NCBI GenBank assembly: GCA_965197285.1
Contig: OZ240092.1
Location: forward strand, 4,726,335-4,790,334
DNA: 64,000 nucleotides
Reading direction: 5' to 3'
Origin: Acidobacteriota bacterium
Lineage (GTDB): Bacteria; Acidobacteriota; UBA6911; RPQK01; CBDAPI01
Shown here: positions 1-64,000 of the stretch, in pieces
Layout: every line of letters starts with the position of its first letter
How positions within the stretch are numbered: position 1 is the stretch's first letter
The notes under the pieces: generated by a model
Seen by the model: only the letters and a program-made list of their open reading frames with translations
Databases searched by the model: none
Told to the model about the DNA's origin: nothing
Made by a program: the position numbers and the translations under genes

Positions 1-369
1 ACCCTTGATGGCCCAGGTGCGGATCTCTCGCTGCTTGGAGTAGAGGAACTGTGGGTGCAGGCCGAGAAGGCCCAGAATCTCTCTGGTTTCCTCGGGACGG
101 GTGACTGCGGTCTCGATCTCGGGGCGTTTCTTCAGAAGCGGGTCGTCTTCAACTTTCCCCTTGAAAGTGAGCACGCTCGTGCCCCCGTACGAGCGCAGAC
201 GAAGAGCACAGCCGGTCTCCTGCAGTCTGTGGTCGGAGTAATCAAAAAGGATATTGACCTCGGTCTGGCTTTGGGTCCTCAGGCGGCTGCCCAGCTGTTG
301 CAGCCTGCCTCGAACGGCTCGAAAGTCATCCGGCGTCAATCTCACTTTCAATTCCGTCTCAGTAGCCAT
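1..369 (-). CDS. CYTH domain protein (CyaB/thiamine-triphosphatase-like), partial; 3' end lies beyond the window
   Basis: Reverse-complement translation from the ATG at 369-367 gives MATETELKVRLTPDDFRAVRGRLQQLGSRL...KQREIRTWAIKG. This matches the CYTH N-terminal E-x-E-x-K pattern and fold outline. It was absent from the ORF track because it runs off the window edge. The listed + ORF 55..378 is its antisense shadow. Confidence 0.5.
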   Translation of the reverse strand, partial: MATETELKVRLTPDDFRAVRGRLQQLGSRLRTQSQTEVNILFDYSDHRLQETGCALRLRSYGGTSVLTFKGKVEDDPLLKKRPEIETAVTRPEETREILGLLGLHPQFLYSKQREIRTWAIKG

Positions 370-384
370 CGATTCTAGTCAATT

Positions 385-1554
385 CTAGTAAAGCAGATAA
401 CCGGTCCTGATCTGTTTGAAACGGTCCAGGCCCGCCTGCCAGCTTGCTTCGATGCTTGCCAGATCGCACCCGGCCTCGATCTGCAGGCGAATCGAATCGG
501 TTCCGCACAGGATGTCAAAGGGCAGCTTTTCAAATTCGTACTCGTAGGGCGGGTCTAGCCAGGCGAAGCGATCCGGTTCGAGTGACCGATAAGCCATCAG
601 CAACCCCAGGCCAGTCCGGAAAGGCCTGAAGCTGCGCCGATCTGTAACGTGAATCTGGACGCCGCCAAGCAGGTCCCCCTTCCACTTGTGAAAGGTCGGT
701 ACGGTGAAAACAGGCCGAAACGTGGCTGTCTCCGGGTCAAGAGCCTGGAGCAGAGGCGGCAGCCTCTCGGGTCGCACCCAGGGGGCGCCGCTTATTTCGA
801 AGGGGCGAGTGGTCCCCCTGCCCTCCGAGAGATTGGTCCCTTCCAGGATCACCACGCCCGGGTAGACCAGAGCGGTATCCGGGGTGGGGAGGTTGGGAGA
901 CGGCATGACCCAGGGCAGCCCGGTGTCGGCAAAAAACATGTGGCGCCGCCACCCCGACATGGGGACCACCTGAAGGCGGCAGCCGATGCGCATCTCCTCA
1001 TTGAAGTAGCGGGCCAGCTCTCCGATGGTCAACCCGTGCCGGATGGGTAGTGGATAGAGTCCAACGAAGGAGGAAAACTCGGATTCCAGCACGGGGCCCT
1101 CGACATCGGCCCCGTTGATGGGATTGGGACGATCCAGGACGATGACCTCCACGTCGGCCTCCCGACAGGCCTCCATCGCCAGCGCCATGGTGTAAATGTA
1201 GGTGTAGATCCGAGCACCCACATCCTGCATGTCAATGACAAGTGCATCGATTTCGCCGAGCATCCGGGGCGTTGGTTTTCTGGTGTGCGAATACAGGCTG
1301 AAGACAGGCAGGCCTGTGACCGGGTCGCGGTAATCCTGCCACTCGATCATGTTGTCCTGGGTCTCTCCCCGGACCCCGTGCTGAGGTCCCATCACGGTCG
1401 TGACGGTGATCTCCGGATGGCTCCAGGCGAGGTCCACGATGTGACGAAGTTGGCGATCGACCGACGTTTGATTGGAAAGAATTCCGATTCGTTTTCCCCG
1501 CAGCAGGTCGAGGTGGTCCCGGAGCAGGATCTCGAGCCCGGGAGCGACGCTCAT
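385..1554 (-). CDS. DUF1343 family protein (exo-beta-N-acetylmuramidase NamZ-like)
   Basis: 389 aa with DUF1343-like sequence over the whole length (e.g. ...IGILSNQTS..., ...VIVLDRPNPINGADVEGP...). It overlaps the upstream gene with an ATGA junction at 1551-1554, which suggests an operon. Confidence 0.7.
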   Translation of the reverse strand: MSVAPGLEILLRDHLDLLRGKRIGILSNQTSVDRQLRHIVDLAWSHPEITVTTVMGPQHGVRGETQDNMIEWQDYRDPVTGLPVFSLYSHTRKPTPRMLGEIDALVIDMQDVGARIYTYIYTMALAMEACREADVEVIVLDRPNPINGADVEGPVLESEFSSFVGLYPLPIRHGLTIGELARYFNEEMRIGCRLQVVPMSGWRRHMFFADTGLPWVMPSPNLPTPDTALVYPGVVILEGTNLSEGRGTTRPFEISGAPWVRPERLPPLLQALDPETATFRPVFTVPTFHKWKGDLLGGVQIHVTDRRSFRPFRTGLGLLMAYRSLEPDRFAWLDPPYEYEFEKLPFDILCGTDSIRLQIEAGCDLASIEASWQAGLDRFKQIRTGYLLY

Positions 1555-2450
1555 ATCGCTTTTCGGCCCGCGGACGCGACCGGACTGTAAAACCGGATCG
1601 GCTCGACCCTGGGAATGACTCCCAGATCCCGGGCATACTCGAAGAAGATTTCCAGACCTCGCAGGTGCACCTCATCCAGCCGGTAGTCGAGGTTGTCGAG
1701 CAGGTAACTGGAGATCAGGTCTGCCGAGAGTCCCAGCTTCCGTGAATACATCGCAGCAATTGCAGAGACCGACTGTAGTCCGGCCTCCCTGGAGAGCAAG
1801 AACAGCCCGGCTCTGCTTCCCAGATCGACCCCGTCGCGAACCGCCCACAGGGCAAAGACAAAGGGCAGTCCCGTAAAGCGATGCCACTCACCGGCCAGAT
1901 CGTGGACGAAGAATCGATCGCGCGGAACCCGAAAGGCGGGATTCCCAATGATGAGGGCGCCGTCGAAGCGAGAGAGCATCCCCTCGGGGTCCGGTTCATG
2001 AGGATGATACGAAATGTCTTGCCGACCCAGAAATCTTTCCAGGATGATGCGCAGCAGGACAACCGAGGTACGGCTGGAAGTGTCCAGGGCAATGGTCTCG
2101 ACCTGCTCCAGGGGCACCCGCGAGGCGAACAGCACGGTTCGCGCCTCCCGACACGAGGAAATCGAGAGGTCGGGCAGGATCCGCAGTCCCGGGATTCGCT
2201 GGTACTCGATGGCGGGGATGAGCCCGACATCGGCCTGCCCGGTGGTCATATGGTCGGCACACTCGGACGGAAGGGCAACCTTCAGGTCGAACTCTTTCTG
2301 GTGAGGGCCCTTCAGGAACGTCCACCCCAGCGGAACGGAATTGAGAAACTCGATAAAGGAAACACGAATCCTCTGGTTCTCGGGCACGGGTTTCCACTTT
2401 ACCAGGGGTCCAACGGTCGCTGGAACCCAAAAAGAGGCCGCGGTTCGCAC
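1551..2450 (-). CDS. mqnA: Chorismate dehydratase MqnA-like (futalosine menaquinone pathway, VitK2_biosynth/DUF178 family). True start is probably the GTG at 2387
   Basis: IRVSFIEFLNSVPLGW...SISSCREARTVLFAS...ALIIGNPAF matches the MqnA/MqnD family layout. The listed ORF has a 21-aa N-terminal extension before the conserved IRV-G-I-x-Y/F-LN start. Starting at the GTG at 2387 leaves a 92-nt divergent intergenic gap to dprA. menG/ubiE at 62115 supports menaquinone biosynthesis. Confidence 0.55.
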   Translation of the reverse strand: MRTAASFWVPATVGPLVKWKPVPENQRIRVSFIEFLNSVPLGWTFLKGPHQKEFDLKVALPSECADHMTTGQADVGLIPAIEYQRIPGLRILPDLSISSCREARTVLFASRVPLEQVETIALDTSSRTSVVLLRIILERFLGRQDISYHPHEPDPEGMLSRFDGALIIGNPAFRVPRDRFFVHDLAGEWHRFTGLPFVFALWAVRDGVDLGSRAGLFLLSREAGLQSVSAIAAMYSRKLGLSADLISSYLLDNLDYRLDEVHLRGLEIFFEYARDLGVIPRVEPIRFYSPVASAGRKAI

Positions 2451-2479
2451 TCTCGAGAGGCGTCGGCGTTATAGGTTGT

Positions 2480-3616
2480 GTGAACCGGGAAACCTTTTCC
2501 TGTCTGGCGCTTTCACTGATTCCGGGTCTGGCAAGAAGAAAGATTCATCGGTTGATCGACAGTTGTGGCGCACCCAGCCGCATTCTGGAAGCCGGCAGGG
2601 AGGCGATGCTGAGGGCTGGACTGGCCGTTTCTGACATAAACTCGATTCTCTCCGGGAGTGTTCTAAAAGAGGCAAGACTCGAGGCTGAACGTGCCGGCAA
2701 GGCCGGGGTCGAAATCATCTCCGCATACGAAGAGGGCTTTCCACCGCTGCTGAAGGAAATCGATGACGCGCCCGTAGCCCTCTATTGCCTCGGCGATACC
2801 TCTGCTCTGCAGGGACCGGGGGTGGCCATTGTGGGTTCCCGGAAATGTTCTGTTTACGGCCGTGAAGTCAGTAGAAGATTCGCCGGCGAACTGGCCGCAG
2901 GCGGCCTCACCATCGTAAGTGGCCTGGCCCGGGGCATCGACTCGGCGGCCCACCTTGGAGCCGTGGGAGTGGAAGGCCGCACGGTTGGGGTGCTTGGCTG
3001 CGGCGTGGATGTCGTTTACCCAAGGGAGAATAAGAAGCTCTTTTCCCAGGTTCGCGAGTCGGGGTGTCTGGTCAGCGAGTTTCGGCTGGGAGCTTATCCG
3101 GTGCCCCGGAACTTTCCGGTTCGCAACCGCTTGATCAGCGGGCTCTGCTACGGAACCGTGATTGTTGAGGCGACCGAGTTCTCCGGATCTCTGATTACGG
3201 CCCGCCTGTCGCTGGAGCAGAACCGTGAAGTCTGGGCCATCCCGGGAAACATCACGTCTGCACGGAGCTACGGGCCCAACTATCTGATCAGGCAGGGCGC
3301 CAGGCCGGCCCTTTGCCCCCAGGATGTCCTGGAAGATCTTCCGGCGGACGTGCTGGTTGGTCTCAAGCAGCGAGCCGAGCGGGGTCGGGCCCTTCACGCC
3401 AGCGGCACGAAACACTGGAACGTGCGTCCCCATCTGAACGACGCGGAAAAGGAAATTTTGAAACTTCTGGCCGTGGACCGCGCTCTTCACATAGATTGGA
3501 TCGTCGACCAGATCGACGAAAAGCCCGAGCGTCTGATCGCGATTCTGCTGGACCTGGAACTAAAGGGGCTGATCCGGCAGTTACCGGGAAAGCGGTTCTC
3601 CGTGAGGCTGTCCTAG
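2480..3616 (+). CDS. dprA: DNA processing protein DprA (Smf)
   Basis: 378 aa. Rossmann-like DprA core (VAIVGSRKCSVYGREV...GLARGIDSAAH...GVDVVYPREN) plus a C-terminal winged-helix tail. It sits in the conserved position next to topA. Confidence 0.85.
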   Translation: MNRETFSCLALSLIPGLARRKIHRLIDSCGAPSRILEAGREAMLRAGLAVSDINSILSGSVLKEARLEAERAGKAGVEIISAYEEGFPPLLKEIDDAPVALYCLGDTSALQGPGVAIVGSRKCSVYGREVSRRFAGELAAGGLTIVSGLARGIDSAAHLGAVGVEGRTVGVLGCGVDVVYPRENKKLFSQVRESGCLVSEFRLGAYPVPRNFPVRNRLISGLCYGTVIVEATEFSGSLITARLSLEQNREVWAIPGNITSARSYGPNYLIRQGARPALCPQDVLEDLPADVLVGLKQRAERGRALHASGTKHWNVRPHLNDAEKEILKLLAVDRALHIDWIVDQIDEKPERLIAILLDLELKGLIRQLPGKRFSVRLS

Positions 3617-3619
3617 ACC

Positions 3620-4265
3620 CGTAAGGAGTCCCCCCGGCTCTGCCGGGGAGGCAGCCAGAGTTTGACAGTTCCGGGAATAGGTGAAAAAACTCCCTTCCGT
3701 GAGCCGAGCAAAGCATCACGAAAAGGAGTTTTATGAGTAACTACAAGAGCTTACAGCATACAAAATGGGAGTGTAAGTACCATGTGGTGTTCATCCCCAA
3801 GTACCGCAAGAAGTTGATTTATGGGGAGCTGCGCAGACATCTCGGTCAGGTGCTGCGACGGTTGGCTGGGCAGAAGGAAAGCTTGATTGAAGAGGGCCAC
3901 CTGCTGCCGGATCACGTGCACGTGATGATCTCGATTCCGCCAAAGTTTTCTGTGGCGCAGGTGATCGGGCACATCAAAGGGAAAAGCGCCATCCACATTG
4001 CGAGGAACTTTTCAGAGAGTCGGCGTAACTTTGTTGGACAGCACTTCTGGGCTCGCGGATACTTCGTATCGACGGTGGGTCGGGATGAGAAAGTGATTCG
4101 TGAGTATATCCGGCGGCAAGAAGCAGAAGATCGTCGCCAGGATCAGCTCAGGCTGCTGTAGCCAAGCCACCTGTAGGTGGCACAAGTGGCCGCGGTAGCG
4201 GCAACGTCAAGTCCGCTTTGAGCGGCTCACAAGATTAAAGCCCCCGGCTTTGCCGGGGGATACTT
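3620..4265 (+). mobile_element. IS200/IS605-family element carrying tnpA only (IS200 type), inserted between dprA and topA
   Basis: A Y1 HUH transposase ORF is flanked by subterminal perfect palindromes: CCCCGGCTCTGCCGGGG at 3632-3648 and CCCCCGGCTTTGCCGGGGG at 4241-4259, plus CCACCTGTAGGTGG at about 4168-4181. These are typical IS200 end hairpins. The boundaries are approximate. Confidence 0.7.
3733..4161 (+). CDS. tnpA: IS200/IS605 family transposase TnpA (Y1 HUH transposase)
   Basis: 142 aa. HUH motif HLLPDHVHVMISIPPK and the catalytic Tyr region ...GQHFWARGYFVSTVG. No tnpB is present downstream. Confidence 0.85.
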   Translation: MSNYKSLQHTKWECKYHVVFIPKYRKKLIYGELRRHLGQVLRRLAGQKESLIEEGHLLPDHVHVMISIPPKFSVAQVIGHIKGKSAIHIARNFSESRRNFVGQHFWARGYFVSTVGRDEKVIREYIRRQEAEDRRQDQLRLL

Positions 4266-4428
4266 ACTGTAGGTACTAGCGTCGGGCAACTCTGCATCGG
4301 GGCGGGGTGTTTGGATCAAATGTCGGCCTTTCACTGACTCAGATGCAGACCTATGCTATAGATTAAATTAAGGAGCTTCGAGCAGCTGTGAACGAACGAG
4401 AACCAATTTGGGGGAGGAATGAACGCTG

Positions 4429-6852
4429 ATGCCTAAGTCGATGGTCGTGGTTGAATCGCCAGCCAAGGCCCGGACGATTGAGCGCTACCTGGGTCGCGAC
4501 TATATCGTGAAGGCCTGTTCAGGGCATATCAAGGATCTCCCCAAGGACAAGCTGGCGGTCGAGGTCAAGCGCGACTTCGAGCCCACGTACAAGCTGATCC
4601 CCGGTAAAGAGAAGATTGTCCGCGACCTGAGGAAGGTCGCCCGCCGGGCCGACACGATCTATCTTGCGGCGGATCCGGATCGCGAGGGCGAGGCCATTTG
4701 CCAGCACCTGGCCGAAGAACTCAAGAAGTCCAAAGGTCAGGAGATTCGGCGGGTTCTTTTCAACGAAATCACCAAGAAAGCGGTTCTGGAGGCTTTCGAC
4801 CGGGCCGGGAGCATTGATGCCGACAAGGTTGCGGCCCAGCAGGCTCGCCGAATTCTGGATCGTCTGGTCGGGTACAAGGTCAGTCCTCTCTTGTGGAGGA
4901 ACGTGCGGCGGGGGTTGTCGGCGGGGCGTGTCCAGTCCGTAGCGCTGCGCATGATCGTAGACCGTGAAAAGGAACGCGACGCTTTCGTCCAGGAGGAGTA
5001 CTGGAACTTCTCGGCCCGGTTACGGGCCGCAACGCCTCCGGCTTTCGTGGCGAGAGCCGTCAGGCTGGACGGCAAGAAGTTCAAGATCCCGAACCAGGAA
5101 GACGCCGAGCGCCTGCTGGCGGATCTGCGAGGGGGTGAATTTGTCGTCTCCTCGGTTCAGACGAAGAAAAAGACACGTCGGCCGGCAGCTCCCTTCATCA
5201 CCAGTACGCTGCAACAGGAGGCGTCCCGGAGGCTGCGCTTCTCGGTAAAGAAGACAATGAGCCTGGCCCAGGATCTCTATGAAGGAATCCGGCTGGGCGA
5301 TCAGGGGAGAGTCGGGTTGATTACTTATATGCGAACCGACTCGACCCGGCTGTCACAACAGGCCCTGAGCGAAGTGCGCCAGTTCATCGAAGGGTCCTAT
5401 GGAAAGCGCTACGTGCCGTCCCGGCCGGCCGTCTTTCAAAAGAAAAAGGGGGCCCAGGACGCTCACGAAGCTATCCGGCCGACCTCTGCCGTGCGAACTC
5501 CCGAGGCTTTGAGGGGCGTGCTCACGCGCGACCAGTTGAGACTCTACGAATTGATCTGGAGGCGCTTCGCGGCCTGTCAGATGCAGCCGGCCCTCTTCGA
5601 CCGGACTGAGATTGAGATCAAAGCTCCGAGAACCCTGTTCAGGGCCACCGGTGACGTTCTCAAGTTCGACGGGTTCCTCAAGGTCTACGAGGTGAAACCC
5701 GATAAGAAGGGCGATGGGAACGAGGCGGGTGAAGAGGCGCGACTTCCGAGGGTTCAAGCGGGTGAAGTCCTTTCCGTGCTCGAGCTCCTGCACGAGCAGA
5801 AGTTCACGCAGCCCCCTCCCCGCTATTCCGAGGCGACCCTGGTCAAGGCCCTTGAGGAGAGGGGGATCGGCCGTCCCTCCACTTACGCTCAGACCCTGAG
5901 CAAGATTCAGGATCGGGAGTACGTGGCCAGGAAGGAACGCAAGTTCATTCCCACCGAAACCGGGACGGTCGTTTCCGAACTGCTGGTGAATCACTTCGAA
6001 GATCTCTTCGACTACGATTACACGGCGCGCCTGGAGGAGGAACTGGACAACATCGAGAGGGGAGATCGAGACTGGGTGGACGCCCTGCGCACCTTCTACC
6101 AGGGTTTCTCGAGGGAACTGGCGGAAGCTTCAGAGCGCATGAAGAACCTGAAGAGGGAGGAGATTCCGGCTGGCATCGATTGCGATAAATGCGGCTCTCC
6201 CATGGTTGTGAAATGGGGGCGCTTCGGCCGTTTCATCGCCTGCGGGAACTACCCGGAGTGCAGGAACACGCGAGAACTGCCAAGAGAAGAGACCGATAGT
6301 GAGCCTGCACTGGACGATCAGACCTGTGACAAATGCGACCGCCCGATGGTCAAAAAGCGCGGGCGGTTCGGGGAGTTCCTGGCATGTTCCGGGTACCCGG
6401 AATGCCGCAACACCCGGCGCATCGTCCAGGTCGGCGACCACGTCGAGGTAAAGACCGACAGGAAGCTGGATGAGCAGTGCCCCAAGTGCGGGGAGCATCT
6501 GGTGGCCAAGCAGGGGCGCTTCGGCGAGTTCGTGGCCTGCAGCGGTTATCCTGACTGCCGCTATATTCGCCGTGAGACTACCGGCGTCACGTGCTCGAAG
6601 TGCAAAAAAGGGGAGATGATACAGCGCAAGTCGAAGCGAGGTCGCGTCTTTTACAGCTGCGATCGATACCCGAAATGCAAAAACCTGCTCTGGCAAAAAC
6701 CCGTGCCGGAACCCTGCCCGCAGTGCGAGAGCCCTTTTCTGCTTGAACGTCAGACGAAGCGCGAGGGCCTGATCCGGATCTGCAGCGACAAGAAATGCGA
6801 TTACAAACGGGTCCTTGATCAACCCGAGACCCCCGTCGAGCAGCCGACCTGA
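4429..6852 (+). CDS. topA: DNA topoisomerase I with four C-terminal C4 zinc-ribbon repeats
   Basis: 807 aa. TOPRIM N-terminus (MVVVESPAKARTIERYLG), the active-site region, and four repeats of C-x2-C...GRFG-F-AC-GYP-C zinc ribbons. Confidence 0.9.
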   Translation: MPKSMVVVESPAKARTIERYLGRDYIVKACSGHIKDLPKDKLAVEVKRDFEPTYKLIPGKEKIVRDLRKVARRADTIYLAADPDREGEAICQHLAEELKKSKGQEIRRVLFNEITKKAVLEAFDRAGSIDADKVAAQQARRILDRLVGYKVSPLLWRNVRRGLSAGRVQSVALRMIVDREKERDAFVQEEYWNFSARLRAATPPAFVARAVRLDGKKFKIPNQEDAERLLADLRGGEFVVSSVQTKKKTRRPAAPFITSTLQQEASRRLRFSVKKTMSLAQDLYEGIRLGDQGRVGLITYMRTDSTRLSQQALSEVRQFIEGSYGKRYVPSRPAVFQKKKGAQDAHEAIRPTSAVRTPEALRGVLTRDQLRLYELIWRRFAACQMQPALFDRTEIEIKAPRTLFRATGDVLKFDGFLKVYEVKPDKKGDGNEAGEEARLPRVQAGEVLSVLELLHEQKFTQPPPRYSEATLVKALEERGIGRPSTYAQTLSKIQDREYVARKERKFIPTETGTVVSELLVNHFEDLFDYDYTARLEEELDNIERGDRDWVDALRTFYQGFSRELAEASERMKNLKREEIPAGIDCDKCGSPMVVKWGRFGRFIACGNYPECRNTRELPREETDSEPALDDQTCDKCDRPMVKKRGRFGEFLACSGYPECRNTRRIVQVGDHVEVKTDRKLDEQCPKCGEHLVAKQGRFGEFVACSGYPDCRYIRRETTGVTCSKCKKGEMIQRKSKRGRVFYSCDRYPKCKNLLWQKPVPEPCPQCESPFLLERQTKREGLIRICSDKKCDYKRVLDQPETPVEQPT

Positions 6853-6975
6853 GGCGCCGACCCCAGCCGCTTTTTGTCAATAAAAAGTATCGCGTGTTAG
6901 ACTTGGTGCCCGTGTCTGCTTAGGGAAGATCACGTAACCCCGGCAGGGCCCTGCGGCAGCCGGTGCATCTAGGTT

Positions 6976-9900
6976 ATGCAAGTTGGAAGATGTAGACCTC
7001 TAGTGCGGGCTACACTAGCCCTGTCAGCGCTTCTTTTCGCTTCTCTGGCCTGTCTCCAGGCGGCCAGTGTCCTCGACTTTCCCAGACTCTCCAACCAGTC
7101 GGGAAGCATTGTAGGTGTCGTCATCGTGAATCCGGGTGGTGTTGACGCACCGGTTGACGTCACCGCCTATGGGGCGGGGGGACAGATTCTGAGTGTCGCT
7201 CAGGTGATGGTCCCGGCCGGGCAGCGCCTGGGCTTCCTGACCTCGGGTCTTTTTCCCGATCTCGAGGCCGATGTCGTGGGCTGGTTCCAGGCAGTCAGTG
7301 ATGTATCCGGTCTGACCGGTTTTTTCCTGTTCTTGAACAGCGACCCGAGCGAACTGGATGGCGCCGACCTTCCGATCCGGGACCGGGACATTGTCTTCAA
7401 CAAGATCCAGATTGAAGGAGATTTGAGCACTGAGCTCAACATCGTCAACCCGGGCGGCGCCTCCATCGAAGTGAGACTAACGCTGATCGGGGCCGCCGAT
7501 CCGGTGGAGAGGGTGCTGGATCTGGCTGCCCTGGGGGCGGCCAGACTCGATGTGGCAAGCTTTTTTGGGGTCAACCAGGTTGCTCCCGGGGCCTATGTCA
7601 TCGTCAATGCGCCCGAGGACATAGTGGGGTTCGAGTTTATCCGCCGCCAGGGGGCTGACCTGCAGGGTCTCAATGCCCGCAGTGCCGAGGAGTTTCTCAA
7701 TACTCTCTATTTTGCCCAGATGGCTGTCCTCGGTCCTTTCGAGGCGGAACTCGGAGGGGTGAATTACTCGGGTGAGCCGGTCATTGTTGTGGTTACGGCA
7801 CACAAGCCCGACGGGAGCCTTTATATCGAAGAAACGCAGCAGAACCCGGTCACGATCGCCCTCGAGGCCGGTGCCGGCCAGAACCGCGATCTGGCGCTGC
7901 TGTTCGGGTTCCAGGGAGATTCGGTGCTGCAAGGCTGGCTGGAGGTCACGGCCAACACGGAAGCCATCAACGGGCAGCTGACCTACCGCGTGGTCGGCTC
8001 TGGCGCAGCAGCAGCCGTCGCTGTAGTGCCCCAGGGCAGTAAGGCCTCCATTTTTGCCCATGTGGCCACGACTCTCGGATTTTTTACCGGGCTTGCGGCG
8101 CTCAATTCGGCAGCGCTTCCGGCCACGGTTGAAATCGCGGTCTTCGATTCGGAAGGAAGCTTTCTGGGAGGCTTCACGACGGTGCTCAATCCCGGTGTCA
8201 GAATCAGCGAGCTGATTACGGATCTGGTGCCCGAAGCAGCCGAATTGGCGGGCGGGTTTATCTGGCTCAGGAGCAACGTGCCCCTGTTTCTAAGCGCCTT
8301 GTTTGGATCGGTCGAGGGCGACGTTCTGGCTAATGTTCCCGCCCAGGACGTCTCCCAGAACTTCGACCCGGCCCAGGGACTGTTGGAAATCAAGATCAAT
8401 CCTCCGCTGGCCGTCCTTTCCCCCACCAATGCTCAGGGCTTTTCGGTCGAAGGCGCTTCGGGGGCTGTTTCGTGGACGGTGAACGACATCCCCGGCGGCT
8501 CCGCCGAGTTTGGCACCATATCAGGATCGGGGGTTTACACGGCTCCCGCCATTCTGGTTCCAGACCTCCCCATCACGGTGTCGGCGAGAAGCGGTATCCA
8601 GAGTGCGGGGGCAGGGGTTGACGTGATCTCCGAGCAGCAACTGGTAGGCGATCTGGGCATTGTCCAGTCGGTCGCCTACCTGGCCGGTCTGGACCGGCTT
8701 TATTCCGCGGAACTGACGGTTCTCGGAGAGCCGGCCGGGAACCGGCAGCCGGCCGGGTCTCTGGACAGTTCGGTCAATGACATTACGCCTCCCGATACCC
8801 CTGTCCAGATCACCGGGCTGGACGACACGATCACTCAGATCATCGCCTTTGTCGCCAGCGATGGGCGGGAGTATCTGCTTTTTTGCGCCAGCGAGTCCGG
8901 CACCGTTCAGCGGCTGGATCCGGTCTCCGGCTCAACCACCATCGTGGCCAGCGGCTTGAATGCTCCCCAGGCGATTGCTTTCGACGAATTCAGCGAAAAC
9001 CTGCTGGTGGCGGAAGTGGACCAGATCTCGACGATTCCACGGTCGGAGCTCGAGCAGGGACTCTCCCCGGCCGCGATCGAAGAGGAGGCGTCCCGGGTCC
9101 CCACCTCGGCATTGATTCCTAGCGAAGGGGTCGGAGGCGTCCAGGTAGATCGCTGCAATGGAAACATCTATTTCTCGGTGCCGATTCTAGGAGTGGTCTT
9201 CAGCTTCAACCGGGCCAACGGTTCGATCTCGATCCTCGCCTCCGGCTTGAACCAACCCGGACAGCTGCTGATTCTCTACCGGCGCGGGATGACCTGCTCG
9301 GATTCCACCCATCTGTTCGTGGCTGAGGCCGATCAGGTTTCAATGATCATTCCAAGCACCGGACAGTTGATTCGTCCCTGGCTGGAGACCGGCGGAAAGC
9401 CGGTGGCGCTCGTATTCATCCCGGCGGGGAGTATCATCACCGATCAGGCTGGGTTGCTGATCACCAATCTGGATGTCGACTCAGCCACTTCGGAGGCCGT
9501 CATCCTCTTTCTTCCCGATCTCTACGGACCCGGTCCGGTGAATCCTCCGGTGACCCAGACCACCAGTGAAGGAGAAACCACCGAGCCGGGGCCGGACATT
9601 GCCATCGCAGGAGCGACGGGCCAGCTTGCCGGCAATACCACCGTGACCGCATTCTTCCGGCCTGGTCCTGCGGGTGGTGGTCCCGGTGCCGGGCCGGACC
9701 AGATCGCGGCCATGGCGTTCTCGATTGACTACGATCAAACCAAACTGGCCTTCAACCCCAGCGACGGCAACGGCGACGGAGTCCCGGACGCCATTATTCC
9801 CAGCCTGCCGGGCGCCTTTGAATTGACCGTGCTGTTCGATCCTGGAGATACGACGGGAGAAATCGACATCGTTATCGTAGATCTGGATGGCGCGATGGCG

Positions 9901-10113
9901 ACGTTGCCGGAAGGCAATCTGTTCAGTATCACTTTTGTCAGCAATGCGGCTATCCAGGGTACGGCGAATGTTGCCTTTGCGGGTACTCCCCCGGTGAGCA
10001 TCGCAGACGGCCAGGGCGTTGGCCATCCGCTGGATGAAATCCTGTCGGGTAAGGTTTCCGTATTCCCGCAGGCCGGCCTGACGGGTCTCGGCACGGCCGG
10101 CGCCAGGCGCTGA
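6976..10113 (+). CDS. Large secreted multidomain protein: signal peptide, three copies of a ~50-aa beta-sandwich-like module, an NHL/SMP30-like region and a C-terminal cohesin-like domain
   Basis: 1045 aa. N-terminal signal peptide (ALSALLFASLACLQA). The repeated module is seen at VGVVIVNPGGVDAPVDVTAYGAGGQILSVAQVMVPAGQRLGFLTSGLF and at TGLAALNSAALPATVEIAVFDSEGSFLGG..LNPGVRISELI. NHL-like strings (NAPQAIAFD, NQPGQLLI) are present. The C-terminal AFSIDYDQTKLAFNPSDGNGDGVPDA...IVIVDLDGA resembles a cohesin domain. It is a paralogue of the protein at 48537..51290. Confidence 0.5.
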   Translation: MQVGRCRPLVRATLALSALLFASLACLQAASVLDFPRLSNQSGSIVGVVIVNPGGVDAPVDVTAYGAGGQILSVAQVMVPAGQRLGFLTSGLFPDLEADVVGWFQAVSDVSGLTGFFLFLNSDPSELDGADLPIRDRDIVFNKIQIEGDLSTELNIVNPGGASIEVRLTLIGAADPVERVLDLAALGAARLDVASFFGVNQVAPGAYVIVNAPEDIVGFEFIRRQGADLQGLNARSAEEFLNTLYFAQMAVLGPFEAELGGVNYSGEPVIVVVTAHKPDGSLYIEETQQNPVTIALEAGAGQNRDLALLFGFQGDSVLQGWLEVTANTEAINGQLTYRVVGSGAAAAVAVVPQGSKASIFAHVATTLGFFTGLAALNSAALPATVEIAVFDSEGSFLGGFTTVLNPGVRISELITDLVPEAAELAGGFIWLRSNVPLFLSALFGSVEGDVLANVPAQDVSQNFDPAQGLLEIKINPPLAVLSPTNAQGFSVEGASGAVSWTVNDIPGGSAEFGTISGSGVYTAPAILVPDLPITVSARSGIQSAGAGVDVISEQQLVGDLGIVQSVAYLAGLDRLYSAELTVLGEPAGNRQPAGSLDSSVNDITPPDTPVQITGLDDTITQIIAFVASDGREYLLFCASESGTVQRLDPVSGSTTIVASGLNAPQAIAFDEFSENLLVAEVDQISTIPRSELEQGLSPAAIEEEASRVPTSALIPSEGVGGVQVDRCNGNIYFSVPILGVVFSFNRANGSISILASGLNQPGQLLILYRRGMTCSDSTHLFVAEADQVSMIIPSTGQLIRPWLETGGKPVALVFIPAGSIITDQAGLLITNLDVDSATSEAVILFLPDLYGPGPVNPPVTQTTSEGETTEPGPDIAIAGATGQLAGNTTVTAFFRPGPAGGGPGAGPDQIAAMAFSIDYDQTKLAFNPSDGNGDGVPDAIIPSLPGAFELTVLFDPGDTTGEIDIVIVDLDGAMATLPEGNLFSITFVSNAAIQGTANVAFAGTPPVSIADGQGVGHPLDEILSGKVSVFPQAGLTGLGTAGARR

Positions 10114-10138
10114 TACGAGTCGTGCCTCGTGTGACTGA

Positions 10139-10918
10139 ATGATCAGCCCAGAGGATCTTTCCGAACTGAAAGCCGCCAAGGCGCTCCTCGAAAACCCCGG
10201 CCTGGCAGCCCGTGTCACCGGTATGCTGGGCGCCCCCATCGAACGAGGCTTCCAATTGCTGCCCGAGAAATGGTCCTCGGCCGTTCAGAGCGCCGTCGAG
10301 ATCTCTCTCAACCGGGCCCTGAATATCGCGGTAGCGAGCCTGGGAAGGAAGCCCGAGCGGAAGATGCCGCGGGCTCGGCTGCATCGAGCCGCCGTGATCG
10401 GAACGGGAGGCCTGGGAGGGGCTTTCGGATTGGCTGCGTTGCCGCTGGAGCTCCCGCTGTCGACGACGATCATGCTCCGCTCCATCGCCGACGTGGCCAG
10501 ATCGGAGGGAGAAGACCTGGATCGGCCGGAAACTAAGCTCGCCTGTCTGGAGGTATTCGCGCTGGGAGGGAACTCGTCCAGCGATGACTCGGTCGAGACC
10601 GGCTATTATGCGGTTCGGGCCGCCCTGGCGACCAGCCTTGCCGATGCAGCCCAGCATATCTCTCAGAAGGGACTCTCCGCCGAGGGGGCCCCCGCCCTGG
10701 TTCGGTTCCTGGCAGGGATTGCCTCCCGTTTTGGAATCGTTGTCTCTGAGAAAACGGCCGCCATGGCGGTGCCGGCCATAGGAGCCGTAGGAGGAGGAGT
10801 CGTAAACGCCCTGTTTATCGACCATTTCAACAGCATGGCGCGCGGGCATTTCAAGGTCCGAAGCCTGGAGCGCAAGTACGGCAGACAGCTGATCCAGGCA
10901 ACCTACCAGAGCCTGTGA
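10139..10918 (+). CDS. EcsC family protein
   Basis: 259 aa. The conserved EcsC C-terminus is present: AAMAVPAIGAVGGGVVNALFIDHFNSMARGHFKVRSLERKYG. Confidence 0.7.
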   Translation: MISPEDLSELKAAKALLENPGLAARVTGMLGAPIERGFQLLPEKWSSAVQSAVEISLNRALNIAVASLGRKPERKMPRARLHRAAVIGTGGLGGAFGLAALPLELPLSTTIMLRSIADVARSEGEDLDRPETKLACLEVFALGGNSSSDDSVETGYYAVRAALATSLADAAQHISQKGLSAEGAPALVRFLAGIASRFGIVVSEKTAAMAVPAIGAVGGGVVNALFIDHFNSMARGHFKVRSLERKYGRQLIQATYQSL

Positions 10919-10934
10919 CCGCAGAGACGGGACA

Positions 10935-12200
10935 ATGAAGCGTGTGACGCTGGCAGTTGCCTTTCTCCTGACCCCGAACGGTTGTCAGGATGACTTCGAC
11001 ACGGGCATCGTCGTGTCAACTGTCGCTGGGTCCAGTGAGGCGGCATTTTTTCAAGGGGGCCAGGACTGGCCCCAGTGGCGGGGCCCGCGCCGGGATGGGG
11101 TCAGCTTCGAACAGGGCTTGGTGCGCAGCTGGTCGGAAGGCGGTCCCACCGAGATTTGGAGGCGCGCCATCGGAACCGGCTATTCCGGGTTGGTGGTGAG
11201 CGGGACCCGTCTCTACACACTCGATCAAGATGGGGATGAGTCTTTGGTGGCCTTCAGTGCCGTGAACGGCCAGGAACTGTGGCGACTTTCGCTGGGCGGT
11301 GGTTTCTCGAGCGGTCAGGGCGATGGGCCACGGGGTACCCCGGCCGTCGACGGGGACCTGGTGTTTGCCGTGAGCGGACGCGGCACGTTGACGGCCGCCG
11401 AGCGCAGCAGCGGCCGCCAGGTCTGGAAGCACGACCTGCCCCGGGAATTCGATAGTGAACCGCCGTACTGGGGTTTTTCCACTTCCCCTCTGGTCAAGGG
11501 CGACCTGGTGCTGGTGGAGCCTGGAGGACGGGGAGGGGGCTCCCTGGTTGCTTTTCGAAAAGATGACGGGAAGCTTGTCTGGAAAAGCCACGGCGATCCA
11601 GCCGGTTACTCTTCACCTCTGGGCGTCGAATTCAGGGGCCAGTCTCAGGTTCTCTTTTTCACGGCTAAAAATCTCCTTTCGGTAACCCTGGATGGAGGAA
11701 GGGTCCTATGGCAGGTTCCGTGGACCACCAGTTACGATGTCAACGCAGCTACGCCGATATGGATCCCCCCCAACCGAGTTTTCATCTCTTCCGACTACGG
11801 TGTCGGCGGAGCGGTCTTCGAAGTGCAGGAGAGCGGCGCTCCCCGGCAGGTCTGGAAGAACAAGGAGATGCGCAATCATTTCGGCACCTGCGTGTATCTA
11901 AATGGTTTCCTGTACGGATTCGATAAGGCCACGCTAAAGTGCATCGACGCTTTGGATGGATCCGTGAAATGGCGGACCCGGGGACTGGGCCGGGGTTCTC
12001 TGATTTCCGCAGACGGTATGTTGATCGTGCTGGGGGAACGAGGGCAACTTGTTCTTGTAGAAGCCACGCCTGGAGCCTACAACGAGCTCTCACGCGCCCA
12101 GGTGCTCAAAGGCAAGTGCTGGACCTCACCCACCCTCGCCCACAAAAAGCTCTACCTGAGAAATCAGAAAGAAATCGTCTGCCTGGACTTACAGGGGTGA
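10935..12200 (+). CDS. PQQ-like beta-propeller repeat protein (BamB/YVTN-like), secreted
   Basis: 421 aa. Signal peptide, then the diagnostic WPQWRGPRRDG start and repeated blades (...LYTLDQDG..., ...VNGQELWR...). Confidence 0.65.
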   Translation: MKRVTLAVAFLLTPNGCQDDFDTGIVVSTVAGSSEAAFFQGGQDWPQWRGPRRDGVSFEQGLVRSWSEGGPTEIWRRAIGTGYSGLVVSGTRLYTLDQDGDESLVAFSAVNGQELWRLSLGGGFSSGQGDGPRGTPAVDGDLVFAVSGRGTLTAAERSSGRQVWKHDLPREFDSEPPYWGFSTSPLVKGDLVLVEPGGRGGGSLVAFRKDDGKLVWKSHGDPAGYSSPLGVEFRGQSQVLFFTAKNLLSVTLDGGRVLWQVPWTTSYDVNAATPIWIPPNRVFISSDYGVGGAVFEVQESGAPRQVWKNKEMRNHFGTCVYLNGFLYGFDKATLKCIDALDGSVKWRTRGLGRGSLISADGMLIVLGERGQLVLVEATPGAYNELSRAQVLKGKCWTSPTLAHKKLYLRNQKEIVCLDLQG

Positions 12201-12204
12201 TCCC

Positions 12205-13830
12205 AGATTGCGCGCTCATTAAAGGACTAAGCTGAAACTTGATTTGCCACCTCCATCGGAACAAGAGCGTAACCCATTGATTTTGCGACCTTTTGAGCGT
12301 ACTTGAGCCGATTCTGCTGGAAACGTGCCTCATAGGTCTCAGCTCCCTGATCAACGTACTCCTGACCGTATTTCAGTGCCCGATAAATGTGTTCGCAGAG
12401 CTTGCGCGCAGTGGCTCCAATGGCGATGGACATGCCTTTGCGCTGAGCCATTCTCCGATAGTAGGCACCCAATGCTGTTGAGGAATACTTCAGAGACAGA
12501 GACGCCATGCGAAGGGTGCAGGCAATTCGGGTCGATCCCAGGCCCCTTCCACGACGCTTGCGGCTTTTGCCGGCAGAACGATCCAAGGGGGTGCAAACCT
12601 TGAGCCAGGATGCAAAGTGCTTGGTGGAGGGAAAACGCTGGATGTCGAATCCTACTTCACTGACTGCGGTCAATGCGGCTTCTGGGCCGATGGCGTCGAT
12701 TCGGGTCAGGTCGACCCCTGTAAATCGCCACAGAGCCGTGCGCAGTTCGTGATATCCCTGTCGTTTGATGTTCTTCTCTTTGGTGGGATTGGGATGTACC
12801 GGCACCGGCTGTTGTTGACGCTCGGGCGGGCTCAACTCTTCCAGCCGCTGGATGATCTTCTGCTCATAAACCTCCACCATCTTTTGCAGATACTCATAGT
12901 GCTCCAGATGCATCTGGAGATTGAACAAATGCTCGGGCATCCAGGTTCCCTTCAAGTGCTCGGAAATCTCTTGTTCACTTTTCTTACAGCGACGATCTCT
13001 CAACTGGGCCAGCTTCAGAGGATCTCGTTCTCCCGCCACGATGGCTCGTAGAATCGACATTCCCGTCACTCCCGTCACATCCGTCACGGCTTGGTGAACT
13101 TTGATATTCATCCAGTCCAGCGCCTTCTGCATGCGCTGCACCACCGATCCCAAGGCTTCTTTCAGGTTGGCCCGCTCTCGGGCCAGAGCTCGCAACTCCC
13201 GAATCACGGGCGAGGGGCGGAAACAGGCCTCCAGCAGTCCACATGCGTGTAGCTTCTGGATCCACTGGCAGTCCAACATATCGGTCTTCCGGCCGGGGAC
13301 CCGCTTGAGCTTGCGGGCATCCACCAGCACCACCTCGATGCCCCGTTCTTCCAGCAGATCGTACAAGGGATCCAATATGTTCCCGTACTCTCGATGGCCA
13401 CCGACTTCACTCTCTCTTGGTGCAGCCAGTCCGCCGCCGCCTCCAACTCTGACGTGATGGTCCCGAATACTCGCACATTCGGCACTCCCTCCTCCCTCTC
13501 GGGGGCACAGATCCAATGCTCTCGACTGCCGGCATCGACTCCTGCTACCCGGCTTTGGACGACCAGCAGCCCTCGGGCTGCTGGCTGTCTTTTTCGGCCT
13601 CGCTTCCTCTTGCTTTTCTTCTTGGCTTTCATGCTATCGTTGAACCTCCATCAGGAAATGTGCGAGCTGTGGCCCGAGGTGGCTATGCTGCTAAATCTAA
13701 GCTTCGGGATGGTCCCCTTGGGGGCCTCACCAGTGAATCATGGCCGACTCGGGACCAGGCTGAGATTCGAGCATTGATGCTTCAGTGTCTGCAGGGTCTT
13801 GACTGCCACAGCTCGCACATAGCCTATCGA
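12205..13830 (-). mobile_element. IS110-family insertion sequence, placed immediately downstream of the PQQ-repeat gene. Boundaries are approximate; this family lacks classical TIRs
   Basis: The transposase has a DEDD N-domain (VAGVDAGSREHWICAP...ESTGTYWIP) and the IS110/IS902 C-domain. The transposase stop at 12227 is 26 nt from the PQQ gene stop. The 5' leader contains a 14-bp inverted repeat, GTGCGAGCTGTGGC at 13661-13674 pairing with GCCACAGCTCGCAC at 13809-13822. Confidence 0.6.
12227..13632 (-). pseudogene. IS110 family transposase, interrupted by a 1-nt frameshift in a T run (the two ORFs 13204..13632 and 12227..13516 are one gene)
   Basis: Frame A reads ...ESTGTYWIP and then goes out of frame. 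Frame B continues ...ILDPLYDLLEERGIEVVLV... The sequence is ACATATTGGATCCCTTGTACGAT. Reading CCCTTTG in place of CCCTTG (one extra T; plus-strand AA at 13365-13366) gives the contiguous canonical ...TYWIPLYDLL. Confidence 0.75.
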
Positions 13831-13886
13831 AACCTCGCAAGTTTCTCTCAAGAATCATCCGGCCACCGGCCGGGGGCTGGGCTGAG

Positions 13887-14528
13887 ATGAGAATTGTTTT
13901 GGCGTCCGCCTCTCCTCGCCGGCGCAAGCTGCTCGAGAAACTGGGCAAGCCCTTTGACGTGCAGCCCTCCGGCACGGACGAGTCCGTTAAAGCCGAGGCA
14001 ACACCCGCTCAGACGATCCAGCAGATTGCGCTCCAGAAAGCAAAAGCCGTGGCCGCTATAGACAAGTCTGCGAGGCTCGTGATCGGGGCTGATACGGCGG
14101 TCATCATAGGAGATCGAATCCTGGGGAAACCTTCCGGCCCCGAAGACGCTGCGGCAATGCTGCGTAAGCTCCGCGGGCGGATCCACCACGTCGTGACCGG
14201 ACTGGCAATCGTCGAAAACGCGTCCGGCCGCACCCTGGTTTCACGAACCACGACCGAGGTCACAATGCGCTGTTACCCGGATCGAGAGATCAGCGAGTAC
14301 GTCTCCTCCGGAGAGCCCGACGACAAGGCTGGAGCCTACGCCGTTCAGGGTGCCGGAGGGAGGCTGGTAGAATCCGTCCGGGGCTGCTATTTCAACGTCG
14401 TGGGGCTGCCCCTGTGCGAGCTGAGCAGCATGCTCTCCGCAGTCGGCTTCCCGGTGCCTTCCGAATGCTACCTGCCCGATGGCGCCCCGTGCCCGGGAGG
14501 AATCTGGAATCTGGGCGAGATGCACTAG
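13887..14528 (+). CDS. maf: Maf-like nucleoside triphosphate pyrophosphatase (septum formation protein Maf)
   Basis: 213 aa. Starts MRIVLASASPRRRKLLEKLG; the Maf fold signature runs throughout. Confidence 0.85.
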   Translation: MRIVLASASPRRRKLLEKLGKPFDVQPSGTDESVKAEATPAQTIQQIALQKAKAVAAIDKSARLVIGADTAVIIGDRILGKPSGPEDAAAMLRKLRGRIHHVVTGLAIVENASGRTLVSRTTTEVTMRCYPDREISEYVSSGEPDDKAGAYAVQGAGGRLVESVRGCYFNVVGLPLCELSSMLSAVGFPVPSECYLPDGAPCPGGIWNLGEMH

Positions 14529-14566
14529 CATCTGCCGGCCACGTCTGTTAGGTTGGACCAGCCGTG

Positions 14567-14851
14567 ATGGATGAAGTCACACTCGAATCAACCGTGGAAC
14601 TCCCGCCCAAAGTCACCTTTGGCAATATGGACGATGAAGTGGCCATTTTTCACGAGGAAACCGGCCAGTACTACGGGCTCGATGATGTGGGTAGTCGAGT
14701 GTGGAAAGCCTTTCACCAAACCGGTTCGCTCCGTGAAGCTCATACCGTGCTGATGAAGGAATTCGAGATCGAGGACAGCGATCTGGAAGAAGCCATCATC
14801 GAGTTCGTCAAGGAACTGGTTGAGCTGGAGCTCCTCGCGGTCAAGCCGTGA
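14567..14851 (+). CDS. PqqD-family RiPP recognition element (lasso-peptide B1-type chaperone)
   Basis: About 94 aa. Classic PqqD/RRE pattern ...GQYYGLDDVGSRVWKAFHQTGSLREAHTVLMKEFEIEDSDLEEAIIEFVKELVELELL. It lies 36 nt upstream of, and in the same frame as, the Asn-synthetase-like gene. Confidence 0.75.
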   Translation: MDEVTLESTVELPPKVTFGNMDDEVAIFHEETGQYYGLDDVGSRVWKAFHQTGSLREAHTVLMKEFEIEDSDLEEAIIEFVKELVELELLAVKP

Positions 14852-14887
14852 ACCGGGGGGAGACCCAGATGACTCGTAACGCTCGAC

Positions 14888-16612
14888 TTGCCAACTATCC
14901 CTGAAGACGATCGTCCGGCCAGTTGGCAGACCGGCACCTGCGGCCGGATTAACTGGCAGGTGCGGGTCGCGTCTAAGGGGGCCCTCCGGGAACCATCGCA
15001 TCCGATCCGAGTCCTGTTCGCTCGTGGACACTTTCTGAATGAGGCTCTACCTGCGTCCGGCTCAGGCCCGGGTTGGGAGCATCGCCAGCTGGAGACGCTG
15101 TACCTGCGGCATGGACACGGCCAGTTGAGCCGGCTTCTCGAAGGGGACCTTTCCTTCGCCCTGTGGGATGGCCGCGCGATGAGCCTGGTTCTCTCGACCG
15201 ATCGACTTGGTCTGCACCCCATCTACTACTACCGCCACAGCGACAGGTTGTTCGTTTCCTGGAAGGTGGAGGACCTCGTCCCGTACCTCCCCGACTCCCA
15301 ACCCGACATGAGAAGCCTTTCGGCTCACGTGGCGGGCTTTTTGCTGCCCGAGGGCCGGACGTTCTACGACGGAATTCAGAGAATCCCGGCAGGGATGATT
15401 GCGAGGGTGTACGAAGATGATCTTGAGCAGAAGAAGTACTGGAGCCTGGAAGGGTCGAGACCGGCACCGAGGGATGCTGAGGCCTGTGCCGGTGAGCTTA
15501 ACGAGCGTCTCCGCGAAGTGCACCGCAGCTGGCTTCGTGTGTTGCCCGCTCCCGTCGGCATCGCGCTCAGCAGCGGGTTGGATTCCGGCAGCGTCGCAGC
15601 CGTCGTGCGCGGTCTCGATTCCAGCCCATTGATTCGGGCTTTCTCATGGGTTCACCCGGGCTTGCCCGAGGCCGACGAATCGGCCGGGATCGAGGACGTG
15701 TGCCGGACCCTGAATCTGGACCTGACGCGGATTGAAGCGGACCGGCATTGGACGCTGTGTGACCCGCAAGGGCTGACGACTTCCATCCAGGGCCCGGAGG
15801 CTCACTACTACCGGGAGAGCTGGGAAGTGACGTTTCAGAGAGCGAAATCTCAGGGTCACCACTATCTGTTCTCCGGTGTCGGGGGGGACGAGTTGTTCGG
15901 GGGAATAAGTTCCTACACCGATCTATTCCTCTGCGGCCGCTGGTTTTCGCTGCTGCGGCAACTGCTTCGCGAACGCAGGGACGCCGGGTTCGGCCCGCGT
16001 TACATTTTCAGTTCTACCCTGAATCCGTGGCTGCGGAATCGGTTTCCCCGCTGGCAGCTAAGACGGATGAGGTTGCCTGTCTGGCTGACGGAGGCGACCA
16101 GAGAGCGGGTCCGGGGACTCTTGCTGCCGCCTTTTCATTCGAGGCGGGGTGACTTCGGCCGGCAGCTTCGCATCCGTTTCCTGCAGAACCTGGCCCGCAG
16201 CAGACAGATCCTGCAGGTTTCCAGGATCGGTGAGGTCGCCGGGCTGGGGATGATCCACCCCCTGCTGGACCGGCGGGTGGTCGAGTTCGCGGCCAGCTTG
16301 CCCGCTACCCAGAACTTTCATGCCGGGAAGGACAAAATGATCTTGAGACGAGCCTTCCAGGAAATCCTGCCGGCTCCCATCATCCAACGGAAACGAAAGA
16401 TCACCGTCGAGACCCTGTTTCATCGAGGATTGCGCGAACGGGAAACGGCAAAGGTATGGCCCTTGTTGCAGGATATGCGTGCCGCAGACCTGGGGCTTGT
16501 GGATCAGGCTTCTGTGCGCCACCAGTACCGTCAATACCTGAAGGGAGAGGGCAGCGCCCTTGGCATCTGGAATGCACTCACCGTCGAAGACTGGCTGCGG
16601 CGCTACTTCTGA
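14888..16612 (+). CDS. Asparagine synthetase-like protein, lasso-peptide cyclase (C) type, with a TTG start
   Basis: 574 aa. AsnB N-domain remnant (LSFALWDGRAMSLVLSTDRLGLHPIYYY) that lacks the Cys2 nucleophile. PP-loop LSSGLDSGSVAAVV. Downstream ...FSGVGGDELFGG. This architecture, paired with a PqqD protein, is the lasso cyclase signature. Confidence 0.7.
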   Translation: MPTIPEDDRPASWQTGTCGRINWQVRVASKGALREPSHPIRVLFARGHFLNEALPASGSGPGWEHRQLETLYLRHGHGQLSRLLEGDLSFALWDGRAMSLVLSTDRLGLHPIYYYRHSDRLFVSWKVEDLVPYLPDSQPDMRSLSAHVAGFLLPEGRTFYDGIQRIPAGMIARVYEDDLEQKKYWSLEGSRPAPRDAEACAGELNERLREVHRSWLRVLPAPVGIALSSGLDSGSVAAVVRGLDSSPLIRAFSWVHPGLPEADESAGIEDVCRTLNLDLTRIEADRHWTLCDPQGLTTSIQGPEAHYYRESWEVTFQRAKSQGHHYLFSGVGGDELFGGISSYTDLFLCGRWFSLLRQLLRERRDAGFGPRYIFSSTLNPWLRNRFPRWQLRRMRLPVWLTEATRERVRGLLLPPFHSRRGDFGRQLRIRFLQNLARSRQILQVSRIGEVAGLGMIHPLLDRRVVEFAASLPATQNFHAGKDKMILRRAFQEILPAPIIQRKRKITVETLFHRGLRERETAKVWPLLQDMRAADLGLVDQASVRHQYRQYLKGEGSALGIWNALTVEDWLRRYF

Positions 16613-16788
16613 GCATTTTCTGCGCGGCCGGTTGCACACCGGACCGGCGGAAGCCTGCGAAACTGAAATTGGGTGTCTGCAGCAACTCCAGCCTGGCCGG
16701 CCAGTCGCGGACGGCCCGTACTTGCCACGGTTCATTCAATCTGGTATCTGTACACCCGAATGTTGCAGGACCGATCTTTTTGACGGGC

Positions 16789-16999
16789 ATGTCCGACTCC
16801 GTAAGCACCCTGTGGCCCGCCTACTACCTTTTTGGATGCAGTGTTCGGAGCAATTTTCCCTTCAGCATCGAACTCCCTCCCTCTGAACAAGAACCGGACC
16901 TGACGCTCAGCTTTCATCCGGGCACGACGAGCGGCCTGCAGGACGGACTCGAACCCCTGTATGCGAGTGACCTCGTGAACGAGGCCGGCGTGGCTCTAG
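16789..16999 (+). pseudogene. 5' fragment of an HprK-like Ser kinase gene (lasso-peptide kinase type), cut off by the IS1380 insertion at 17000
   Basis: The frame is open from downstream of the cyclase stop; the first ATG is at 16789 (a TTG at 16669 is also possible). It reads ...LEPLYASDLVNEAGVALA and then runs into the IS, producing an IS-derived tail RIMQEP*. It is in frame with the 3' fragment once the IS and one TSD copy are removed. Confidence 0.65.
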
Positions 17000-18650
17000 C
17001 CCGGATTATGCAAGAACCGTAGTTCGGTGTTGAAAACGACTCGAGAAGTGGCCCAACTCGGAAGCGGGCAGGTGTGACAGGCGGATTTGCGAAGAATATG
17101 GGTTGGCGAGGCGTTTGAGTGGTTTGGGGAGTGAATTTCAGACAGATCTGGGCCTGGATGAGTGTCGGAAGCGGTTTTTCGGGGGAGCTGGGAAAAGCTA
17201 ACTGGAGTTCAGGCGACTCAAGACGAGGTGGAAGAGGGGTTGTTCGGGGAAGGCTGAGGAAAGATGGACCCAGATGCGTCGAGTGGTTTGTCGGATCCGG
17301 GCCCCAATCTTGAGGACCCGACGACGTAAGGTTTCGATTTCGAGCTTGTGCCAGGGGGTTCCGTGAAGATAGTCGCGCAGGCGCACGAACATCTGGTAAG
17401 CCAGTGCATGCAGGAGGAGTCGAAACTGATTGGCCAGGAATCGATGACAGCTGAGTCGGTCCATGCTCAGATGATTCTTGAAGGCCTTGATGAAGTTCTC
17501 GGTCTGCCCTCGGTTTGTGTAGTGGTCATAAAGTGATTGGGAGCAGAGATCGTCCCGGTTGGCAACTACAAAGCGACGATTGATGCCACGCTGATCGACC
17601 TCCACTTTGACAATGACGCGACGGGATCGATCCCAGCTGTGGGCTCGATAAAGAAACTCGTCAAACTGACGCTGTTTTTCCTCCAGCTCAAGGAACCTCA
17701 GCCGAGTCGAATCCAGCAGGGGCTCGACCACTCGCTGCAGGCGAGGGTTTCGACTTAACCCAATGACATACTGGAGTTTATTCTCTTCACATTCACAGAA
17801 CTCGTAGAGCCGAGGCGTGGCAAAGCCGCTGTCGGCCCGAATCTCAATCTCGACATCCGTCCCCACTGCTTGTCGGATGGCCTCCACGACTCGCTTCAGA
17901 ATGGGCACGATGTGAGAGGCAGCCCCCTTGTTGCCAGGTCTCAACACGGCACAGACCAGGTCTCCCGTGTCGGCATCGAAGATCAGCAAAGGATGCAGAA
18001 TGTGGTTTCGGTAATACCCGTGGTAGAAGGAGAACTCCTGTTGGCCGTGAGTGTGGTCGTCGGTACTGTCCAGATCCAGGATGATCTTGCTGGGACGTCT
18101 CTTCTTCAGGGAGCGCACATAACGGCCTGGCAGCCACCGGCTCAGACGCATCAGATCCTTCTTGGTGACGGAGTTCTCCAAGCGGGAAAAAGTCGGCTGG
18201 GTGGCCAAATCGGGATCGCTCTCTGGCAACTGATCACAGACTGTCTTGAGCATCGGATCCGAGCGCAGCGTATCGGCGTCATTACAGTCTTCGTAGCCGG
18301 CCACGATCTGCAAGACTCGTTGTCGGATCAACTTCAACAGGTCATGACGAACGTAGCGTCGGTCTCGACTTTCCGCAATACACGAACTGAAGCCCTCGCA
18401 CAATCGATGTTGACGATCCAGGGATCCAAACAACAACCATCCTGCGTCGGAAGTGAGGCTCCCCCCATCAAAACGCGTCGTGATCTTTCTGTGGCTGTGA
18501 AATGGCAGGGTATTCTGGCAGACTGCTTTCAACATTGCCGTAGCTCCTGTTTAGGGTCATTGTTTTTGTAAACCCTTTTATATCAGAGGGCTACGGCTTT
18601 TTCCTGGAGCCAGAATCTCACTCGGATTCAGATCTTTTGCATAATCCGGG
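17000..18650 (-). mobile_element. IS1380-family insertion sequence, copy 1 (1651 bp), flanked by a 4-bp direct repeat CTAG at 16996-16999 and 18651-18654
   Basis: The ends are CCCGGATTATGCAAGAA (17000-17016) and the reverse complement of CCCGGATTATGCAAAAG (18634-18650). They begin with CC, as in the IS1380 family. Perfect 4-bp target-site duplications lie on both sides. It contains a 445-aa DDE transposase. Confidence 0.85.
17198..18535 (-). CDS. IS1380 family DDE transposase
   Basis: 445 aa. The N-terminus LPFHSHRKITTRFDGGSLTSDAGWLLFGSLDRQHRLCEGF...QRVLQIVAGYEDCNDADTLRSDPMLK is typical of IS1380-family (DDE_Tnp_1-like) transposases. It is near-identical to the ORF at 28689..30029. Confidence 0.85.
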   Translation of the reverse strand: MLKAVCQNTLPFHSHRKITTRFDGGSLTSDAGWLLFGSLDRQHRLCEGFSSCIAESRDRRYVRHDLLKLIRQRVLQIVAGYEDCNDADTLRSDPMLKTVCDQLPESDPDLATQPTFSRLENSVTKKDLMRLSRWLPGRYVRSLKKRRPSKIILDLDSTDDHTHGQQEFSFYHGYYRNHILHPLLIFDADTGDLVCAVLRPGNKGAASHIVPILKRVVEAIRQAVGTDVEIEIRADSGFATPRLYEFCECEENKLQYVIGLSRNPRLQRVVEPLLDSTRLRFLELEEKQRQFDEFLYRAHSWDRSRRVIVKVEVDQRGINRRFVVANRDDLCSQSLYDHYTNRGQTENFIKAFKNHLSMDRLSCHRFLANQFRLLLHALAYQMFVRLRDYLHGTPWHKLEIETLRRRVLKIGARIRQTTRRIWVHLSSAFPEQPLFHLVLSRLNSS

Positions 18651-18654
18651 CTAG

Positions 18655-19424
18655 CCCGTCTGTACGAGCATCATGACGGGTATCTCCTCAGAATGGCGGG
18701 AGTTGCGGATTTCGGGATAGGCGAAAAACAGCTGCGATGCTTTCCCAGTAGCGAAAACATCAGCTCGATCGAGAGCCTTCTGCTGCAGGCAGCGATGAGC
18801 TTCTGGCTCGAGACCATCGGTCGTCCGGTTCTACACGCATCCTGCATCGCAGATGCCGACCGGGCCGCAGCCTTTCTGGCTTTCAGCGGCAGCGGGAAGA
18901 GCACTCTGGCGGCGGCCTTCCTGAAAGACGGGTACCGGCTGGTCTCAGATGATTCCCTTCCGGTTGAGATTCACGAGAAACAGGTTCTGGCCTGGCCTTG
19001 TCATCCCCGCATCAAGATGGCACCCGAGCAGGCTAGGTTGTTTCTAGACGAGGTGGATCACCTCCCACCTGCGGATGGTTTCTCGAGTAAGATCGGAGTC
19101 CCGGTCAGGGAAACCTGGTCGGGCAGCTTCGGGACATCTCCCCGAAGACTGGTGTGCTGCTATCTTCCGGAGCACGGGCCGGATCAGAGGGATGTCGTCA
19201 TCGAGCCGGTTCGGGGAGCCGCGGCGGTCATCGAGTTGGTCCGCCACTCGCTGGTTCCCCGGCTGACGGCGGGAGCCGGAATGCAGAAAGAGCGATTTCG
19301 CCTGCTGCACCGGATTGCCACGCGGCTGAAGGTGTGCCCGCCTGGCTTATCCGTCGGGAGTCGACTCCCTGCATGCCGTCCGGGAGGCCGTAATGGCCCA
19401 TCTGACAAGCCTCCCCTAGACTAG
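18655..19424 (+). pseudogene. 3' fragment of the HprK-like Ser kinase gene (listed ORF 18693..19424). The frame is open back to the IS junction
   Basis: HPr kinase C-domain-like P-loop and signature: AFLAFSGSGKSTLAAAFLKDGYRLVSDDSLPV. In-frame codons 18654-18692 (ARLYEHHDGYLLR) have no stop. Together with 16789..16999 they form a 981-nt (326-codon) ORF. Confidence 0.7.
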
Positions 19425-19487
19425 CCCGTGCTCGGGCCAGCCATCGCCCCCGTTTATGTGGCAGGCGCATTGCCGGCGGGGCGTTCG

Positions 19488-20669
19488 TCAGCTTCCACCC
19501 CTCAGACCGCCAAGGGCCAGACGAAGGGGCCTGAGCAGGCGGTAGAGTGGAAAGAGTCCCGGCGGCAGGGAAATCCACCTGCAGTCCCTGCTCGAAGGTG
19601 TCAGCAGAGACCTCTGCAGGTACCGGATCTGATCAAGCCTTCGCTCCCGGAGACGGAGTTTCCGGCCAAGGGGTTCCGGGAAGGGGCCGAGGCCTTCCAT
19701 CGATTCCAGTAAGGAACCTTCAATTTCCTGGGCCAGACGGTGAGCAGGCGCGTCAGTGCGCACGGTGGCGAACCACTCCTGCGGAAGGGAAGCGGAGAAC
19801 AGGCGGGCGGCCAACAGGGCGCCCACCCTCAGCATCCGAAGTCCCCCTCTCTCCCGAGCCCGGGTCTGCGCCTGCTTCCAATCCGCGTGGGAGAATTCGT
19901 GGAGGGCCCAGGCCAGGTCACAGATCCATTTGGGCGACGACCAGAGATGCTTTGCGCCGTGGGCGGCGATCAGCAGCAGGAGATCTCCCGCGGAAAGAGT
20001 ACGAAATTCATGACCCGAGATGGCAACTGCTCGTCTGTCGTTCCAGAGCTTCTCAAAGGGCAACTCAAGGGAGAAATATCGAGGCAGCGCTGCCCAGTGA
20101 ATCTCAACTGTCATGCGGGGGTCGTCGCGCGTCATCATGGCCTGATCCCACCACAGAAAACGCAAGAAGTCGGGTCGTGAGAAAAACTCCTTTAAGTGCC
20201 CGCGGTCCCATTCGGGCAACCAGTGGTCGTATCCACGACTGAGCAGGAGATGCAATACAGGCAAAACGTCCTGCCGATGAATCAGCAGGTCCAGATCATC
20301 GAAGCTTCTCGATCCCAGGTTGCGATAGCAGAGGGTGGCCAGGACAGGCCCCTTGACAGCCAGGACTCGGATATTGCTGTTCTCGATCTCCCGGCAGACT
20401 CGGATCAATTCACGAACTCGTATCAGATTGCGAAGATTGTTGCCGTGGAAAATGTGCGACAGCTTTTCCCGATTCTCAGGCGAGAGGCCGGGTCGGTCCT
20501 TGAGCCGCCATGCCACGATCGGAAGCAACCTGGCGTGCTCGGCCCGCTTCAGGAAATCCTCCCAGGCCGGCGCGAGCTTCGATTGTTGCTCGATCGCAGA
20601 AAAAGACGCGTCTGTCGGTCGCGGGGATGCGAGATCAAACAGAACCCGGGTCAAATCTGAATCAGGCAT
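19488..20669 (-). CDS. NTP_transf_5-type uncharacterised nucleotidyltransferase
   Basis: 393 aa. ...VLAVKGPVLATLCYRNLGSRSFDDLDLLIHRQDVLPVLHLLLSRGYD...VEIHWAALPRY matches the PF14907-like pattern. Its start is 2 nt from the acyl-CoA dehydrogenase stop. It is convergent with the kinase gene. Confidence 0.6.
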   Translation of the reverse strand: MPDSDLTRVLFDLASPRPTDASFSAIEQQSKLAPAWEDFLKRAEHARLLPIVAWRLKDRPGLSPENREKLSHIFHGNNLRNLIRVRELIRVCREIENSNIRVLAVKGPVLATLCYRNLGSRSFDDLDLLIHRQDVLPVLHLLLSRGYDHWLPEWDRGHLKEFFSRPDFLRFLWWDQAMMTRDDPRMTVEIHWAALPRYFSLELPFEKLWNDRRAVAISGHEFRTLSAGDLLLLIAAHGAKHLWSSPKWICDLAWALHEFSHADWKQAQTRARERGGLRMLRVGALLAARLFSASLPQEWFATVRTDAPAHRLAQEIEGSLLESMEGLGPFPEPLGRKLRLRERRLDQIRYLQRSLLTPSSRDCRWISLPPGLFPLYRLLRPLRLALGGLRGGS

Positions 20670-20671
20670 GT

Positions 20672-22504
20672 TTAGAGAATAGGCAGGTCTCGCGCTCTCC
20701 CGACCATTTCTTCCAGGCCGTATACTCCAGCCTCAGTCCAGGGCTGCTCGGTCTCCAGCAGCCGCCGGGCTAACCGATAAAGAAGAACATCGTCATTCGA
20801 CCACAGATCCTGAAACAGTCTTTTTACCTTTCGCCTGGACTGGCGGCAGAAGAGATCGGCCAGGTGTACCGCGTCGTCGCAGTCGTCCCGTTTGGCACTG
20901 CGCATGGCATGGGCACGGGAAACGGAGGCGGCCATCGCGAATAGTTCGTTTGCGATATCGACGAGGCGGAACAGGAAAGCCTGTTTGTTCTGGAGTCTGG
21001 GACCGTGGACCACCATCCCGTGGAAAACCTGGCGAGCCAGCTTCCGACTCATGCGCTCCACGAAACGCAGATGGGGCGCCAGTGCACGGAAGTTCCCATA
21101 GCGGGGCCACCGCCCCCAGCCCAGCCAGCGGGTTGGATACCAGGAGGCATAAAAGGCGAGGATGGCCGGCAGCGCCTTGAACTTGGCACCTAGAGCGCTG
21201 GCGGGATCCACCAGCAGTCCCGCCACCTGAAGGTGTTTGTCCACAGCCTCGCGGGCCATAAAAAGGTGCATGATTTCGCTGGAGCCCTCGAAAATTTTGT
21301 TGATTCGAAAATCGCGCATCATTCGCTCGACTCCGATCGGATCCTCTCCGCGGGCCGCCAGCGAAGACTCGGTCTCGTATCCGCGCCCTCCGCGAATCTG
21401 CATCGTGTCGTCGATAATCTCCCAGCCGGTACAGGTATTCCACTCCTTGGCGGCAGCGGCTTCCAGCCGGATGTCGTACCCCCCTCGATCGGACATTTCG
21501 GTGGCCAGCCTGGCAATCGACTCCATGGCAAACGTCCTGGCAGCCATGCGGGCAAGCATGTGGGCGATGCTCTCGTGCCGCCCGATGGGTTTCCCCCACT
21601 GAACTCGCTCGCTACTCCATTTGCGACAGATCTGGAGACACATCTTGGCTGCGCCGACGGCTGCGTTGGGAATGGAGAGCCGGCCGTCGTTGAGGGTCGT
21701 CAACGCAATCTTGAGTCCTTTCCCGGCCTCGCCGATCAGGTTCTCACGAGGCACTCGCACGTCTTGAAAACAGATCACGGCATTGGCCAGCGCCCTCAGG
21801 CCCATGAAATGACATCGGCGCTCGATGGTGACGCCCGGCCAATTGGTTTCGACCACGAAGGCACTGATTTTTTCGGTCTCGGAGTCCACTGCCATGACCA
21901 CCAGGAGTCCGGCCAGCGTGCCGTTGGTACACCAGAGTTTGGTCCCATTCAGGACGTAAGCGTCCCCTTCCGGGGTCAGTTCCGCCCGCGTCGCCAGCCG
22001 GGCAGGATCGGAGCCCACATCGGGTTCCGTCAACGCAAACGCGGAGATTTCCCCGGAGGCGCAGCGGGGAAGATATTTCTTCTTCAGCTCCTCGGACCCA
22101 AACAGCTTCAGGGGCTGGGGAACCCCGATGGACTGGTGGGCGGAAAGCAGAGCGCTCAAATTCGCGTCGCGGCTTCCCAGCAGCTCCATGATGCGCGCGT
22201 ACTCGACCTGGGAGAATCCGAGGCCGCCGTATTTCCTGGAAATCTTCATGCCGAAAGCCCCCAGGCGCCGCAGTCCTTCGACGACCTTCTCAGGATAATC
22301 TCCTTCCTCATCGATTCCGGCCGAGTCGACTTCTTCGATCAGGAAGCGGCGGAACCGCTCGCGAAACTCGGCGAATTCGGGGCGCTCCTTCCCGGACAGG
22401 GGGTAGGGGTGGATGAGATCGAGACGGAAGCTTCCCAAAAACAGCTCTCGCAAAAAACTGGGGGCCTCCCACGTCTTCTGGCGAGAGGCCTCCGCCACTT
22501 GCAT
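20672..22504 (-). CDS. Acyl-CoA dehydrogenase family protein (long form with a C-terminal extension). The start is assigned at internal Met 22504
   Basis: ACAD N/M/C domains are present (...FALTEPDVGSDPA..., ...YVLNGTKLWCTNG..., ...IRGGRGYETE...IFEGSSEIM...). The listed ORF start at 22966 adds 154 Arg/Pro-rich residues that overlap the upstream gene by 430 nt. Met at 22504 (MQVAEASRQ...) removes that overlap. Confidence 0.75.
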   Translation of the reverse strand: MQVAEASRQKTWEAPSFLRELFLGSFRLDLIHPYPLSGKERPEFAEFRERFRRFLIEEVDSAGIDEEGDYPEKVVEGLRRLGAFGMKISRKYGGLGFSQVEYARIMELLGSRDANLSALLSAHQSIGVPQPLKLFGSEELKKKYLPRCASGEISAFALTEPDVGSDPARLATRAELTPEGDAYVLNGTKLWCTNGTLAGLLVVMAVDSETEKISAFVVETNWPGVTIERRCHFMGLRALANAVICFQDVRVPRENLIGEAGKGLKIALTTLNDGRLSIPNAAVGAAKMCLQICRKWSSERVQWGKPIGRHESIAHMLARMAARTFAMESIARLATEMSDRGGYDIRLEAAAAKEWNTCTGWEIIDDTMQIRGGRGYETESSLAARGEDPIGVERMMRDFRINKIFEGSSEIMHLFMAREAVDKHLQVAGLLVDPASALGAKFKALPAILAFYASWYPTRWLGWGRWPRYGNFRALAPHLRFVERMSRKLARQVFHGMVVHGPRLQNKQAFLFRLVDIANELFAMAASVSRAHAMRSAKRDDCDDAVHLADLFCRQSRRKVKRLFQDLWSNDDVLLYRLARRLLETEQPWTEAGVYGLEEMVGRARDLPIL

Positions 22505-22536
22505 TGATTTCCGTTCTGAGGGACCGGCCTTGGCGC

Positions 22537-23817
22537 TCACGACGGACCCTCCCCCATCGGGGCCAGCACTCCGTTGCCGTCGAAAGTGAGATCGCGGAGA
22601 TCCCCGATCTGAACGATGTTGGGGTGGTCTCGAAGTTCTTCCAGCATGGGCTCCGAGGCCTCGAGGGCGTTTAGACTGAGAGTGTCGTGGATTCGAATCA
22701 CGCGCTTGTCCTGAGGCCGGCTCCGGCCGCCTACCGAAAGCAAAGCCAGGCGAAGCGTCTCTCGATCGGTGGAGAAATGCATGGGGATTCGTCCGGGGAG
22801 GGTGAAGTGGGCGGTGAGGGCATTCAGGTAGGTAGCCTCCTTGTCGATCTTGTCCACCAGGTGCTGCGTGCAAAAATCGGCCAGCCCGACTCCGACGGCA
22901 TTCCCGTGGGTGCCTCTGCTCAGATCCAGGACCGCAATCCGATCGACATCTGGAGTGTCCTGCCACAGCGAGTTGAAGCCGAACCAGCGCCCGGTCACAT
23001 TCGGGTCCAGACCGGTTCCACTGATGTTCTTGCCAATGCGGTCGATGATGAGCAAGTCGATTTGGGACGCCGGAAGCACAGGCATCAGCTCTTTGGCTCG
23101 AAGCAGCAGCTGCTGCTCTCTCTCCACGATCTCCGCCGCCGGAATCAGCTCCAGGTGAGCCGGTTGGTGGTAGGCATTCTCAATAATGGCCAGCCCCATG
23201 AGCACTTTGCCGCCGGCGATGATGCTTTCGGCTTTGGTGATGATCAACCGTTCATAGCCCAGCGAGTGAGTGAAGCGGTGAAGATCACTGGCCCCGGGGA
23301 TGTTGCCCAGGCCCACCGCCAACATCTTCATTAAGCCGCTTTCGGCCTTACCCTTGAAATCCGTATGCGGCTTGACTCTATTCACAACAATGATTCCATC
23401 CGACTCGAAGGCCGCGCGGTCCACATGCACGGGAACGCCGTCTACGGTCGGGCTCATCTCCACCACGTCCATCGAGGCGATCAGTGGAGCTCCGAGGTTC
23501 GCTTCGGTAATCCCATAGTCGGACAAGATCTGCGTCTGCCCCTCGACCGTCCCGCCTCCGTGGCTCCCCATGGCCGGTACGATGAAAGGGTCAGCACCGG
23601 CCTTCTTGAGCCGCCCGACGAGGATCCGAATGATCTCCGAGAGTCGGGAGATTCCTCGGCTCCCGGCGCACACGGCAACTCTCCGGCCCGAGGTGGCTTC
23701 CAGGAGTTCGCTTTTCCGCTGGAATTCCGAGAGCAGGGTCGACTCGATATTCTCCACGTATTCGGGATCGAATTGCTGCGTGACCGTGGCTATCTGAGGA
23801 AATGAAAAAGTCGCCAT
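22537..23817 (-). CDS. LarA-like (lactate racemase N-terminal domain/DUF2088-like) protein. The functional assignment is tentative
   Basis: 426 aa. The layout resembles LarA: ...RVAVCAGSRGISR...FIVPAMGSHGG...KPHTDFKGKAESGLMKM... The conserved Ni-pincer Lys context is not clearly present. It is the first gene of a minus-strand trio with the ACAD and the NTase. Confidence 0.35.
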   Translation of the reverse strand: MATFSFPQIATVTQQFDPEYVENIESTLLSEFQRKSELLEATSGRRVAVCAGSRGISRLSEIIRILVGRLKKAGADPFIVPAMGSHGGGTVEGQTQILSDYGITEANLGAPLIASMDVVEMSPTVDGVPVHVDRAAFESDGIIVVNRVKPHTDFKGKAESGLMKMLAVGLGNIPGASDLHRFTHSLGYERLIITKAESIIAGGKVLMGLAIIENAYHQPAHLELIPAAEIVEREQQLLLRAKELMPVLPASQIDLLIIDRIGKNISGTGLDPNVTGRWFGFNSLWQDTPDVDRIAVLDLSRGTHGNAVGVGLADFCTQHLVDKIDKEATYLNALTAHFTLPGRIPMHFSTDRETLRLALLSVGGRSRPQDKRVIRIHDTLSLNALEASEPMLEELRDHPNIVQIGDLRDLTFDGNGVLAPMGEGPS

Positions 23818-23930
23818 TGGGGATAAACTAGGCTACCTTCGGCACCGGGGGTTGTCAAAACGTCCCGGGACTTTACGGGCGGCAGCGATTTGGGAGAGAC
23901 TGGATCGCAGCGACCGCCTGGCGGCAACTC

Positions 23931-24095
23931 ATGAGTGAAAGCAACCACACTGTCTCCCCTGGAGCCGACCCGGAGCCGGAAGGGGAATCGTCGGAATGGT
24001 CTGAGAAGCGCTTCGCTTTTCTTTATGCCGTCGTCCTGACTTACACGCTGGGAACGATCTGGGCCCTCTGGCTTTTCTCCAGAATATTTGACTGA
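23931..24095 (+). CDS. Small membrane protein (54 aa), translationally coupled to the SSS transporter via a TGATG overlap. Possibly a symporter small subunit (DUF4212/DUF485-like)
   Basis: [54 protein letters not shown]. Its stop TGA at 24093-24095 overlaps the ATG at 24095 of the symporter. It was not in the ORF track because it is under 60 aa. Confidence 0.4.
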
Positions 24096-25759
24096 TGCAC
24101 CTTCTGGATTGGCTGATCGTCGCGGTTTATCTCGCCTACATCGTGATCGATGGGATTCGGCGGAGTCGGGCCACACACGAAATCAAGGGCTACTTTCTGG
24201 CCAATCGGAGCCTGCCCTGGTGGGCCGTCGGGCTCTCCATCATGGCTACCCAGATGAGCGCCATTACGCTGGTCGGGACGACCGGACAGGGTTACCAGGA
24301 CGGCATGCGCTTCATCCAGTTTTATTTCGGCCTGCCTCTGGCAATGGTGATCTTGTGCCTGACGGTGGTTCCCTTTTTTCACCGCTCCGGGGTGTTCACT
24401 GCTTACGAATTTCTGGAACGACGCTTCGACTCTCGGACCCGCACCCTCACCAGTGCGCTTTTCTTGGCCTCGCGCGGTCTGCAATGTGGTGTGATCATTT
24501 CGGCGCCCGCCGTCATTCTTTCAATCGTCCTGGAATGGAACCTGATCCTCACGGTCCTGGCGATAGGACTTCCAACGGTCGTCTATACGATGATCGGAGG
24601 TGTCCAGGCCGTCACCTGGGCCGACGTGAAGCAAATGGCCCTCATCGTGACGGGGATGGCGGTCGTACTGATCATCATCATCGGGCAGCTTCCAGAGGAA
24701 GTCTCGTTTTCCGGCGCCCTTCAGATCGCGGCTGCGGCGGGCAGGCTCGAGACGGTGGACTTCTCCTTCGAGCCTTCTCGCACCTATACGTTCTGGTCGG
24801 GTCTGCTGGGGGGGACCTTTCTGATGCTGTCTTACTTCGGGTGCGACCAGAGTCAGGTCCAGCGCTACCTGACGGCGCGCTCGGTGACCGAAGGCCGGGT
24901 CTCACTACTGATGAGCGCCTTCCTGAAGATCCCGCTTCAGTTTGCGATTCTCCTCATCGGTGTGCTGGTTTTCGTGTTTTTCAACTTTGCGGCGACGCCC
25001 ATCGTTTTCAGCCCCGCCGAGCTCGAGAAGGCTGAGGCGCGAAGCGGGTTTGCCCAGCTGGCCAGGCAGCACGATGAGGTTCAGGATCAGCTCAGGGAGA
25101 CCGCCATCCAGTTCGCAGCCGCGCCCGACGGGAGCGGACAGGGGCGCCGCGATTATCTCCAGGCGCTGAGACACAGAGACTCAATCAGAGAGGATCTGGG
25201 CGAGATGCTGGGCGAGGAAGTCAATGACGTCAACTACGTTTTCCCTTATTTCGTAACCCACCATCTTCCCATCGGAATCGTGGGAATTATGATCGCGGCT
25301 ATATTCGCCGCTGCCATGTCAAGCGTTTCCGCTGAACTGAACGCGCTGTCCGCTGCGACCGTCATGGATATCTACCGGCGCCTGATCCGGAAGGAGGGCA
25401 GTGACACCCACTACCTTCGGGTGTCCAAGCTGGTCACCGCGGGATGGGGGTTGATGGCCTGTACGGTAGCGGTTTATGTCAGCCGGCTGGGTTCTTTGAT
25501 CGAAGTCGTGAACCTCCTCGGGTCGTTTTTTTACGGTTCTCTTCTGGGCGTGTTCGTGCTCGCGATCACAACCGCTTGGGCAACAGCGCGGGCCGCCTTC
25601 GTGGGATTGCTGGCCGGGATGGGGGCGGTTGCTCTCTTTTCCCTGACGACGGACTATTCGTTTCTCTGGTACAACCTGGTGGGAGTTGTGACTGTTTGCC
25701 TGGTGGCATTTGTGGTCTCGCTCGGGGAGAAGATCTATGGGTGGCGCAAACCGGCCTGA
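24095..25759 (+). CDS. Sodium:solute symporter (SSS) family transporter
   Basis: 554 aa. Multi-TM protein with SSS signature regions (...[29 protein letters not shown]...). Confidence 0.8.
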
Positions 25760-25784
25760 GTTCCGGCGGTGGAGTGAATCGAGT

Positions 25785-28472
25785 ATGAGGGTCAGCACCG
25801 CTGCCAGGACACTGGTTGTGTGGCTTGCGTGCTCTTTAGTTGCGGCTCACGAGCCGCGCTTTGATCAAGGTGCAGCCGGCCTGGCGCTGGCGCTGCGACG
25901 ACTTCCGGTCACCGGTTCGCTACTGCAGGTCACGGCCCATCCCGATGATGAGGACAATGCCCTTCTGGTGTTGACGCGACGGGGACGCGGCTTCCGGACC
26001 GGGCTGCTCACTCTGACCCGGGGAGACGGAGGCCAAAATGAGATTGGGGCGGAGCTGTTCCAGGCCCTGGGCATCATCCGCACCGAGGAACTCATGTCGA
26101 CGCATCGATACGACGACGCCCGGCAGTTCTTCACCCGGGCCTACGAATTCGGCTATTCCTTCAGTGTTGAAGAGACGCTTGAGCGCTGGGGAGAAGAAGC
26201 CATTCTGGAGGACATGGTGCGGGTGATCCGGAGCTTCCGACCCGGAGTGATCCTGGCACTCCCCAGGGGCGGTGAAGGCGGGGGGCAGCATCATCAGGCC
26301 TCGGCGCTGCTGGCCGAAAAGGCGTTCCACGCGGCCGCCGATCGAGCCCGCTTTCCGGATCAGATACGGGAAGGACTGCGCCCCTGGAAGGCGGCGAAGC
26401 TGTACGAACAGTACCGATGGCACGGCGGCGGGCCCGGCCGCGAATCGGCTCAGCGGTCGCCGCGGGTCGTCGAAGTGTCCGCCGGCGCCCACGATCCCAT
26501 TCTGGGCCGGACCTATGCTCAGGTAGGGACCGAGGCGCGTGCCATGCACAAATGCCAGGGAATGGCACAGCTGCAGGCCGCTCCGGGCGAGCGCTCATCG
26601 GCGTGGAACCCGGTTGCCTTTCGGGACATCGAAATGACCGGGGGCGAAGCCGATCTGTTCGATGGAATCGACACGAGTCTGATGTCACTCACGCACTTTG
26701 CCGTGACAGATCTTGCCGATCTACCCTTTCTGGTTCCTTCAATACGTCAGATTCAACTGGCCATCCGCCGGGCCGGGGAAGCATTCGACCCTCGCGACCC
26801 GGGGTTGACGACGCCCTTCGTGGCCGAAGGCCTGCGGCGGCTGCGCATGCTGCGACAGGATTTCCACGTTGCCGGGCTTGCCCAGGAGGACGAGTACGAG
26901 GTTTTCTTTCTCCTGGAAAGGAAAGAAGAGGATTTTGTCCACGCTCTCAACCTGGCCAATCAGCTGGTCCTGGAGGCAACGGTGGATGACGGTCGAGTGA
27001 CGCCGGGGCAGGGCCTGAAGCTGACCCTGGTGCTCTTCAACGGCGGCTCTCATCCGGTCACAGTCGAGTCCTGGGAGGCGACAACCAGCAAGGCCTGGAA
27101 AATCGAGTATCCGGGCAGCGACTTCTCCAATTTCGTACTGGGCCCGGGCGAGGCCCGCGGCTTCGTGGTCGGCGTGCGGGTCAGTTCCGATGCCCCCGTT
27201 ACCGAGCCCTACTGGAGCGGTCCCATGGAAGACGCGGATCGATTTCGGATCCAGGGAAAAGACGCCTCCCGTCCCTGGGGTCGCCCTGAGCTGCAGGTAC
27301 GGGTCGGGTACAGAAGCTTTGGAGTGGAGGGGACTCTGGGCACTTCTGCCGAGTACCGGTATGCCGGTCCCTGGGTGGGAGGGGAGCAGCGCCACGATCT
27401 GATGGTCGTCCCGCGGATTTCTCTCGCCGTGAGGCCCCAGGTTGCCGTGCTTCCTCTCTCGGCGGCTCGAAAGGGGCGGAAGCTGCGCGTTCAAGTCACC
27501 CACAACGGGAGACAGGCAGTTGAGGGTGAAGTTGCCCTGGAGGTGCCGCGAGACTGGACAGTCGTCCCACCGTTGCGCCCTTTGAAATTTGAGCGGGAGG
27601 AAGAATCGATCGCGACAACCTTTACCGTCTACCCACCGGAGAATCTCAGGGAGGGCACCTTCGGGATCCAGGCGATGGCGAAATTCGGGGGACAGAGCTT
27701 TCATAGAGGATTCCAGGTCATCGATTACGATCACATTCAGCGGAGACACCTGTACCGGTCCGCTCAGGTTTGTCTCCAGGTCCTGGATGTTGAGATCGAT
27801 CCCACGGTCAAGGTCGGCTACATCGTGGGCGTGGGGGACTATGTTCCGGAGGCTCTGGCCCAGCTGGGGGTAGACGTCGAGTTGCTGGGACCCGACGAGC
27901 TGGCTTCTTCCGATCTGGATCGATTCGATACCATCGTTACCGGAGTTCGTGCCTATCTCAACCGGGAGGATCTGAAGGCCTACAACAATCGCCTGCTCGA
28001 GTGGGTGGAACGAGGCGGAACCCTGATCGTCCAGTACAACAAATTCGAGTTCAACGGCCCGCGAGCGGGGCGCGCCGCAGGCGGGCCGTCCCCCAGTCCC
28101 TTTGCTCCCTTTCCGGTTGTGGTTGGCCGCGGTCGCGTCACGGACGAGCGCGCGCCGATTCGAGTGCTGACCCCGGATCATTCACTTTTTCTGACCCCCA
28201 ATCAGATCGGTGAGGAAGACTGGCAGGGATGGGTGCAGGAGCGGGGACTCTATTTTCTGGGCCGGAAGGATGCGCGCTACCGCGATCTGGTCGCCACTGA
28301 GGATCCGTTTCCCTTCAACGCCGGTGAAAAGCTGGGCTCCCTAGTCGAAGCCCGTCACGGAAAAGGTCGCTGGATCTACGTCGGCCTGGGCCTGTGGCGC
28401 CAGCTACCGGCCGGCGTCCCCGGAAGCTACCGCCTGCTCGCAAACCTGGTCGCTTTGGGCCGACGCCCCTGA
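25785..28472 (+). CDS. Large PIG-L/LmbE-family N-acetylglucosaminyl deacetylase-domain protein with a long C-terminal extension. The C-terminus is class-I glutamine-amidotransferase/ThuA-like
   Basis: The start is assigned at Met26 of the listed ORF (MRVSTAARTLVVWLACSLVAAHEP signal-like, preceded by GGAG). The LmbE signature LLQVTAHPDDEDNALL is present. A C-terminal block ...VGYIVGVGDYVPEALAQLGVDVELLGP... resembles ThuA/DJ-1-like folds. Confidence 0.6.
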   Translation: MRVSTAARTLVVWLACSLVAAHEPRFDQGAAGLALALRRLPVTGSLLQVTAHPDDEDNALLVLTRRGRGFRTGLLTLTRGDGGQNEIGAELFQALGIIRTEELMSTHRYDDARQFFTRAYEFGYSFSVEETLERWGEEAILEDMVRVIRSFRPGVILALPRGGEGGGQHHQASALLAEKAFHAAADRARFPDQIREGLRPWKAAKLYEQYRWHGGGPGRESAQRSPRVVEVSAGAHDPILGRTYAQVGTEARAMHKCQGMAQLQAAPGERSSAWNPVAFRDIEMTGGEADLFDGIDTSLMSLTHFAVTDLADLPFLVPSIRQIQLAIRRAGEAFDPRDPGLTTPFVAEGLRRLRMLRQDFHVAGLAQEDEYEVFFLLERKEEDFVHALNLANQLVLEATVDDGRVTPGQGLKLTLVLFNGGSHPVTVESWEATTSKAWKIEYPGSDFSNFVLGPGEARGFVVGVRVSSDAPVTEPYWSGPMEDADRFRIQGKDASRPWGRPELQVRVGYRSFGVEGTLGTSAEYRYAGPWVGGEQRHDLMVVPRISLAVRPQVAVLPLSAARKGRKLRVQVTHNGRQAVEGEVALEVPRDWTVVPPLRPLKFEREEESIATTFTVYPPENLREGTFGIQAMAKFGGQSFHRGFQVIDYDHIQRRHLYRSAQVCLQVLDVEIDPTVKVGYIVGVGDYVPEALAQLGVDVELLGPDELASSDLDRFDTIVTGVRAYLNREDLKAYNNRLLEWVERGGTLIVQYNKFEFNGPRAGRAAGGPSPSPFAPFPVVVGRGRVTDERAPIRVLTPDHSLFLTPNQIGEEDWQGWVQERGLYFLGRKDARYRDLVATEDPFPFNAGEKLGSLVEARHGKGRWIYVGLGLWRQLPAGVPGSYRLLANLVALGRRP

Positions 28473-28512
28473 AGCGTTCCACAATATACCAACCAAGGAA
28501 CCGTCAGAGGCA

Positions 28513-28554
28513 GGAACGACAGTGACTGCGCCGCGGCTCGAAAGCCGCCGAGAA
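28513..28554. repeat. 42-bp dispersed repeat, copy A (CCAAGGAACCGTCAGAGGCAGGAACGACAGTGACTGCGCCGC), followed by a small hairpin. It lies 16 bp upstream of the IS1380 copy-2 insertion site
   Basis: About 40 of 42 positions are identical to 57108-57149 (CCAAGGAAACCGCAGAGGCAGGAACGACAGTGACTGCGCCGC). Confidence 0.6.
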
Positions 28555-28573
28555 AACCTCTCAACCGGCTTAG

Positions 28574-30228
28574 CCCGGATTATGCAAGAGATCTAAATTC
28601 AAGTGAGATTTGGGCCCAGAAAAAAGGCCGTAGCTCTCTGATATAAAAGGGTTTAGAGAAACAAAGACCCTAAACAGGAGCTACGGCAATGTCAAAAACA
28701 GTCTGCCAGAATACCCTGCCATTTCATAGCCACAGAAACATCACGGCTCGTTTTGATGGGGGGAGCCTCACTTCCGACGCAGGATGGTTGTTGTTTGGAT
28801 CCCTGGATCGTCAACATCGATTGTGCGAGGGCTTCAGTTCGTGTATTGCGGAAAGTCGAGACCGACGCTATCACGTTCGTCATGACCTGTTGAAGTTGAT
28901 CCGACAACGAGTCTTGCAGATCGTGGCCGGCTACGAAGACTGTAACGACGCCGATACGCTGCGCTCGGATCCGATGCTCAAGACAGTCTGTGATCAGTTG
29001 CCAGAGAGCGATCCCGATTTGGCCACCCAGCCGACTTTCTCCCGCCTGGAGAACTCCGTCACCAAGAAGGATCTGATGCGTCTGAGCCGGTGGCTGCCAG
29101 GCCGTTATGTGCGCTCCCTGAAGAAGAGACGTCCCAGCAAGATCATCCTGGATCTGGACAGTACCGACGACCACACTCACGGCCAACAGGAGTTCTCCTT
29201 CTACCACGGGTATTACCGAAACCACATTCTGCATCCTTTGCTGATCTTCGATGCCGACACGGGAGACCTGGTCTGTGCCGTGTTGAGACCTGGCAACAAG
29301 GGGGCTGCCTCTCACATCGTGCCCATTCTGAAGCGAGTCGTGGAGGCCATCCGACAAGCAGTGGGGACGGATGTCGAGATTGAGATTCGGGCCGACAGCG
29401 GCTTTGCCACGCCTCGGCTCTACGAGTTCTGTGAATGTGAAGAGAATAAACTCCAGTATGTCATTGGGTTAAGTCGAAACCCTCGCCTGCAGCGAGTGGT
29501 CGAGCCCCTGCTGGATTCGACTCGGCTGAGGTTCGTTGAGCTGGAGGAAAAACAGCGTCAGTTTGACGAGTTTCTTTATCGAGCCCACAGCTGGGATCGA
29601 TCCCGTCGCGTCATTGTCAAAGTGGAGGTCGATCAGCGTGGCATCAATCGTCGCTTTGTAGTTACCAACCGGGACGATCTCTGCTCCCAATCACTTTATG
29701 ACCACTACACAAACCGAGGGCAGACCGAGAACTTCATCAAGGCCTTCAAGAATCATCTGAGCATGGACCGACTCAGCTGTCATCGATTCCTGGCCAATCA
29801 GTTTCGACTCCTCCTGCATGCACTGGCTTACCAGATGTTCGTGCGCCTGCGCGACTATCTTCACGGAACCCCCTGGCACAAGCTCGAAATCGAAACCTTA
29901 CGTCGTCGGGTCCTCAAGATTGGGGCCCGGATCCGACAAACCACTCGACGCATCTGGGTCCATCTTTCCTCAGCCTTCCCCGAACAACCCCTCTTCCACC
30001 TCGTCTTGAGTCGCCTGAACTCCAGTTAGCTTTTCCCAGCTCCCCCGAAAAACCGCTTCCGACACTCATCCAGGCCCAGATCTGTCTGAAATTCACTCCC
30101 CAAACCACTCAAACGCCTCGCCAACCCATATTCTTCGCAAATCCGCCTGTCACACCTGCCCGCTTCCGAGTTGGGCCACTTCTCGAGTCGTTTTTCAACA
30201 CCGAACTACGGTTCTTGCATAATCCGGG
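28574..30228 (+). mobile_element. IS1380-family insertion sequence, copy 2 (1655 bp), flanked by a 4-bp direct repeat TTAG at 28570-28573 and 30229-30232. It is inverted relative to copy 1
   Basis: The ends are CCCGGATTATGCAAGAG (28574-28590) and the reverse complement of CCCGGATTATGCAAGAA (30212-30228). Perfect TTAG duplications lie on both sides. It sits between convergent genes (PIG-L and bshC). Confidence 0.85.
28689..30029 (+). CDS. IS1380 family DDE transposase
   Basis: 446 aa. It differs from the copy-1 transposase by a 1-codon indel (RRYHVRHD versus RRYVRHD) and a few substitutions (L/V, A/T, N-terminus MSKTVCQ versus MLKAVCQ). Confidence 0.85.
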   Translation: MSKTVCQNTLPFHSHRNITARFDGGSLTSDAGWLLFGSLDRQHRLCEGFSSCIAESRDRRYHVRHDLLKLIRQRVLQIVAGYEDCNDADTLRSDPMLKTVCDQLPESDPDLATQPTFSRLENSVTKKDLMRLSRWLPGRYVRSLKKRRPSKIILDLDSTDDHTHGQQEFSFYHGYYRNHILHPLLIFDADTGDLVCAVLRPGNKGAASHIVPILKRVVEAIRQAVGTDVEIEIRADSGFATPRLYEFCECEENKLQYVIGLSRNPRLQRVVEPLLDSTRLRFVELEEKQRQFDEFLYRAHSWDRSRRVIVKVEVDQRGINRRFVVTNRDDLCSQSLYDHYTNRGQTENFIKAFKNHLSMDRLSCHRFLANQFRLLLHALAYQMFVRLRDYLHGTPWHKLEIETLRRRVLKIGARIRQTTRRIWVHLSSAFPEQPLFHLVLSRLNSS

Positions 30229-30262
30229 TTAGCGTCAAACCTCAACGTGGAACGTGGAATTC

Positions 30263-31894
30263 CTAGAGCCGTAGCAGCCGATGGGAGAAGCAGTAGGGAT
30301 CGGTCAGCTCGGTAACCTCATTCAGGAAACCCGGCCCCCGATCCATCAGGAAGTGGTTGAAGTTGATGACCCGCTCCTGCAGTTTGTTCAGGGGTCTGAG
30401 ATGGTTCAGAAGTTGATCGAGGTGCTGCTTCAGCGAGGGGGCGACACGGCGGTGATTCGCAACGAAACGGGACTTCACTTTGTCGAGCTGGTAGAGCATC
30501 TTTTGGCGCGTTTTCTCGAGCATCGCCGCCACCGTCGGATCGGAGGCGTGGATCAACTGCTGAAGCTCCTCAAGGCTCTGCCTCAACTCGGCCGACACCG
30601 AATCCATCTGCTGGAGGGCCTCACCCTGGTGACTTTCCCTGAGAATCGTCTCGGTGAGATCGTCTGTTGATCTCTGCAGCACATCCAGGGCAGTGATGTG
30701 GTGGCGTTTCAAATGCCGCTGGTCGAGGTGATCCACGATGGTGAAACCGGCCCTGGGCAGAATCACCGGCTCCAGGCCCCAGCGGTCGGCAACGGCGTTC
30801 AACTGCGCGAAATAGGCTACCTCGGAAGGGCCGCCCACGTAAAAAGCTGTGGGGAAGAGGTAGTCTTGAAGGATAGGGCGGAGCAGTACATTGACACCCA
30901 GTCGCCCCGGGTCGTCCAGGGCCATCTGCAGCAGCTCCCCGCTCGAAAAAGAAAGCTCTCTCCGTTCCTTGGCTCGGTACCTGCCCTTGTCCCAGAGCAG
31001 TTTGTAGCGGCGTGACCCGTCTACCAGAAAAAGGAGGCTTTCCTGCTCGTCTACCCAGACCTGCGGGTGATAGCCCGCCTCGACAATCTCCTGATTGCGC
31101 TCCACCAGAGCATCGATGATCGACTGCTGCCCGGTCACGGCGATCTCGAAAAAGCGTGAAAGTGAGTCCTGGTAGCCTTCCATGAGGGGATCGAAGACAA
31201 TCAGGCCATAGTCGCTGAAGAGGCGGCTGATCCAGCAGGCGAATGCGTCTCGAAAGCTGCGGTCCTTCCGGTAATCCCTCTCCAGGCCGTCCAGAACCAC
31301 ATCGGAAAAGGGGTGGAACTGGGTGCTCGAGCGCAATTGTTCGAGGCAGGTGCCGACTGAGGACAGGGGCACGGTTCCCGCCATTCGACACGAGTCGTCG
31401 GGATCTTCCGGGAACGCGACCGGGACGAGGCTTGCATCCGAACCCACAAAATGGGTGCAGCGGATTTCCTCGAAATCCGAGTCGTTGGAGGCCAGCCAGA
31501 ACACGGGCACCGCGTTGACCCCTTGCTGCCGCAGGCTCTGGGCCAGCTGGATGGCCGTCGCTGCCTTGAAAACCGTGTAGGAGGGCCCGCCGAACAGGGT
31601 GACCTGCTGTCCGGTCACCACAGCCACACAGTCTTCGGACTCAAAGGCCTCGAGATTTCGAGCCAGAGGGGTGCCCCCGTGAAGAGTACTGTTATATCTG
31701 GTCAGCGCGGCTGCAAAAGGCTTTCTGGGGACTCCGCTGGAGCGGCGGGCCCGCTCCAGGCGTTGACCAAGCTCCGGCTCTGTCAGAGGGGGCGGATTAT
31801 AAAAATCCCGCACTCTTTCGAACTGATGAGCGAAATCGACAAACAGGGGATTCTGTCCCGGAAGGCTTCCGAACGGCAGGCACTCACTATCCAT
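30263..31894 (-). CDS. bshC: Bacillithiol biosynthesis cysteine-adding enzyme BshC-like
   Basis: 543 aa. The BshC hallmark VVTGQQVTLFGGPSYTVFKAATAIQLAQ (G-Q-Q motif) is present in a protein of BshC length. Confidence 0.6.
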   Translation of the reverse strand: MDSECLPFGSLPGQNPLFVDFAHQFERVRDFYNPPPLTEPELGQRLERARRSSGVPRKPFAAALTRYNSTLHGGTPLARNLEAFESEDCVAVVTGQQVTLFGGPSYTVFKAATAIQLAQSLRQQGVNAVPVFWLASNDSDFEEIRCTHFVGSDASLVPVAFPEDPDDSCRMAGTVPLSSVGTCLEQLRSSTQFHPFSDVVLDGLERDYRKDRSFRDAFACWISRLFSDYGLIVFDPLMEGYQDSLSRFFEIAVTGQQSIIDALVERNQEIVEAGYHPQVWVDEQESLLFLVDGSRRYKLLWDKGRYRAKERRELSFSSGELLQMALDDPGRLGVNVLLRPILQDYLFPTAFYVGGPSEVAYFAQLNAVADRWGLEPVILPRAGFTIVDHLDQRHLKRHHITALDVLQRSTDDLTETILRESHQGEALQQMDSVSAELRQSLEELQQLIHASDPTVAAMLEKTRQKMLYQLDKVKSRFVANHRRVAPSLKQHLDQLLNHLRPLNKLQERVINFNHFLMDRGPGFLNEVTELTDPYCFSHRLLRL

Positions 31895-32187
31895 TACGAC
31901 AGAAACTCATTTGAAGGTCTCGGCATTGCCTTGATGGTGTGTCAGTCGTGCATAAAGGGACGCCCCAATCCCCTTTTTTGTTTCAATTTTGTCGTGGGTC
32001 ATCCCCGATCTTGCGCCCGGGACGATCCAGGCCCTCTCCACGAACGAGTCCAGAACCCGGACCAGTTATGAGATCGACTGCCCGTCATGTCAATGGCATC
32101 TTCCTGCTGTTGCGAACGACGCTGGCAGACTGATATCATCCCATTCCGCCGGTGGCGAGGGAATCTCGGCCCGATGGAGCCTGCGAG

Positions 32188-32553
32188 ATGAAGATCGAAT
32201 TGAGGCGAAACCAGGACGTCGTAATTGTCGATGTCGATGGCCGTCTGGTGGCGGGAGTCGGTGCCGAGCAGCTTCGCGATTCCATCGACCAGCTGATCGG
32301 GAAAAGGGAGGGCAAGATTCTGCTGAATCTCGAAAAGGTCTCTCGCATTGACAGCACCGGCGTCGGCGAACTGGTGGCTTCCATCAAGCGGGCAGAAAGG
32401 GCCGGCTGCCAGGTCAAACTCCTCAGCATCGCCCCTCAGGTCCGGCATATTCTGGATCTCGGGCGAATTCTTCCGCTGCTCGATTTTGCGGAAGACGAAG
32501 AAGAGGCCCTGGAAGACTTCCACGGGGGCCCTTACGTGAGTCATTCCGACTAG
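32188..32553 (+). CDS. STAS-domain anti-sigma-factor antagonist (SpoIIAA-like)
   Basis: MKIELRRNQDVVIVDVDGRLVAGVGAEQLRDSI...SRIDSTGVGELVA... is the typical STAS fold. The listed ORF start at 32152 adds 12 residues. Confidence 0.6.
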   Translation: MKIELRRNQDVVIVDVDGRLVAGVGAEQLRDSIDQLIGKREGKILLNLEKVSRIDSTGVGELVASIKRAERAGCQVKLLSIAPQVRHILDLGRILPLLDFAEDEEEALEDFHGGPYVSHSD

Positions 32554-32587
32554 GAATGTGGGAGGCCCCTCCCTACTCTACGTGGAA

Positions 32588-33091
32588 TCAGGAAAACCGC
32601 TGGGCGTGCCAGGAATCCCGGAAAGGCTTTTCCAGGCCACCCTCCCGGAGCTCGCCCACGGTCGTGATAGCGGTGTCGAAGACGGGCGTGTCCGCAAGGA
32701 TGCCGCCTGAGCCTACCCGCTTCTGAAAGTCGAAGAAATGATCGGCCTGGATGCGACCGTCCGGGTCCCGAAAGAACACCAGCGATCGGTCCAGCCCGTC
32801 CAGCCCGTGCCGATCGCGAAGCAGCTTGAAATTCTCGACGCTACTGTCTATAGAACAGCCGGAGATGCCCGCCGGCGAGTGCCCGGCCAGCAGGCAGAAG
32901 CGGTCTAGGTAAATCAGGTAGCGACCTTCGACCCTTGCTCCATGGGAAGCCCAGGTGGGTAGAAATCCGCTCAAAGTCTGCTCGACCAGCAGGCTGGCCG
33001 GTGGGGCCAATGGCTCCCGAAACGGATACACCCAGAGCCGTGCGTCGTTGGCGAAGACTGAAAACTCCTGAAAATCCATGACGCCGGCCAT
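32588..33091 (-). CDS. Hypothetical protein (167 aa); last gene of the STK-TPR minus-strand cluster
   Basis: An ORF with coding-like composition and no domain I can name with confidence. Confidence 0.3.
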   Translation of the reverse strand: MAGVMDFQEFSVFANDARLWVYPFREPLAPPASLLVEQTLSGFLPTWASHGARVEGRYLIYLDRFCLLAGHSPAGISGCSIDSSVENFKLLRDRHGLDGLDRSLVFFRDPDGRIQADHFFDFQKRVGSGGILADTPVFDTAITTVGELREGGLEKPFRDSWHAQRFS

Positions 33092-33178
33092 CTTAGCATT
33101 TTTTGGGGCTCCCGGCTCCCATTCCCCAAGCCGCGAGCCCGCAGCGCCTCCAGATCAGACCGGCTGGAATCCAACCGG

Positions 33179-33976
33179 TCAGTAGAGCCGGGATAGTAGT
33201 GCCCGGCACTGTCTCAGGACGTCGTCGTCGTCCTCGAATCTGGCCTCCAGGATCAGGGCCTGGCGAAGTTGCTCGGCGGCTTCGCTTTTCCTTCCGGAGC
33301 GACTGAGAGCCCGCGCCAATTCATACCGATAGAGTATGAAATGAGGCCGGATCTCGACTGTTTTTCGATAGGCTTCGAGTGCCTTCTCGAGGGATAGCTC
33401 CTTCGGAACTCCTCCGAACAAGACCCGGGCCAGGCTCTTCTGGAGAAAGCCGGCCGTCCCAACCTGGTAGTTGAGATTGGCGAGTATGTGCCACGCTCTG
33501 TGGTCGTCGGGCCTGCTCTCGGGAGTCCGGTCAATGTGCTCCTTGACCTTCCAGCCGGCGGCAACCTTCTCCCGGAAACCTGAAATGAGGGCAATTCCTC
33601 CGTACGCCCAGGCCATTACCAGATTGGCTTCCGGATCGTCAGGCCTGGCTGCGAAAGCCTGTGCGGCCAGAGTACGGGCCTTGTGGTAGTACTCTTGCTG
33701 CTTCTTCTTGTCGGGAAGGCGCTTTCCCACCTGACCGTACAGATAGCTGGCTCCACAGATCGCGTCGAAGTCAGCTGGATCGGCTTCAAGGGCTTCCAGG
33801 TAAAGATCCAGGGCCTCACGCTCCCGGAACTGTTCCTGGAGCGCCTGGGCGCGATCCACCAACTGGGAAGCCGATGACCGGCCGGAAGGCTCGGCCGGCG
33901 ATCCGAAAGTCCTCAGCAGTATCAACGCTGCTGCAACCGGCAAGCGCAGCCATCGGGATCGTATCGGGATTAGCAC
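33179..33976 (-). CDS. Secreted TPR-like repeat protein
   Basis: 265 aa. A signal-like N-terminus followed by TPR-like helical repeats. It starts 17 nt after the STK stop. Confidence 0.45.
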   Translation of the reverse strand: MLIPIRSRWLRLPVAAALILLRTFGSPAEPSGRSSASQLVDRAQALQEQFREREALDLYLEALEADPADFDAICGASYLYGQVGKRLPDKKKQQEYYHKARTLAAQAFAARPDDPEANLVMAWAYGGIALISGFREKVAAGWKVKEHIDRTPESRPDDHRAWHILANLNYQVGTAGFLQKSLARVLFGGVPKELSLEKALEAYRKTVEIRPHFILYRYELARALSRSGRKSEAAEQLRQALILEARFEDDDDVLRQCRALLSRLY

Positions 33977-33993
33977 GAGTACTAGCGACGTCC

Positions 33994-36672
33994 TCAGGTT
34001 CCAGGGCCGATTCTCTCGATCAGGGTCGCGTATTCCGGCTCGGCGCGCAACTTGTCGAAAATCGGATCGACCCTGAGAAACACCAGATACTCACTGCGCT
34101 CCTCGGCGGCCCTGTCCAGCCAGGCCAGGGCCTGAGACGGATTGCCGATGATGGTATAGGCAATCGCGAAAAACACCGCGGGGAATTGGTCTTCCCAATC
34201 GTCTGCACCGGTCGGAGACGACATGAGTGCGTTGACGAAATCAAAAACATCGATTGGAACTGCGACTCCTCTCTCAAACTCCGCGATCGAGCTGACAAAC
34301 AGGGACATCTGCTCGATTCCGGAATCCGAGCCTTCATATTTTTTCACGTAAGCCAGAGCCAGGCCCAGATGGGCCGGCGCAAAATCGGGATCCAGTTCCA
34401 GCGCCCGCTCGTACAGAGGGATCGCCTCATCATACTCGCGACGATAGTACCGACAACGGGCCAGCGCGGCGTTGGCCGCCGGCGAGAGGGGATCCAGCCT
34501 TCGGGCAATCCCGATCTCACGAAGTGCGCCCTCCAGGTCGTTGGTGGCCGCCAGATAGAGCCCGTACCAGTGGCGGGCGGTCGAGTAACCGGGATTCAAT
34601 TCGACTGCCTTCTGGAAGTGTTTCCCGGACTCGTCCCAATCCCAGTTGTACGACATGAGAGTACTGGCCAGTGCCGTGTGGGCCTCGGACGAACTCGGGT
34701 CCAGGGACAGTGCCTTGCGGGCTGCCGCTTCCGCCCTGGGCATGACCTCCGCAGGGGGGCGGCCTCCGTAGCCGGTGGCCCCGAGCAGGGAGTAGGCGTC
34801 GGCCAGTCCCGAGTAGGCCAGAGCCGCATCGGGTTCGAGGGCAATGGCCTGCTCAAAGTAAGAAACAGACTTTTCCAGTCCGACCCGGGAGCGCTGGGCC
34901 AGGAAGAAGCGACCGTGCAGATAAAGCTCGTAGGCCCCGACGTTTTCCAGCGGCGATCCCCGCAGTGCGGCCTCCTCTCCGGGGCCCAGTGCCGGTCCAA
35001 TGTTTTCGATCACTTGTCTAGAGATGTCGGACTGGACCTGGTGAACGTCCGTCCAGGCCTGTCGGTACTCTCTTGCCCAGATCGTCGTTTCATCAGCCGC
35101 CCGCACCAGTTGCACGGCCACCACGACCTGGTTCCCCGGTCGCTGAAAACTGCCGTGCAGCAGGTAGTCGGCCCCCAGCGTCTCCGCAATGTCGGGAAGA
35201 GGCACGTCTTTTCCCTTGAAGTACATGACCGAGGGTCGCGAAATCACCGAGAGTCCCCTCACGCCGGTCAGTCGGCTGATCAGAGAGTCTGTCAGTCCTT
35301 CGCCCAGGATGCCGTCTTGCCCGCCGGGTCCGGCATGGACGAGCGGGAGAACGGCAATTCGGGGGTTTGGATCCGCCGGCATCCCCGCCCAGTCCAGCGT
35401 CTGGTGGCTCGGAGCTTCGCGGCGCGCGTCGCGGTCCAGCGAAAGAAAAGCCGTAAAGAGTATCCCCAGGACCAGCACCGCAGCCGCCGTCAGAACAACA
35501 CCGGGGCTGAGCAACTCGCGGAATAAACCCGCATAACCAGGCGCTTTGATGTCTTCGAGGAGGCGCGTCAGCTTCTCGCGGACCTTCCCGAATGTGGCAA
35601 AGCGGCGTTCCGGTCTTCGGGCCATCATCTTTTCCAGAGTTCGCTGCAGCAAAGGGGGGGCATCGCGCAGGTGTTCGGAGATCGCCGGAAGCCGCGCCGC
35701 GACGATGGCGTTGATGGTCTCCAGTTTGGAGTCGGACAGGAAAGGATGAACTCCTGTTGCCATCTCGTAGAGAACGATTCCGAGCGAGAAGATATCTGAT
35801 CGATGGTCGAGTGCCTTTCCCCGCAGCTGTTCGGGAGACATGTAGGCGGGTGTTCCCAACACCGACCCGGTCTCGGTAAGGTCGGAAAACCAGCTGTCTT
35901 CCGTCCCTTCCACCGGTCCCGGCAGAATCCGCTTCGCCAGTCCGAAATCGAGGACCTTGACATGTCCGTCCGCAGCGAACATGACGTTGGAGGGTTTCAG
36001 GTCGCGATGGACGATTCCTTCATGGAAGGCGCTCTCCAGAGCTTCGGCCAGCTCGTCGGCCGCTTGCAGGGCCTTTTCCAGAGGAAGGCTACCCTTCTCC
36101 AGCTGCTGCCTCAGGTTCTCGCCCGGCACGTATTCCATGCAGATGAAGGTCCGGCCCTCAAAAGCGTCGATTTCATAGATCTTGCAGATGTACGGATGGT
36201 CCAGGGCGGCCGCGGCTTTGGCTTCTCTGAGAAAACGTTGCCGGGCCTTGGGGTGGTTCTGCAATTCAGGGGGGAGGAACTTGAGGGCGACCCTTCGCCC
36301 CAGTGAAGTGTCCTCAGCCAGGAAGACTTCGCCCATTCCACCGCGGCCAATTTGCTCGAGGATGAGGTAACGTGACACGGAGGCCCCGATCATGTCCGGG
36401 AATGGATGTTGCGGATCTGCGACTCCTGCCTCCACGCCGGACCGGCTCAGCCCCAGGGACAGCAGGCAACCTGGACACAGCCCCCGTGATTGCTCCTGGC
36501 TGGATAATTCCGTTCCACACTCAGGGCACAGTGTGTCAACCGGCAATAGACAAGGCTCCTCGAGAAAGGTGGACCGAGTATAGCAAAGCCCGGGGAAGCC
36601 GACCCCGTGTCGTTCCCATCCAGGATCTGGTATTCTCGGGAACCCCGGAACCGTTGACCCTGGACCGTGCAA
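33994..36672 (-). CDS. Serine/threonine protein kinase with a transmembrane segment and C-terminal TPR repeats. The N-terminal extent is uncertain
   Basis: Hanks kinase motifs are present (GRGGMGEVFLA, VALKFL, HRDLKPSNVM, DFGLA, GTPAYMSPE). These are followed by a TM helix and multiple TPRs. A possible N-terminal C-x2-C...C-x2-C zinc ribbon exists only if translation starts at 36672. Confidence 0.8.
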   Translation of the reverse strand: MHGPGSTVPGFPRIPDPGWERHGVGFPGLCYTRSTFLEEPCLLPVDTLCPECGTELSSQEQSRGLCPGCLLSLGLSRSGVEAGVADPQHPFPDMIGASVSRYLILEQIGRGGMGEVFLAEDTSLGRRVALKFLPPELQNHPKARQRFLREAKAAAALDHPYICKIYEIDAFEGRTFICMEYVPGENLRQQLEKGSLPLEKALQAADELAEALESAFHEGIVHRDLKPSNVMFAADGHVKVLDFGLAKRILPGPVEGTEDSWFSDLTETGSVLGTPAYMSPEQLRGKALDHRSDIFSLGIVLYEMATGVHPFLSDSKLETINAIVAARLPAISEHLRDAPPLLQRTLEKMMARRPERRFATFGKVREKLTRLLEDIKAPGYAGLFRELLSPGVVLTAAAVLVLGILFTAFLSLDRDARREAPSHQTLDWAGMPADPNPRIAVLPLVHAGPGGQDGILGEGLTDSLISRLTGVRGLSVISRPSVMYFKGKDVPLPDIAETLGADYLLHGSFQRPGNQVVVAVQLVRAADETTIWAREYRQAWTDVHQVQSDISRQVIENIGPALGPGEEAALRGSPLENVGAYELYLHGRFFLAQRSRVGLEKSVSYFEQAIALEPDAALAYSGLADAYSLLGATGYGGRPPAEVMPRAEAAARKALSLDPSSSEAHTALASTLMSYNWDWDESGKHFQKAVELNPGYSTARHWYGLYLAATNDLEGALREIGIARRLDPLSPAANAALARCRYYRREYDEAIPLYERALELDPDFAPAHLGLALAYVKKYEGSDSGIEQMSLFVSSIAEFERGVAVPIDVFDFVNALMSSPTGADDWEDQFPAVFFAIAYTIIGNPSQALAWLDRAAEERSEYLVFLRVDPIFDKLRAEPEYATLIERIGPGT

Positions 36673-36710
36673 CCGTGCAACCGTGGAACGTGAAACGTGA
36701 AACGTGGAAC
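36664..36710. repeat. Tandem array of 7-8-nt units (CCGTGCAA x2, CCGTGGAA, CGTGAAA x2, CGTGGAAC) in the STK/ECF-sigma divergent intergenic region. This is the largest member of a dispersed motif family
   Basis: ccgtgcaaccgtgcaaccgtggaacgtgaaacgtgaaacgtggaacc. Related arrays occur at 30245-30264, 46415-46446, 56769-56790 (reverse complement) and 57273-57298. Confidence 0.6.
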
Positions 36711-36717
36711 CTCCTAA

Positions 36718-37458
36718 ATGAACGATCGAAAGCCAGCCCGCCGCGACTGGTTCACGACCACCAGGTGGACGCTCGTTCTAGAAGCGGCCGACACCAAGAG
36801 CCCGCACGGGCGGGAGGCTCTGGAGGATCTTTGCACCTGCTACTGGCACTCTCTGTACGTCTACGTTCGGCGCCGCGGTTACGGCCCCGAAGAGGCCCAG
36901 GACCTCACCCAGGGGTTCTTTGCCCAGCTGCTCGGTAAGGGGTACATCAAGGCTGCCGACCCGCAGCGGGGGAAGTTTCGCTCTTTCCTGTTGGCTTCCC
37001 TCAAGAACTTCCTTGCCAACGAGTGGGACCGGGCCAGTGCCAAGAAGCGGGGCGGAGGGAAGATTCCGATCTCTCTGGATTTCGAAAAGGTAGAGGATCA
37101 CCACCACATGGAACCGGCAGATGAGATCTCTCCCGACAAGGTCTACGAACAGCGCTGGGCCATGGCGCTGATCGACCAGACCCTGGCCAGACTCTCAACG
37201 GAAATGGAGGAGGCGGGGAAGAGCCGGCGCTTCAATGACCTGCAGGGGTTCCTCACCGGGGAGACCACCGGCACCCGCTACCGTTTGGTGGCCGATCGGC
37301 TGGGAATGAAGGAAGGAGCGGTCAAAGTGGCTGTCCATCGCCTGCGCCGCCGTTTCGGGGCCCTGCTTCGCGAGGAAGTGGGTCAGACCGTCGCCGATTC
37401 CGGTCAAATCGACGAAGAGATCCGCTATCTGCTCTCAGTCCTTACAACTGGAGATTGA
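36718..37458 (+). CDS. ECF-type RNA polymerase sigma-70 factor of the STK-associated subfamily (N-terminal TRWTLV motif)
   Basis: 246 aa. TTRWTLVLEA at the N-terminus and a sigma-2/sigma-4 layout (...DLTQGFFAQLL..., ...GMKEGAVKVAVHRLRRRF...). It is divergent from the STK gene. Confidence 0.75.
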   Translation: MNDRKPARRDWFTTTRWTLVLEAADTKSPHGREALEDLCTCYWHSLYVYVRRRGYGPEEAQDLTQGFFAQLLGKGYIKAADPQRGKFRSFLLASLKNFLANEWDRASAKKRGGGKIPISLDFEKVEDHHHMEPADEISPDKVYEQRWAMALIDQTLARLSTEMEEAGKSRRFNDLQGFLTGETTGTRYRLVADRLGMKEGAVKVAVHRLRRRFGALLREEVGQTVADSGQIDEEIRYLLSVLTTGD

Positions 37459-37508
37459 ACCTCACCACCGATTGCTGCCCATCAACGAACCGGCGACGGG
37501 CAGTCCCA

Positions 37509-38549
37509 CTAATCCACGTAGCGGCGTTCCACTCGTGGCCCGATTCCAGTGAGAATCTCGTAGGGAATCGTTTCTGCGAGAGAGGCCAGAGTCTGGCACG
37601 AAAGAGGGGAGTCCGGATCGGCGCTGAGGAGCTCGACTTCAGTTCCGGTCCCCACGCCCTGGATGTCTGTGACGTCGATGCAGGTCAGGTCCATGCTGAC
37701 TCTGCCGACCACCCTGGCGGGATGCCCTCGGGCCAGGACAGGCGCCCGGTTCGAAAGAACTCGGCGGTAGCCGTCGGCGTAACCGACCGGCAAGACTCCT
37801 ATAACCGACTTGCGCCGGCTCCGAAACGAGATCCCATAACCCAGCCACTGGCCGGCTTTGACTCGACGGACGGCCATGAGTCGACTCTTCCAGGTGAGTG
37901 CGGGGCGCAGATCTTCGAATCCCGGGCAAGGCGCAACGCCATACAGTGCCAGTCCGATCCTGACCAGGTCCAGGTGTGCCTCGGGAAATCTCAGTCCTGC
38001 GCTGTTCGCGATGTGCCGACGCTGCCGCATGTTGCCGGTCGCTTTCAGGAAGCGTTCCAACTGCAGGCGGGAGAAATCGGGGTCCGCATCGGCTCGCGCA
38101 AAGTGGGAGTAAGCGCCGCGTAGGCGAGCGGGGGTGGACCTGAGAAAGCTGGTCGCTTCCTCCCAGGGGATCCCGATTCGAGTCATTCCGGTATCGATCT
38201 TGACTTCCACCTGTAGATTAGAGTGTACGGCTCGGCTGTCATGGACGGTTGCCGTGAAGCGATGTTCAATAAAGTCCCCGGCTTCGCCGGGTTGGCAACC
38301 GCCGAACACCAGAATCTCGCAATCGGGCACGGCCCGGCGCAGCTCCACAGCTTCCGCAGGCTGGGCAACAGCGAATGCGCGGATCCCTTCCTGATTGAGA
38401 ATCGCCGCCACCTGGAGCAGGCCGTGCCCATAGGCGTCCGCTTTGACGACGGGCATGACGGCGGTGCCCTTGCCGAGGCGCGACCGGATGACCTTCAGAT
38501 TGTGTTTGAGGCTGGACGCGGAGACTTCCACCCAGGATCGGGACTTCAT
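37509..38549 (-). CDS. alr: Alanine racemase
   Basis: The PLP-lysine motif VVKADAYGHG and the alanine racemase fold are present. It overlaps the dnaB stop with an ATGA junction. Confidence 0.85.
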   Translation of the reverse strand: MKSRSWVEVSASSLKHNLKVIRSRLGKGTAVMPVVKADAYGHGLLQVAAILNQEGIRAFAVAQPAEAVELRRAVPDCEILVFGGCQPGEAGDFIEHRFTATVHDSRAVHSNLQVEVKIDTGMTRIGIPWEEATSFLRSTPARLRGAYSHFARADADPDFSRLQLERFLKATGNMRQRRHIANSAGLRFPEAHLDLVRIGLALYGVAPCPGFEDLRPALTWKSRLMAVRRVKAGQWLGYGISFRSRRKSVIGVLPVGYADGYRRVLSNRAPVLARGHPARVVGRVSMDLTCIDVTDIQGVGTGTEVELLSADPDSPLSCQTLASLAETIPYEILTGIGPRVERRYVD

Positions 38550-39910
38550 GCTCGATCGAAGGCTAGATTCTCAAATCGCGTCCACTTATCAATAAAAGCG
38601 AGCTTGATCATGCCGGTGGGGCCATTTCGCTGTTTTGCGACAATGATCTCGGCGACTCCCTCCTCACCCTCCAGATCTTCGGGCCGCTTGTACAGATCTT
38701 CTCGATAAATAAAAATGACGACATCTGCATCCTGCTCGATCGACCCCGATTCGCGCAGGTCGGAGAGTTGCGGTCTGCCCAGCTGGCGGCCCCTCCTCTG
38801 CTCAGGTGCTCGACTCAGCTGGGAGAGGGCGACGACCGGAATGTTCAGCTCCTTGGCCAGGGCCTTCAGAGACCGGCTGATGGCCGAGATTTCGCGTTCT
38901 CGGTTGTCCGTTTTCCGGCCGCCGCCGGGAGACATCAATTGGAGGTAGTCCACGATCAGGAGGTCGAGGCCGTGCTCGGCTTTCAGCCGGCGAGCTCTGG
39001 ATCGCATTTCCATAATGGAAATCCCGGCCGCATCATCGATGAATATCTGGGCCTGATCGAGCTGGCCCATCGTCGCAGCCAGTTCCTCCCAGTCTCCCTT
39101 GGAAAGACGTCCCGAACGCAACTTATGACTGTCAATCCTGGCGTGGGAGCACAGCAGCCGGGTCACGAGCTGGAAGGAGCTCATTTCGAGGCTGAAAATA
39201 CCGACCGAATGGTGGCCAAGTGCCGCATACTGCCCGATGTTCAAGGCCAGACTTGTCTTGCCCAGGCCGGGGCGGCCCGCGATGATGATCAGATCGGTTT
39301 TCTGAAATCCGGAAGTTAAAGCATCCAGATCAGTATAGCCGGTCCCGATCCCGGTAATCAGCGATTTCTGCTCGTAAAAAGACTGGATCTGCTTGTAGGC
39401 ATCCGGAAGAATGTGCCCGAGCTTCACGAAGCCGCTTTCGATTCGTTCCTGGCTGATCTCAAATATGGATCGCTCCGCCTCTTCCAGCAGATCGGCTGCT
39501 TCGAGGTCGTCGGCGTAGCTCTGCTCCAGGATCTTGTAGGCGGCGTGGATGAGCTTTCGCTGAACTGCCTTCTCCTTGACGATTCGGGCGTAGTGCTCAA
39601 TGTTGGTCAGCCTGGGGACGCCGTCCAGAAGGGAAGAGATATACGATGCTCCTCCAATCTCCTGTAGGTGGCTCCCTTTTTCCAGCTCAGAGCGCAGGGT
39701 CAGGGCATCGATCGCCCTCGACGCGGCTGACAGCGACGCCATGGCGGCAAACACGATCTGGTGGGCGCGGACATGGAAGTCTTCGATATGCAGAACGCCT
39801 GCGGCCTGATCGAAGAGCCGGTTGTCCAGCAGGACGGCTCCCAGAACAGCCCGTTCCGCTTCGGCGCTGTGAGGAAGAGCCTTCTCGAGAGTTATGTCTG
39901 GAGCTGCCAT
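38546..39910 (-). CDS. dnaB: Replicative DNA helicase DnaB
   Basis: 454 aa. DnaB N-domain, Walker A GRPGLGKTS, and the RecA-like core ...DYLQLM... Confidence 0.9.
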   Translation of the reverse strand: MAAPDITLEKALPHSAEAERAVLGAVLLDNRLFDQAAGVLHIEDFHVRAHQIVFAAMASLSAASRAIDALTLRSELEKGSHLQEIGGASYISSLLDGVPRLTNIEHYARIVKEKAVQRKLIHAAYKILEQSYADDLEAADLLEEAERSIFEISQERIESGFVKLGHILPDAYKQIQSFYEQKSLITGIGTGYTDLDALTSGFQKTDLIIIAGRPGLGKTSLALNIGQYAALGHHSVGIFSLEMSSFQLVTRLLCSHARIDSHKLRSGRLSKGDWEELAATMGQLDQAQIFIDDAAGISIMEMRSRARRLKAEHGLDLLIVDYLQLMSPGGGRKTDNREREISAISRSLKALAKELNIPVVALSQLSRAPEQRRGRQLGRPQLSDLRESGSIEQDADVVIFIYREDLYKRPEDLEGEEGVAEIIVAKQRNGPTGMIKLAFIDKWTRFENLAFDRA

Positions 39911-39990
39911 GCCGACCGGAGTGTTAGGACCCGTCTACCATACTAACCAGCCGGCAGAGCTGGATCAAGATGCGCGAGACGTCGCGCGCG

Positions 39991-40656
39991 TCAGCTGTGG
40001 CTCTCCTCTTTTTGGGCGGCCTCGCCGACTTCGTCGACTGCCCGCTCCCCCTCGGATGGAGACTCTTGCCGCCCCTCCAGCGCTTCGTCCGGAAGGGCCT
40101 CTTTTTGAGCCTCGAGTTCTTTCGAGGCTTGGCTGAGGAGGTTTTCCACCCCGCTCACAATTTCAGCGCTCTCATCGGTTTCCTGGTTGAGTATTCGGGT
40201 GAAGGGCTCTTCCTCTTCGAGAACCACGGAAACGAGGAACTCCAGCTTCACATCGGGATGGGGATGAGCCTCGACCGGGAAGTTTCCAATCGTCTTCAGC
40301 GGGTGCTCCAAATCGATCTTTTGCCGGTCCACGTTGAAACCTTTCTCCGCCAGCAGATCAGCCAGATCTTTGGCGGTTACGGAGCCGAATAAAGCCCCTG
40401 TCTCACCTGCCTTTCGACTGAGGACAAGGTGAAGCTTATCCAGCTCTCGAGCCAGGATCTCAGCACCTCCCTTGACCCTGGTTTCCTTCCTGGCCAGGGC
40501 TGCCCGCTGTTGCTCCACCATTTTCAGGTTGGCTGAGGTAGCAGCCACGGCCAGGCCCTGAGGTATCAGATAGTTCCGTCCATAGCCGGCCGCAACGGAG
40601 ACAACGTCACCTCGTCTTCCCAGATGGAGCACATCATCGATCAGCACTAATTGCAT
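39991..40656 (-). CDS. rplI: 50S ribosomal protein L9 with an unusually long acidic C-terminal extension
   Basis: MQLVLIDDVLHLGRRGDVVSVAAGYGRNYLIPQGLA... is canonical L9. About 70 extra Glu/Ala/Ser-rich residues follow at the C-terminus. Confidence 0.85.
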   Translation of the reverse strand: MQLVLIDDVLHLGRRGDVVSVAAGYGRNYLIPQGLAVAATSANLKMVEQQRAALARKETRVKGGAEILARELDKLHLVLSRKAGETGALFGSVTAKDLADLLAEKGFNVDRQKIDLEHPLKTIGNFPVEAHPHPDVKLEFLVSVVLEEEEPFTRILNQETDESAEIVSGVENLLSQASKELEAQKEALPDEALEGRQESPSEGERAVDEVGEAAQKEESHS

Positions 40657-40737
40657 GGCAGCCTCCTCCAGAAGGCAGCGCAAGACCTGCCGGGACTCTC
40701 GGCAGTCGAACGGAAATGAATCTTTCGCGTGGCTAGT

Positions 40738-41190
40738 TCAGACTTCCTGCCCTTTTTTCCTGGCTGCCGCCGCGCTGCCCGCTTCGGGAGCCGCCCTGGT
40801 GGGCGTGTCTGGGCCGGTCCCCTCGGCTGCACTCTTTCGCTCGGCCAGTTGCCTGCGGCGCTTTTCCCGGTGGGCAATCTTCTTCTGGATGCGCTTGTCA
40901 GTGCCGTCCGCTCGGATGGTGAGGAAGCGGATGACAGAATCGGTTACCTTGAACCGGCGCTCCAGTTCAGTCACAGCCGCGCCCTGTTCCTCCTCGATGA
41001 GCAGAAAGACGTAAGTTCCCTCGGTGTACTTCTTGACCGGAAATGCAAGCCGTCTTCTTACCCATTTGTCGGCACTCAGGACTTTGGCTCCCATTTCTTC
41101 CGCCGCGAGCTTGTATCCGTCGACAGTATCGTCCAGATCCGTGTCGGGCAGGTCGGGAGCGAGAACGAAAACGACTTCGTATCGCCTCAT
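40738..41190 (-). CDS. rpsF: 30S ribosomal protein S6
   Basis: MRRYEVVFVLAPDL...GTYVFLLIEEE... with an acidic and basic tail. Confidence 0.85.
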   Translation of the reverse strand: MRRYEVVFVLAPDLPDTDLDDTVDGYKLAAEEMGAKVLSADKWVRRRLAFPVKKYTEGTYVFLLIEEEQGAAVTELERRFKVTDSVIRFLTIRADGTDKRIQKKIAHREKRRRQLAERKSAAEGTGPDTPTRAAPEAGSAAAARKKGQEV

Positions 41191-41235
41191 GGACAAATCC
41201 CTCCTGAAAAAGGGCTCATTTTAACACAGGGTGCA

Positions 41236-43230
41236 TCACCTCAGAAGCGGTGCCATGACTAGCGAGACAATGGACATCAACTTGATCAAGATGTTCATAG
41301 ACGGCCCACTCGTGTCCTTGAAAGGATCCCCGACCGTGTCACCGACAACTGCCGCCTTGTGTGGATCGGAACCCTTGCCACCCAGCATCCCCCCCTCGAT
41401 GAGCTTCTTGGCATTGTCCCAGGCTCCGCCCGCATTGGCCATGAAAAGGGCCATCAGAACGCCTGTAAGAGTGGCTCCCGCAAGCATGCCTCCCAGCGCT
41501 TGAGGGCCCAGTAGCAAACCCATCAGGAGTGGAGCCGAAATGGCAATCAACCCGGGCAGGACCATTTCTCCCAGGGCCGCCCTGGTCGAGATATCGATAC
41601 AGCGCGCCGTATCCGGCTTTGCCGTCCCTTCCATCAACCCCTTGATCTCGCGAAACTGACGTCGAACCTCCTCCACCATCCGAAAGGCGGCCCGTCCCAC
41701 CGCGGACATGGTCAAGTCGGCAATCAGAAATGGCAGGGTTCCGCCAACGAAAAATCCCACCACCACGGTAGGATCGAGCAGGTTCAGAACTTCCAGCTGA
41801 ACCGCCTTGCTGTAAGCCGAAAAAAGCGCCAGGGCAGTCAGGGCCGCCGAGCCGATTGCAAATCCCTTCCCGATGGCGGCCGTGGTGTTGCCAATCGAAT
41901 CCAGGCTGTCGGTAATGGAGCGGGTATCCGAACCCAGTCCGGACATCTCCGAAATGCCTCCGGCGTTGTCGGCAATCGGGCCGTAGGCATCGACTGACAT
42001 GGTGACTCCCACGGTCGCCAGCATTCCCACGGCTGCGATACCAATCCCGTACAGCCCCGCGTAGTGGTAGGCGATCAGGATGCTGGCGCAGATGGTCAGG
42101 ATGGGAAGCACGGTCGACTGCATCCCCACTGCCAGCCCGGCAATAATGTTGGTTGCCGCGCCGGTCTTGGAGGCGTGGGCAATGCGCTCAATGGGACTGG
42201 CCGATGTGTACCACTCAGTCAAAAGGCCAATGACGATTCCACTGACCGTGCCGGTCAGAATGGCCAGGAAGATTCCCACTTCCACACCCAGCCTCTCGAC
42301 CGTCAGGTAGGTTGCGGCGAGCAGCAGAATGGCGCTCACAATAGGAGAGTAGCGAAGCGCCTGGGCCGGTCCCATTCCCCTCAGCAAACGCATGGAAGCC
42401 ACGCCGATCAGCGAGGCTGCGAGGCCAAGCGCGATGATGTACAGAGGCAGGGCCATATACACGAGGCGGTTGGCCTGTGTAATGTTCAGAACCTCCGAAG
42501 CCCCGGTGGCGGCCAGGGCGATCGTGGCTACTACCGAGCCGACGTAGCTTTCAAAAATGTCAGCTCCCATGCCCGCTGTATCCCCCACACAATCGCCAAC
42601 GTTGTCGGCGATGGTGGCGGGGTTCCTTGGATCATCCTCGGGAATTCCCGCCTCGACTTTTCCGACCAGATCGGCTCCGACGTCCGCAGTCTTGGTAAAG
42701 ATCCCGCCCCCGACGCGAGCAAACAAAGCGATGGAACTGGCCCCCATGGCGAATCCGCTGATGTCGGCAAACTCGATGGAACCGCCCACACCGAGTATGA
42801 ATGCTGTGGAGACTCCGATGAGGCCGAGGCTGGCGACCGAGAGACCCATTACGGCCCCTCCCGAGAAAGCGATATTCAACGCCGCCGCTATCCCGGAGTC
42901 GTTGGCCGCCTGGGTCGTCCTTACATTGGCTCTGGTGGCCGCCTTCAATCCGAAAAAGCCGGCCACCATGGAACTCACAGCTCCCAGCAAGAAGGCCACG
43001 CCCGTCCACAGCGTAACCGCCCAGCTCAGGAGTCCGAAGACGACGACGATAAACACCAGCAGGATGCCATATTCCCGTCGCAAAAAGACCATGGCGCCAT
43101 CGTGGATGGCATCCGAGATCTCCACCATCTTCTGGTTTGAGACCTCTAGTTTCTTGATCGAGGCGTAAATCAAACCCGCAAAAAACAGACCGATAACTCC
43201 GAGAACGGGAAGGGTCCAGTAGTAGTCACT
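41236..43230 (-). CDS. hppA: Membrane-bound proton-translocating pyrophosphatase (H+-PPase)
   Basis: Multi-TM protein with the H+-PPase signatures ([28 protein letters not shown], ...[10 protein letters not shown]...). The start is assigned at [12 protein letters not shown]. The listed ORF start at 43266 would overlap pth. Confidence 0.9.
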
Positions 43231-43831
43231 CATCCGTACATTCCTTCGAATCTGAGGGGGCATCAAGGGGGCGCCGCCGGTTGAACCGGGCCATGGTTCT
43301 TTCCGTCCCGTGGATCAGAATCGAGTCCACGGCCTGTAGTGTCAAATCGAGCACGTTATCAAGCGATTCCATCTCTTCTTCGTCGAACACGTCCAGGACA
43401 AACGAGCTGAGGTCGGGTTCTCTGGCCGCCCTTCCAATTCCGATTCTCAGTCGTGCGAACTCCTGGGAAGCCAGTTCCGCTATGATTGAGTTCATTCCGT
43501 TGTGCCCGCCGGATCCTCCCTCAGGTCTAAGCCGAATTCGTCCGAAGGGAAGGGCCACGTCGTCGAAGACGACCAGCAAGTCGCTCAGCTCCAGTTGGTG
43601 CAGCCTCATTATTCTGGCGACGGCGGTTCCGCTGCGGTTCATATAAGTCTGGGGCTTGGCCACCACCACCCGCTGCTTGCAGCGCCGAATCGTGCAGACC
43701 AGTGAATCCTGCTGGCCCACAAAACCGCTCCCGGCCGCGGCTACCAGCCGGTCTGCCGCCATGAATCCTATGTTGTGGCGCGTGTCCTCGAACCGTCTGT
43801 CTGGATTCCCCAGTCCGGCGATCAGGTACAA
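43226..43831 (-). CDS. pth: Peptidyl-tRNA hydrolase
   Basis: [23 protein letters not shown]... Confidence 0.9.
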
Positions 43832-43842
43832 TCGAAGTTGCC

Positions 43843-44502
43843 CTACTCTTTCTCCTCGGGTGTCTCTTCGGCAGCCTCCGGCACTCCCTCGACATCCTCG
43901 GCGGCTTCCTCTTCAACCTCCTCCTCCAGCTCCGGCTCGACCTCGACCTTGGGCGGAACCACGGTCAAGAGCACCAGGTCCTGGTCGGACAAGACCTGAA
44001 TAGCTTCCTCCGTGATTTCCAGATCCCGCACCCGAATCGCCTCGCCCACCTCCAGTTCGGAAATGTCAACCCGGATGTGATCCGGTACGTCCCTGGGAAG
44101 ACACTCCACTTCAATCGCCCGAACGACGATGTCGAGAATACCGCCGCCCTTGACGCCCTCGGCCTCGCCGACAGGTTCAACGGGCACGCTGAAGGCTCGT
44201 GCTTCGTCCATCAAGATGGTCTGAAAGTCCGCGTGCAGTAGCTGGCCTCGAACCGGGTCTACCTGCAGTTCGCGGATCAGGACATCCATTTGTTCGTCAT
44301 TGATCTTCAGCTTAAAGATGGTGTTGCGACCCGACTCGGAATGCAGTATGGCGAAGACTTCCCTCGGATCAACGGCCACCGCGATCGGATCGATGGCCCT
44401 GCCATAGACAATGGCAGGAATTTGTCCGGTGGCACGAAGCCGACGGTTGGAATTCTTCCCCCGCTCTTTTCTGGGCAGGGCCGTCAGAACAAAATTAAAC
44501 AT
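43843..44502 (-). CDS. rplY: 50S ribosomal protein L25/general stress protein Ctc
   Basis: MFNFVLTALPRKERGKNSNRRLRATGQIPAIVYG... with a C-terminal acidic Ctc-type extension. Confidence 0.8.
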   Translation of the reverse strand: MFNFVLTALPRKERGKNSNRRLRATGQIPAIVYGRAIDPIAVAVDPREVFAILHSESGRNTIFKLKINDEQMDVLIRELQVDPVRGQLLHADFQTILMDEARAFSVPVEPVGEAEGVKGGGILDIVVRAIEVECLPRDVPDHIRVDISELEVGEAIRVRDLEITEEAIQVLSDQDLVLLTVVPPKVEVEPELEEEVEEEAAEDVEGVPEAAEETPEEKE

Positions 44503-44534
44503 CGTCTCGCTCTCCAGAAGTCCATCAAGCGGAT

Positions 44535-45464
44535 TCAAATGAACAGTTTGCTGACGGAGGTCTCCTCGTGAATGGATCGGATAGCTTCACCCAGCAGCGA
44601 GGCGACACTCAGAATCGTCAGTCTGTCGATCCGCTTTCCTTCACTCACTTTGATTGAATTGGTCACGATTACTTTTTCCAGTGGAGACTCGCGGAGCCTC
44701 TGAATGGCGGGTCCGGACAGGACCCCGTGAGTAGCTGCCGCAAAAACTCGTGTCGCCCCCTGATCTTTGAGAGCATGGGCCGCCTGCACCAGGGTGCCGG
44801 CGGTGTCAATCATGTCGTCCACGACGACCACCTCCTGGCCCCGGACATCACCGATAATGTTCATGATTTCCGCCTTATTGGCAACAACTCGACGTTTATC
44901 AATGATGGCAAGATTGGCCTTCAGCCGCTCTGCGTAAAAGCGCGCCCGCTCCACGCCGCCGGCATCCGGTGAAACGATGGCCGGGTTATTCAGCCCGATC
45001 GTTGCAAGATGTCCCAGAATCACCGGAGCCGCAAACAGATGATCCACCGGGATATTCAGAAAGCCCTGGATCTGATTCGCATGCAGGTCCATTGTGAGCA
45101 GGCGACTGGCCCCGACTGCAGTCAGCAAATCACCCACGATTTTGGCGGAAATGGGGACGCGGGGCTTGTCTTTCCGATCCTGCCGGGCGTATCCGTAGTA
45201 AGGCAGGACAGCCGTTATCCGCCGCGCCGACGCACGCTTGAAGGCGTCGATCATGATCAGCATCTCCATGATGCTTTCGTTGACCGGCGGACAACTGGGT
45301 TGGACTACGAAAACATCTGCTCCCCGCACGTTCTCCAGAACCTGGTAGGCGACCTCGCCGTCGCTGAAGCGCCGCAGGGACTGTTCGCCGGGGGGAACAC
45401 CCAGGTACTGGCAGATCTCTTCTGCGAGTTCCAGATTCGAGCTTCCGGCAAAGACTTTCAGCAT
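44535..45464 (-). CDS. prs: Ribose-phosphate pyrophosphokinase
   Basis: MLKVFAGSSNLELAEEIC...; the PRPP-binding site VVVDDMIDTAGT. Confidence 0.9.
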   Translation of the reverse strand: MLKVFAGSSNLELAEEICQYLGVPPGEQSLRRFSDGEVAYQVLENVRGADVFVVQPSCPPVNESIMEMLIMIDAFKRASARRITAVLPYYGYARQDRKDKPRVPISAKIVGDLLTAVGASRLLTMDLHANQIQGFLNIPVDHLFAAPVILGHLATIGLNNPAIVSPDAGGVERARFYAERLKANLAIIDKRRVVANKAEIMNIIGDVRGQEVVVVDDMIDTAGTLVQAAHALKDQGATRVFAAATHGVLSGPAIQRLRESPLEKVIVTNSIKVSEGKRIDRLTILSVASLLGEAIRSIHEETSVSKLFI

Positions 45465-46393
45465 GTGAAAACCTCGATCCCGCCCTCCTGCAGCGCAGCC
45501 CAATACCGGTGCCTGGCTAGAGTCAGGGTCTCGAAGACCTGCCCCACCTCGGCATCAGACACTCTCTTCGCCTCTACTCCGGTTTGGCTTTGCGAAGGAA
45601 CACCGAGAACCGTTGAACCACTGCCACAAAGTGAGACGCCTTCGCACCCCGCCCTCTCCAGCACCCGCCGGGTTTCTGCGAGGCGCGGAAAGCGCTTCAA
45701 AAGAGGAGTGTCAAAGTCGTTCTCAATAAGCACATGAACCCGCCGACCCTCCTCGGCATAGTCGCGGAAACGTTGGATTTTAGTATCCGTCCCGGTCTTT
45801 GTCAACCGCCTCGAGGAGGTGTTGAGAGGGGCACATTCCAACATTTGATACGCGTCCACCGTCGCCACGCGGAAACCCGGATAGCAGAGGATAAGCTCTT
45901 CCCGTGGCGGATCCGGCAGAGATCTTATTCGATCGCCCCGGCCCTGTCCCCAGGCCGTGCCCCCGGTCAGGAAGAACGGGACATCCGAGCCGAGTTTCCT
46001 TCCCAGTTTTAACAGACGGTCCGCATCCGCTCCACAGTCCCAGAGTCGATTCAGTCCCAGCAGGACCATCGCGGCATTCGATGAACCTCCGCCCAGGCCG
46101 GCGCCAACCGGAATTCTTTTCTCCACGAGGATCCTGGCGCCGGTCCCAACCGAGAATTCCGTCTTCAGAAGCGAGGCAGCGCGATGGGCCAGATTATTCT
46201 CGCCCTGAGCGACCTCGAAGCCCGTCGTCTTCAATTCGATCCCGTCCGCAGCCATCGACTCGATCGAGATCCGATCGGCCAGGTCGACAGTCTGCAGGAT
46301 CGTGCTTACTTCATGAAAGGAATCCGGCCGGCGGCCCAGTACCTTGAGGATCCAGTTGATCTTCGCAAACGATTCGATTCGTATCCTGTTCAC
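45458..46393 (-). CDS. ispE: 4-diphosphocytidyl-2-C-methyl-D-erythritol kinase
   Basis: GHMP kinase: ...AKINWILKVLGRRPDSFHEV..., PVGAGLGGGSSNAA. Confidence 0.85.
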   Translation of the reverse strand: MNRIRIESFAKINWILKVLGRRPDSFHEVSTILQTVDLADRISIESMAADGIELKTTGFEVAQGENNLAHRAASLLKTEFSVGTGARILVEKRIPVGAGLGGGSSNAAMVLLGLNRLWDCGADADRLLKLGRKLGSDVPFFLTGGTAWGQGRGDRIRSLPDPPREELILCYPGFRVATVDAYQMLECAPLNTSSRRLTKTGTDTKIQRFRDYAEEGRRVHVLIENDFDTPLLKRFPRLAETRRVLERAGCEGVSLCGSGSTVLGVPSQSQTGVEAKRVSDAEVGQVFETLTLARHRYWAALQEGGIEVFTC

Positions 46394-46468
46394 AACGCTG
46401 ACACAACCTGCGAGGAACGTGAAACGTGGAACCTTGAACGTTGAACAGTCTGATGGAGCAAGGGGGCT

Positions 46469-48469
46469 TCAGCGGTTCTTTTTCTTGCGCCGGTCTCTTT
46501 CCGGAACCTCGTTCTCGAGGGACGCCAGCTTCGCCTCCACCTTCTCCAATTCATCGGGATCCTCCGCCACGGCCACCGATTTACGGTAGTAGCCCAGAGC
46601 ACGAAAACGGTCACCCAGTCTGAGGTACAGATCACCCAGATGTTCAAGAATGGTCGGATCTCCCCCGTTGATCTGGATCGCTTGTTTGAGGTTCTCTTCC
46701 GCCAGCTCGAAGTTGTTGAGCTTGAAGTATACCCACCCCAGACTGTCAAGGTAGGCCCCGTTGTGAGGGTCCTTAGCAAGAGCTCGCTCAATGTACCCCA
46801 GCGCCTCCTCGAGTCGCAGTTCCCGGTCGGCCAGCATGTAGCCGAGATAGTTCAAAGCCGCCGAGTTTTCCGGATCTTCCGCCAGCACCTTCCTGAAGTA
46901 CTCTTCGGCTGTGGCGATCTGGTTGAGGCGCTCGAACACGGAACCCAGGAAAAAAATCAGGGCCTGGCTGGCGGGGTACTGGGCAAGACCTTCTTCCAGA
47001 ACCTGGCGGGCCTTATCGTAGCGGCGATGCTCGCTGTAAAGCTGGCCCACCGACAGGTAGTACTCTTCTGCTTCCTCACCGCCGGGGCTGGTTTTCTGCT
47101 TCCGTCGCAGCTCTTGTCTGAGCAGCCGGGCGGCCGCATCCAGCTCGCCGTCGCTGGAAAGAATCCGGGCATGAGTGATCACGAGGTTCGGATCTTCAGG
47201 TGCCTGCTCCAGTAGCTCGGCACTGAGTTTCCGGGCTTCGCTGAGCCTTCCTCCTTCCTTCAGTGCGTAGACGAGTCCAAGTTTCGCATCTACGTCATCG
47301 GGTAGGTCCCGGCACAGGTCCTGGAACAGCTCAATCGCCTTATCGTGTTGTCTCGTTTCCTGGTAGAGAACACCCAGAAACTGTCGGAAGCTGGTTCGAG
47401 GGTTCGTGGCCCCCGGCGAATTGGAGGCGGAAACCGACTCGGAGAGACTCAGCAGATGGTGCAGTCGCTCGATGGCCTCCTCCCGTCGCCCCAGGTGTCT
47501 CAGGGAAGACGCCAGGTAGTAGTTGGCCTCCCGGTTGTCCGGTTGTCGCTTCAGGACCGTTCGAAAACTCTCGACTGCTTCGGGGTACTGACGCGACCCT
47601 TCCTGGGCCTTTCCCAGTTCGACCAGCGCCTGAGGGTCGGTTGAGCCGCCCTCCACAACCTTGCGCAGAACTTCCTGGGCCTCGGCAAAGCGAGACTGGC
47701 GGATCAGCAGGCGCCCCAGGGGAAACTGCAGATTCCAGCGATGCTGACCTTTCGGGGTCAGCTCGACGGCCTGCTCATAGGTGTCGATGGCCTCATCGAA
47801 TCTCGACGCCCACTCGTACAATTGTGCCAGCAAAACCAGCCGATCGAGCCGGATAGGCGGATCCCCGGAGGCATCCTGCAGTACATCGATTGCCTCCTCC
47901 GTCTTTCCCAGGTTGGCCAGGGCCTGGGCCTGAAGCACATCCAACGTGCGGATGTCGGGACGGAGTGCCTTGAAAGCCTGGAAGGTGCGGGCTGCATCCT
48001 CCCATCGCTCGGCGGTAGAATAAACCTGGCCCAGGGCGGAAAGGGCTTCCGCATTGTGTGGTTCCAGCTCAACGGTCCGCGCGAGTGCCTCGATGGCGGG
48101 TTCCAGGGGTCCGGCCCCTCCCGCTCTCTGAACGCGAGTCTTGTAAATCAAGCCAAGCAGGAAATGAGGATCAGGGTTGTCGGAATCCAGCTCGATGGCT
48201 TTCTTGCACTCTCTGATCGAGTCGTCCAGGCGGCCGGCGTCGGCCAGCGACTGAGCCAGAGAAAAATGCAGGCTGGAGCTCTCGGGATCGTACTCCAGAG
48301 CCTTTCGCAGTTCTTCGATGGCTCTCTGCCGCTCTCCGTCGAGCCGCAGAAACTGGGCCAGGCCGAAGTGGTAGTAGGCCCGTGCCTGATCAGAAGGCGA
48401 TGCCGGGTGCTCCGGACTCTGAAGGGCGGGAGTCACAATCAACAGGGCCGCGAATAATAAAGCGATCAT
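46469..48469 (-). CDS. Secreted tetratricopeptide-repeat protein
   Basis: 666 aa. Signal peptide followed by more than 12 TPR units. Confidence 0.55.
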   Translation of the reverse strand: MIALLFAALLIVTPALQSPEHPASPSDQARAYYHFGLAQFLRLDGERQRAIEELRKALEYDPESSSLHFSLAQSLADAGRLDDSIRECKKAIELDSDNPDPHFLLGLIYKTRVQRAGGAGPLEPAIEALARTVELEPHNAEALSALGQVYSTAERWEDAARTFQAFKALRPDIRTLDVLQAQALANLGKTEEAIDVLQDASGDPPIRLDRLVLLAQLYEWASRFDEAIDTYEQAVELTPKGQHRWNLQFPLGRLLIRQSRFAEAQEVLRKVVEGGSTDPQALVELGKAQEGSRQYPEAVESFRTVLKRQPDNREANYYLASSLRHLGRREEAIERLHHLLSLSESVSASNSPGATNPRTSFRQFLGVLYQETRQHDKAIELFQDLCRDLPDDVDAKLGLVYALKEGGRLSEARKLSAELLEQAPEDPNLVITHARILSSDGELDAAARLLRQELRRKQKTSPGGEEAEEYYLSVGQLYSEHRRYDKARQVLEEGLAQYPASQALIFFLGSVFERLNQIATAEEYFRKVLAEDPENSAALNYLGYMLADRELRLEEALGYIERALAKDPHNGAYLDSLGWVYFKLNNFELAEENLKQAIQINGGDPTILEHLGDLYLRLGDRFRALGYYRKSVAVAEDPDELEKVEAKLASLENEVPERDRRKKKNR

Positions 48470-48536
48470 TCCTTTTCAACTATCGCAAAATCGACCGGTG
48501 CTGCCTAAATGCGCTTCGACTCTGCAGGGACTCCCC

Positions 48537-51290
48537 TCAGTCCAGGATCTGGCCAGGCACGGTGGAGAGGATCTCACCATCTTGGGAGAAGAACAGCTCG
48601 ACAGCGATTATGGAGACGTCCGAAAGCAGCTCAATGTGCCCTCCGATCTGTTCGATCTCCTGTCCAAAGAGTTGCTCCAAAAGGAGCGAAACCCGTCCAC
48701 CGGGTTGCAACACCAGCTGTGTAGCTGCGACCTGAGTACCATCTACCATTCGCAGGATCACAGTCACCGTGGCCGTTTGATCGGTCGGATTCAGGGCCAG
48801 CATTCCGGTGTCGAACCCGAGCCCCTGGGCCACATGGGAAAAGATGATCCGCTTGCCGCCCCCCGGGAAAAAGGGCAGAGCGCTCATGGCCCGGCCTTCG
48901 AAGAGTTGAAACTCCACACTGCCGAAAAGACCGGCCTGGTCACTTACGATGTCCACCCAGCCGGAGACAACCTGTCCTTCGTCCTGCAGACCGAAGAGCT
49001 CCGCGACATCTTCTTTCATGAGCATGGCGGACTGCAGAGTCACTTCTACAGGCGCTACCACTAACTGACTGTTGAGCGTGAGCGTAATGACCGCCTCTTC
49101 AGGGCTTCCGTTGATGACCGTCAGAGTCGAGGAATTCCCTCCGAACGCAACAATCTGGGGCGCAAGTTGGCGTTGCGCTAGCTGCGCCTCAGGCCCGACA
49201 GTCTGAGTTCCTTCCAGCACGGCGAGGTGCCGGTCGTCGTAGTACCGGACAAAAACGTTCTGGAGTTCCTGACCACTGAGTAGTAGATAGTATTCCTCTT
49301 CTTCTTCGATTTCCCCTGGAAAAAAGAGCCCGCCGAGTCCGTGGTCGATCACAAAGTTGGCGATTCTGCCGGCGGGCGCGATCGGAACGGAATTCGTCGA
49401 CACCAGCTCGCCGGCCGAATTCACGAGCTGGACGTCTACGCTGGACAGGGCCAGGCTCGAGTTGACGACGACCAGTTCAGCAATATAGTCGCCCGTCCCG
49501 CGAAAGTGGGTGACAATGTGCGCCAGCCCGCCCGGCCTACCCAGGCTGCCTCCGTCCATCCTCGTCACCGCTCCGTCCAGCGTAAGAAACATGCCGCTCA
49601 TTTCCTCGGCGTCCACATCCAGGTCCAGCCACCCCTGCACCGTTTCTCCAAAAGCAGCATCCAGAAAGCCGAGGGGCGTGAAGGAAACCTGCTCTTCCGG
49701 CTGCATAACGAGCGTCTGCGGATTCACGAATTCCACGACATTTTCACACTCTTCGTCCTCAGAATCGGCACAATCGTCGACATCTACGAAGGGGAATCCA
49801 ACATTGTTGTAAGCCAGACCGATGACCTCGATTTCCTTCCCGGCGACATTGGTGAGGGCGATACCGGTCGACCAGGCGGCATTCTGATCGAAGTGGGGCA
49901 GCACGAAGCGTCTCGTGGGCTTGAAGAGATCGACGCTGTTGTCATTGAAGATGAGAGCGGCGATGGTCTGCTCGTCCGGAGACACACTGACATCAAGCGC
50001 GCCTGCCGGGATAGTAAAGTTCTCGGGCTCGAAGTCCGGACTAACCGCAACGATATTGCGCAGATCTCCCGATGGCACATCGAATCGCACCACTGCATCC
50101 CGCACGGGCGATCCAAGGAGAATCTGGTCGCCCCTGAAGGCGGGGCGGCTGGTGGTTCGAAACTGCGATCTCGCATCCTGCGTCTGCCAGGATCCACGGG
50201 TCTCCGGATCGTAGCTGATAAACGTCACATCAGCCGCAGAAACGACGGCAAACAACGCGGAATCAGGGACCACGACCGCCATACCGGAGACTCCACCGGT
50301 GGCAAAAATTTCATCGACTTCTCCGGTCGCCATGTCAATCAAAAGCCCTCGATTGGCCGTGAACTCGGGGAGAAAGGAACCCGCCCCTGCGGACTGCTCT
50401 GCAATCATTCCCCAGTTTCCGTCCGGCGAGAAGGCCAGGTTGTTAGTGGCGACGAAGTCGTGGCGAACCTCAACCGTCTCTCCGCCGGGAATTGGAATCT
50501 CAAAAGGGTCGGGCACGATGCTTCCCGTCACGGTGAAAGTGCCCGTGTCGATCAGTTGCACGGAATCGGGCACCTCGTCACGGGGCAGGATGAGGGAGCC
50601 GATCAGAGTCAGCGCAAGCGTCGACGAGTCCGCCGAGATCGAGAGCGGCGTGGGCCGCGTACCCGTGTCGAACTTGAGCCGGGGACCAGCCTCGGTCAAG
50701 GTGGCGACGTCGATCCGCAGAAGCTCATCGGTCGCGGCAGAGGCGATAAAGGCCCGGGTGCCGTCTGCTGTGAAAACGAGGTTGTTGAAAAAGGAAAAAA
50801 AGACTTCCGTAAGTGCAAGCGTCCTGATCTCGAGAGATTCGAGATCGACCATGCTGATGGCCCCAATGCGGTCACCCTCGAAGTTGTTGGTCGCGTCACC
50901 GAAGTTCTCATCGATGAACAACGAGACGACCGCCACCTGTTTTCCGCCCGGCGCCACGGTAACCGACGCCGGATTCCCTGGAATCTCCAGGTCGACGGCC
51001 AATTCTCCGGTGGCCACATCCCACCCCAGCATCCGGTCAGATCCCGGAAACACCGCAAAGATGCGCGCCGAATCCGGAGTGAAAACGAGCTTCGGCGCAT
51101 AGTTGGCGTCACGCGCCGAGCTACCCGGAGAGAGGCCCTGATTCGTGAGCGGTTGCAGATTCGTGTCGAACCTGATTTCCTCACCCTCCGGAGCTTCCGG
51201 GGGCCGAAGAGTGCGCACCAGACGCTGCCCCAGGGCCGTAGTACTGACGCCGCAAACCAATGTAGCGACGAGCACGATCTGCTTGACCAT
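48537..51290 (-). CDS. Large secreted protein: N-terminal YVTN/lactonase-type beta-propeller plus C-terminal copies of the same ~50-aa module found in the protein at 6976..10113
   Basis: 917 aa. Signal peptide MVKQIVLVATLVCGVSTTALG. Propeller blades (...LAVDLEIPGNPASVTVAPGGKQVAVVS...). C-terminal modules ...VSGWVDIVSDQAGLFG... and ...IIFSHVAQGLGFDTGMLALNPTDQTATVTVILRMVDGTQVAATQLVLQPGGRVSLLLEQLF... align with ...IFAHVATTLGFFTGLAALNSAALPATVEIAVFDSEGSFLGG...LNPGVRISELI in the paralogue. Confidence 0.5.
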   Translation of the reverse strand: MVKQIVLVATLVCGVSTTALGQRLVRTLRPPEAPEGEEIRFDTNLQPLTNQGLSPGSSARDANYAPKLVFTPDSARIFAVFPGSDRMLGWDVATGELAVDLEIPGNPASVTVAPGGKQVAVVSLFIDENFGDATNNFEGDRIGAISMVDLESLEIRTLALTEVFFSFFNNLVFTADGTRAFIASAATDELLRIDVATLTEAGPRLKFDTGTRPTPLSISADSSTLALTLIGSLILPRDEVPDSVQLIDTGTFTVTGSIVPDPFEIPIPGGETVEVRHDFVATNNLAFSPDGNWGMIAEQSAGAGSFLPEFTANRGLLIDMATGEVDEIFATGGVSGMAVVVPDSALFAVVSAADVTFISYDPETRGSWQTQDARSQFRTTSRPAFRGDQILLGSPVRDAVVRFDVPSGDLRNIVAVSPDFEPENFTIPAGALDVSVSPDEQTIAALIFNDNSVDLFKPTRRFVLPHFDQNAAWSTGIALTNVAGKEIEVIGLAYNNVGFPFVDVDDCADSEDEECENVVEFVNPQTLVMQPEEQVSFTPLGFLDAAFGETVQGWLDLDVDAEEMSGMFLTLDGAVTRMDGGSLGRPGGLAHIVTHFRGTGDYIAELVVVNSSLALSSVDVQLVNSAGELVSTNSVPIAPAGRIANFVIDHGLGGLFFPGEIEEEEEYYLLLSGQELQNVFVRYYDDRHLAVLEGTQTVGPEAQLAQRQLAPQIVAFGGNSSTLTVINGSPEEAVITLTLNSQLVVAPVEVTLQSAMLMKEDVAELFGLQDEGQVVSGWVDIVSDQAGLFGSVEFQLFEGRAMSALPFFPGGGKRIIFSHVAQGLGFDTGMLALNPTDQTATVTVILRMVDGTQVAATQLVLQPGGRVSLLLEQLFGQEIEQIGGHIELLSDVSIIAVELFFSQDGEILSTVPGQILD

Positions 51291-51384
51291 AAGAACATCC
51301 GATTATAAGGCGTAGGTCCGCCTCGAAACAACTCAAGCAGTCTCGGGCGACAACGGACCCATACAGCGCTTCGGAGCCTACTCC

Positions 51385-51753
51385 TCAGTGACTTAGACGT
51401 CCCCGGAACTCAATTCGATCAATCAGTTTGTCGTCCCAGAAAGCATTGATTTTCTCGACCAGCATAGGCTCGAGGCGGGCCAGCTCCCGAATCCATCTCA
51501 TGGACGCCGCTTCTACGATCAATGTGGCCCGGAGAAGCCTGACGGGCCGGCTGTGGGCGGAGATCTCTTCTCCCGTGAGGTGAGGCCACAGACCCTGCAG
51601 GGCCGCGATCAGGGCTTCGGGATCCGCCCGGGCTTCGCGAAGGACAGCTGAGAAGTAGGATTGGAATGACCGCATTGAATGAAAGCCTCTCTCAGGTTTG
51701 AATCGAAACTCCTTTCTATGTGTCCGGGGCGCGAACTTCAAGCCTGAAATCAC
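51385..51753 (-). CDS. DUF721/DciA-like protein
   Basis: ...EEISAHSRPVRLLRATLIVEAASMRWIRELARLEPMLVEKINAFWDDKLIDRIEFRG matches the DUF721 (DciA) consensus. The true start may be the internal Met near 51675. Confidence 0.5.
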   Translation of the reverse strand: MISGLKFAPRTHRKEFRFKPERGFHSMRSFQSYFSAVLREARADPEALIAALQGLWPHLTGEEISAHSRPVRLLRATLIVEAASMRWIRELARLEPMLVEKINAFWDDKLIDRIEFRGRLSH

Positions 51754-52001
51754 TCCCCCCGCCTGCTTGTTCGGACGCCTTTGCTCCTGCTCTCACACAC
51801 ATTCCCCCTATCCCAACCAGGCTCTTGACTGGCCAGGAATCGATCCCAGGCGGGCACAGCGAAACGGGGAACCGCAGGCAAAGGCACGGGCAGGGAATGG
51901 GGCAAACAGCCGGTACTGTGCAAAAAGGCGACCTGAGAGACGTTATGCTACAGTCTCCCAGCACGCACGCTCGTGCCCCTTGCGGGGGAGTAAAAACGAA
52001 G

Positions 52002-52538
52002 ATGGATACTACACTCGTCCTCAATGCCACGTACGAGCCGATTCAAATTGTCTCCTGGCGACGCGCAGTTCGGATGCTGTTTCAGGACAAGGTCGAAGTA
52101 GTTGCCGAATACGATCGAGAGATTCGAAGCGTTTCACTGACCATCCGGATGCCCTCGGTCCTGCGCCTTCTTCACTACGTCAAGGTGAGGCCTCATCACA
52201 GCCGGGTTCGCTTTTCCCGAACCAATATCTACGCCCGCGATCGCCACACGTGCCAGTACTGCAGCCGCCGATTCGCGGCCCCACAATTGACCTATGATCA
52301 CGTGATGCCAGTAGCCCGCGGCGGCCCCAAGACCTGGGAAAATATCGTTACCTGTTGCGTGGTCTGCAATCGGAAGAAAGGAAACCGAACGCCTGAGGAG
52401 GCCGGGCTGGGCCTGTTGAAGAAGCCCAAGGCCCCCAACGGCGTCCATCACAAGATCCGGCTGAAGCTGCAGCAGCGCAGGCCGCCCGACAGCTGGAGAG
52501 ACTTCATTTTCTGGAACCTGGAAGTTCGGATTGAGTGA
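52002..52538 (+). CDS. HNH endonuclease (McrA-like)
   Basis: Start at MDTTLVLNATYEPIQIVSW (ATG 52002, preceded by GGGGGAG). HNH motif ...CQYCSRRF...YDHVMPVARGGPKTWENIVTCCVVCNRKKGNRTPEEAG. The listed ORF start at 51720 adds 94 low-complexity residues. Confidence 0.7.
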   Translation: MDTTLVLNATYEPIQIVSWRRAVRMLFQDKVEVVAEYDREIRSVSLTIRMPSVLRLLHYVKVRPHHSRVRFSRTNIYARDRHTCQYCSRRFAAPQLTYDHVMPVARGGPKTWENIVTCCVVCNRKKGNRTPEEAGLGLLKKPKAPNGVHHKIRLKLQQRRPPDSWRDFIFWNLEVRIE

Positions 52539-52544
52539 GTCGTT

Positions 52545-53238
52545 AATGAACCTTTCAGACAGTGCGCTGGCACTGTTCGCGCGCTTTCCCCGATCCGGCA
52601 GAGTGAAGACCAGACTTGCCGCCTCGATAGGCGACGGGCCGGCGCTGAAGCTTTACCTGGCGTTTCTGCTCGACGTGGTTGACCGCCTGGCCCTTCTTCC
52701 CGCCAGGTCGTTTCTTTTTCTGGCCGACTCCAGCGACGAGGAGAACACGAGCCTCGCCAGGGAGCATCGTCTTCCGGATCGCCTCCCGATCCGGCGCCAG
52801 CAGGGAACTGACCTGGGCGAGCGCCTGTGGAATGCCTATCTGGAGTTGTCTCAGAGCAGCCACAGGGTCGTGTTCATCGGAGCTGATTCTCCGACTCTCC
52901 CGGTTTCCCATATAGAAGAGGCATATCGAAAGCTTCACGACTACCCGGTAGTCCTGGGCCCGGTTGCCGACGGAGGATACTATCTTCTCGGTCTCTCCCA
53001 GCCGGCTCCCGAAGTTTTTCAGGGTATTGCCTGGGGGACATCCGAGGTTTTGACCCAGACTCGCGCACGTCTCGGTGACCGTAGCTGGTACGAACTGCCG
53101 CAATGGTACGACGTAGATACGGTAGAGGATTTGAAAACCCTGAGGGCAGACCTGCCGACGTGCCATCCTCCTCTGCTGCGAACCCGGAGCCTGGTTGAGT
53201 CCTGGGAGTGGCCGTCCACTGATCTGCGGCCGGGATGA
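52545..53238 (+). CDS. DUF2064 (TIGR04282-type) nucleotide-diphospho-sugar-transferase-fold protein
   Basis: ...ALFARFPRSGRVKTRLAASIGDGPALKLYLAFLLDVV... matches the DUF2064 N-terminal consensus (xPxxGxVKTRL). Confidence 0.55.
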
Positions 53239-53528
53239 AGATGCCGCACCGGTTGGCAGACCGTCCCCGATGCCAGGGCGGTCTGGGGGGCCGGAGAACG
53301 ACACGGGCAAGGGCAAAAGGCAGGGGCAAGGGTGGGGCCGTGAAATGGAGGCCATGAAGGGCGCGCCGTGTGAATGCGATGACATGGCAATGTCCGTGCA
53401 GGAGCGTAGGATGGAGGCTCCTGTTGGGGAACCCGGGCAGGGCTTTTTGCGTCATAGTCAGAGGCGATGCGACCAGAGGGGGCCGAGCGGCCGAGTGAGA
53501 CTTTTCTGCACAGCCGGCATCGGATTGT

Positions 53529-53570
53529 AGTGAAAGTGTTGAAGGGCGGCCTTTGCGCTTATTACAATAC
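53529..53570 (+). promoter_or_regulatory. Candidate sigma70-type promoter upstream of tonB (TTGAAG - 18 nt - TACAAT)
   Basis: ttgaagggcggcctttgcgcttattacaat lies 8-10 nt upstream of the TTG start of tonB, at the end of an unusual 340-bp G-rich intergenic region. Confidence 0.25.
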
Positions 53571-53576
53571 TGACTT

Positions 53577-54434
53577 TTGCGGAGACCACGGTTGAGTGGA
53601 CTGAGGGACTTCATTGAGTGGCTGTTTGCTCTCAGGATCGTCGAGAGCGAGCGGCTGGTTTTTGTCGACGATCCCTACAATATCTACGCTCGGGACGTCT
53701 CCGGACGGCGACCCCTTGTGGTTGCAGCGGTTCTCGCCCTGCTGTTCCATCTTTTTCTGATACTCATCGTGTGGCCCCGTCTGGGGGCCAGCGAACTGCC
53801 CCTGACGCCGGACAAATTCGTCATCAAGCAGTTGGCCCGCCCGGCCAAACTCGAGGGAGCCGCGGGCCGCCCCGCCGCCCCTCCACCCAAGCCCAAACCG
53901 GTGGTTCCCAAGCCCAAGCCCAAGTTCGTCCCGATTCCCGATCCGACTCCCAACGCGCCCGAACCCATCCGCCGCGTCGCAGTTGAACTTCCGCGGGTTC
54001 TGGAAGAACTCTCGATCGATCTCAGCATCGGCGAAATCGAGGCCCCTCCGGGTCCTCCCGCCCGTGGGGGTACGGGACTGGGGGACCAGGGTCGGGGACT
54101 GGGGCGCCACGGCCCCGGTGATGGAGCGGGTCGAGGTGGCGGTATCTTCCAGGTGGGAGGAGACGTCAGCATGCCGGTCCTGCTGATCAAGACGACCCCC
54201 TCCTATACGGACCAGGCCATCAAGGCCAAGGTGCAGGGAGTTGTCTTGCTGAGGGGAATCGTGCGGAGCAACGGCCGGGTGGACACCCTGAGCGTCGTCC
54301 GGGGATTGGGATACGGTCTCGAAGAGAACGCCATCAGAGAAATCGCGTCGAAGTGGAAATTTCGGCCCGGAATGCGCAATGGCCAGTCGGTGGATGTCTG
54401 GGCCACCATTGAAGTTACCTTCAACCTCCGTTGA
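53577..54434 (+). CDS. TonB family energy transducer
   Basis: N-terminal TM segment, a Pro/Lys-rich spacer (PKPKPVVPKPKPKFVPIPDPTP), and a C-terminal TonB domain (...VVLLRGIVRSNGRVDTLSVVRGLGYGLEENAIREIASKWKFRPGMRNGQSVDVWATIEVTFNL). The start codon is TTG. Confidence 0.7.
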   Translation: MRRPRLSGLRDFIEWLFALRIVESERLVFVDDPYNIYARDVSGRRPLVVAAVLALLFHLFLILIVWPRLGASELPLTPDKFVIKQLARPAKLEGAAGRPAAPPPKPKPVVPKPKPKFVPIPDPTPNAPEPIRRVAVELPRVLEELSIDLSIGEIEAPPGPPARGGTGLGDQGRGLGRHGPGDGAGRGGGIFQVGGDVSMPVLLIKTTPSYTDQAIKAKVQGVVLLRGIVRSNGRVDTLSVVRGLGYGLEENAIREIASKWKFRPGMRNGQSVDVWATIEVTFNLR

Positions 54435-54542
54435 TCGAACCGGGGGCGCCTCACTTCTCGACCCAAGGCGGGTCCCATGGGGCTTCCGCCACGCGTGCAA
54501 TAGCGCCGCGCTGCCGGGTGGCAGTACGTTTCCGCAATTGAG

Positions 54543-55043
54543 ATGCGCAAGCTGTCCGTTTCACTGGCATTCGTTGTTTTTGCAGCCGACCTCTTCACCA
54601 AGTGGTGGGTCAAGACCACGTTGAGGCTCGAGTACTACCCGATTGTGGAGGGGTTCGTCACCATTGACTACGCCGAAAACACGGGAATTGCCTTTGGATT
54701 GTTCGACAGCTCCCAGTCCGCGTGGAAAGGCCCCCTTCTCGGTTTGCTGGCTGTTGTCGCGATGTGTATGGTGCTTTATTACATCTGGACCACGCCGGTC
54801 GGCGAGCGCGCCGTCCTGGTGGCTCTCGGCCTGGTACTGGGCGGGATCCTCGGCAATTTTGCGGACCGTCTGACCCACGGGTACGTAATCGACTTCGTGA
54901 AATTGCACTGGCTTGATGTCTTTGCCTGGCCGACCTTCAACCTGGCTGACTCAGCGATCACGATTGGAGTCGTGCTGATACTGGCGCTCAGTCTGTTTGG
55001 GAGTGAGGATCAGCAAATGGGGAGGAGTACGGTCGGCGAATGA
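54543..55043 (+). CDS. lspA: Lipoprotein signal peptidase (signal peptidase II)
   Basis: MRKLSVSLAFVVFAADLFTKWWV...; conserved Asn/Asp boxes (...FNLADSAITIG...). Confidence 0.85.
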   Translation: MRKLSVSLAFVVFAADLFTKWWVKTTLRLEYYPIVEGFVTIDYAENTGIAFGLFDSSQSAWKGPLLGLLAVVAMCMVLYYIWTTPVGERAVLVALGLVLGGILGNFADRLTHGYVIDFVKLHWLDVFAWPTFNLADSAITIGVVLILALSLFGSEDQQMGRSTVGE

Positions 55044-55699
55044 GTTGCGAGAGTGGTTGGGTGCCTGCCCTTGTTACCCTGGCTCTGATAGGAAGCAGTC
55101 TGGGTGCCGGGGCAGTTGAGAGGGAAGTTTCCGCCCTGGAGGTGGTTGAGCTCAGTCAGAAGCACTACCGGGGAATCCGGACATTGCGGGCGGACTTCAG
55201 CCAGGTCTACCGAGGTCATATGGCGAGAGACGAGGAGCACGGCATTCTCATGCTCAAGAAGCCTCGCAAAATGTACTGGGAATACCGGGATCCGGTTGAG
55301 AAGTACCTGATCGCGGATGGGAAACGAGCCTATTTTTACGTGCCCAGAGACCGGCAGGTATTCCTGTACGAACTCGAAGATGATCGGCTCTTCATGTTTC
55401 TGATGGGGGAAGGGCAGGTGGCGCAAGATTTTGAGATCGCCTTTGAAAGGGAGGAGCCACCCCTCAAGAAAGAAAACTTCCTGGTCCGACTCACGCCGCG
55501 GGAGGAAGAGGCGTCGTTTTCAGAGATATTGCTGGAAATTACCCCCGTTTCCTACCGAATCGAGAGGCTCGTGGCTCTTGAGCCGATTGGGGCGCGAAAT
55601 GACTACATCTTGAAGAACATCCGCGAGAATGTCAGTATTCCCGACCGGAGATTCAGGTTCAAGCCTCCAGGGGGGGTTGAAATTGTCCGCGAGTACTAA
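55040..55699 (+). CDS. LolA-like outer-membrane lipoprotein carrier/periplasmic chaperone family protein
   Basis: Signal peptide plus LolA-like ...LRADFSQVYRG... Overlaps lspA with an ATGA junction. Confidence 0.55.
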   Translation: MSCESGWVPALVTLALIGSSLGAGAVEREVSALEVVELSQKHYRGIRTLRADFSQVYRGHMARDEEHGILMLKKPRKMYWEYRDPVEKYLIADGKRAYFYVPRDRQVFLYELEDDRLFMFLMGEGQVAQDFEIAFEREEPPLKKENFLVRLTPREEEASFSEILLEITPVSYRIERLVALEPIGARNDYILKNIRENVSIPDRRFRFKPPGGVEIVREY

Positions 55700-55770
55700 A
55701 TTGCGATGACAGATGACCCGGGACGAATTTCGGTGGTTGCCGCCCGGGACCTTAAAGGGAAGGCGGGGCG

Positions 55771-56763
55771 TTGAGTAACGTGAGGGCCAAGATCACGGCG
55801 TTGGGGATGTCCTTCCCGGAGAGAATCGTGAGCAACCACGAGCTGTCCGAACTCGTCGACACGTCCGATCAGTGGATCCGCGAAAGGACCGGCATAGTCG
55901 AGAGGAGAATCGTCGCCAAAGGGCAGACGAACAGCGATCTCTCAGCGCAGGCGGCCCTGGAGGCACTCGCGCAGACTCCTTACCGGCCTCGGGATCTCGA
56001 TCTGATTATCGTTGCAACCGTTACTCCCGACATGATGTTTCCTTCGACGGCGTGCGTGGTTCAGGAGAAGATCGGGGCCGCCAACGCCTGGGGTTTTGAC
56101 CTGTCGGGCGCCTGCTCCGGATTTGTCTATGCTCTAGCCACCGGCGCCCAGTACATTCAGACCGGAGTCCACCAGAGGGTGCTGGTGGTGGGGACCGATG
56201 TGATGAGCAGCATTCTCAACTTCCAGGACCGGTCAACCTGCGTTCTTTTTGGTGACGGATCGGGAGCGGTGCTGCTGGAGCCCAGTGATAATGATCGGGG
56301 AATCCTTGACTTTCTTCTTCACAGTGACGGATCAGGTGGAAAGTACCTGTCGATGCCGGCCGGGGGAAGCCTACATCCGGCCAGTGAGGAGACGGTGGCC
56401 AAGCAGATGCATTCGGTACATCAGGACGGTCGAGCGGTCTTCAAATCCGCGGTCAAGCTGATGACTGAAGTCTGTCAGAACCTGTTGAACAGAAACGGGC
56501 TTGCGCCTGAAGACATCAAATTGTTCGTTCCCCACCAGGCGAACCTGCGCATCATCAACTCGTCGGTCGATCGCCTCGGGCTGAGCAGGGAACAGGTCCT
56601 GGTCAACATTGACAGGTACGCCAACACGACCGCGGCCACCATTCCGGCGGGTCTTGCCGAGGCGCAGCGAGACGGTCGCATCGAGGATGGAGATCTGGTG
56701 CTGTTGGCTTCCTTTGGTGCTGGTTTTACCTGGGCAAGCCTCCTCCTGCGCTGGGCTGGATAG
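55771..56763 (+). CDS. fabH: 3-oxoacyl-[ACP] synthase III
   Basis: ...GMSFPERIVSNHELSELVDTSDQWIRERTGIVERR...; active-site Cys context GFDLSGACSGFVYAL; HQAN; ...ASFGAGFTW. Confidence 0.85.
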   Translation: MSNVRAKITALGMSFPERIVSNHELSELVDTSDQWIRERTGIVERRIVAKGQTNSDLSAQAALEALAQTPYRPRDLDLIIVATVTPDMMFPSTACVVQEKIGAANAWGFDLSGACSGFVYALATGAQYIQTGVHQRVLVVGTDVMSSILNFQDRSTCVLFGDGSGAVLLEPSDNDRGILDFLLHSDGSGGKYLSMPAGGSLHPASEETVAKQMHSVHQDGRAVFKSAVKLMTEVCQNLLNRNGLAPEDIKLFVPHQANLRIINSSVDRLGLSREQVLVNIDRYANTTAATIPAGLAEAQRDGRIEDGDLVLLASFGAGFTWASLLLRWAG

Positions 56764-56795
56764 CCCAAGTTCCATGTTCCACGTTCCACGCAACC

Positions 56796-57140
56796 ATGGA
56801 AAACCCACCAGAACCAAGCAAGCCGGCGAACATCGACATGAAGCCCCCCATCGCAGCGGAGGAGGTAGTTGTTTACGCTCGTGAGTTTTTCGGGCTCGGG
56901 GGCTCGGCGACGCTGCTGCCTTCGGAGACCGATGGCAACTTCAAGCTGCACGTGGACGACGGCCGGGCCTTCGTGGTCAAGATCAGCCAGCCGTCCTCCT
57001 GGGCGCTGCTGGAGAAATTGGGTGAGATCCAGGCGAGCCTCTTTCATTCCTCGGTGCGGGCGGGTTGCGGACTCGAGTGGCCCACCAGCTTCAAGGAACC
57101 CCGGCTGCCAAGGAAACCGCAGAGGCAGGAACGACAGTGA
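56796..57140 (+). pseudogene. Probable 5' remnant of an APH/homoserine-kinase-II-type phosphotransferase gene (about 100 aa of N-lobe only), ending in a dispersed repeat
   Basis: ...AEEVVVYAREFFGLGGSATLLPSETDGNFKLHVDDGRAFVVKISQ... resembles the N-lobe start of aminoglycoside/choline-kinase-fold phosphotransferases. The ORF ends inside the 42-bp repeat, not in a full kinase fold. Confidence 0.3.
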
Positions 57141-57149
57141 CTGCGCCGC
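57108..57149. repeat. 42-bp dispersed repeat, copy B. It forms the 3' end of the truncated phosphotransferase ORF and precedes the long hairpin
   Basis: See copy A. Confidence 0.6.
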
Positions 57150-57172
57150 AGCGCGGAAGGTGCCGGGGGGCC

Positions 57173-57245
57173 GAGAGGGGGAGGAGGCTCAGGGCCGCGC
57201 GACGTTTAAATTCCCGAGCGCGGCCCTGAGCCCCCTCCCCCTCTC
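57173..57245. terminator. Long imperfect hairpin (28-bp stem with one mismatch, 17-nt loop) between convergent genes. Probably a bidirectional terminator
   Basis: GAGAGGGGGAGGAGGCTCAGGGCCGCGC - loop GACGTTTAAATTCCCGA - GCGCGGCCCTGAGCCCCCTCCCCCTCTC. Confidence 0.5.
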
Positions 57246-57302
57246 TACTCGGAAGGTTTGAAAACCTGCAACAACGTGGAACTTGGAACCGTGGAACCCG
57301 GA

Positions 57303-58421
57303 TCAGCGCAGCTGATCCGCCACTTGCCGGGCGATCTCGTGGGCGAGAACCCGGTGTCCCTCGGGCGTGTAGTGGGCGAAGTCGGTGAATAGAGAGGTGC
57401 CGCCGTTCGCGGCCAGCACAGCTCTGGGGTCGATATAGTCGATCGACTGGTGCCGGGCCCAGTCGGCCATCCGGTCGATCAGCTGATTTCCAAAACGATT
57501 AACCGTCTTCTGCTCGTGAAAGGCATATCGAGTGGGAGTCAGCAGCAGTACGAGGCGAGATCCGTTGCGGTCGGCGAGTGCCCTGATCTTCGAGATCGCC
57601 GCCTGTGCCTGACTCCAGCCGGATTCGAGCCTCTCGGTAGTGAAGAGAAAGCGATCAAACTCCATGTGGTAGTAGAGGTAGCCTGGACTCGAAAGCGCCG
57701 AGTGCCGGGGAAACAGTCGACCCAGAGTGCCGAGCAGTCGGCGAGTGAGCATAGTGTAGAGATACGTTCGTTCGTAGAAATAGGGACCCAGGGTGAAAGA
57801 TCCCAGCAGGTTGCCGTCCCAGGCCACACAATATCTCCCGCCACGCACCTCCAGGCCGCGTTCTCCCCCATCCACAACTCGCAACAGGGCTTCATCAGTC
57901 ACGTCGTTGGACGGCTCCATTTGAACGAGTATCAGGTTTGGGGCCAGATCGAAGCCTTCCACCCGCAGGTAGGCAAGATACGACGAGGGGCTGTAGCCCT
58001 GTCCGGCCGCATTCATGATTCGGATTCGCCCGGGTCCGCGCATCAGGAGCGCTTCCGTCAGCCGGCAATAGGTCTCTTCCGGTTGCACGCCAAAACCAAA
58101 AGCAACGGAGTCGCCGAGGGCCAGAATCCGGTACTCATCTTCGGGCCTCCGCCGCGGGAAATCGGGTTCTCCCCGAAAACCGTAGCGATTCGTTTTCACC
58201 TCCTGCATGTCCCCCACAGGGCCTCTGAAGTTGGGGCGAAGTCTGGTGGGGATATATTTGCCTGGAATCGTGTCGCGCCGGGCTGGTCCCGGCATTCTTA
58301 CGTACTTGACCAGCAGTTCCGCCGGAAGGAGAAAGACCAGCAGGAGAACTGCCGTCAGAAGGATCCGAAAGCCGGCGCTCTTGTTAGTCGTCGTGGTGTC
58401 CACCGCTCCCCGAGGCGTCAA
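57303..58421 (-). CDS. SGNH/GDSL-family hydrolase, membrane-anchored
   Basis: N-terminal TM helix, GDS motif ILALGDSVAFGFG, and the C-terminal ...DFAHYTPEGH block. Alternative start codons (TTG or GTG). Confidence 0.6.
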   Translation of the reverse strand: MTPRGAVDTTTTNKSAGFRILLTAVLLLVFLLPAELLVKYVRMPGPARRDTIPGKYIPTRLRPNFRGPVGDMQEVKTNRYGFRGEPDFPRRRPEDEYRILALGDSVAFGFGVQPEETYCRLTEALLMRGPGRIRIMNAAGQGYSPSSYLAYLRVEGFDLAPNLILVQMEPSNDVTDEALLRVVDGGERGLEVRGGRYCVAWDGNLLGSFTLGPYFYERTYLYTMLTRRLLGTLGRLFPRHSALSSPGYLYYHMEFDRFLFTTERLESGWSQAQAAISKIRALADRNGSRLVLLLTPTRYAFHEQKTVNRFGNQLIDRMADWARHQSIDYIDPRAVLAANGGTSLFTDFAHYTPEGHRVLAHEIARQVADQLR

Positions 58422-59184
58422 TGAGCCGAGGTTCCAGTTTACCTGCCGGGTCGAAAACGGGGAAGGACCACAGCCCGGCGCGCTGTATGCGGTACTGGAG
58501 ACTGCACCCCATCACTCCAAGCCCATACACGATCGATCTCCCAAAGCTGATGGTTGAGGCGTCAGCATTGTATCGAGTAGGACAGCTGATTTCTCCGACT
58601 CGAAATCCGAAGTGGAGGGCCTGGACCAGAATCTGATTGTCAAAAACAAAATCATTCGAATTGCGTGCCAGCGGAAGCGCCTCCAGAACCTTTCTGCTAA
58701 AAGCGCGGAAGCCGGTGTGGTACTCGGAGAGTTTGGCGCCGGTGAGCAAGTTCTCGAACCAGGTAAGGAACCGGTTGGCGCAGTACTTGTGCACCGGCAT
58801 GCCTCCCTTCAACGCGGTACCGCCCAGGATCCTGGAGCCGAGAACGACGTCGAACTCCCCGCTGACAACCATGTAAGCCATCGCAGGAATCAGGCGAGGA
58901 GAATACTGGTAGTCGGGGTGGAGCATGACAAAAACCTCGGCACTGAGAGAGAGGGCGTGACGGTAGCATGTTTTCTGATTGGCTCCGTAGCCCAGGTTCC
59001 GGGCGTGGCGGATGGTCTTGATTCCCAGATCTCGTGAGATTCGCGCCGTTGCATCCGAGCTGCCGTCGTCCACCAGGACCACTTCATCAACTACGTGTCG
59101 GGGGATCTCGCGGTAGGTTCGTTCAAGGGTGGCTTCAGCATTGTAGGCCGGGAGGACGACGACGATCCTCTGGTTGTCAAGCAT
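58384..59184 (-). CDS. Family 2 glycosyltransferase (dolichyl-phosphate-mannose-synthase-like)
   Basis: IVVVLPAYNAEATLERTYREIP...VVLVDDGSSDAT...; DxD-type GT-A fold. Start at MLDNQRIVVV. Confidence 0.75.
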   Translation of the reverse strand: MLDNQRIVVVLPAYNAEATLERTYREIPRHVVDEVVLVDDGSSDATARISRDLGIKTIRHARNLGYGANQKTCYRHALSLSAEVFVMLHPDYQYSPRLIPAMAYMVVSGEFDVVLGSRILGGTALKGGMPVHKYCANRFLTWFENLLTGAKLSEYHTGFRAFSRKVLEALPLARNSNDFVFDNQILVQALHFGFRVGEISCPTRYNADASTISFGRSIVYGLGVMGCSLQYRIQRAGLWSFPVFDPAGKLEPRLIDASGSGGHHDD

Positions 59185-61462
59185 TCTGGCTCGGGCTGAG
59201 AATCTCTCGCACCTTCCGCAGCAGTGCATGGGAAGTGAACGGTTTTGCCAGGAACGACACTCCGGCGGACCCGCCTTTGAGGAGTTCCGAGTGGATCGTG
59301 TCCGGGTAGCCGGAGACGTACAGAACCTTGAGTTCCTCTCCGGCCCTCATCTCTCGGATCTCGCGAGCCAGCTCCCAGCCACCAATGACGGGCATGATGA
59401 GGTCAGTGATCAGCAGGTCGAAGGCCCCCAGCTTCCTGGCCAGGGTGAGCGCCTTTTCTCCGTCTGCGGCTTCGAAGACAGTGTACCCCTTGCGCGTCAG
59501 GATTTCGCTGATCAGTTTGCGAATCCGATCCTCGTCTTCGACCAGAAGGATGGTTTCGTCTCCACCGGTGGCGGCGACAACGGTCTCTTCCGGCGCCGTC
59601 GGAGGGATCGGTTCCTCCAGGGGCCCACATGCCGGCAACCAGACCTCGAAAATCGTTCCTTTCTCCTCGCCACTTCGGATCTGAATCTGGCCGCCAGCCT
59701 GGGCCACGATCCCGTAAACAATGGAAAGACCCAGACCCGTGCCCTCACCGGTATCTTTGGTCGTAAAAAAGGGCTCGAACACTTGTTCCCGGACCTTTTC
59801 AGGGATCCCCTCGCCCTCGTCCACGACGCTGACCACGACATATTCACCCGCTTTCAAGTTGCCCGGGAACTCCTCCTCTCCTTCCTCGATCGAACGCTTC
59901 CCAGTTCGAATCGTCAGCGCCCCTCCTTGCGGCATGGCGTCCTGAGCGTTCACCGAGAGGTTCATCAGCACCTGTTCCATCTGGCCGGGGTCCATTCGCA
60001 CCGGGATGATCTCGGGATCCAGTTTGGTCTCGATGCTGATGTTGGGTCGAATGATACGCCGCAGAAGTTGTGCAAAACCTTGGACGACATCGTTCATGTC
60101 CAGGATCTCGAGCTGCAGAATCTGATGGCGGCTGAACGTCAACAGCTTGTGGGTGAGGCCCTGGGCACGATCGACTGAGTCGAGAATCGTCTGGGCGTCC
60201 TCGCGCGCCTCGGAAGATTCCCACAGGGAATCCTTGAGGAACTCCCCGTAGCCCATGATGACGGTCAAGATGTTGTTGAGGTCGTGGGCAATTCCTCCTG
60301 CGAGCCGCCCGACTGCCTCCATTTTCTGAGCCTGACGGAGTTCGTCTTCCAGTGCTTTTCGGGCCGTGTCGTTGAACAGATATCCCCTCACGCGCGCCAG
60401 AATCCCCGCCTCGTCATTCGAGCCCGTTACATTGGCAACGACATGAACGGGGTCTCCGGAAATGCGCTGAAGTTCAATCTCATGGTATTCAAGTTTCTTC
60501 CTGGCGCGAAGAAGGTCCAGGAACTCAATGGCCTGCTCTTCGCCGGGAAACAACGAAAACAGGTTGGAGTTTTCCGCGTGCTGAAGAGACTCAAACCCGA
60601 ACATCTCGGAAAAGGCGGGGTTACAGGTGAGGATGTCACCGTTGAGCCTGGCCGTAAAATCACCCGTCAGGTCATCTTCGAAGAAGCGGCGATACCTCTC
60701 TTCGCTCAGTCTCAGGCCCTGTTCAGCCCGCTGACGCTCCGTGATGTCTTCATGCGTGACCACGACTCGGATCGGATCCGGAGCCTTGAAGCGGGTGACG
60801 CGAACGACCAGCCAGGACGTGGAGCTGGTGGCGGCGGTGGAATAGGTGCATGAAAACACCGGCTCCTCCAGGGCGATGACCTGGCGGATCCCCTGGCTGA
60901 TGGTGCTGGTTTCGTCGGAAACTTCTGACAGCCTTGAATCAAGCTCATCCAGGTAGTTCATTCCCACCCCCAAATCTTCACCAAAAAGGTGTCCGGGCAC
61001 AGAGAACGACTTCCACGACTGATTCACAGCAATAATCACACCTGTTTCATCCAGAACCGCGATGTGCGACTCAATGGCGTCCAGCGATTCCAGAAGCAAG
61101 CTGCGCGATTCCAGAAGCAAGCTGCGCGATTCCAACAGTCCTTCTACACGGTCGTTGGCCATTCGGTAGGAGGTGTAGAGCACCAGAACCAGTGGGACAG
61201 AAATGGCTACCCCGAAAAGAGACTCCTGCTCAAAGGTGAAGAAGATGGCAGCGGCTGTCATAGCACCAGCCAGCGTCGAGAATGCTGAGGGGACTATGCT
61301 GGAGCGCCACACTTCGGTACCCGCACCGGGGCTGGACAGGAGCATGGCTGTGGCTACGGTCATGGTGTTCAGGACGACGTACAGGAAGCCGCACACGCCG
61401 ACGCTAATGAAGGTCTGGAGCCCCGAATCCTGGCTGGTTAGCGGAGGCACGTGTCCCTGCAA
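59177..61462 (-). CDS. Hybrid sensor histidine kinase/response regulator with N-terminal TM segments and PAS domains
   Basis: PAS regions; HisKA H-box (GGIAHDLNNIL); HATPase_c (GTGLGLSIVYGIV); C-terminal REC (LLVEDEDRIRK...DLLITDLIMP). TTG start. It contains a 21-bp in-frame tandem duplication. Confidence 0.85.
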   Translation of the reverse strand: MQGHVPPLTSQDSGLQTFISVGVCGFLYVVLNTMTVATAMLLSSPGAGTEVWRSSIVPSAFSTLAGAMTAAAIFFTFEQESLFGVAISVPLVLVLYTSYRMANDRVEGLLESRSLLLESRSLLLESLDAIESHIAVLDETGVIIAVNQSWKSFSVPGHLFGEDLGVGMNYLDELDSRLSEVSDETSTISQGIRQVIALEEPVFSCTYSTAATSSTSWLVVRVTRFKAPDPIRVVVTHEDITERQRAEQGLRLSEERYRRFFEDDLTGDFTARLNGDILTCNPAFSEMFGFESLQHAENSNLFSLFPGEEQAIEFLDLLRARKKLEYHEIELQRISGDPVHVVANVTGSNDEAGILARVRGYLFNDTARKALEDELRQAQKMEAVGRLAGGIAHDLNNILTVIMGYGEFLKDSLWESSEAREDAQTILDSVDRAQGLTHKLLTFSRHQILQLEILDMNDVVQGFAQLLRRIIRPNISIETKLDPEIIPVRMDPGQMEQVLMNLSVNAQDAMPQGGALTIRTGKRSIEEGEEEFPGNLKAGEYVVVSVVDEGEGIPEKVREQVFEPFFTTKDTGEGTGLGLSIVYGIVAQAGGQIQIRSGEEKGTIFEVWLPACGPLEEPIPPTAPEETVVAATGGDETILLVEDEDRIRKLISEILTRKGYTVFEAADGEKALTLARKLGAFDLLITDLIMPVIGGWELAREIREMRAGEELKVLYVSGYPDTIHSELLKGGSAGVSFLAKPFTSHALLRKVREILSPSQNA

Positions 61463-61863
61463 CAGATAAAAGAGATTTCCGATAAAAAAACGGAGATGGA
61501 TACCTGAGCGATGTTGAACAGGAATCGATACATCCGTGATCGGTGCAGGAACTGGAAACTGACGAGAGTCGCATCAATGACTCCCACTGCCACCCCTACT
61601 TCAGGGGAAAAGAACAGCAGCCCACTAAATATGAAGACGTCGCTGATGGTGAAGCTTACGGAGAGATTCTGATCGCCCGAGAAACGCAGCCGCACCGGCA
61701 AAAAGGCGGCCACCGCAGTGAAAAGAGCAAGATAAAGCCACTGCCGATCCCCCTCCAGAATCACGTCTGCGTAGGAGTAAACGGCTATCGGCAGGCCGAC
61801 AACGGTAATCGACGCTACATAGTTTCGCGCTCGCTTAGGCAGATCATCCGTAAAAAAACGCAC
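61438..61863 (-). CDS. Integral membrane protein (4 predicted TM helices). It overlaps the start of the hybrid kinase by 25 nt in another frame and is possibly the split N-terminus of that sensor
   Basis: Hydrophobic 141-aa ORF immediately upstream of, and overlapping, the sensor kinase whose own N-terminus is also membrane-spanning. Confidence 0.35.
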   Translation of the reverse strand: MRFFTDDLPKRARNYVASITVVGLPIAVYSYADVILEGDRQWLYLALFTAVAAFLPVRLRFSGDQNLSVSFTISDVFIFSGLLFFSPEVGVAVGVIDATLVSFQFLHRSRMYRFLFNIAQVSISVFLSEISFICCRDTCLR

Positions 61864-62114
61864 TGCTATGCTGCCACGCGACCAACCCCGGCCGCTTACT
61901 CCCGAGCCTGGACGGCGGGATGATTTCCGAGCTTCGCCTAAAAAGACGGCGGCGCGGTCCGCGGCCTTATTGGCCGGTTTCTCAATCGATCCAGTAGATG
62001 GTTTTCATGTCGCGCCCTTCTTCCCCGGGCTCAGGGCGTGGTCCCGGGTTCTGGAACCGGACCAACCCCCGAACACTCGGTACGCACCAGTTTACTCGAG
62101 AATCATCCAAAACC

Positions 62115-62816
62115 CTACTGCCTCTGCGCGATGTAGATTTCGGCGATACCCGCCGATAGTTTAAGTGAGTCCGGTGTCGAAAAACCCGCGTCTACAAAGA
62201 GGCCTTCCAGTTCGACGCGCGGGGGAAACCCTTTCACCGACTCAGGGAGGTAGCGATAGGGGGCAACCCGACCCGAGATCAGACCTCCGATCACTGGAAG
62301 CAGGCGCTCGAAGTAGATTCGGTAGAGGGCTCCAAAGATTCTCGAATCGGGGGCTGCGAATTCCAGAACGGCCAGATACCCTCCAGCCCGGAGAACTCGG
62401 GCCACCTCGCCCAGGCCCCTCCCGTAATCCTCCAGGTTGCGAAGACCGAAGGCGATGGTCGCAACCTGGAAAGTGCGCGAGGGAAAGGGCAGGGCGAGCG
62501 CATCACCCTGCACGAAAAGAATTGGATTCGCAGTCTCCCTGCGCTGCACCTTGTGCATGCCCCGCATCAGCATGGGGCGTGAAAAGTCACACGCGGTTAC
62601 GGGACTGATTCTCGCCATCTCGAGTGCCAGGTCTGCGGTCCCGGTGCAAAGATCGAGGGCTCGACCGCAGGGCTCGAGTCGGGCCTCGAGCTGTTTTCTC
62701 GTGACCCTCCGCCAGTAGCGATCTACCGAGAAGGAAAGGAGATGATTCAGAAAGTCGTAGGTGGGAGCGATGGCACCGAACATGGCCCGAATCTTGCGGC
62801 CGTCTCTGTCAACCAT
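62115..62816 (-). CDS. menG: Demethylmenaquinone/ubiquinone C-methyltransferase UbiE/MenG
   Basis: ...MFGAIAPTYDFLNHLLSFSVDRYWRR... and the SAM-binding LDLCTGTADLA motif. Start at the internal Met (MVDRDG...). Confidence 0.8.
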   Translation of the reverse strand: MVDRDGRKIRAMFGAIAPTYDFLNHLLSFSVDRYWRRVTRKQLEARLEPCGRALDLCTGTADLALEMARISPVTACDFSRPMLMRGMHKVQRRETANPILFVQGDALALPFPSRTFQVATIAFGLRNLEDYGRGLGEVARVLRAGGYLAVLEFAAPDSRIFGALYRIYFERLLPVIGGLISGRVAPYRYLPESVKGFPPRVELEGLFVDAGFSTPDSLKLSAGIAEIYIAQRQ

Positions 62817-63918
62817 ACGACAGAGACTGTGCGGCTGCCCGTACCCTGGTCCACACCCCGGCCAGGAGAGCCTCTGATAGATCGCTCCGAATCTGGGTAT
62901 GGCCAATCCGGTCCAGGAGCACAAAGTGAACCATGTCCTCCTGGCGCTTCTTGTCGTGTTTCATCACTTCCAGCAGCTCTTGATGCCCGATATCGTCGAT
63001 GGGCGGCAGGGGGCCGACACTTCGAATCATTTCGGCAATTCGGTCCGCAGTCCTGGAATCCAGCAGGTCCAGCTCGAGCGAGAGTTCCGTCGCGGCCAGC
63101 ATTCCCAGTGCTACCGCCTCCCCGTGGGCCAGCCGTACGTACGAAGTGGCGGCTTCCAGGGCGTGTCCAAAGGTGTGCCCAAAATTCAGGATCCTGCGCA
63201 GGTCCGACTCCCTTTCGTCCCTGGACGTCACCTCGGCCTTGATCTCGCAGCAGCGGGCGATCACTCGCTCCAGAGTCTCATCTTCTCTGGCCCGCAAGCT
63301 GTCGAGGTGGGATTCAAGGAACGAAAAGAAGCTTGAGTCATAGATAAGGCCGTACTTGAGGACCTCGTAGAGACCCGACTGGAACTCACGTTCGGGCAGG
63401 GTGGACAGCATCGCCGTATCGATCAGCACGAGGCGGGGTTGATGGAAAGCCCCGACCATGTTTTTCCCCTTCTGGTGGTTGACTCCCGTTTTGCCACCCA
63501 CTGAGCTGTCTACTTGAGCCAGCAGCGTTGTCGGCATCTGAACGCAGTCGATCCCGCGCAGGAAGGTAGCCGCTACAAACCCGCTCATGTCGCCGGTAAC
63601 CCCTCCCCCCAGAGCCACAATGCTGGATTGGCGATCCGCGCGCTGAGCGGCAAGATAGGTATAGATCCTCTCTACGGTGTGCAGATTCTTGTGTGCCTCA
63701 CCGTCAGGAACCAGGATCTCGGTGACCTCGAACCCCGAGTCCTGGAGGCTGCGGCGAACCTGAGCCCCATGCAGCGAGAAGACTCTGTCGTTCGAGACCA
63801 GAAAGAGCCTTTTCCCGATGGAATACTCGAGGAACCGACTACCCGCCTCTTTGCCCAGGTCGGGTGCGATGAGGATGCTGTAACTTCTGGGCCCGAGCTC
63901 GACTTCAACTCTTCTCAT
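62809..63918 (-). CDS. aroB: 3-dehydroquinate synthase
   Basis: ...ALGGGVTGDMSGFVAATFLRGIDCVQMPTTLLAQVDSSVGGKTGVN...HGEAVALGM... is the canonical AroB. Confidence 0.85.
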   Translation of the reverse strand: MRRVEVELGPRSYSILIAPDLGKEAGSRFLEYSIGKRLFLVSNDRVFSLHGAQVRRSLQDSGFEVTEILVPDGEAHKNLHTVERIYTYLAAQRADRQSSIVALGGGVTGDMSGFVAATFLRGIDCVQMPTTLLAQVDSSVGGKTGVNHQKGKNMVGAFHQPRLVLIDTAMLSTLPEREFQSGLYEVLKYGLIYDSSFFSFLESHLDSLRAREDETLERVIARCCEIKAEVTSRDERESDLRRILNFGHTFGHALEAATSYVRLAHGEAVALGMLAATELSLELDLLDSRTADRIAEMIRSVGPLPPIDDIGHQELLEVMKHDKKRQEDMVHFVLLDRIGHTQIRSDLSEALLAGVWTRVRAAAQSLSYG

Positions 63919-64000
63919 GGGCTCAAGGCTGTTGCCTAGGTGAGCATTCCGCTGGCCGAGGTGCTGGCGCTGGCATAGCGGCGCCTGGGTATTCTTCCTG

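Follow-up and report, generated by a model that had tools for sequence, protein, structure and literature searches.

The four-gene cassette at positions 14567-20669 is probably a lasso peptide cluster of a known kind that is decaying rather than a new system. It would belong, in incomplete form, to the kinase/nucleotidyltransferase (K/N) lasso subtype, and is best seen as being eroded gene by gene, with enzymes that were functional until recently. The cassette comprises a stand-alone RiPP recognition element (RRE, B1), an asparagine-synthetase-like cyclase (C) and an HprK-like kinase (K) in the order B1-C-K, and a convergent nucleotidyltransferase (N). Its chromosomal site runs from EcsC to maf, then through B1-C-K-N to the genes for an acyl-CoA dehydrogenase, LarA-N and SSF. 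The window, i. e. the whole stretch of DNA that was analysed, covers 64 kb of the genome of about 5.75 Mb, and it is to this window that the absence of the precursor gene (A) and of the leader peptidase gene (B2) applies. The relevant features are:

12226-13632, minus strand: IS110-family transposase gene (DEDD_Tnp_IS110, Transposase_20), outside the cassette and upstream of maf
13887-14528: maf, between the IS110 gene and B1
14567-14851, plus strand: B1, stand-alone PqqD-like RRE (Pfam PqqD), 94 aa, intact
14888-16612, plus strand: C, lasso cyclase resembling Asn synthetase (Asn_synthase), from the short "C2-type" subfamily, 574 aa, TTG start, intact
16722-16784, plus strand: conserved non-coding block (TTGCCA, 17 nt, TATCTG), seen by nucleotide identity
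16780-16999, plus strand: 5' part of K, codons 1-73 of the HprK-related kinase (K profile, 1.7e-21)
17000-18650, minus strand: IS1380-family element (DDE_Tnp_1_4), 1651 bp, transposase at 17198-18535
18655-19419, plus strand: 3' part of K with the Walker A motif GSGSGKST (K profile, 3e-110)
19488-20669, minus strand: N, NTP_transf_5 nucleotidyltransferase (PF14907, E=2.4e-49), 393 aa, convergent, intact

The original prediction of a lasso-peptide-type locus is borne out by the domain matches, the type of the RRE and the subfamily of the cyclase, and profile matches for each of B1, C, K and N indicate that all four gene calls are real. B1 matches Pfam PqqD (E=4.6e-13), its top match in the PDB is the lasso RRE TbiB1 (5v1u, 1e-10), and its top NCBIfam model is lasso_PqqD_Bac, with 50.6 bits under a cutoff of 80. 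The cyclase gene begins 36 nt past B1 in the same frame. Its product matches Asn_synthase (E=1.5e-36), carries the PP-loop SSGLDS at residues 228-233 and has the N-terminus MPTIPEDD, which lacks the glutaminase Cys2; Cys18 is not conserved among the orthologues. N scores 3e-186 against the N profile and contains the G-S...DxD motif (GSRSFDDLDLL). The generic Pfam names Asn_synthase, GATase_7 and PqqD, together with a PQQ_2 beta-propeller gene at 10935-12200, might suggest primary metabolism, i. e. a genuine asparagine synthetase B next to a PqqD of PQQ biosynthesis. This explanation is almost certainly wrong and can be regarded as refuted: the N-terminal cysteine is absent from C, which reaches only 137 bits against TIGR01536 (cutoff 267) and 57 against PRK09431 (cutoff 499), and the best NCBIfam model is the lasso cyclase NF033535 (174.7 bits, cutoff 525). 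Likewise, B1 resembles the lasso RREs and not the PqqD of PQQ biosynthesis (0.39 in the PDB; no match of TIGR03859 at E<=0.01), and no pqqA-E genes are present in the window. The lasso reading thus survives both the AsnB and the PQQ-operon alternative. The nearby PQQ_2 gene encodes a repeat beta-propeller protein and is not a biosynthesis gene.

A full HMMER search placed C in a sizeable cyclase subfamily of about 85 clusters at 50% identity (320-610 bits). C itself scores 732 bits against the subfamily profile, and every subfamily-invariant residue is present. In metagenomic loci of this subfamily, the genes are ordered (C1)-A-C-K-B1-B2, and the precursors have an Asp or Glu at core position 8 or 9. 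In six loci (L006, L098, L101, L102, L104, L111), a second, divergent Asn-synthetase paralogue accompanies the C-type enzyme. In several others (L097, L100, L105, L106), the C-type enzyme is the sole cyclase and must therefore be the ring-forming enzyme.

The original prediction had found neither B2 nor a precursor in the window, and this was confirmed in three ways. First, an HMM of 120 B2 proteins, run unfiltered against every ORF of 40 aa or more in the six frames of the 64 kb, gave no match even at E<=10; the same HMM detected B2 in the control loci L006, L008, L095 and L037. Second, Pfam found no Transglut_core3 domain (PF13471) in the ten unannotated ORFs of the window. Third, leader HMMs of 7 and later 18 sequences returned a best match of E~1 in the window. 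Moreover, this locus has no ABC exporter. The idea that IS elements boxed in or removed the missing genes is not supported: the related locus L004 is free of IS elements, lies at the same chromosomal site and has B1-C-K-N with all four ORFs intact, and it also lacks A and B2. Nor does the IS110 gene directly adjoin the cassette, since maf lies in between. The same synteny is seen in L001-3, L005, L010-12 and L090-93, and the best explanation is that a small acidobacteriotal clade has passed the cassette down by vertical descent, always at this chromosomal position. B2 is absent from the locus in all seven related lineages, and the B2 HMM found none within 8-10 kb in any clade locus.

An IS-free relative with adjacent A and B2 had been named as a sign of simple degradation; within the clade, A was found adjacent in a relative, and B2 was not. 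In the deepest branch (L005/L012), the only one with precursors, two precursor genes lie between B1 and C, with the exact YxxPxLx3Gx5Tx leader spacing and GGAG ribosome-binding sites; B2 is adjacent only in L006, L098, L100, L104 and L106, which are much more distant members of the subfamily of C. The cores of the L005/L012 precursors are off-rule, with D/E at positions 5 and 17 in one and 6 in the other; of the other collected precursors, 15 out of 16 have D/E at position 7-9.

As originally predicted, the locus is cut by IS1380, and K, which had been taken as a single gene, has to be corrected to two pieces (16780-16999 and 18655-19419) plus a frameshift. The element (transposase against DDE_Tnp_1_4: 6.5e-143, 476 bits) has 14-bp terminal inverted repeats (CCCGGATTATGCAA) and is flanked by a 4-bp CTAG target duplication (16996-16999 and 18651-18654), in the first copy of which the 5' part of K terminates; a further copy, 98.2% identical, lies at 28574-30228. 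When the 5' part is joined to the sequence from 18655 onward, an ORF of 329 aa results that is 75-84% identical to K of L004 and L001. The IS1380 insertion most likely inactivates K. In addition, the run at 19337-19339 has one C too many, which shows up as a 1-nt insertion against L091 and L004 and puts the last ~30 codons out of frame, in agreement with a second K-profile segment in another frame of the 3' part (7.6e-08). This frameshift probably also inactivates K; like other single-base frameshifts in these low-coverage long-read assemblies, it may be a sequencing error. The IS110 gene has a 1-nt indel compared with L090, whose 468-aa copy is intact; over 21.7 kb, the window and L090 differ by one indel. 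With no precursor found in the 64 kb and K most likely inactivated, the best explanation is that the cassette of this genome is unable to yield its product by itself.

The conserved block at 16722-16784 lies just upstream of the K start codon and overlaps it. It is highly identical in the window, L010, L004 and L011, its substitutions lack 3-periodicity, and the flanking spacer cannot be aligned. It is possible that the block is the promoter or operator of K; a strict sigma-70 scan gave no match. The small ORF starting with GTG at 16673 overlies this block, and nearly all of the substitutions, which are not 3-periodic, are non-synonymous in its frame. The 11-codon upstream ORF at 14869, for which translation had been considered, is not conserved, with 3 codons in L001/L010 and none in L004.

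Decay is not limited to this genome. Independent lesions have damaged K, N or C in six of the seven lineages, with the flanking housekeeping genes intact in those assemblies: K of L091 carries a +4 CTAGCTAG lesion, N is interrupted by an IS in L001/L010 and spread over three frames in L011 and two in L005/L012, and in L092/93 C is fragmented and K truncated beside a Y1 transposase. At the same time, dN/dS is low for all four genes (0.04-0.35, around 0.2, well below 1 and roughly double the value of the flanking genes; 0.04-0.19 for B1, 0.19-0.28 for C and 0.18-0.35 for N), and this holds among three species without precursor genes at dS of 0.5-0.9. All four enzymes have thus been constrained over a long time, and they were maintained long after B2, and in most lineages also A, had left the locus. 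Such constraint fits a dead cluster poorly and points to partners encoded elsewhere. B1-C-K-N might therefore be part of a dispersed working system served by precursors and B2 from another site, e. g. a second lasso cluster, with the IS1380 insertion as a very recent strain-level accident. A B2 gene elsewhere in this genome is possible, since of the 2753 hits for B2 in the database the 120 best were covered. The insertion is polymorphic, with the IS at different positions in near-identical strains, which marks it as recent; L004 has kept all four ORFs intact; and in L112, L101 and L102, B1 and B2 are kilobases away from C or unseen within 2-3 kb. We nevertheless consider a dispersed system rather unlikely: the lesions hit at least one cassette gene in nearly every lineage and spare the neighbours, among the C-homologue matches listed (a search of limited sensitivity) no further one could be assigned to the clade genomes, and the only cis precursors of the clade break the ring-position rule, with one strain even carrying P(-14)S and T(-2)I.

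Another conceivable reading is that C, guided by the RRE, activates a carboxylate of a leader-bearing peptide and forms a different amide, e. g. by linkage through a side chain or the C-terminus or by amidation, so that leader removal is unneeded. The lack of B2 at all seven clade loci, the C-terminal I-Y-D-[FS]-[GL] motif common to the L005 cores in place of D/E at 7-9, and the paralogue pairs, of which one enzyme may serve a non-canonical step, would agree with this. However, the usual clusters of the subfamily hold B2 and precursors with Asp or Glu at 8 or 9, and some have this enzyme as their sole cyclase, which makes such a B2-independent variant highly improbable. Of the options originally offered, an undescribed variant in which RRE and cyclase are put to another use is the least favoured, as the loci of the wider subfamily are ordinary lasso clusters whose precursors follow the rules. 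There is a small chance that purifying selection keeps the clade-wide, B2-free and mostly precursor-free cassette because its RRE-guided cyclase and kinase act either on substrates encoded elsewhere or, without proteolysis, on leader-bearing peptides to give a non-lasso, amide-linked phosphorylated product. If true, a RiPP pathway derived from lasso biosynthesis would here do without the leader peptidase that defines the class.

The probable explanation remains the erosion of a K/N lasso cluster. According to the literature, in a complete cluster of this subtype B2 removes the leader, and the isopeptide ring is closed by C, which adenylates the Asp or Glu at core position 7-9. Before that, B1 binds the YxxPxL leader of the precursor, K phosphorylates, aided by B1, a Ser or Thr of the linear precursor, and N attaches a sugar or nucleotide-derived group to the phosphate (PMC8498205, PMC10368454). 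The clade would have lost B2 from the locus in every member and kept precursors, with off-rule cores, only in its deepest branch; in this genome, the precursor would have gone and K been disrupted. The clade offers a rare stepwise decay series, from the intact L004 via the off-rule precursors of L005/L012 to IS-hit or frameshifted copies, in which the enzymes still look constrained. For genome mining, this means that such loci are overlooked or wrongly scored by tools for which both B2 and C are required, and that an orphan set of RRE, cyclase and kinase has to be compared with relatives before it is claimed as a new RiPP class. For discovery, the wider cyclase subfamily, in which Asn-synthetase paralogues occur in pairs and PRTase is fused to the RRE, is more promising than the window.

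Several known systems resemble the cassette. The TIGRFAMs "HPr-rel-A system" (TIGR04352, kinase A; TIGR04353, PqqD-family chaperone) provides the best or near-best NCBIfam models for K and B1, but the scores are far under the cutoffs (39 vs 200 bits for K, 28 vs 35 for B1), and it is not an equivalog; K matches TIGR04352 (3.9e-10) and Hpr_kinase_C weakly. To our knowledge, an Asn-synthetase partner is not among its defining components. The clusters for phosphorylated or phosphoglycosylated lasso peptides, i. e. paeninodin (pade), pseudomycoidin (psm), Sphingobium syan and Bradymonas bsf, share with this locus the enzyme set B1, C, K and PF14907 N, and the precursors of the relatives have the same type of YxxPxL...T(-2) leader and Ser/Thr-rich core tails. 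In contrast to these clusters, the locus lacks B2, precursor and ABC exporter and has an interrupted K, its genes follow the order B1-C-K and face a convergent N, and the cyclase belongs to the shorter (~560 aa) subfamily without the MSxIAG N-terminus (NF033535 ~174 vs 525 bits). The metagenomic "C2-type" clusters (L006, L097-L111) have cyclases of the same subfamily, with 33-38% identity and 340-800 bits against its profile, and the same K, B1 type and leader family. Unlike this locus, they have kept A, and L006, L098, L100, L104 and L106 also B2; A-C-K-B1-B2 is their usual order, often with a second Asn-synthetase paralogue in front or with a PRTase-like domain fused to the RRE.

The most economical reading of this locus is that of a lasso peptide cluster of the kinase/nucleotidyltransferase type that is now eroding, and from which first the peptidase and then the precursors were lost. 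The original prediction described genes for a PqqD-like RRE (B1), an Asn-synthetase-like lasso cyclase (C), an HprK-like kinase (K) and a PF14907 nucleotidyltransferase (N), and all four were borne out by ORF listing and profile searches:

14567-14851: B1, 94 amino acids, PqqD family (Pfam E=4.6e-13)
14888-16612: C, 574-amino-acid Asn-synthetase homologue with a TTG start (Asn_synthase, 1.5e-36)
16780-16999: K, first 73 codons
17000-18650: IS1380-family element, 1651 bp between the K pieces; inverted repeats of 14 bp, target duplication CTAG
18655-19419: K, remainder
19488-20669, minus strand: N, intact NTP_transf_5 protein (2.4e-49)
28574-30228: second IS1380 copy, opposite orientation, 98.2% identical

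B1 is a lasso-type rather than a PQQ-type RRE: in PDB sequence searches its closest solved relatives were the lasso peptide RREs TbiB1 (1e-10) and TfuB1, and a "lasso peptide biosynthesis PqqD family chaperone" matched at 2e-7, whereas the PqqD of PQQ biosynthesis reached only 0.39. The C gene starts 36 nt beyond B1 and in frame with it. Its product has the PP-loop SSGLDS and lacks the N-terminal Cys; the single nearby cysteine, C18, is not conserved in the orthologues. The top NCBIfam model for C is the lasso cyclase model NF033535 with 174.7 bits, as compared to 137 bits for glutamine-hydrolysing Asn synthase, each far under its cutoff. The missing Cys and the sub-cutoff score of 137 bits speak against a true AsnB. 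PDB sequence searches with C, K and N returned generic AsnB, beta-lactam synthetase and HprK folds only.

Close relatives of the cyclase (54-78% identity) are confined to a handful of Acidobacteriota MAGs, and a scan of GTDB genomes gave only three close loci, the remainder being generic AsnB-like genes. In all close relatives, the cassette occupies one chromosomal slot, flanked by EcsC, a PQQ_2 propeller and/or maf at one end and by acyl-CoA dehydrogenase, LarA-N, an SSF transporter and PIG-L at the other. Since the synteny is fixed and the GC content of the cassette (0.605) is close to that of the window (0.594), a recent horizontal transfer seems unlikely.

The absence of the leader peptidase B2 from the window was confirmed. 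A profile made from 120 B2 proteins and run unfiltered on all ORFs of 40 or more amino acids in the six frames recovered B2 in the control loci L006/L007, L008, L095 and L037, but gave no match in the 64-kb window or in any related locus of its clade, even at E<=10. Likewise, Pfam did not find Transglut_core3 in ten otherwise unannotated ORFs of the window. N is fused to B2 in some clusters (PMC8498205; PMC10368454); a B2 domain hidden in N or K was rejected, as the B2 profile was negative on all frames and NTP_transf_5 was the sole Pfam match both in N of the window (E<=0.01) and in its orthologue from the related locus L004 (E<=1). When a B2 profile was run against 5.8 billion proteins, none of the best 120 of 2753 matches, from which the above profile was made, could be assigned to the contig of the window.

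A precursor gene (A) was not detected in the window either, in agreement with the original prediction: regular expressions for lasso leader motifs and two leader HMMs (from 7 and then 18 sequences) were applied to all six frames, and the best leader-HMM match had an E value of about 1. The uORF at 14869 was rejected because it is not conserved; it has 3 codons in L001/L010 and is missing in L004. The ORF starting with GTG at 16673, already judged unfit as a precursor, fails on conservation: it overlaps a conserved non-coding block, and substitutions in its frame are almost all non-synonymous. This 63-nt block (16722-16784) lies ahead of K and runs into its start codon. Its nucleotide sequence is conserved across four species, in contrast to the unalignable spacer around it, and its substitutions lack 3-periodicity, which argues that it is non-coding. 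With its TTGCCA-17 nt-TATCTG it could be the promoter of K; this stays a guess since a scan of the C-K spacer for sigma-70 promoters gave nothing under strict rules.

Might the IS elements have removed A and B2? The locus L004 argues against this: B1, C, K (329 amino acids) and N (393 amino acids) are all intact, the gap between B1 and C is only 21 nt, no IS is nearby, and yet neither A nor B2 is present. Precursor genes do occur in L005/L012, the deepest branch of the clade (54% identity), where the 446-nt B1-C spacer holds two small genes, each preceded by GGAG. They encode the precursors (leader|core) MDLKRAGKRFTRPAIRRYGGVDRLTR|SSPGESGQNTQGHIIYDSL and MKKPRKQNRKTFTQPRIHEYGDLRPLTQ|VTSIYDFG. 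The leaders have the exact YxxPxLx3Gx5Tx spacing of lasso leaders; in the cores, Asp/Glu is found at positions 5/17 and at position 6, not at 7-9. L012 is 99.8% identical to L005 and differs by just two substitutions in this spacer; both fall in the precursor leader, where Ser replaces Pro(-14) and Ile replaces Thr(-2) (L012 7647 and 7684; L005 9641 and 9678). These are the two key recognition residues of the leader.

For K, the HprK-like homology holds, but a single gene is not present as the IS1380-family element splits it. With the element removed, the ORF has 75-84% identity to intact 329-amino-acid orthologues and carries the Walker A motif GSGSGKST. One copy of the CTAG target duplication lies at 16996-16999, and a CTAG at 19416-19419 overlaps the K stop. 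The reading frame of the last ~30 codons is shifted by one extra C within the run 19337-19339. An assembly error is a possible cause of this indel, as the comparison with the near-identical L090 gave one indel in 21.7 kb. The IS1380 insertion cannot be explained as an error. The near-identical strain L091 has CTAGCTAG, i.e. both target-duplication copies without the IS, at this site (L091 2360-2390), and the IS is found 770 bp downstream at the CTAG overlapping the K stop codon (L091 3141-4800). This looks like an excision footprint with local re-insertion, or like a chimeric 4x assembly. The IS thus sits at different positions in near-identical strains, so that at least this insertion in K is very recent. 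The window is generally rich in IS: besides the two IS1380 copies it has an IS200/IS605-type Y1 transposase gene (3733-4161) and an IS110 transposase gene (12226-13632), which differs by a 1-nt indel from the intact 468-amino-acid copy in L090.

Two lines of evidence on the state of the cassette pull in opposite directions. First, pairwise dN/dS is low for the cassette genes (B1 0.04-0.19, C 0.19-0.28, K 0.15-0.24, N 0.18-0.35; flanking genes: ACAD, EcsC and LarA-N 0.06-0.16, maf 0.23-0.25), also among three species without precursor genes, and thus purifying selection acted long after the locus had lost B2 (and, in most lineages, A). Second, in six out of seven lineages some gene of the cassette bears an inactivating lesion, while the neighbouring genes are intact:

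Inactivating lesions in the cassette, by lineage
Window/L090: K, IS1380 insertion and extra C
L091: K, +4 CTAGCTAG frameshift
L001-3/L010: N, interrupted by an IS
L011: N, spread over three frames
L005/L012: N, spread over two frames
L092/93: C, in pieces, and K, truncated, next to a Y1 transposase

Initial homologue searches with a word index had suggested a tiny cyclase clade. That picture was overturned when HMMER was run in full against 1.84 billion representatives, yielding about 85 clusters (50% identity) at 320-610 bits. These cyclases have about 560 amino acids, lack the canonical MSxIAG N-terminus and frequently contain an LPEADES motif; lower scorers form a continuum of canonical cyclases of 620-650 amino acids. 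We annotated 15 metagenomic loci (L097-L111) as well as L006 and L009 with our own profiles. The recurring order is [second, divergent Asn-synthetase]-A-C-K-B1-B2, with N nearby in some loci. B2 was found in L006, L098, L100, L104 and L106, and was not seen within the 2-3 kb flanks of L101 and L102. Among the precursors from outside the clade of the window, 15 of 16 place an Asp/Glu at position 7-9 of the core, mostly at 8; their cores are about 18 amino acids long with Ser/Thr-rich tails. Since this is the sole cyclase of L097, L100, L105 and L106, it must be the ring-forming enzyme there. Taken together, the architecture, the precursors and the single-cyclase clusters of the subfamily identify C, as judged from sequence, as a genuine lasso cyclase from a subfamily that is associated with kinases, and indicate that the ancestors of C had A and B2.

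Several features of these loci deserve mention in their own right. The divergent second Asn-synthetase lies directly upstream of the precursor gene in many clusters (L006 2848-4524, L098, L101, L102, L104, L111), and the arrangement recurs at L095 1243-5038; no description of two-cyclase lasso clusters was found in the literature searched. In L006 (6438-7400), L009/L103 (2224-3225), L099, L105, L108 and L109, the RRE carries an N-terminal fusion, a domain of ~230 amino acids that resembles a phosphoribosyltransferase (weak Pribosyltran/PRTase-CE matches); among these loci B2 was seen only in L006, and most contigs are short. In L094 (6708-11654), an N-C-A-K-B1 set lies directly downstream of a polysaccharide biosynthesis gene block; its precursor is MPKSDK...YSRPELENLGGIRDLTR|MPGGSINVEGSSGKPHKQ, and the contig stops before any B2 could show.

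We suggest that B2 was lost from the locus first and the precursors after, that the cassette stayed useful for long after these losses, most simply via partners encoded elsewhere, and that it is now eroding. From its gene content, the cassette of the window is predicted to be unable to phosphorylate, with neither a substrate gene nor a leader peptidase within 64 kb. Lasso cassettes without B2 did not turn up in the literature that we searched. A truly B2-independent chemistry, one form of the undescribed variant that the original prediction had considered, is the less likely reading, as the same cyclase subfamily is found in normal lasso clusters. In known systems, HprK-like kinases act on the linear precursor while it still bears its leader and phosphorylate one of its Ser residues, a reaction that requires or is sped up by B1; in pseudomycoidin, the PF14907 nucleotidyltransferase decorates the phosphate with hexose(s) (PMC8498205; PMC10368454). 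Phosphorylated lasso clusters have already been reported from Acidobacteriaceae (PMC10368454), and the phylum is therefore no novelty for clusters of this type.

Follow-up and report, generated by a model that had tools for sequence, protein, structure and literature searches.

An IS1380-family element within an HprK-like kinase gene of a peptide-type operon in an Acidobacteriota lineage

In the 64-kb stretch of DNA analysed here, which comes from an uncultured soil Acidobacteriota bacterium and is referred to as the window, an IS separates two open reading frames. An initial annotation read these as the halves of one kinase gene, interrupted by an element that had landed within the gene and not between genes. 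The locus raises the questions of whether a single gene was indeed broken, when this happened relative to other damage to that gene, and what the intact enzyme would have done. Our reading, held with considerable confidence, is that an active IS1380-family element entered a YTAG target in an HprK-like P-loop kinase gene of a peptide-type operon, and that this was a recent knock-out.

Identity of the IS and its target site

The following features define the element and a second copy of it in the window.

17000..18650, minus strand: IS copy A, a complete IS1380-family element of 1651 bp (from its TIRs, profile matches and comparison with copy B)
17198..18535, minus strand: transposase ORF, 445 aa, DDE type, antisense to the kinase gene (from profile searches)
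16996..16999, unstranded: left TSD copy, CTAG
18651..18654, unstranded: right TSD copy, CTAG
28574..30228, plus strand: IS copy B, 1655 bp, 98.2% identical to copy A and in the opposite orientation

Members of the IS1380 family are single-ORF elements of approximately 1.6–2 kb with short TIRs starting 5'-CC and a TSD of 4–5 bp. Copy A contains one ORF of 445 aa in its whole 1651 bp, and the encoded transposase matched the NCBIfam model for the family (NF033539, transpos_IS1380) with 371.3 bits against a cutoff of 180, over profile positions 3–418 of 419, as well as Pfam PF13701 (DDE_Tnp_1_4) with an E value of 6.5e-143, over profile positions 4–431 of 435. The TIRs are perfect over 14 bp, with CCCGGATTATGCAA at bases 17000–17013 and its complement at bases 18637–18650. 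This 14-mer occurs four times in the 64-kb window (0.33 expected), and the inverted repeats of copy A are thus far above the chance level. On these sequence features, copy A is a new member of the known IS1380 family.

Because CTAG is palindromic, copy A taken alone would allow it to be counted as part of the inverted repeat, giving TIRs of 18 bp. That possibility was ruled out by TTAG direct repeats, which are not palindromic and were found in L011 as well as on either side of copy B (28570–28573 and 30229–30232). This makes the 4 bp a true TSD, and the ends of the IS remain where they were first placed. The inferred empty site is identical whether CTAG is read as part of the TIR or as TSD. 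Direct repeats of 4 bp, all of the form YTAG, flank five out of five independent insertions of IS of the copy A type, revealing a clear YTAG target preference.

The interrupted kinase gene

Copy A is flanked by the two parts of the kinase gene.

16780..16999, plus strand: 5' fragment of the kinase gene, the last 4 nt of which are the left TSD copy
18655..19419, plus strand: 3' part of the kinase gene, with the His (LHAS), the P-loop GSGKST and the Asp-Asp pair (VSDD)

Gene callers start the kinase at TTG 16780 (MTGMSDS...), while the first reading used ATG 16789. The frame from ATG 16789 enters the IS and stops at 17020–17022 with the tail ...ARIMQEP*, and in public assemblies the 5' fragment is called as an 80-aa product (P0091). 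Downstream, the ORF at 18693–19424 is open upstream to 18654, and the extension encodes ARLYEHHDGYLLR. When the IS and one CTAG were removed in silico, the two parts joined in phase (211 + 770 = 981 nt) to give a 326-aa product whose P-loop, FSGSGKST, lies near residue 146. Kinase orthologues are 327–329 aa long, and the joined protein aligned with 12 full-length orthologues (P0001–P0012), residue for residue and with no gap at the junction; the joined DNA was likewise gapless at the junction when compared with the DNA of L002. A relative that is approximately 97% identical to the window (L022/L023) carries an intact allele encoding 327 aa (P0090) together with the exact empty site, GGCTCTAGCCCGTCTG. 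The insertion point is the CTAG within the Leu-Ala codons of ...GVALARLY..., 70 codons into the gene, and the alignments place copy A within the HprK-like kinase gene rather than between genes. The initial annotation is borne out here on the family of the element, its ends and CTAG repeats, both reading frames and the intragenic position, and the empty site that it had predicted is present verbatim in the relative. That the 5' and 3' parts are unrelated ORFs with the IS in an intergenic spacer between them is scarcely credible, as the collinear join and the single uninterrupted gene with an exact empty site in L022/L023 stand against it, and nothing favours it except that gene callers list the 80-aa and 243-aa products separately.

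It is also very improbable that a multi-copy repeat was wrongly threaded into the kinase gene during assembly. The IS is indeed multi-copy, with two copies in the window and 1723 members in the 90% cluster of its transposase, and all of the genomes are metagenome assemblies. However, the occupied allele (CTAG-IS-CTAG) was found with identical junctions in two separate assemblies, those of the window and of L001, whose sequences are 99.98% identical and agree at each of the 16 variants that only copy A has. The 4-bp duplication is perfect on both sides of copy A, and the sequence CTAGCTAG found at this position in a sister strain makes sense only with a former IS. This is a real, recent insertional inactivation of the kinase by an IS1380-family element.

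A second lesion and three alleles of the insertion site

The window allele carries one further change near the 3' end of the gene.

19337..19339, plus strand: second lesion, a CCC run compared with CC in L020, L021, L022 and L023, causing a +1 frameshift

The initial annotation had proposed that exact excision of the IS restores a 326-codon ORF, and this holds in that the joined frame is open and in phase. However, none of the orthologues shares the reading frame of the last 29 or so codons (...KVCPPGLSVGSRLPACRPGGRNGPSDKPPLD), which replace the conserved C-terminus ...VCRLAYPSGVDSLHAVREAVMAHLTSLP, and the shifted frame continues to 19424, past the native stop at TAG 19417–19419. Because of the additional C, the native 324/327-aa protein would not be regained by removing the IS alone. 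Some of the metagenome assemblies have only 4–19x long-read coverage, and single-base features could in theory be consensus errors; against this, the additional C is common to the window and L001. With L022 as the outgroup, it is a derived change in the window lineage.

Beside the occupied allele and the empty allele with a single CTAG (L022/L023), a third state was found in L020 and L021. Here the IS is absent and both CTAG copies are kept (CTAGCTAG), in flanks that are 99.9% identical to the window. This looks like an excision footprint. The footprint allele is without the additional C, and the insertion therefore preceded the frameshift. We lean slightly towards the view that the three alleles are a natural record of cut-and-paste excision of an IS1380-family element, in which the cuts at both ends would have fallen precisely at the IS termini and the flanks would have been re-ligated with both TSD copies kept. 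Apart from the kinase site, the window and 11 related loci contained no copy of CTAGCTAG, TTAGTTAG or CTAACTAA, and there is no evidence in this set that such scars are common. A full-text literature search on IS1380 excision or footprints returned nothing relevant.

L020 carries an IS of the copy A type at the stop codon of the kinase gene. The possibility that copy A had moved there, 770 bp downstream, was rejected, since this IS has none of the 16 variants found only in copy A and nine of its own. Divergence between the window and L020 is raised in the 770-nt 3' fragment, with differences in both lineages and 4x coverage for L020.

The order of events bears on whether the gene was already dead through the 3' frameshift when the IS landed in it. 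The window allele has two lesions, the cluster is without B2 and precursor (see below), and in one MAG (L012) the kinase is truncated and the Asn-synthase split, all of which would fit a pseudogene as the target. Nonetheless, this order is improbable, as L020 and L021 carry the footprint of the IS without the additional C, intact kinase orthologues remain in several related MAGs, and the dN/dS between the window allele and the intact allele of L022 is 0.165. The values obtained with more distant orthologues are 0.14–0.20, and these ratios indicate that the kinase gene was under purifying selection until the split from the relative with approximately 97% identity. Insertion into a working gene, followed by the frameshift, is the reading retained below.

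The kinase and its operon

PadeK, ThcoK, PsmK and SyanK are HprK-like kinases that phosphorylate the C-terminal Ser of a precursor peptide. The window kinase is the last gene of an operon that also encodes PqqD and Asn-synthase-like proteins, and a third gene converges on it.

14564..14851, plus strand: PqqD-family peptide chaperone, lasso B1-like, upstream of the kinase in the same operon
14888..16612, plus strand: asparagine-synthase-like protein, lasso cyclase C-like, 574 aa, intact
19488..20669, minus strand: NTP_transf_5 nucleotidyltransferase-fold protein, PsmN-like (PMC6993621), convergent with the kinase, intact

In an alignment of 67 homologues the only invariant columns are H, G, K, D and D, and the window allele has these residues as LHAS, GSGKST and VSDD. 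A His-Lys-Asp-Asp motif characterises the lasso-peptide kinases (PMC9266682), and D158/D159 form the Asp-Asp pair of PsmK (PMC6993621). A kinase from a Cohnella cluster whose gene order is of the paeninodin type and whose precursor ends in Ser was used as a surrogate for PadeK, ThcoK and PsmK, and BLASTP gave an E value of 5e-16 with 27% identity over residues 7–306. Homologues with 33–36% identity adjoin B1, B2 and C as well as precursors of the lasso type. Against Pfam Hpr_kinase_C (PF07475) the kinase reached 17.1 bits, with a threshold of 33.3, in a match confined to residues 148–183. HprK_rel_A (TIGR04352) and HprK_rel_B (TIGR04355) scored 38.7 and 30.4 bits, respectively, against a cutoff of 200, and the kinase is thus not a member of either. 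As direct sequence searches against solved structures gave only marginal matches (HprK/P, E 0.37), folds were compared. The AF2 model of P0001, an orthologue with 85% identity (pLDDT 95.1), matched ATP-PEPCK (E 3e-8) and the HprK/P C-domain (E 1.6e-6) in Foldseek with a probability of 1.00 each, and its fold matches 1kkl, 3tqf and 2qmh. The His-Lys-Asp-Asp residues, the homology and the modelled fold of the orthologue together place the kinase in the lasso-peptide kinase family. The label HprK-like given at first is upheld by whole-length homology to kinases of canonical lasso clusters, though not by the Hpr_kinase_C profile.

The B1-, C- and N-like neighbours in the window are homologous to their counterparts in canonical lasso clusters. 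The scores against the lasso models are sub-threshold, with 175 bits for the Asn-synthase-like protein (cutoff 525) and 50.6 bits for the PqqD protein (cutoff 80). Searches by tblastn with two B2 proteins (Transglut_core3) found no B2, either in the 64-kb window or at the loci of the closest relatives. One candidate in the window, at bases 62995–63226, was only a weak match (best E 0.064) and lies inside a 369-aa ORF (62809–63918, minus strand) that, from its sequence, we take to resemble 3-dehydroquinate synthase. A six-frame regex search for a precursor with the lasso leader motif found none in the 64-kb window or in L002 and L022, the matches in the window being chance matches in long ORFs. 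In a clade with 66% identity, two small ORFs with a lasso-like leader are located between the PqqD and Asn-synthase genes, but their cores, VTSIYDIG and SSPGESGQNTQGHIIYDSL, are without Asp/Glu at positions 7–9 or are too short. The initial label of a lasso tailoring gene thus claims more than the locus itself supports: B1-, C- and PsmN-like genes are there, but neither B2 nor a leader-motif precursor was found in the window or at the loci of the closest relatives.

These gaps, together with the unusual cores, are what one would expect if the kinase were not a lasso tailoring enzyme and the product of the operon were a non-lasso RiPP with short cores, or if the operon were an HPr-rel-A/SynChlorMet (ScmC)-like cassette (Haft). 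The best NCBIfam matches, HprK_rel_A and HprK_rel_B, point the same way, as does PF27840 (ScmC) in some homologues. We regard this as a serious but rather doubtful alternative, given that both NCBIfam scores are far under the cutoff, and that, beyond the clade, the closest homologues whose gene context could be read are encoded in canonical lasso clusters. PsmK homologues have previously been observed in clusters that have no B proteins, and a lasso cyclase is able to act in vivo in their absence (PMC6993621). B2 and the precursor could also lie elsewhere in the genome. The B2-less, lasso-like operon and the oddly short candidate cores of the 66% clade suggest that the product may be something other than a classical lasso peptide.

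Proposed sequence of events and significance

The intact enzyme would have phosphorylated a Ser or Thr near the C-terminus of a ribosomal peptide held by the PqqD partner, by analogy with PadeK, ThcoK and PsmK, and the convergent PsmN-like enzyme may then have acted on the phosphate. The IS1380-family element transposed into the CTAG of the kinase gene, duplicating the 4-bp target and separating the N-terminal beta-domain (about residues 1–70) from the catalytic part with the His, the P-loop Lys and the Asp-Asp pair. With the beta-domain cut off in this way, no functional kinase can be produced, and loss of the kinase would be predicted to silence both tailoring steps, the phosphorylation and the PsmN-like step. 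No polar effect on the neighbours is expected because the operon ends with the kinase gene and the gene that follows is convergent. The window lineage then acquired the +1 frameshift near the 3' end, marking the onset of pseudogene decay.

The event itself, the disruption of an accessory biosynthetic gene by an IS, is of an ordinary, well-documented kind. The IS1380 family gains one member from it, and one more RiPP-type tailoring gene proves to be inactivated in an IS-rich Acidobacteriota lineage. The value of the case lies in the resolution, as the empty, occupied and scarred states of one 4-bp site are all present in public assemblies and give an order: insertion, then the frameshift in one lineage and, in another, what appears to be excision leaving a +4 scar. 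A footprint that retains the TSD is relevant to the departure of IS1380-type elements from their sites. If the excision is real, keeping both TSD copies does not rescue the gene, since the scar is a +4 frameshift, and the footprint would inform the excision chemistry and donor-site fate of the IS1380 family, for which we know of no earlier indication. The footprint and the B2-less operon could matter more than the insertion itself.

Comparison with known systems

The IS1380 family includes ISEcp1, the mobiliser of blaCTX-M. Like IS1380, ISEcp1 and IS1247, copy A has a single DDE transposase of approximately 445 aa that scores above the curated family cutoff, and it shares the length of approximately 1.65 kb, the short TIRs opening with 5'-CC and the 4-bp TSD. 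It differs from the known members in being a new sequence variant from an uncultured Acidobacteriota, and there is no sign of the one-ended mobilisation of flanking DNA that distinguishes ISEcp1.

The kinase resembles PadeK, ThcoK, PsmK and SyanK in its size (324–329 aa), in the invariant His-Lys-Asp-Asp residues, in the HprK/PEPCK-type fold predicted for its orthologue and in having neighbours homologous to B1, C and PsmN (PMC9266682, PMC6993621). Its setting differs from theirs in that the local cluster is without B2, an ABC exporter, a precursor and a C-terminal-Ser peptide. The homology to the kinase of the paeninodin-type Cohnella cluster is full-length, but the identity is only about 27%. 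Among curated models, HprK_rel_A and HprK_rel_B give the highest scores for the P-loop segment, and a link to ScmC is seen in the PF27840 domain of some distant homologues. The LHAS...GSGKST...VSDD region aligns with the C-domain of HprK/P, the enzyme of carbon catabolite control. However, the N-terminal domain is different, the whole-length fold of the P0001 model is closer to ATP-PEPCK, and the gene context is a peptide-modification operon rather than the PTS.

Ends and target of the IS1380-family element

The initial annotation had placed an IS1380-family element (copy A) within an HprK-like kinase gene, and this observation was confirmed. Copy A and a second copy found in the window (copy B) have the following features.

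17000–18650: copy A, 1651 bp, with perfect 14-bp inverted repeats at both ends
16996–16999 and 18651–18654: CTAG target duplications of copy A, directly outside the IS ends
17198–18535, minus strand: transposase ORF, 445 aa, the sole long ORF in copy A
28574–30228, opposite orientation to copy A: copy B, 1655 bp, 98.2 % identical

The terminal repeat of copy A is CCCGGATTATGCAA (17000–17013; complement at 18637–18650), and the window has four occurrences of this 14-mer (0.33 expected), two bounding each copy. The copy A transposase matched Pfam DDE_Tnp_1_4 end-to-end (E 6.5e-143) and NCBIfam transpos_IS1380 with 371 bits (cutoff 180).

As CTAG is a palindrome, it could have formed part of the inverted repeats at copy A. 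This was ruled out by copy B, which is flanked on either side by TTAG in direct orientation, and the IS boundaries originally set are therefore correct. Three more insertions in related loci were flanked by CTAG, TTAG and CTAG. The element thus duplicates a 4-bp YTAG target, as was seen in five of five insertions (window, L004, L011 and L020; three with CTAG, two with TTAG). CTAG is approximately 7-fold under-represented in the window (34 sites versus 233 expected from base composition; 59 % G+C), so that the IS targets a rare tetranucleotide, and one that contains a stop codon. Copy B was not found at the matching place in L022, a related locus, where the genes on either side are annotated as PIG-L-domain and BshC-like.

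The neighbourhood is IS-rich, with IS110-family, IS21-type and IS256-type elements in addition to the transposase cluster of the copy A element, which has 1723 members.

12227–13516, minus strand: IS110-family transposase gene, between a PQQ-propeller gene and maf

In the same neighbourhood of relatives, which are long-read MAGs labelled Acidobacteriota, but at other positions, an IS256-type element was found in L022 and IS21-type elements in L002, one of them splitting maf.

The interrupted kinase gene

Joining 16789–16999 to 18655–19424 gave 981 nt in phase, and a search of the protein collection with the product returned full-length matches of 323–362 aa, with identities from 85 % downwards. 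No gap opened at the junction when the joined protein was aligned to full-length homologues (...GVALARLYEHHDGYLLRMA... versus ...GVALARLYKHHDGYLLRMA...), or when the DNA was aligned to its L002 orthologue. The same 90 % cluster includes P0090, an intact allele of 327 aa, and both of its loci (L022 and L023) carry GGCTCTAGCCCGTCTG at the insertion site, exactly the empty site that had been predicted. Over 20 kb, L022 shares about 96–97 % identity with the window. It shares its sample of origin with L001, another assembly, which matches the window at 99.98 % identity and has the same IS in the same place. The core interpretation, a precise intragenic insertion, was right. The insertion cuts off the catalytic part of the kinase from its beta-rich N-terminal domain; residue 84 is the start of the downstream 243-aa ORF, the frame of which is closed within the end of the IS.

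A second lesion, absent from the initial annotation, lies near the 3′ end. All orthologues end in VCRL(T/A)YPSG(I/V)DSL.AVREAV..HL.SL(P/S), whereas the window frame ends in VCPPGLSVGSRLPACRPGGRNGPSDKPPLD and the +1 frame gives RLAYPSGVDSLHAVREAVMAHLTSLP followed by a stop, because of an extra C at 19337–19339 (CCC in the window, CC in L020, L021, L022 and L023). With one C removed, the product is 324 aa from ATG 16789, or 327 aa from TTG 16780, the start used by gene callers, and the stop is at 19417–19419. Taking L022 as the outgroup places the gain of this C on the window lineage, and both the window and L001 carry it. In-silico excision of the IS does open an ORF, but the native protein is not regained, owing to this frameshift.

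Apparent excision footprint and order of events

Two loci with flanks 99.9–99.99 % identical to the window, L020 (a long-read assembly) and L021 (assembled by k-mers from a public run), lack the IS at the insertion site and retain both duplication copies (GGCT-CTAG-CTAG-CCCGTCTG), which shifts the kinase reading frame by +4.

L020:2373–2380 and L021:1949–1956: footprint CTAGCTAG, window equivalent 16996–16999/18651–18654
L020:3145–4796 and L021:2721 onward: further IS copy with CTAG duplication, window equivalent 19416–19419

The double CTAG is apparently a transposase-type excision footprint; no other instance of the octamer turned up in the window or among 11 related loci (approximately 0.02 expected per 64 kb by chance). 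The most economical explanation is an IS already present in the common ancestor of the window and L020, with later excision in the L020 lineage leaving the footprint. As L020 and L021 are without the extra C, the frameshift is later than the insertion, within the window lineage. Restoration by excision was overstated, both because of this frameshift and because the apparent natural excision also left a +4 scar.

The further IS copy in L020 and L021 lies at a CTAG overlapping the kinase stop codon. A local hop of copy A was ruled out, as none of the 16 variants private to copy A is present there, and this is a separate insertion. In the window, a private synonymous C-to-T change at 19034 (GGCCAGG to GGCTAGG) has created a new CTAG in the kinase fragment, a potential new target for the IS.

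For the kinase gene, dN/dS was 0.165 when the window sequence, repaired in silico, was compared with L022, and 0.14–0.20 against more distant orthologues; purifying selection thus acted on the gene until recently.

The kinase family and lasso-peptide clusters

Description of the kinase as a lasso-peptide tailoring gene was sound as to family but overstated as a label, because the cluster is incomplete. No B2 (leader peptidase) homologue and no leader-motif peptide were found in the window or in L002 and L022, the loci from its closest relatives. A clade at 66 % identity (L003, L004, L011), also with no B2 gene in these loci, has two small ORFs that are missing from the window, L002 and L022.

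L003:7814–8145, L004:7814–8145 and L011 around 6032: tandem small ORFs, between the PqqD and Asn-synthase genes

Their leader is lasso-type (FTxPxIxxYG...LT), and the cores, VTSIYDIG and SSPGESGQNTQGHIIYDSL, are short or atypical, ending in IYDIG or IIYDSL, and unfit for a lasso ring. Clusters that have a PsmK homologue but no B genes were already on record (PMC6993621). In another Acidobacteriota MAG (L012:5501–9570), the kinase homologue matches residues 9–185 only before entering the NTP_transf_5 gene, and two ORFs together make up the Asn-synthase, reflecting either cluster decay or long-read consensus errors. The footprint allele and the B2-less operon deserve a further look.

The family assignment stands. 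Sequence models matched only the P-loop segment, all below threshold (Hpr_kinase_C, 17.1 bits, threshold 33.3; HprK_rel_A, 38.7 bits, cutoff 200). AlphaFold gave a confident model (pLDDT 95.1) for the orthologue P0001 (85 % identical), which matched ATP-dependent PEP carboxykinase along its full length (E 3e-8) and also the catalytic domain of HprK/P (E 1.6e-6). Homologues at 33–36 % identity belong to canonical lasso clusters that also encode PqqD/B1, Transglut_core3/B2, Asn-synthase/C and precursors with a YxxPxLxxxG...LT leader, and the PqqD, Asn-synthase-like and NTP_transf_5 proteins of the window are homologous to lasso-cluster B1, C and N. A Cohnella homologue, aligning with residues 7–306 of the repaired protein (E 5e-16), belongs to a cluster ordered C-A-K-B1-B2-N-D, as for paeninodin and pseudomycoidin (PMC11705953, PMC6993621), with a precursor ending in Ser. 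Across 67 aligned homologues, invariance was confined to a His, the P-loop Gly-Lys and an Asp-Asp. These residues form the His-Lys-Asp-Asp motif that lasso-peptide kinases reportedly require (PMC9266682), the Asp pair of which was mutated in PsmK (PMC6993621).

Follow-up and report, generated by a model that had tools for sequence, protein, structure and literature searches.

Two inverted copies of an IS1380-family element at the locus

The window analyzed here, a 64,000-nucleotide stretch of the genome of an Acidobacteriota bacterium, contains two copies of an IS1380-family element in inverted orientation, 9,923 bp apart (Table 1). The copies bracket the 3' part of an HprK-related kinase gene, an operon (19488-23817) encoding a nucleotidyltransferase, an acyl-CoA dehydrogenase and a LarA-like isomerase, a symporter gene, and a gene for a large PIG-L-domain protein. 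Every gene that the initial annotation had placed in this segment was found, and its coordinates and flanking target-site duplications (TSDs) for both copies proved correct to the base.

Table 1. Features of the locus, in window coordinates
Feature	Position	Strand	Remarks
HprK-related kinase gene, 5' fragment	16780-16999	plus	73 codons; gene called from 16780 in L008 (same genome as the window)
Left TSD of copy 1, CTAG	16996-16999		empty allele in L011/L012 has one CTAG
IS1380-family element, copy 1	17000-18650	minus	1651 bp; TIRs 17000-17013 and 18637-18650
Transposase of copy 1	17198-18535	minus	445 aa; NF033539 371 bits, PF13701 476 bits
Right TSD of copy 1, CTAG	18651-18654		sequence at element edge
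Kinase gene, 3' part	18655-19419	plus	P-loop GSGKST; ancestral stop TAG 19417-19419
CTAG site 3, empty here	19416-19419		occupied in L007 by another copy (3145-4796, CTAG on both sides)
PF14907 nucleotidyltransferase	19488-20669	minus	operon inside bracket
Acyl-CoA dehydrogenase	from 20672	minus	operon inside bracket
Nickel-pincer (LarA-like, group 22) isomerase	22537-23817	minus	operon inside bracket
Sodium:solute symporter (SSS)	24095-25759	plus	inside bracket
Large PIG-L-domain protein	ends at 28472	plus	inside bracket
Left TSD of copy 2, TTAG	28570-28573		same in L007
IS1380-family element, copy 2	28574-30228	plus	1655 bp; TIRs 28574-28587 and 30215-30228
Transposase of copy 2	28689-30029	plus	446 aa; 7 positions unlike copy 1 transposase
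Right TSD of copy 2, TTAG	30229-30232		sequence at element edge
bshC-like gene	30263-31894	minus	outside copy 2; TIGR03998 402 bits

The terminal inverted repeats (TIRs), CCCGGATTATGCAA, are short (14 bp) and start with CC, and the two ends of one copy share 14 of 16 nt. Exactly four matches to this sequence exist in the window, one at each element end, compared with 0.33 matches in shuffled sequence even when two mismatches are tolerated. No third copy of the element was found in the 64-kb window. Each copy consists of one long ORF between its TIRs. The IS1380-family model NF033539 (cut-off 180) scored 371.3 and 372.4 bits against the two products, covering profile positions 2-418 of 419, and PF13701 scored 476 bits for both; the other family models gave 23 bits (IS4) and 18.5 bits (IS1634), for copy 2 only, as against approximately 371 bits for the IS1380 model with both copies. 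Both copies encode full-length IS1380-family transposases, predicted to be of the DDE type, which are 98% identical to each other. The copy 1 protein recurs, identical, at no fewer than four (at least 4) other loci (L001-L004) in two metagenome assemblies, and an exact look-up of the copy 2 protein across contigs gave no match. A phmmer search of the PDB with the transposase returned nothing relevant, with no detectable similarity to solved transposases. An Rfam search of the entire window gave zero matches, and an outward promoter-like site at 30195-30223 was discarded because it is no more than expected by chance.

At the nucleotide level, copies 1 and 2 differ in 32 alignment columns, 23 of which cluster at the transposase-5' end, within the first 190 nt. 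The remaining differences are an in-frame 3-bp indel, five dispersed SNPs, and a 1-nt indel.

Insertion history of the two copies

Related contigs provided the reference states of the locus. An IS-free relative (L011), approximately 97% identical, matches the window in gene content, gene order, and orientation, and its collinearity with the window runs in a single orientation through the left flank, a 9.8-kb inner segment, and the right flank. A sister lineage (L007), 99.9% identical, shares copy 2, in the identical TTAG, and lacks copy 1. Because of this difference, the two insertions must be separate events.

Copy 1 lies within the kinase gene. When copy 1 and one CTAG are deleted in silico, position 16780 comes into frame with 18655 onward and a 326-codon kinase gene is restored, whose product aligns without gaps over the junction (...GVALA/RLYEHH...) to full-length homologues with 77-85% identity. 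Homologues P0001-P0009 and P0079 align at their N-termini with the product of the 5' fragment. Continuity over the junction was judged by this homologue search, as matches to the HprK profile models were confined to the P-loop region, downstream of the junction. An extra C at approximately 19337-19339 frameshifts the last ~30 codons of the kinase gene. Copy 1 is not present in L011, L012, L007, or L091. Copy 2 sits between the convergent PIG-L and bshC genes and is not found in the IS-free relative. Comparison of the surrounding spacer (window 28460-28573 plus 30229-30264) with L011 yielded no alignable empty allele of this site, the PIG-L/bshC spacer of L011 being only ~10 bp long and of different sequence.

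The restored kinase frame, the collinearity of the IS-free relative, and the presence of copy 2 alone in the sister lineage bear out the two independent insertions that the initial annotation had deduced from the TSDs. This conclusion is supported by the sequence comparisons, and its footing is firmer than the TSDs alone provided. The TSD test hinges here on a single C/T difference, and approximately 42% of random copy pairs would share a TSD, as calculated from flank frequencies among the matches listed, because the element nearly always targets CTAG; the test is blind to such pairs.

Inverted IS copies around a cargo are the classical layout of a composite transposon, and both outer ends of the pair are functional inverted repeats, as would be expected if both copies and the 9.9 kb between them had arrived as one Tn5/Tn10-like unit. 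However, the outer 4-mers do not match (CTAG at 16996-16999, TTAG at 30229-30232), copy 1 splits a gene that has one half outside the bracket and the other inside, and the sister lineage has copy 2 without copy 1. The cargo genes are present at this locus in the IS-free relative as well, a synteny that already refutes composite transposition, in agreement with the initial annotation. We give this origin practically no probability.

An inversion of the segment by homologous recombination between the copies, either once and then masked or flipping back and forth, would have ample substrate in stretches of 526 and 488 bp without a single mismatch, and discordant flanks such as CTAG/TTAG or CTAG/CTAA, the signature expected of inter-copy crossovers, occur in approximately 17% of the related copies listed. 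Nevertheless, each copy retains its own TSD, the two kinase parts on either side of copy 1 remain in register, and the orientation of the segment is that of both the IS-free relative and the sister lineage. Together, these observations exclude a single inversion, as the initial annotation had held; flipping could then have occurred only an even number of times or in a minority of the population, and we regard an inversion in either form as very unlikely. Minority inverted isoforms are invisible in consensus assemblies. It should also be noted that an even number of inversions leaves no trace. The mixed flanks anticipated for an inverted segment were right in principle, but not as one CTAG and one TTAG at each copy: on the plus strand, the flanks would be CTAG...CTAA and CTAG...TTAG. 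The description of the copies as un-recombined stands for crossovers, which are excluded, but not for gene conversion, which is likely among the element copies given that they are mosaics of two 5' haplotypes. Because the long identical stretches exist, it is plausible that segment 18651-28573 is poised for inversion.

Mis-assembly, which had been named as the condition that would invalidate the TSD logic, is not borne out by the data. The six differences between the window and L006, part of a second assembly of the same genome (L005/L006), all fall inside the IS copies, so that repeat consensus calling is unstable and fine sequence detail within the repeats may be consensus noise. A collapsed or chimeric repeat is nonetheless extremely improbable: the second assembly has the same architecture with all four IS/flank junctions identical, the copy 2 junctions are the same in the sister lineage, which comes from another sample, so that the junctions agree across three assemblies from two samples, and the empty and footprint alleles (see below) fit the predicted breakpoints to the base.

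Target-site preference

We surveyed the flanks of distinct complete related copies, of which at least 60 were listed. Among the matches listed, 50 of 60 copies had identical 4-nt flanks and none had identical 5-nt flanks. The counts at the four TSD positions in the 50 copies listed were C 45, T 50, A 46, and G 43, and the right flanks among the matches listed were CTAG in 49 of 79 cases and TTAG and CTAA in 10 each. The YTAG target of the initial annotation does not hold, since CTAA is as frequent as TTAG among the matches listed. As read from these flanks, the target of the element is the palindromic YTAR, with CTAG preferred over TTAG and CTAA, which rank equally. The window contains 34 CTAG sites against 233 expected, a seven-fold under-representation. 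This tetranucleotide includes the amber stop codon.

Duplication of the target upon insertion was proven against empty alleles at two sites. A single CTAG is present in the empty alleles of site 1, the insertion site of copy 1 (L011, L012), and of site 3, a CTAG downstream (window, L011), and the occupied alleles read CTAG-IS-CTAG.

A candidate excision footprint in the sister lineage

At site 1, the sister lineage has no copy 1 and reads CTAGCTAG, and the same sequence is found in L091, an independently assembled Logan contig. Site 1 occurs in three allelic states: never occupied, occupied, and apparently vacated with a scar. The doublet looks like an excision footprint that kept both TSDs, and it suggests cut-and-paste movement with end-joining repair. 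This footprint is a single event, and L007, a 4x contig, may derive from the same reads as L091.

Another copy of the element is inserted 766 bp from site 1 in the sister lineage, on the kinase stop codon (site 3), and the end of the L091 contig reads CCCCTAG/CCCGGATTATGCAAG. There is no support for the idea that copy 1 hopped locally to site 3, since this nearby copy carries the other 5' haplotype and has approximately 25 differences from copy 1. IEE-mediated IS excision was also considered; this process removes copy-out-paste-in elements precisely and is at odds with a scar that retains both TSDs.

Alternatively, CTAGCTAG could be an unrelated 4-bp tandem duplication by replication slippage, or a consensus error. 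This would be in line with its occurrence as one event in a 4x contig with a second contig possibly from the same run, and with the presence of further CTAGCTAG sites in the fetched loci. Yet the extra CTAG stands exactly where the 99.9%-identical sister has CTAG-IS-CTAG, only 0.75 such doublets are expected in 854 kb if 4-mers are independent, two different assemblers agree on it, and identity to the window over the surrounding 3 kb is 99.5-99.9%, which speaks for good local quality. We consider slippage or error unlikely, with a probability well above that of the alternatives to independent insertion. Whether the doublet is in fact the first natural excision footprint of the IS1380 family, left by cut-and-paste movement after which the donor in this Acidobacteriota host was resealed by fill-in and end joining with both targets kept, we judge to be evenly balanced.

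Discussion

We are highly confident in the overall account of two independent insertions, a segment in ancestral orientation, and a probable excision in the sister lineage with both TSDs kept. In this course of events, an IS1380-family element that is abundant in a group of Acidobacteriota has inserted twice independently at the locus. Its DDE transposase would recognize the 14-bp TIRs and integrate into the rare CTAG, or less often into TTAG or CTAA, by way of a staggered cut of 4 bp, the repair of which duplicates the target. As it is shared with the sister lineage, copy 2 is the older one; it entered a TTAG in the space that separates the convergent PIG-L and bshC genes. Copy 1, polymorphic and younger, followed into the CTAG within the HprK-like kinase gene, splitting it, and is of a sub-type now multiplying. 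The intervening 9.9 kb is native DNA that has kept its ancestral orientation, having undergone neither crossover between the copies nor composite transposition. In the sister lineage, copy 1 may have been excised with cuts precisely at its ends and the chromosome resealed with both CTAGs, the donor break being repairable by end joining; this excision chemistry and repair route we infer from the scar.

The IS1380 family includes IS1380 of Acetobacter and ISEcp1 of Enterobacteriaceae, and its members (ISfinder) are approximately 1.55-2.0 kb long, with short TIRs starting with CC and TSDs of 4-5 bp. The present element agrees with the family in its single-ORF transposase, its length of ~1.65 kb, its CC-starting TIRs, and its 4-bp TSD, and differs in its host, an Acidobacteriota, and its strict CTAG/YTAR target. 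ISEcp1 has 5-bp TSDs in AT-rich DNA. In contrast to that element, one-ended mobilization of flanking DNA has left no sign here, as both inverted repeats of each copy are immediately bordered by a TSD. IS5- and IS701-type elements have YTAR targets and produce 4-bp TSDs at CTAG, CTAA, or TTAG, as observed here, but their transposase belongs to another family. Tn5/Tn10 composites likewise have two inverted IS copies around several kilobases of genes, whereas here the outer TSDs do not match, the cargo is native, and the arms result from insertions of different age.

We know of no biochemical work that has established the mechanism of IS1380-family transposition, and a literature search found no statement on that mechanism or on a CTAG target. 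piggyBac excises seamlessly, restoring one TTAA, whereas both TSD copies are still present in the one excised allele found here; seamless excisions would resemble never-occupied sites and are hence uncountable. The piggyBac superfamily, a group of cut-and-paste transposons of eukaryotes, has been paired with IS1380-like transposases (PMC5718144). The element described here resembles piggyBac in its 4-bp palindromic target with a central TA (CTAG versus TTAA), its 4-bp TSD, and the excision event proposed for it.

The pair itself is ordinary, a matter of routine IS annotation, and a correctly read case of TSDs recording the history of IS copies. The never-occupied, occupied, and scarred states of site 1, together with the neighboring insertion in near-identical genomes, demonstrate current activity of the element in uncultured Acidobacteriota and define its target as CTAG, which is rare in the genome. 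At the sequence level, the footprint gives a rare hint of the chemistry by which the IS1380 family transposes. If the interpretation is true, CTAGCTAG and similar doublets would be usable as fossil markers of past IS residence, and IS1380 elements, as bacterial cousins of piggyBac, would move by cut-and-paste with a donor repair unlike that of piggyBac.

Structure and family of the element pair

A repeat finder resolved a single long inverted repeat in the window (arms 16991-18658 and 28566-30237), and no comparable further repeat or copy in the whole 64 kb. Its arms are two inverted insertion sequences (IS), copy 1 and copy 2, that bracket 9.9 kb. The 14-mer CCCGGATTATGCAA forms all four element ends and occurs nowhere else in the window, against a shuffled-sequence expectation of 0.33 matches even with up to two mismatches. 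The two transposases are 98% identical and score 371-372 bits against NCBIfam NF033539 'IS1380 family transposase' (cut-off 180) and about 476 bits against PF13701; the element is a new member of the IS1380 family. The junctions, the alignment of the arms and the profile scores agree with the coordinates, the family call and the CTAG/CTAG and TTAG/TTAG flanks of the initial annotation. The copies differ in 32 alignment columns, 23 of them within 190 nt of the element end on the transposase-5' side, and their longest runs of perfect identity are 526 and 488 bp.

Coordinates of the elements, the kinase neighbourhood and the compared loci (window positions unless a locus is named)
Feature	Position	Strand	Remarks
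Copy 1	17000-18650	minus	1651 bp; CTAG at 16996-16999 and 18651-18654
Copy 1 transposase ORF	17198-18535	minus	445 aa
Copy 2	28574-30228	plus	1655 bp; TTAG at 28570-28573 and 30229-30232
Copy 2 transposase ORF	28689-30029	plus	446 aa
Kinase neighbourhood, RiPP-like set	14564-16612, 16780-19419, 19488-20669		PqqD-like protein, asparagine-synthetase-like enzyme, HprK-like kinase, PF14907 nucleotidyltransferase
L011 block 1	L011 7121-10224		window 13877-17003
L011 block 2	L011 10217-20042		window 18651-28459
L011 block 3	L011 20071-20984		window 30265-31178
Doublet CTAGCTAG	L007 2373-2380; L091 1949-1956		equivalent to the 16996-16999 / 18651-18654 junction
Further IS copy in L007	L007 3145-4796	as copy 1	at the equivalent of CTAG 19416-19419; CTAG on both sides
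Differences between window and L006	17563; 28870-28872; 29465; 29535		ATC indel at 28870-28872

The bracketed segment is native and collinear

Copy 1 lies inside an HprK-like kinase gene. Removing 17000-18654 (the IS and one CTAG) in silico gave a 511-codon open frame spanning the junction and, with the start at 16780 taken from gene callers in the same genome, a rejoined gene for a 326-aa HprK-related kinase with the P-loop GSGKST. Because curated kinase profiles span the P-loop only, continuity across the junction was examined by homologue search. The full-length homologues P0001-P0007 (77-85% identical) align ungapped through the junction, with NEAGVALA before it and RLYEHHDGYLL after it, indicating that the sequence immediately within the bracket naturally continues the sequence immediately outside it. 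Copy 1 inactivates the kinase.

L011 and L012, two relatives about 96-97% identical to the window, were reached through P0079, an intact 327-aa protein that clusters with the kinase fragment. L011 aligns with the window in three blocks in a single orientation throughout, lacks an IS at both copy positions, and has only one CTAG at the copy 1 locus (site 1), which reads GGCTCTAGCCCGT. These features, together with the continuous kinase frame, exclude an inversion of the 9.9-kb segment, in agreement with the initial reading of the flanks. This IS-free relative also shows that the segment is native to the locus, which rules out its delivery by a composite transposon, in keeping with the earlier reading.

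At about 19337-19339, the kinase gene has CCC where L011 and the sister lineage L007 have CC. The extra C frameshifts the last ~30 codons relative to both and to the homologues, with loss of the conserved C-terminus RLxYPSGxDSL. It is either a further lesion in a gene that was already disrupted or an error in homopolymer sequencing. The kinase gene is convergent with that of the PF14907 nucleotidyltransferase, and its neighbours suggest that it belongs to a RiPP-like cassette, in which the asparagine-synthetase-like enzyme scores 175 bits against a lasso-peptide cyclase model, below the cut-off, and neither a leader protease nor a precursor was recognised.

Two separate insertions

The architecture of the window recurs in a second assembly of the same genome (L005/L006; ENA ERZ25072076, 4.04-Mb contig), which matches it at 99.97% identity across 21.6 kb. 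L007 (ERZ25072670, a different sample), 99.9% identical in unique DNA, has no copy 1, and its copy 2 occupies the identical TTAG and is flanked as in the window. As initially annotated, the copies thus inserted on separate occasions, and from this distribution we take copy 2 to be the older, shared one. The copy 1 transposase is identical to those of four other loci (L001-L004). Copy 1 has the common 5' haplotype and copy 2 the other, which rules out copy 1 as a local daughter of copy 2. The pair itself is ordinary.

Copy 2 occupies the gap between two convergent genes, where it is probably harmless. With the IS removed, the PIG-L/bshC spacer (28460-28573 plus 30229-30264) is about 127 bp, and its equivalent at L011 20043-20070 is about 10 bp; the window lineage and L011 likewise disagree in the final few codons of PIG-L. 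The comparison points to an older indel exactly where copy 2 landed. A dispersed repeat about 45 nt long (containing AAGGAAaCcGcAGAGGCAGGAACGACAGTGACTGCGCCGC), followed by a GC-rich hairpin, occurs between genes at 28494-28535, 57110-57150 and L001 574-614, one occurrence lying upstream of copy 2 at a distance of about 35 bp; Rfam had no match in the window. Elsewhere, the slot between a PQQ-repeat gene and maf holds an IS110-family transposase in the window (about 12226-13632) and an IS256-family gene (Transposase_mut) in the 97%-identical L011 (5654-6898), and resembles an intergenic hot spot for IS insertion.

Exchange among copies

The pair had been described as un-recombined, which holds for crossover but not for sequence exchange. 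Nine copies from two closely related assemblies show two haplotypes over alignment columns 14-63 and, likewise, over columns 84-176. All four combinations are present, indicating sequence exchange between copies. The window and L006 show six differences over 21.6 kb, all inside the two IS copies; they include the ATC indel, which makes the copy 2 transposase 446 rather than 445 aa. They reflect either ongoing gene conversion or consensus noise in repeats.

Discordant flanks were found in about 17% of copies among the matches listed, always between allowed variants (CTAG/TTAG, CTAG/CTAA, TTAA/CTAG). These copies (L002 2885-4537, L033, L044, L052, L061, L065, L068, L078 and L086, with CTAG/CTAA, CTAG/TTAG, TTAG/CTAG or TTAA/CTAG) are candidate scars of inter-copy crossovers elsewhere in these genomes, mutation (C>T or G>A) being another possible source. 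The phrase 'poised for inversion' may fairly be applied to this element in general; for this pair, inversion would be a possibility.

Target preference

A scan of species-representative genomes, with the 3' end of the IS as query, yielded at least 78 loci. These lie in seven MAGs of Acidobacteriota, which identifies the host phylum. From the listed matches and other loci, 60 distinct complete copies were assembled. Identical 4-nt flanks, the target-site duplication (TSD), were present in 50 of these 60 complete copies among the matches listed, and a 5-nt match in none. In those 50, the target counts were C45, T50, A46 and G43; the right flanks (n = 79 listed) included CTAG (49), TTAG (10), CTAA (10) and CTGG (4). 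The target is CTAG, loosely the palindromic YTAR, rather than the YTAG initially suggested. The window has seven-fold fewer CTAG sites than its base composition predicts (34 observed, 233 expected). Each of the preferred targets CTAG, TTAG and CTAA contains a stop triplet, which may make the ends of genes preferred sites of insertion.

The TSD is identical in most copies, so that two copies have indistinguishable TSDs with a probability of about 0.42. The TSD test works for this pair only because copy 2 sits in TTAG; the original reasoning reached the right answer, now backed by independent tests, but hinged on one base.

A probable excision footprint at site 1

In L007, site 1 lacks the IS and reads GGCTCTAGCTAGCCCGT, with both TSD copies kept; the doubled TSD frameshifts the kinase, which is called as 81 aa plus 241 aa. 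The same CTAGCTAG is present in L091, an independently built Logan contig (run ERR13605531) that ends in CCCCTAG followed by CCCGGATTATGCAAGAACCGTA, so that two assemblers agree. A single CTAG is ancestral, as the protein alignment and the alleles of the outgroup show, and the simplest history would run from CTAG through CTAG-IS-CTAG (window) to CTAGCTAG (sister lineage). Slippage between the 4-bp repeats would give back one CTAG, recombination is unable to remove the element precisely at its ends, and copy-out-paste-in transposition leaves the donor intact; all three were rejected. A scar of two TSDs could arise by flush cleavage at the IS ends, or by 4-nt staggered cleavage and fill-in, followed by end joining. 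Judged from this one event, cleavage at the IS ends with end joining is the somewhat favoured origin of the L007 scar, and CTAGCTAG at site 1 is probably an excision footprint.

Four distinct CTAGCTAG sites are present in the 854 kb examined, where 0.75 is expected, an excess that is suggestive but not decisive. The other doublets lie at L026 4011-4018, L064 7633-7640 and L067 4739-4746. Two doublets directly adjoin an IS 3' end, which may reflect re-insertion beside an old footprint.

The CTAG at the site of the further L007 copy includes the ancestral TAG stop codon of the kinase. About 25 positions distinguish this copy from copy 1, and its 5' haplotype is the other of the two; we therefore do not claim a hop of copy 1 to this site. 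At L066, the right flank (minus orientation) reads IS end, CTGG and at once CCCGGATT, which appears to be two tandem copies with one common 4-bp junction.

The piggyBac transposon targets TTAA and excises seamlessly. The CTAG target of the present element echoes TTAA; a scar with both TSDs departs from seamless excision. IS1380-like transposases have been paired with piggyBac in the literature (PMC5718144). Beyond an ordinary IS pair, the locus adds this probable excision footprint, together with a refined target, CTAG/YTAR, and a quantified weakness of TSD-only logic for a target-specific element.
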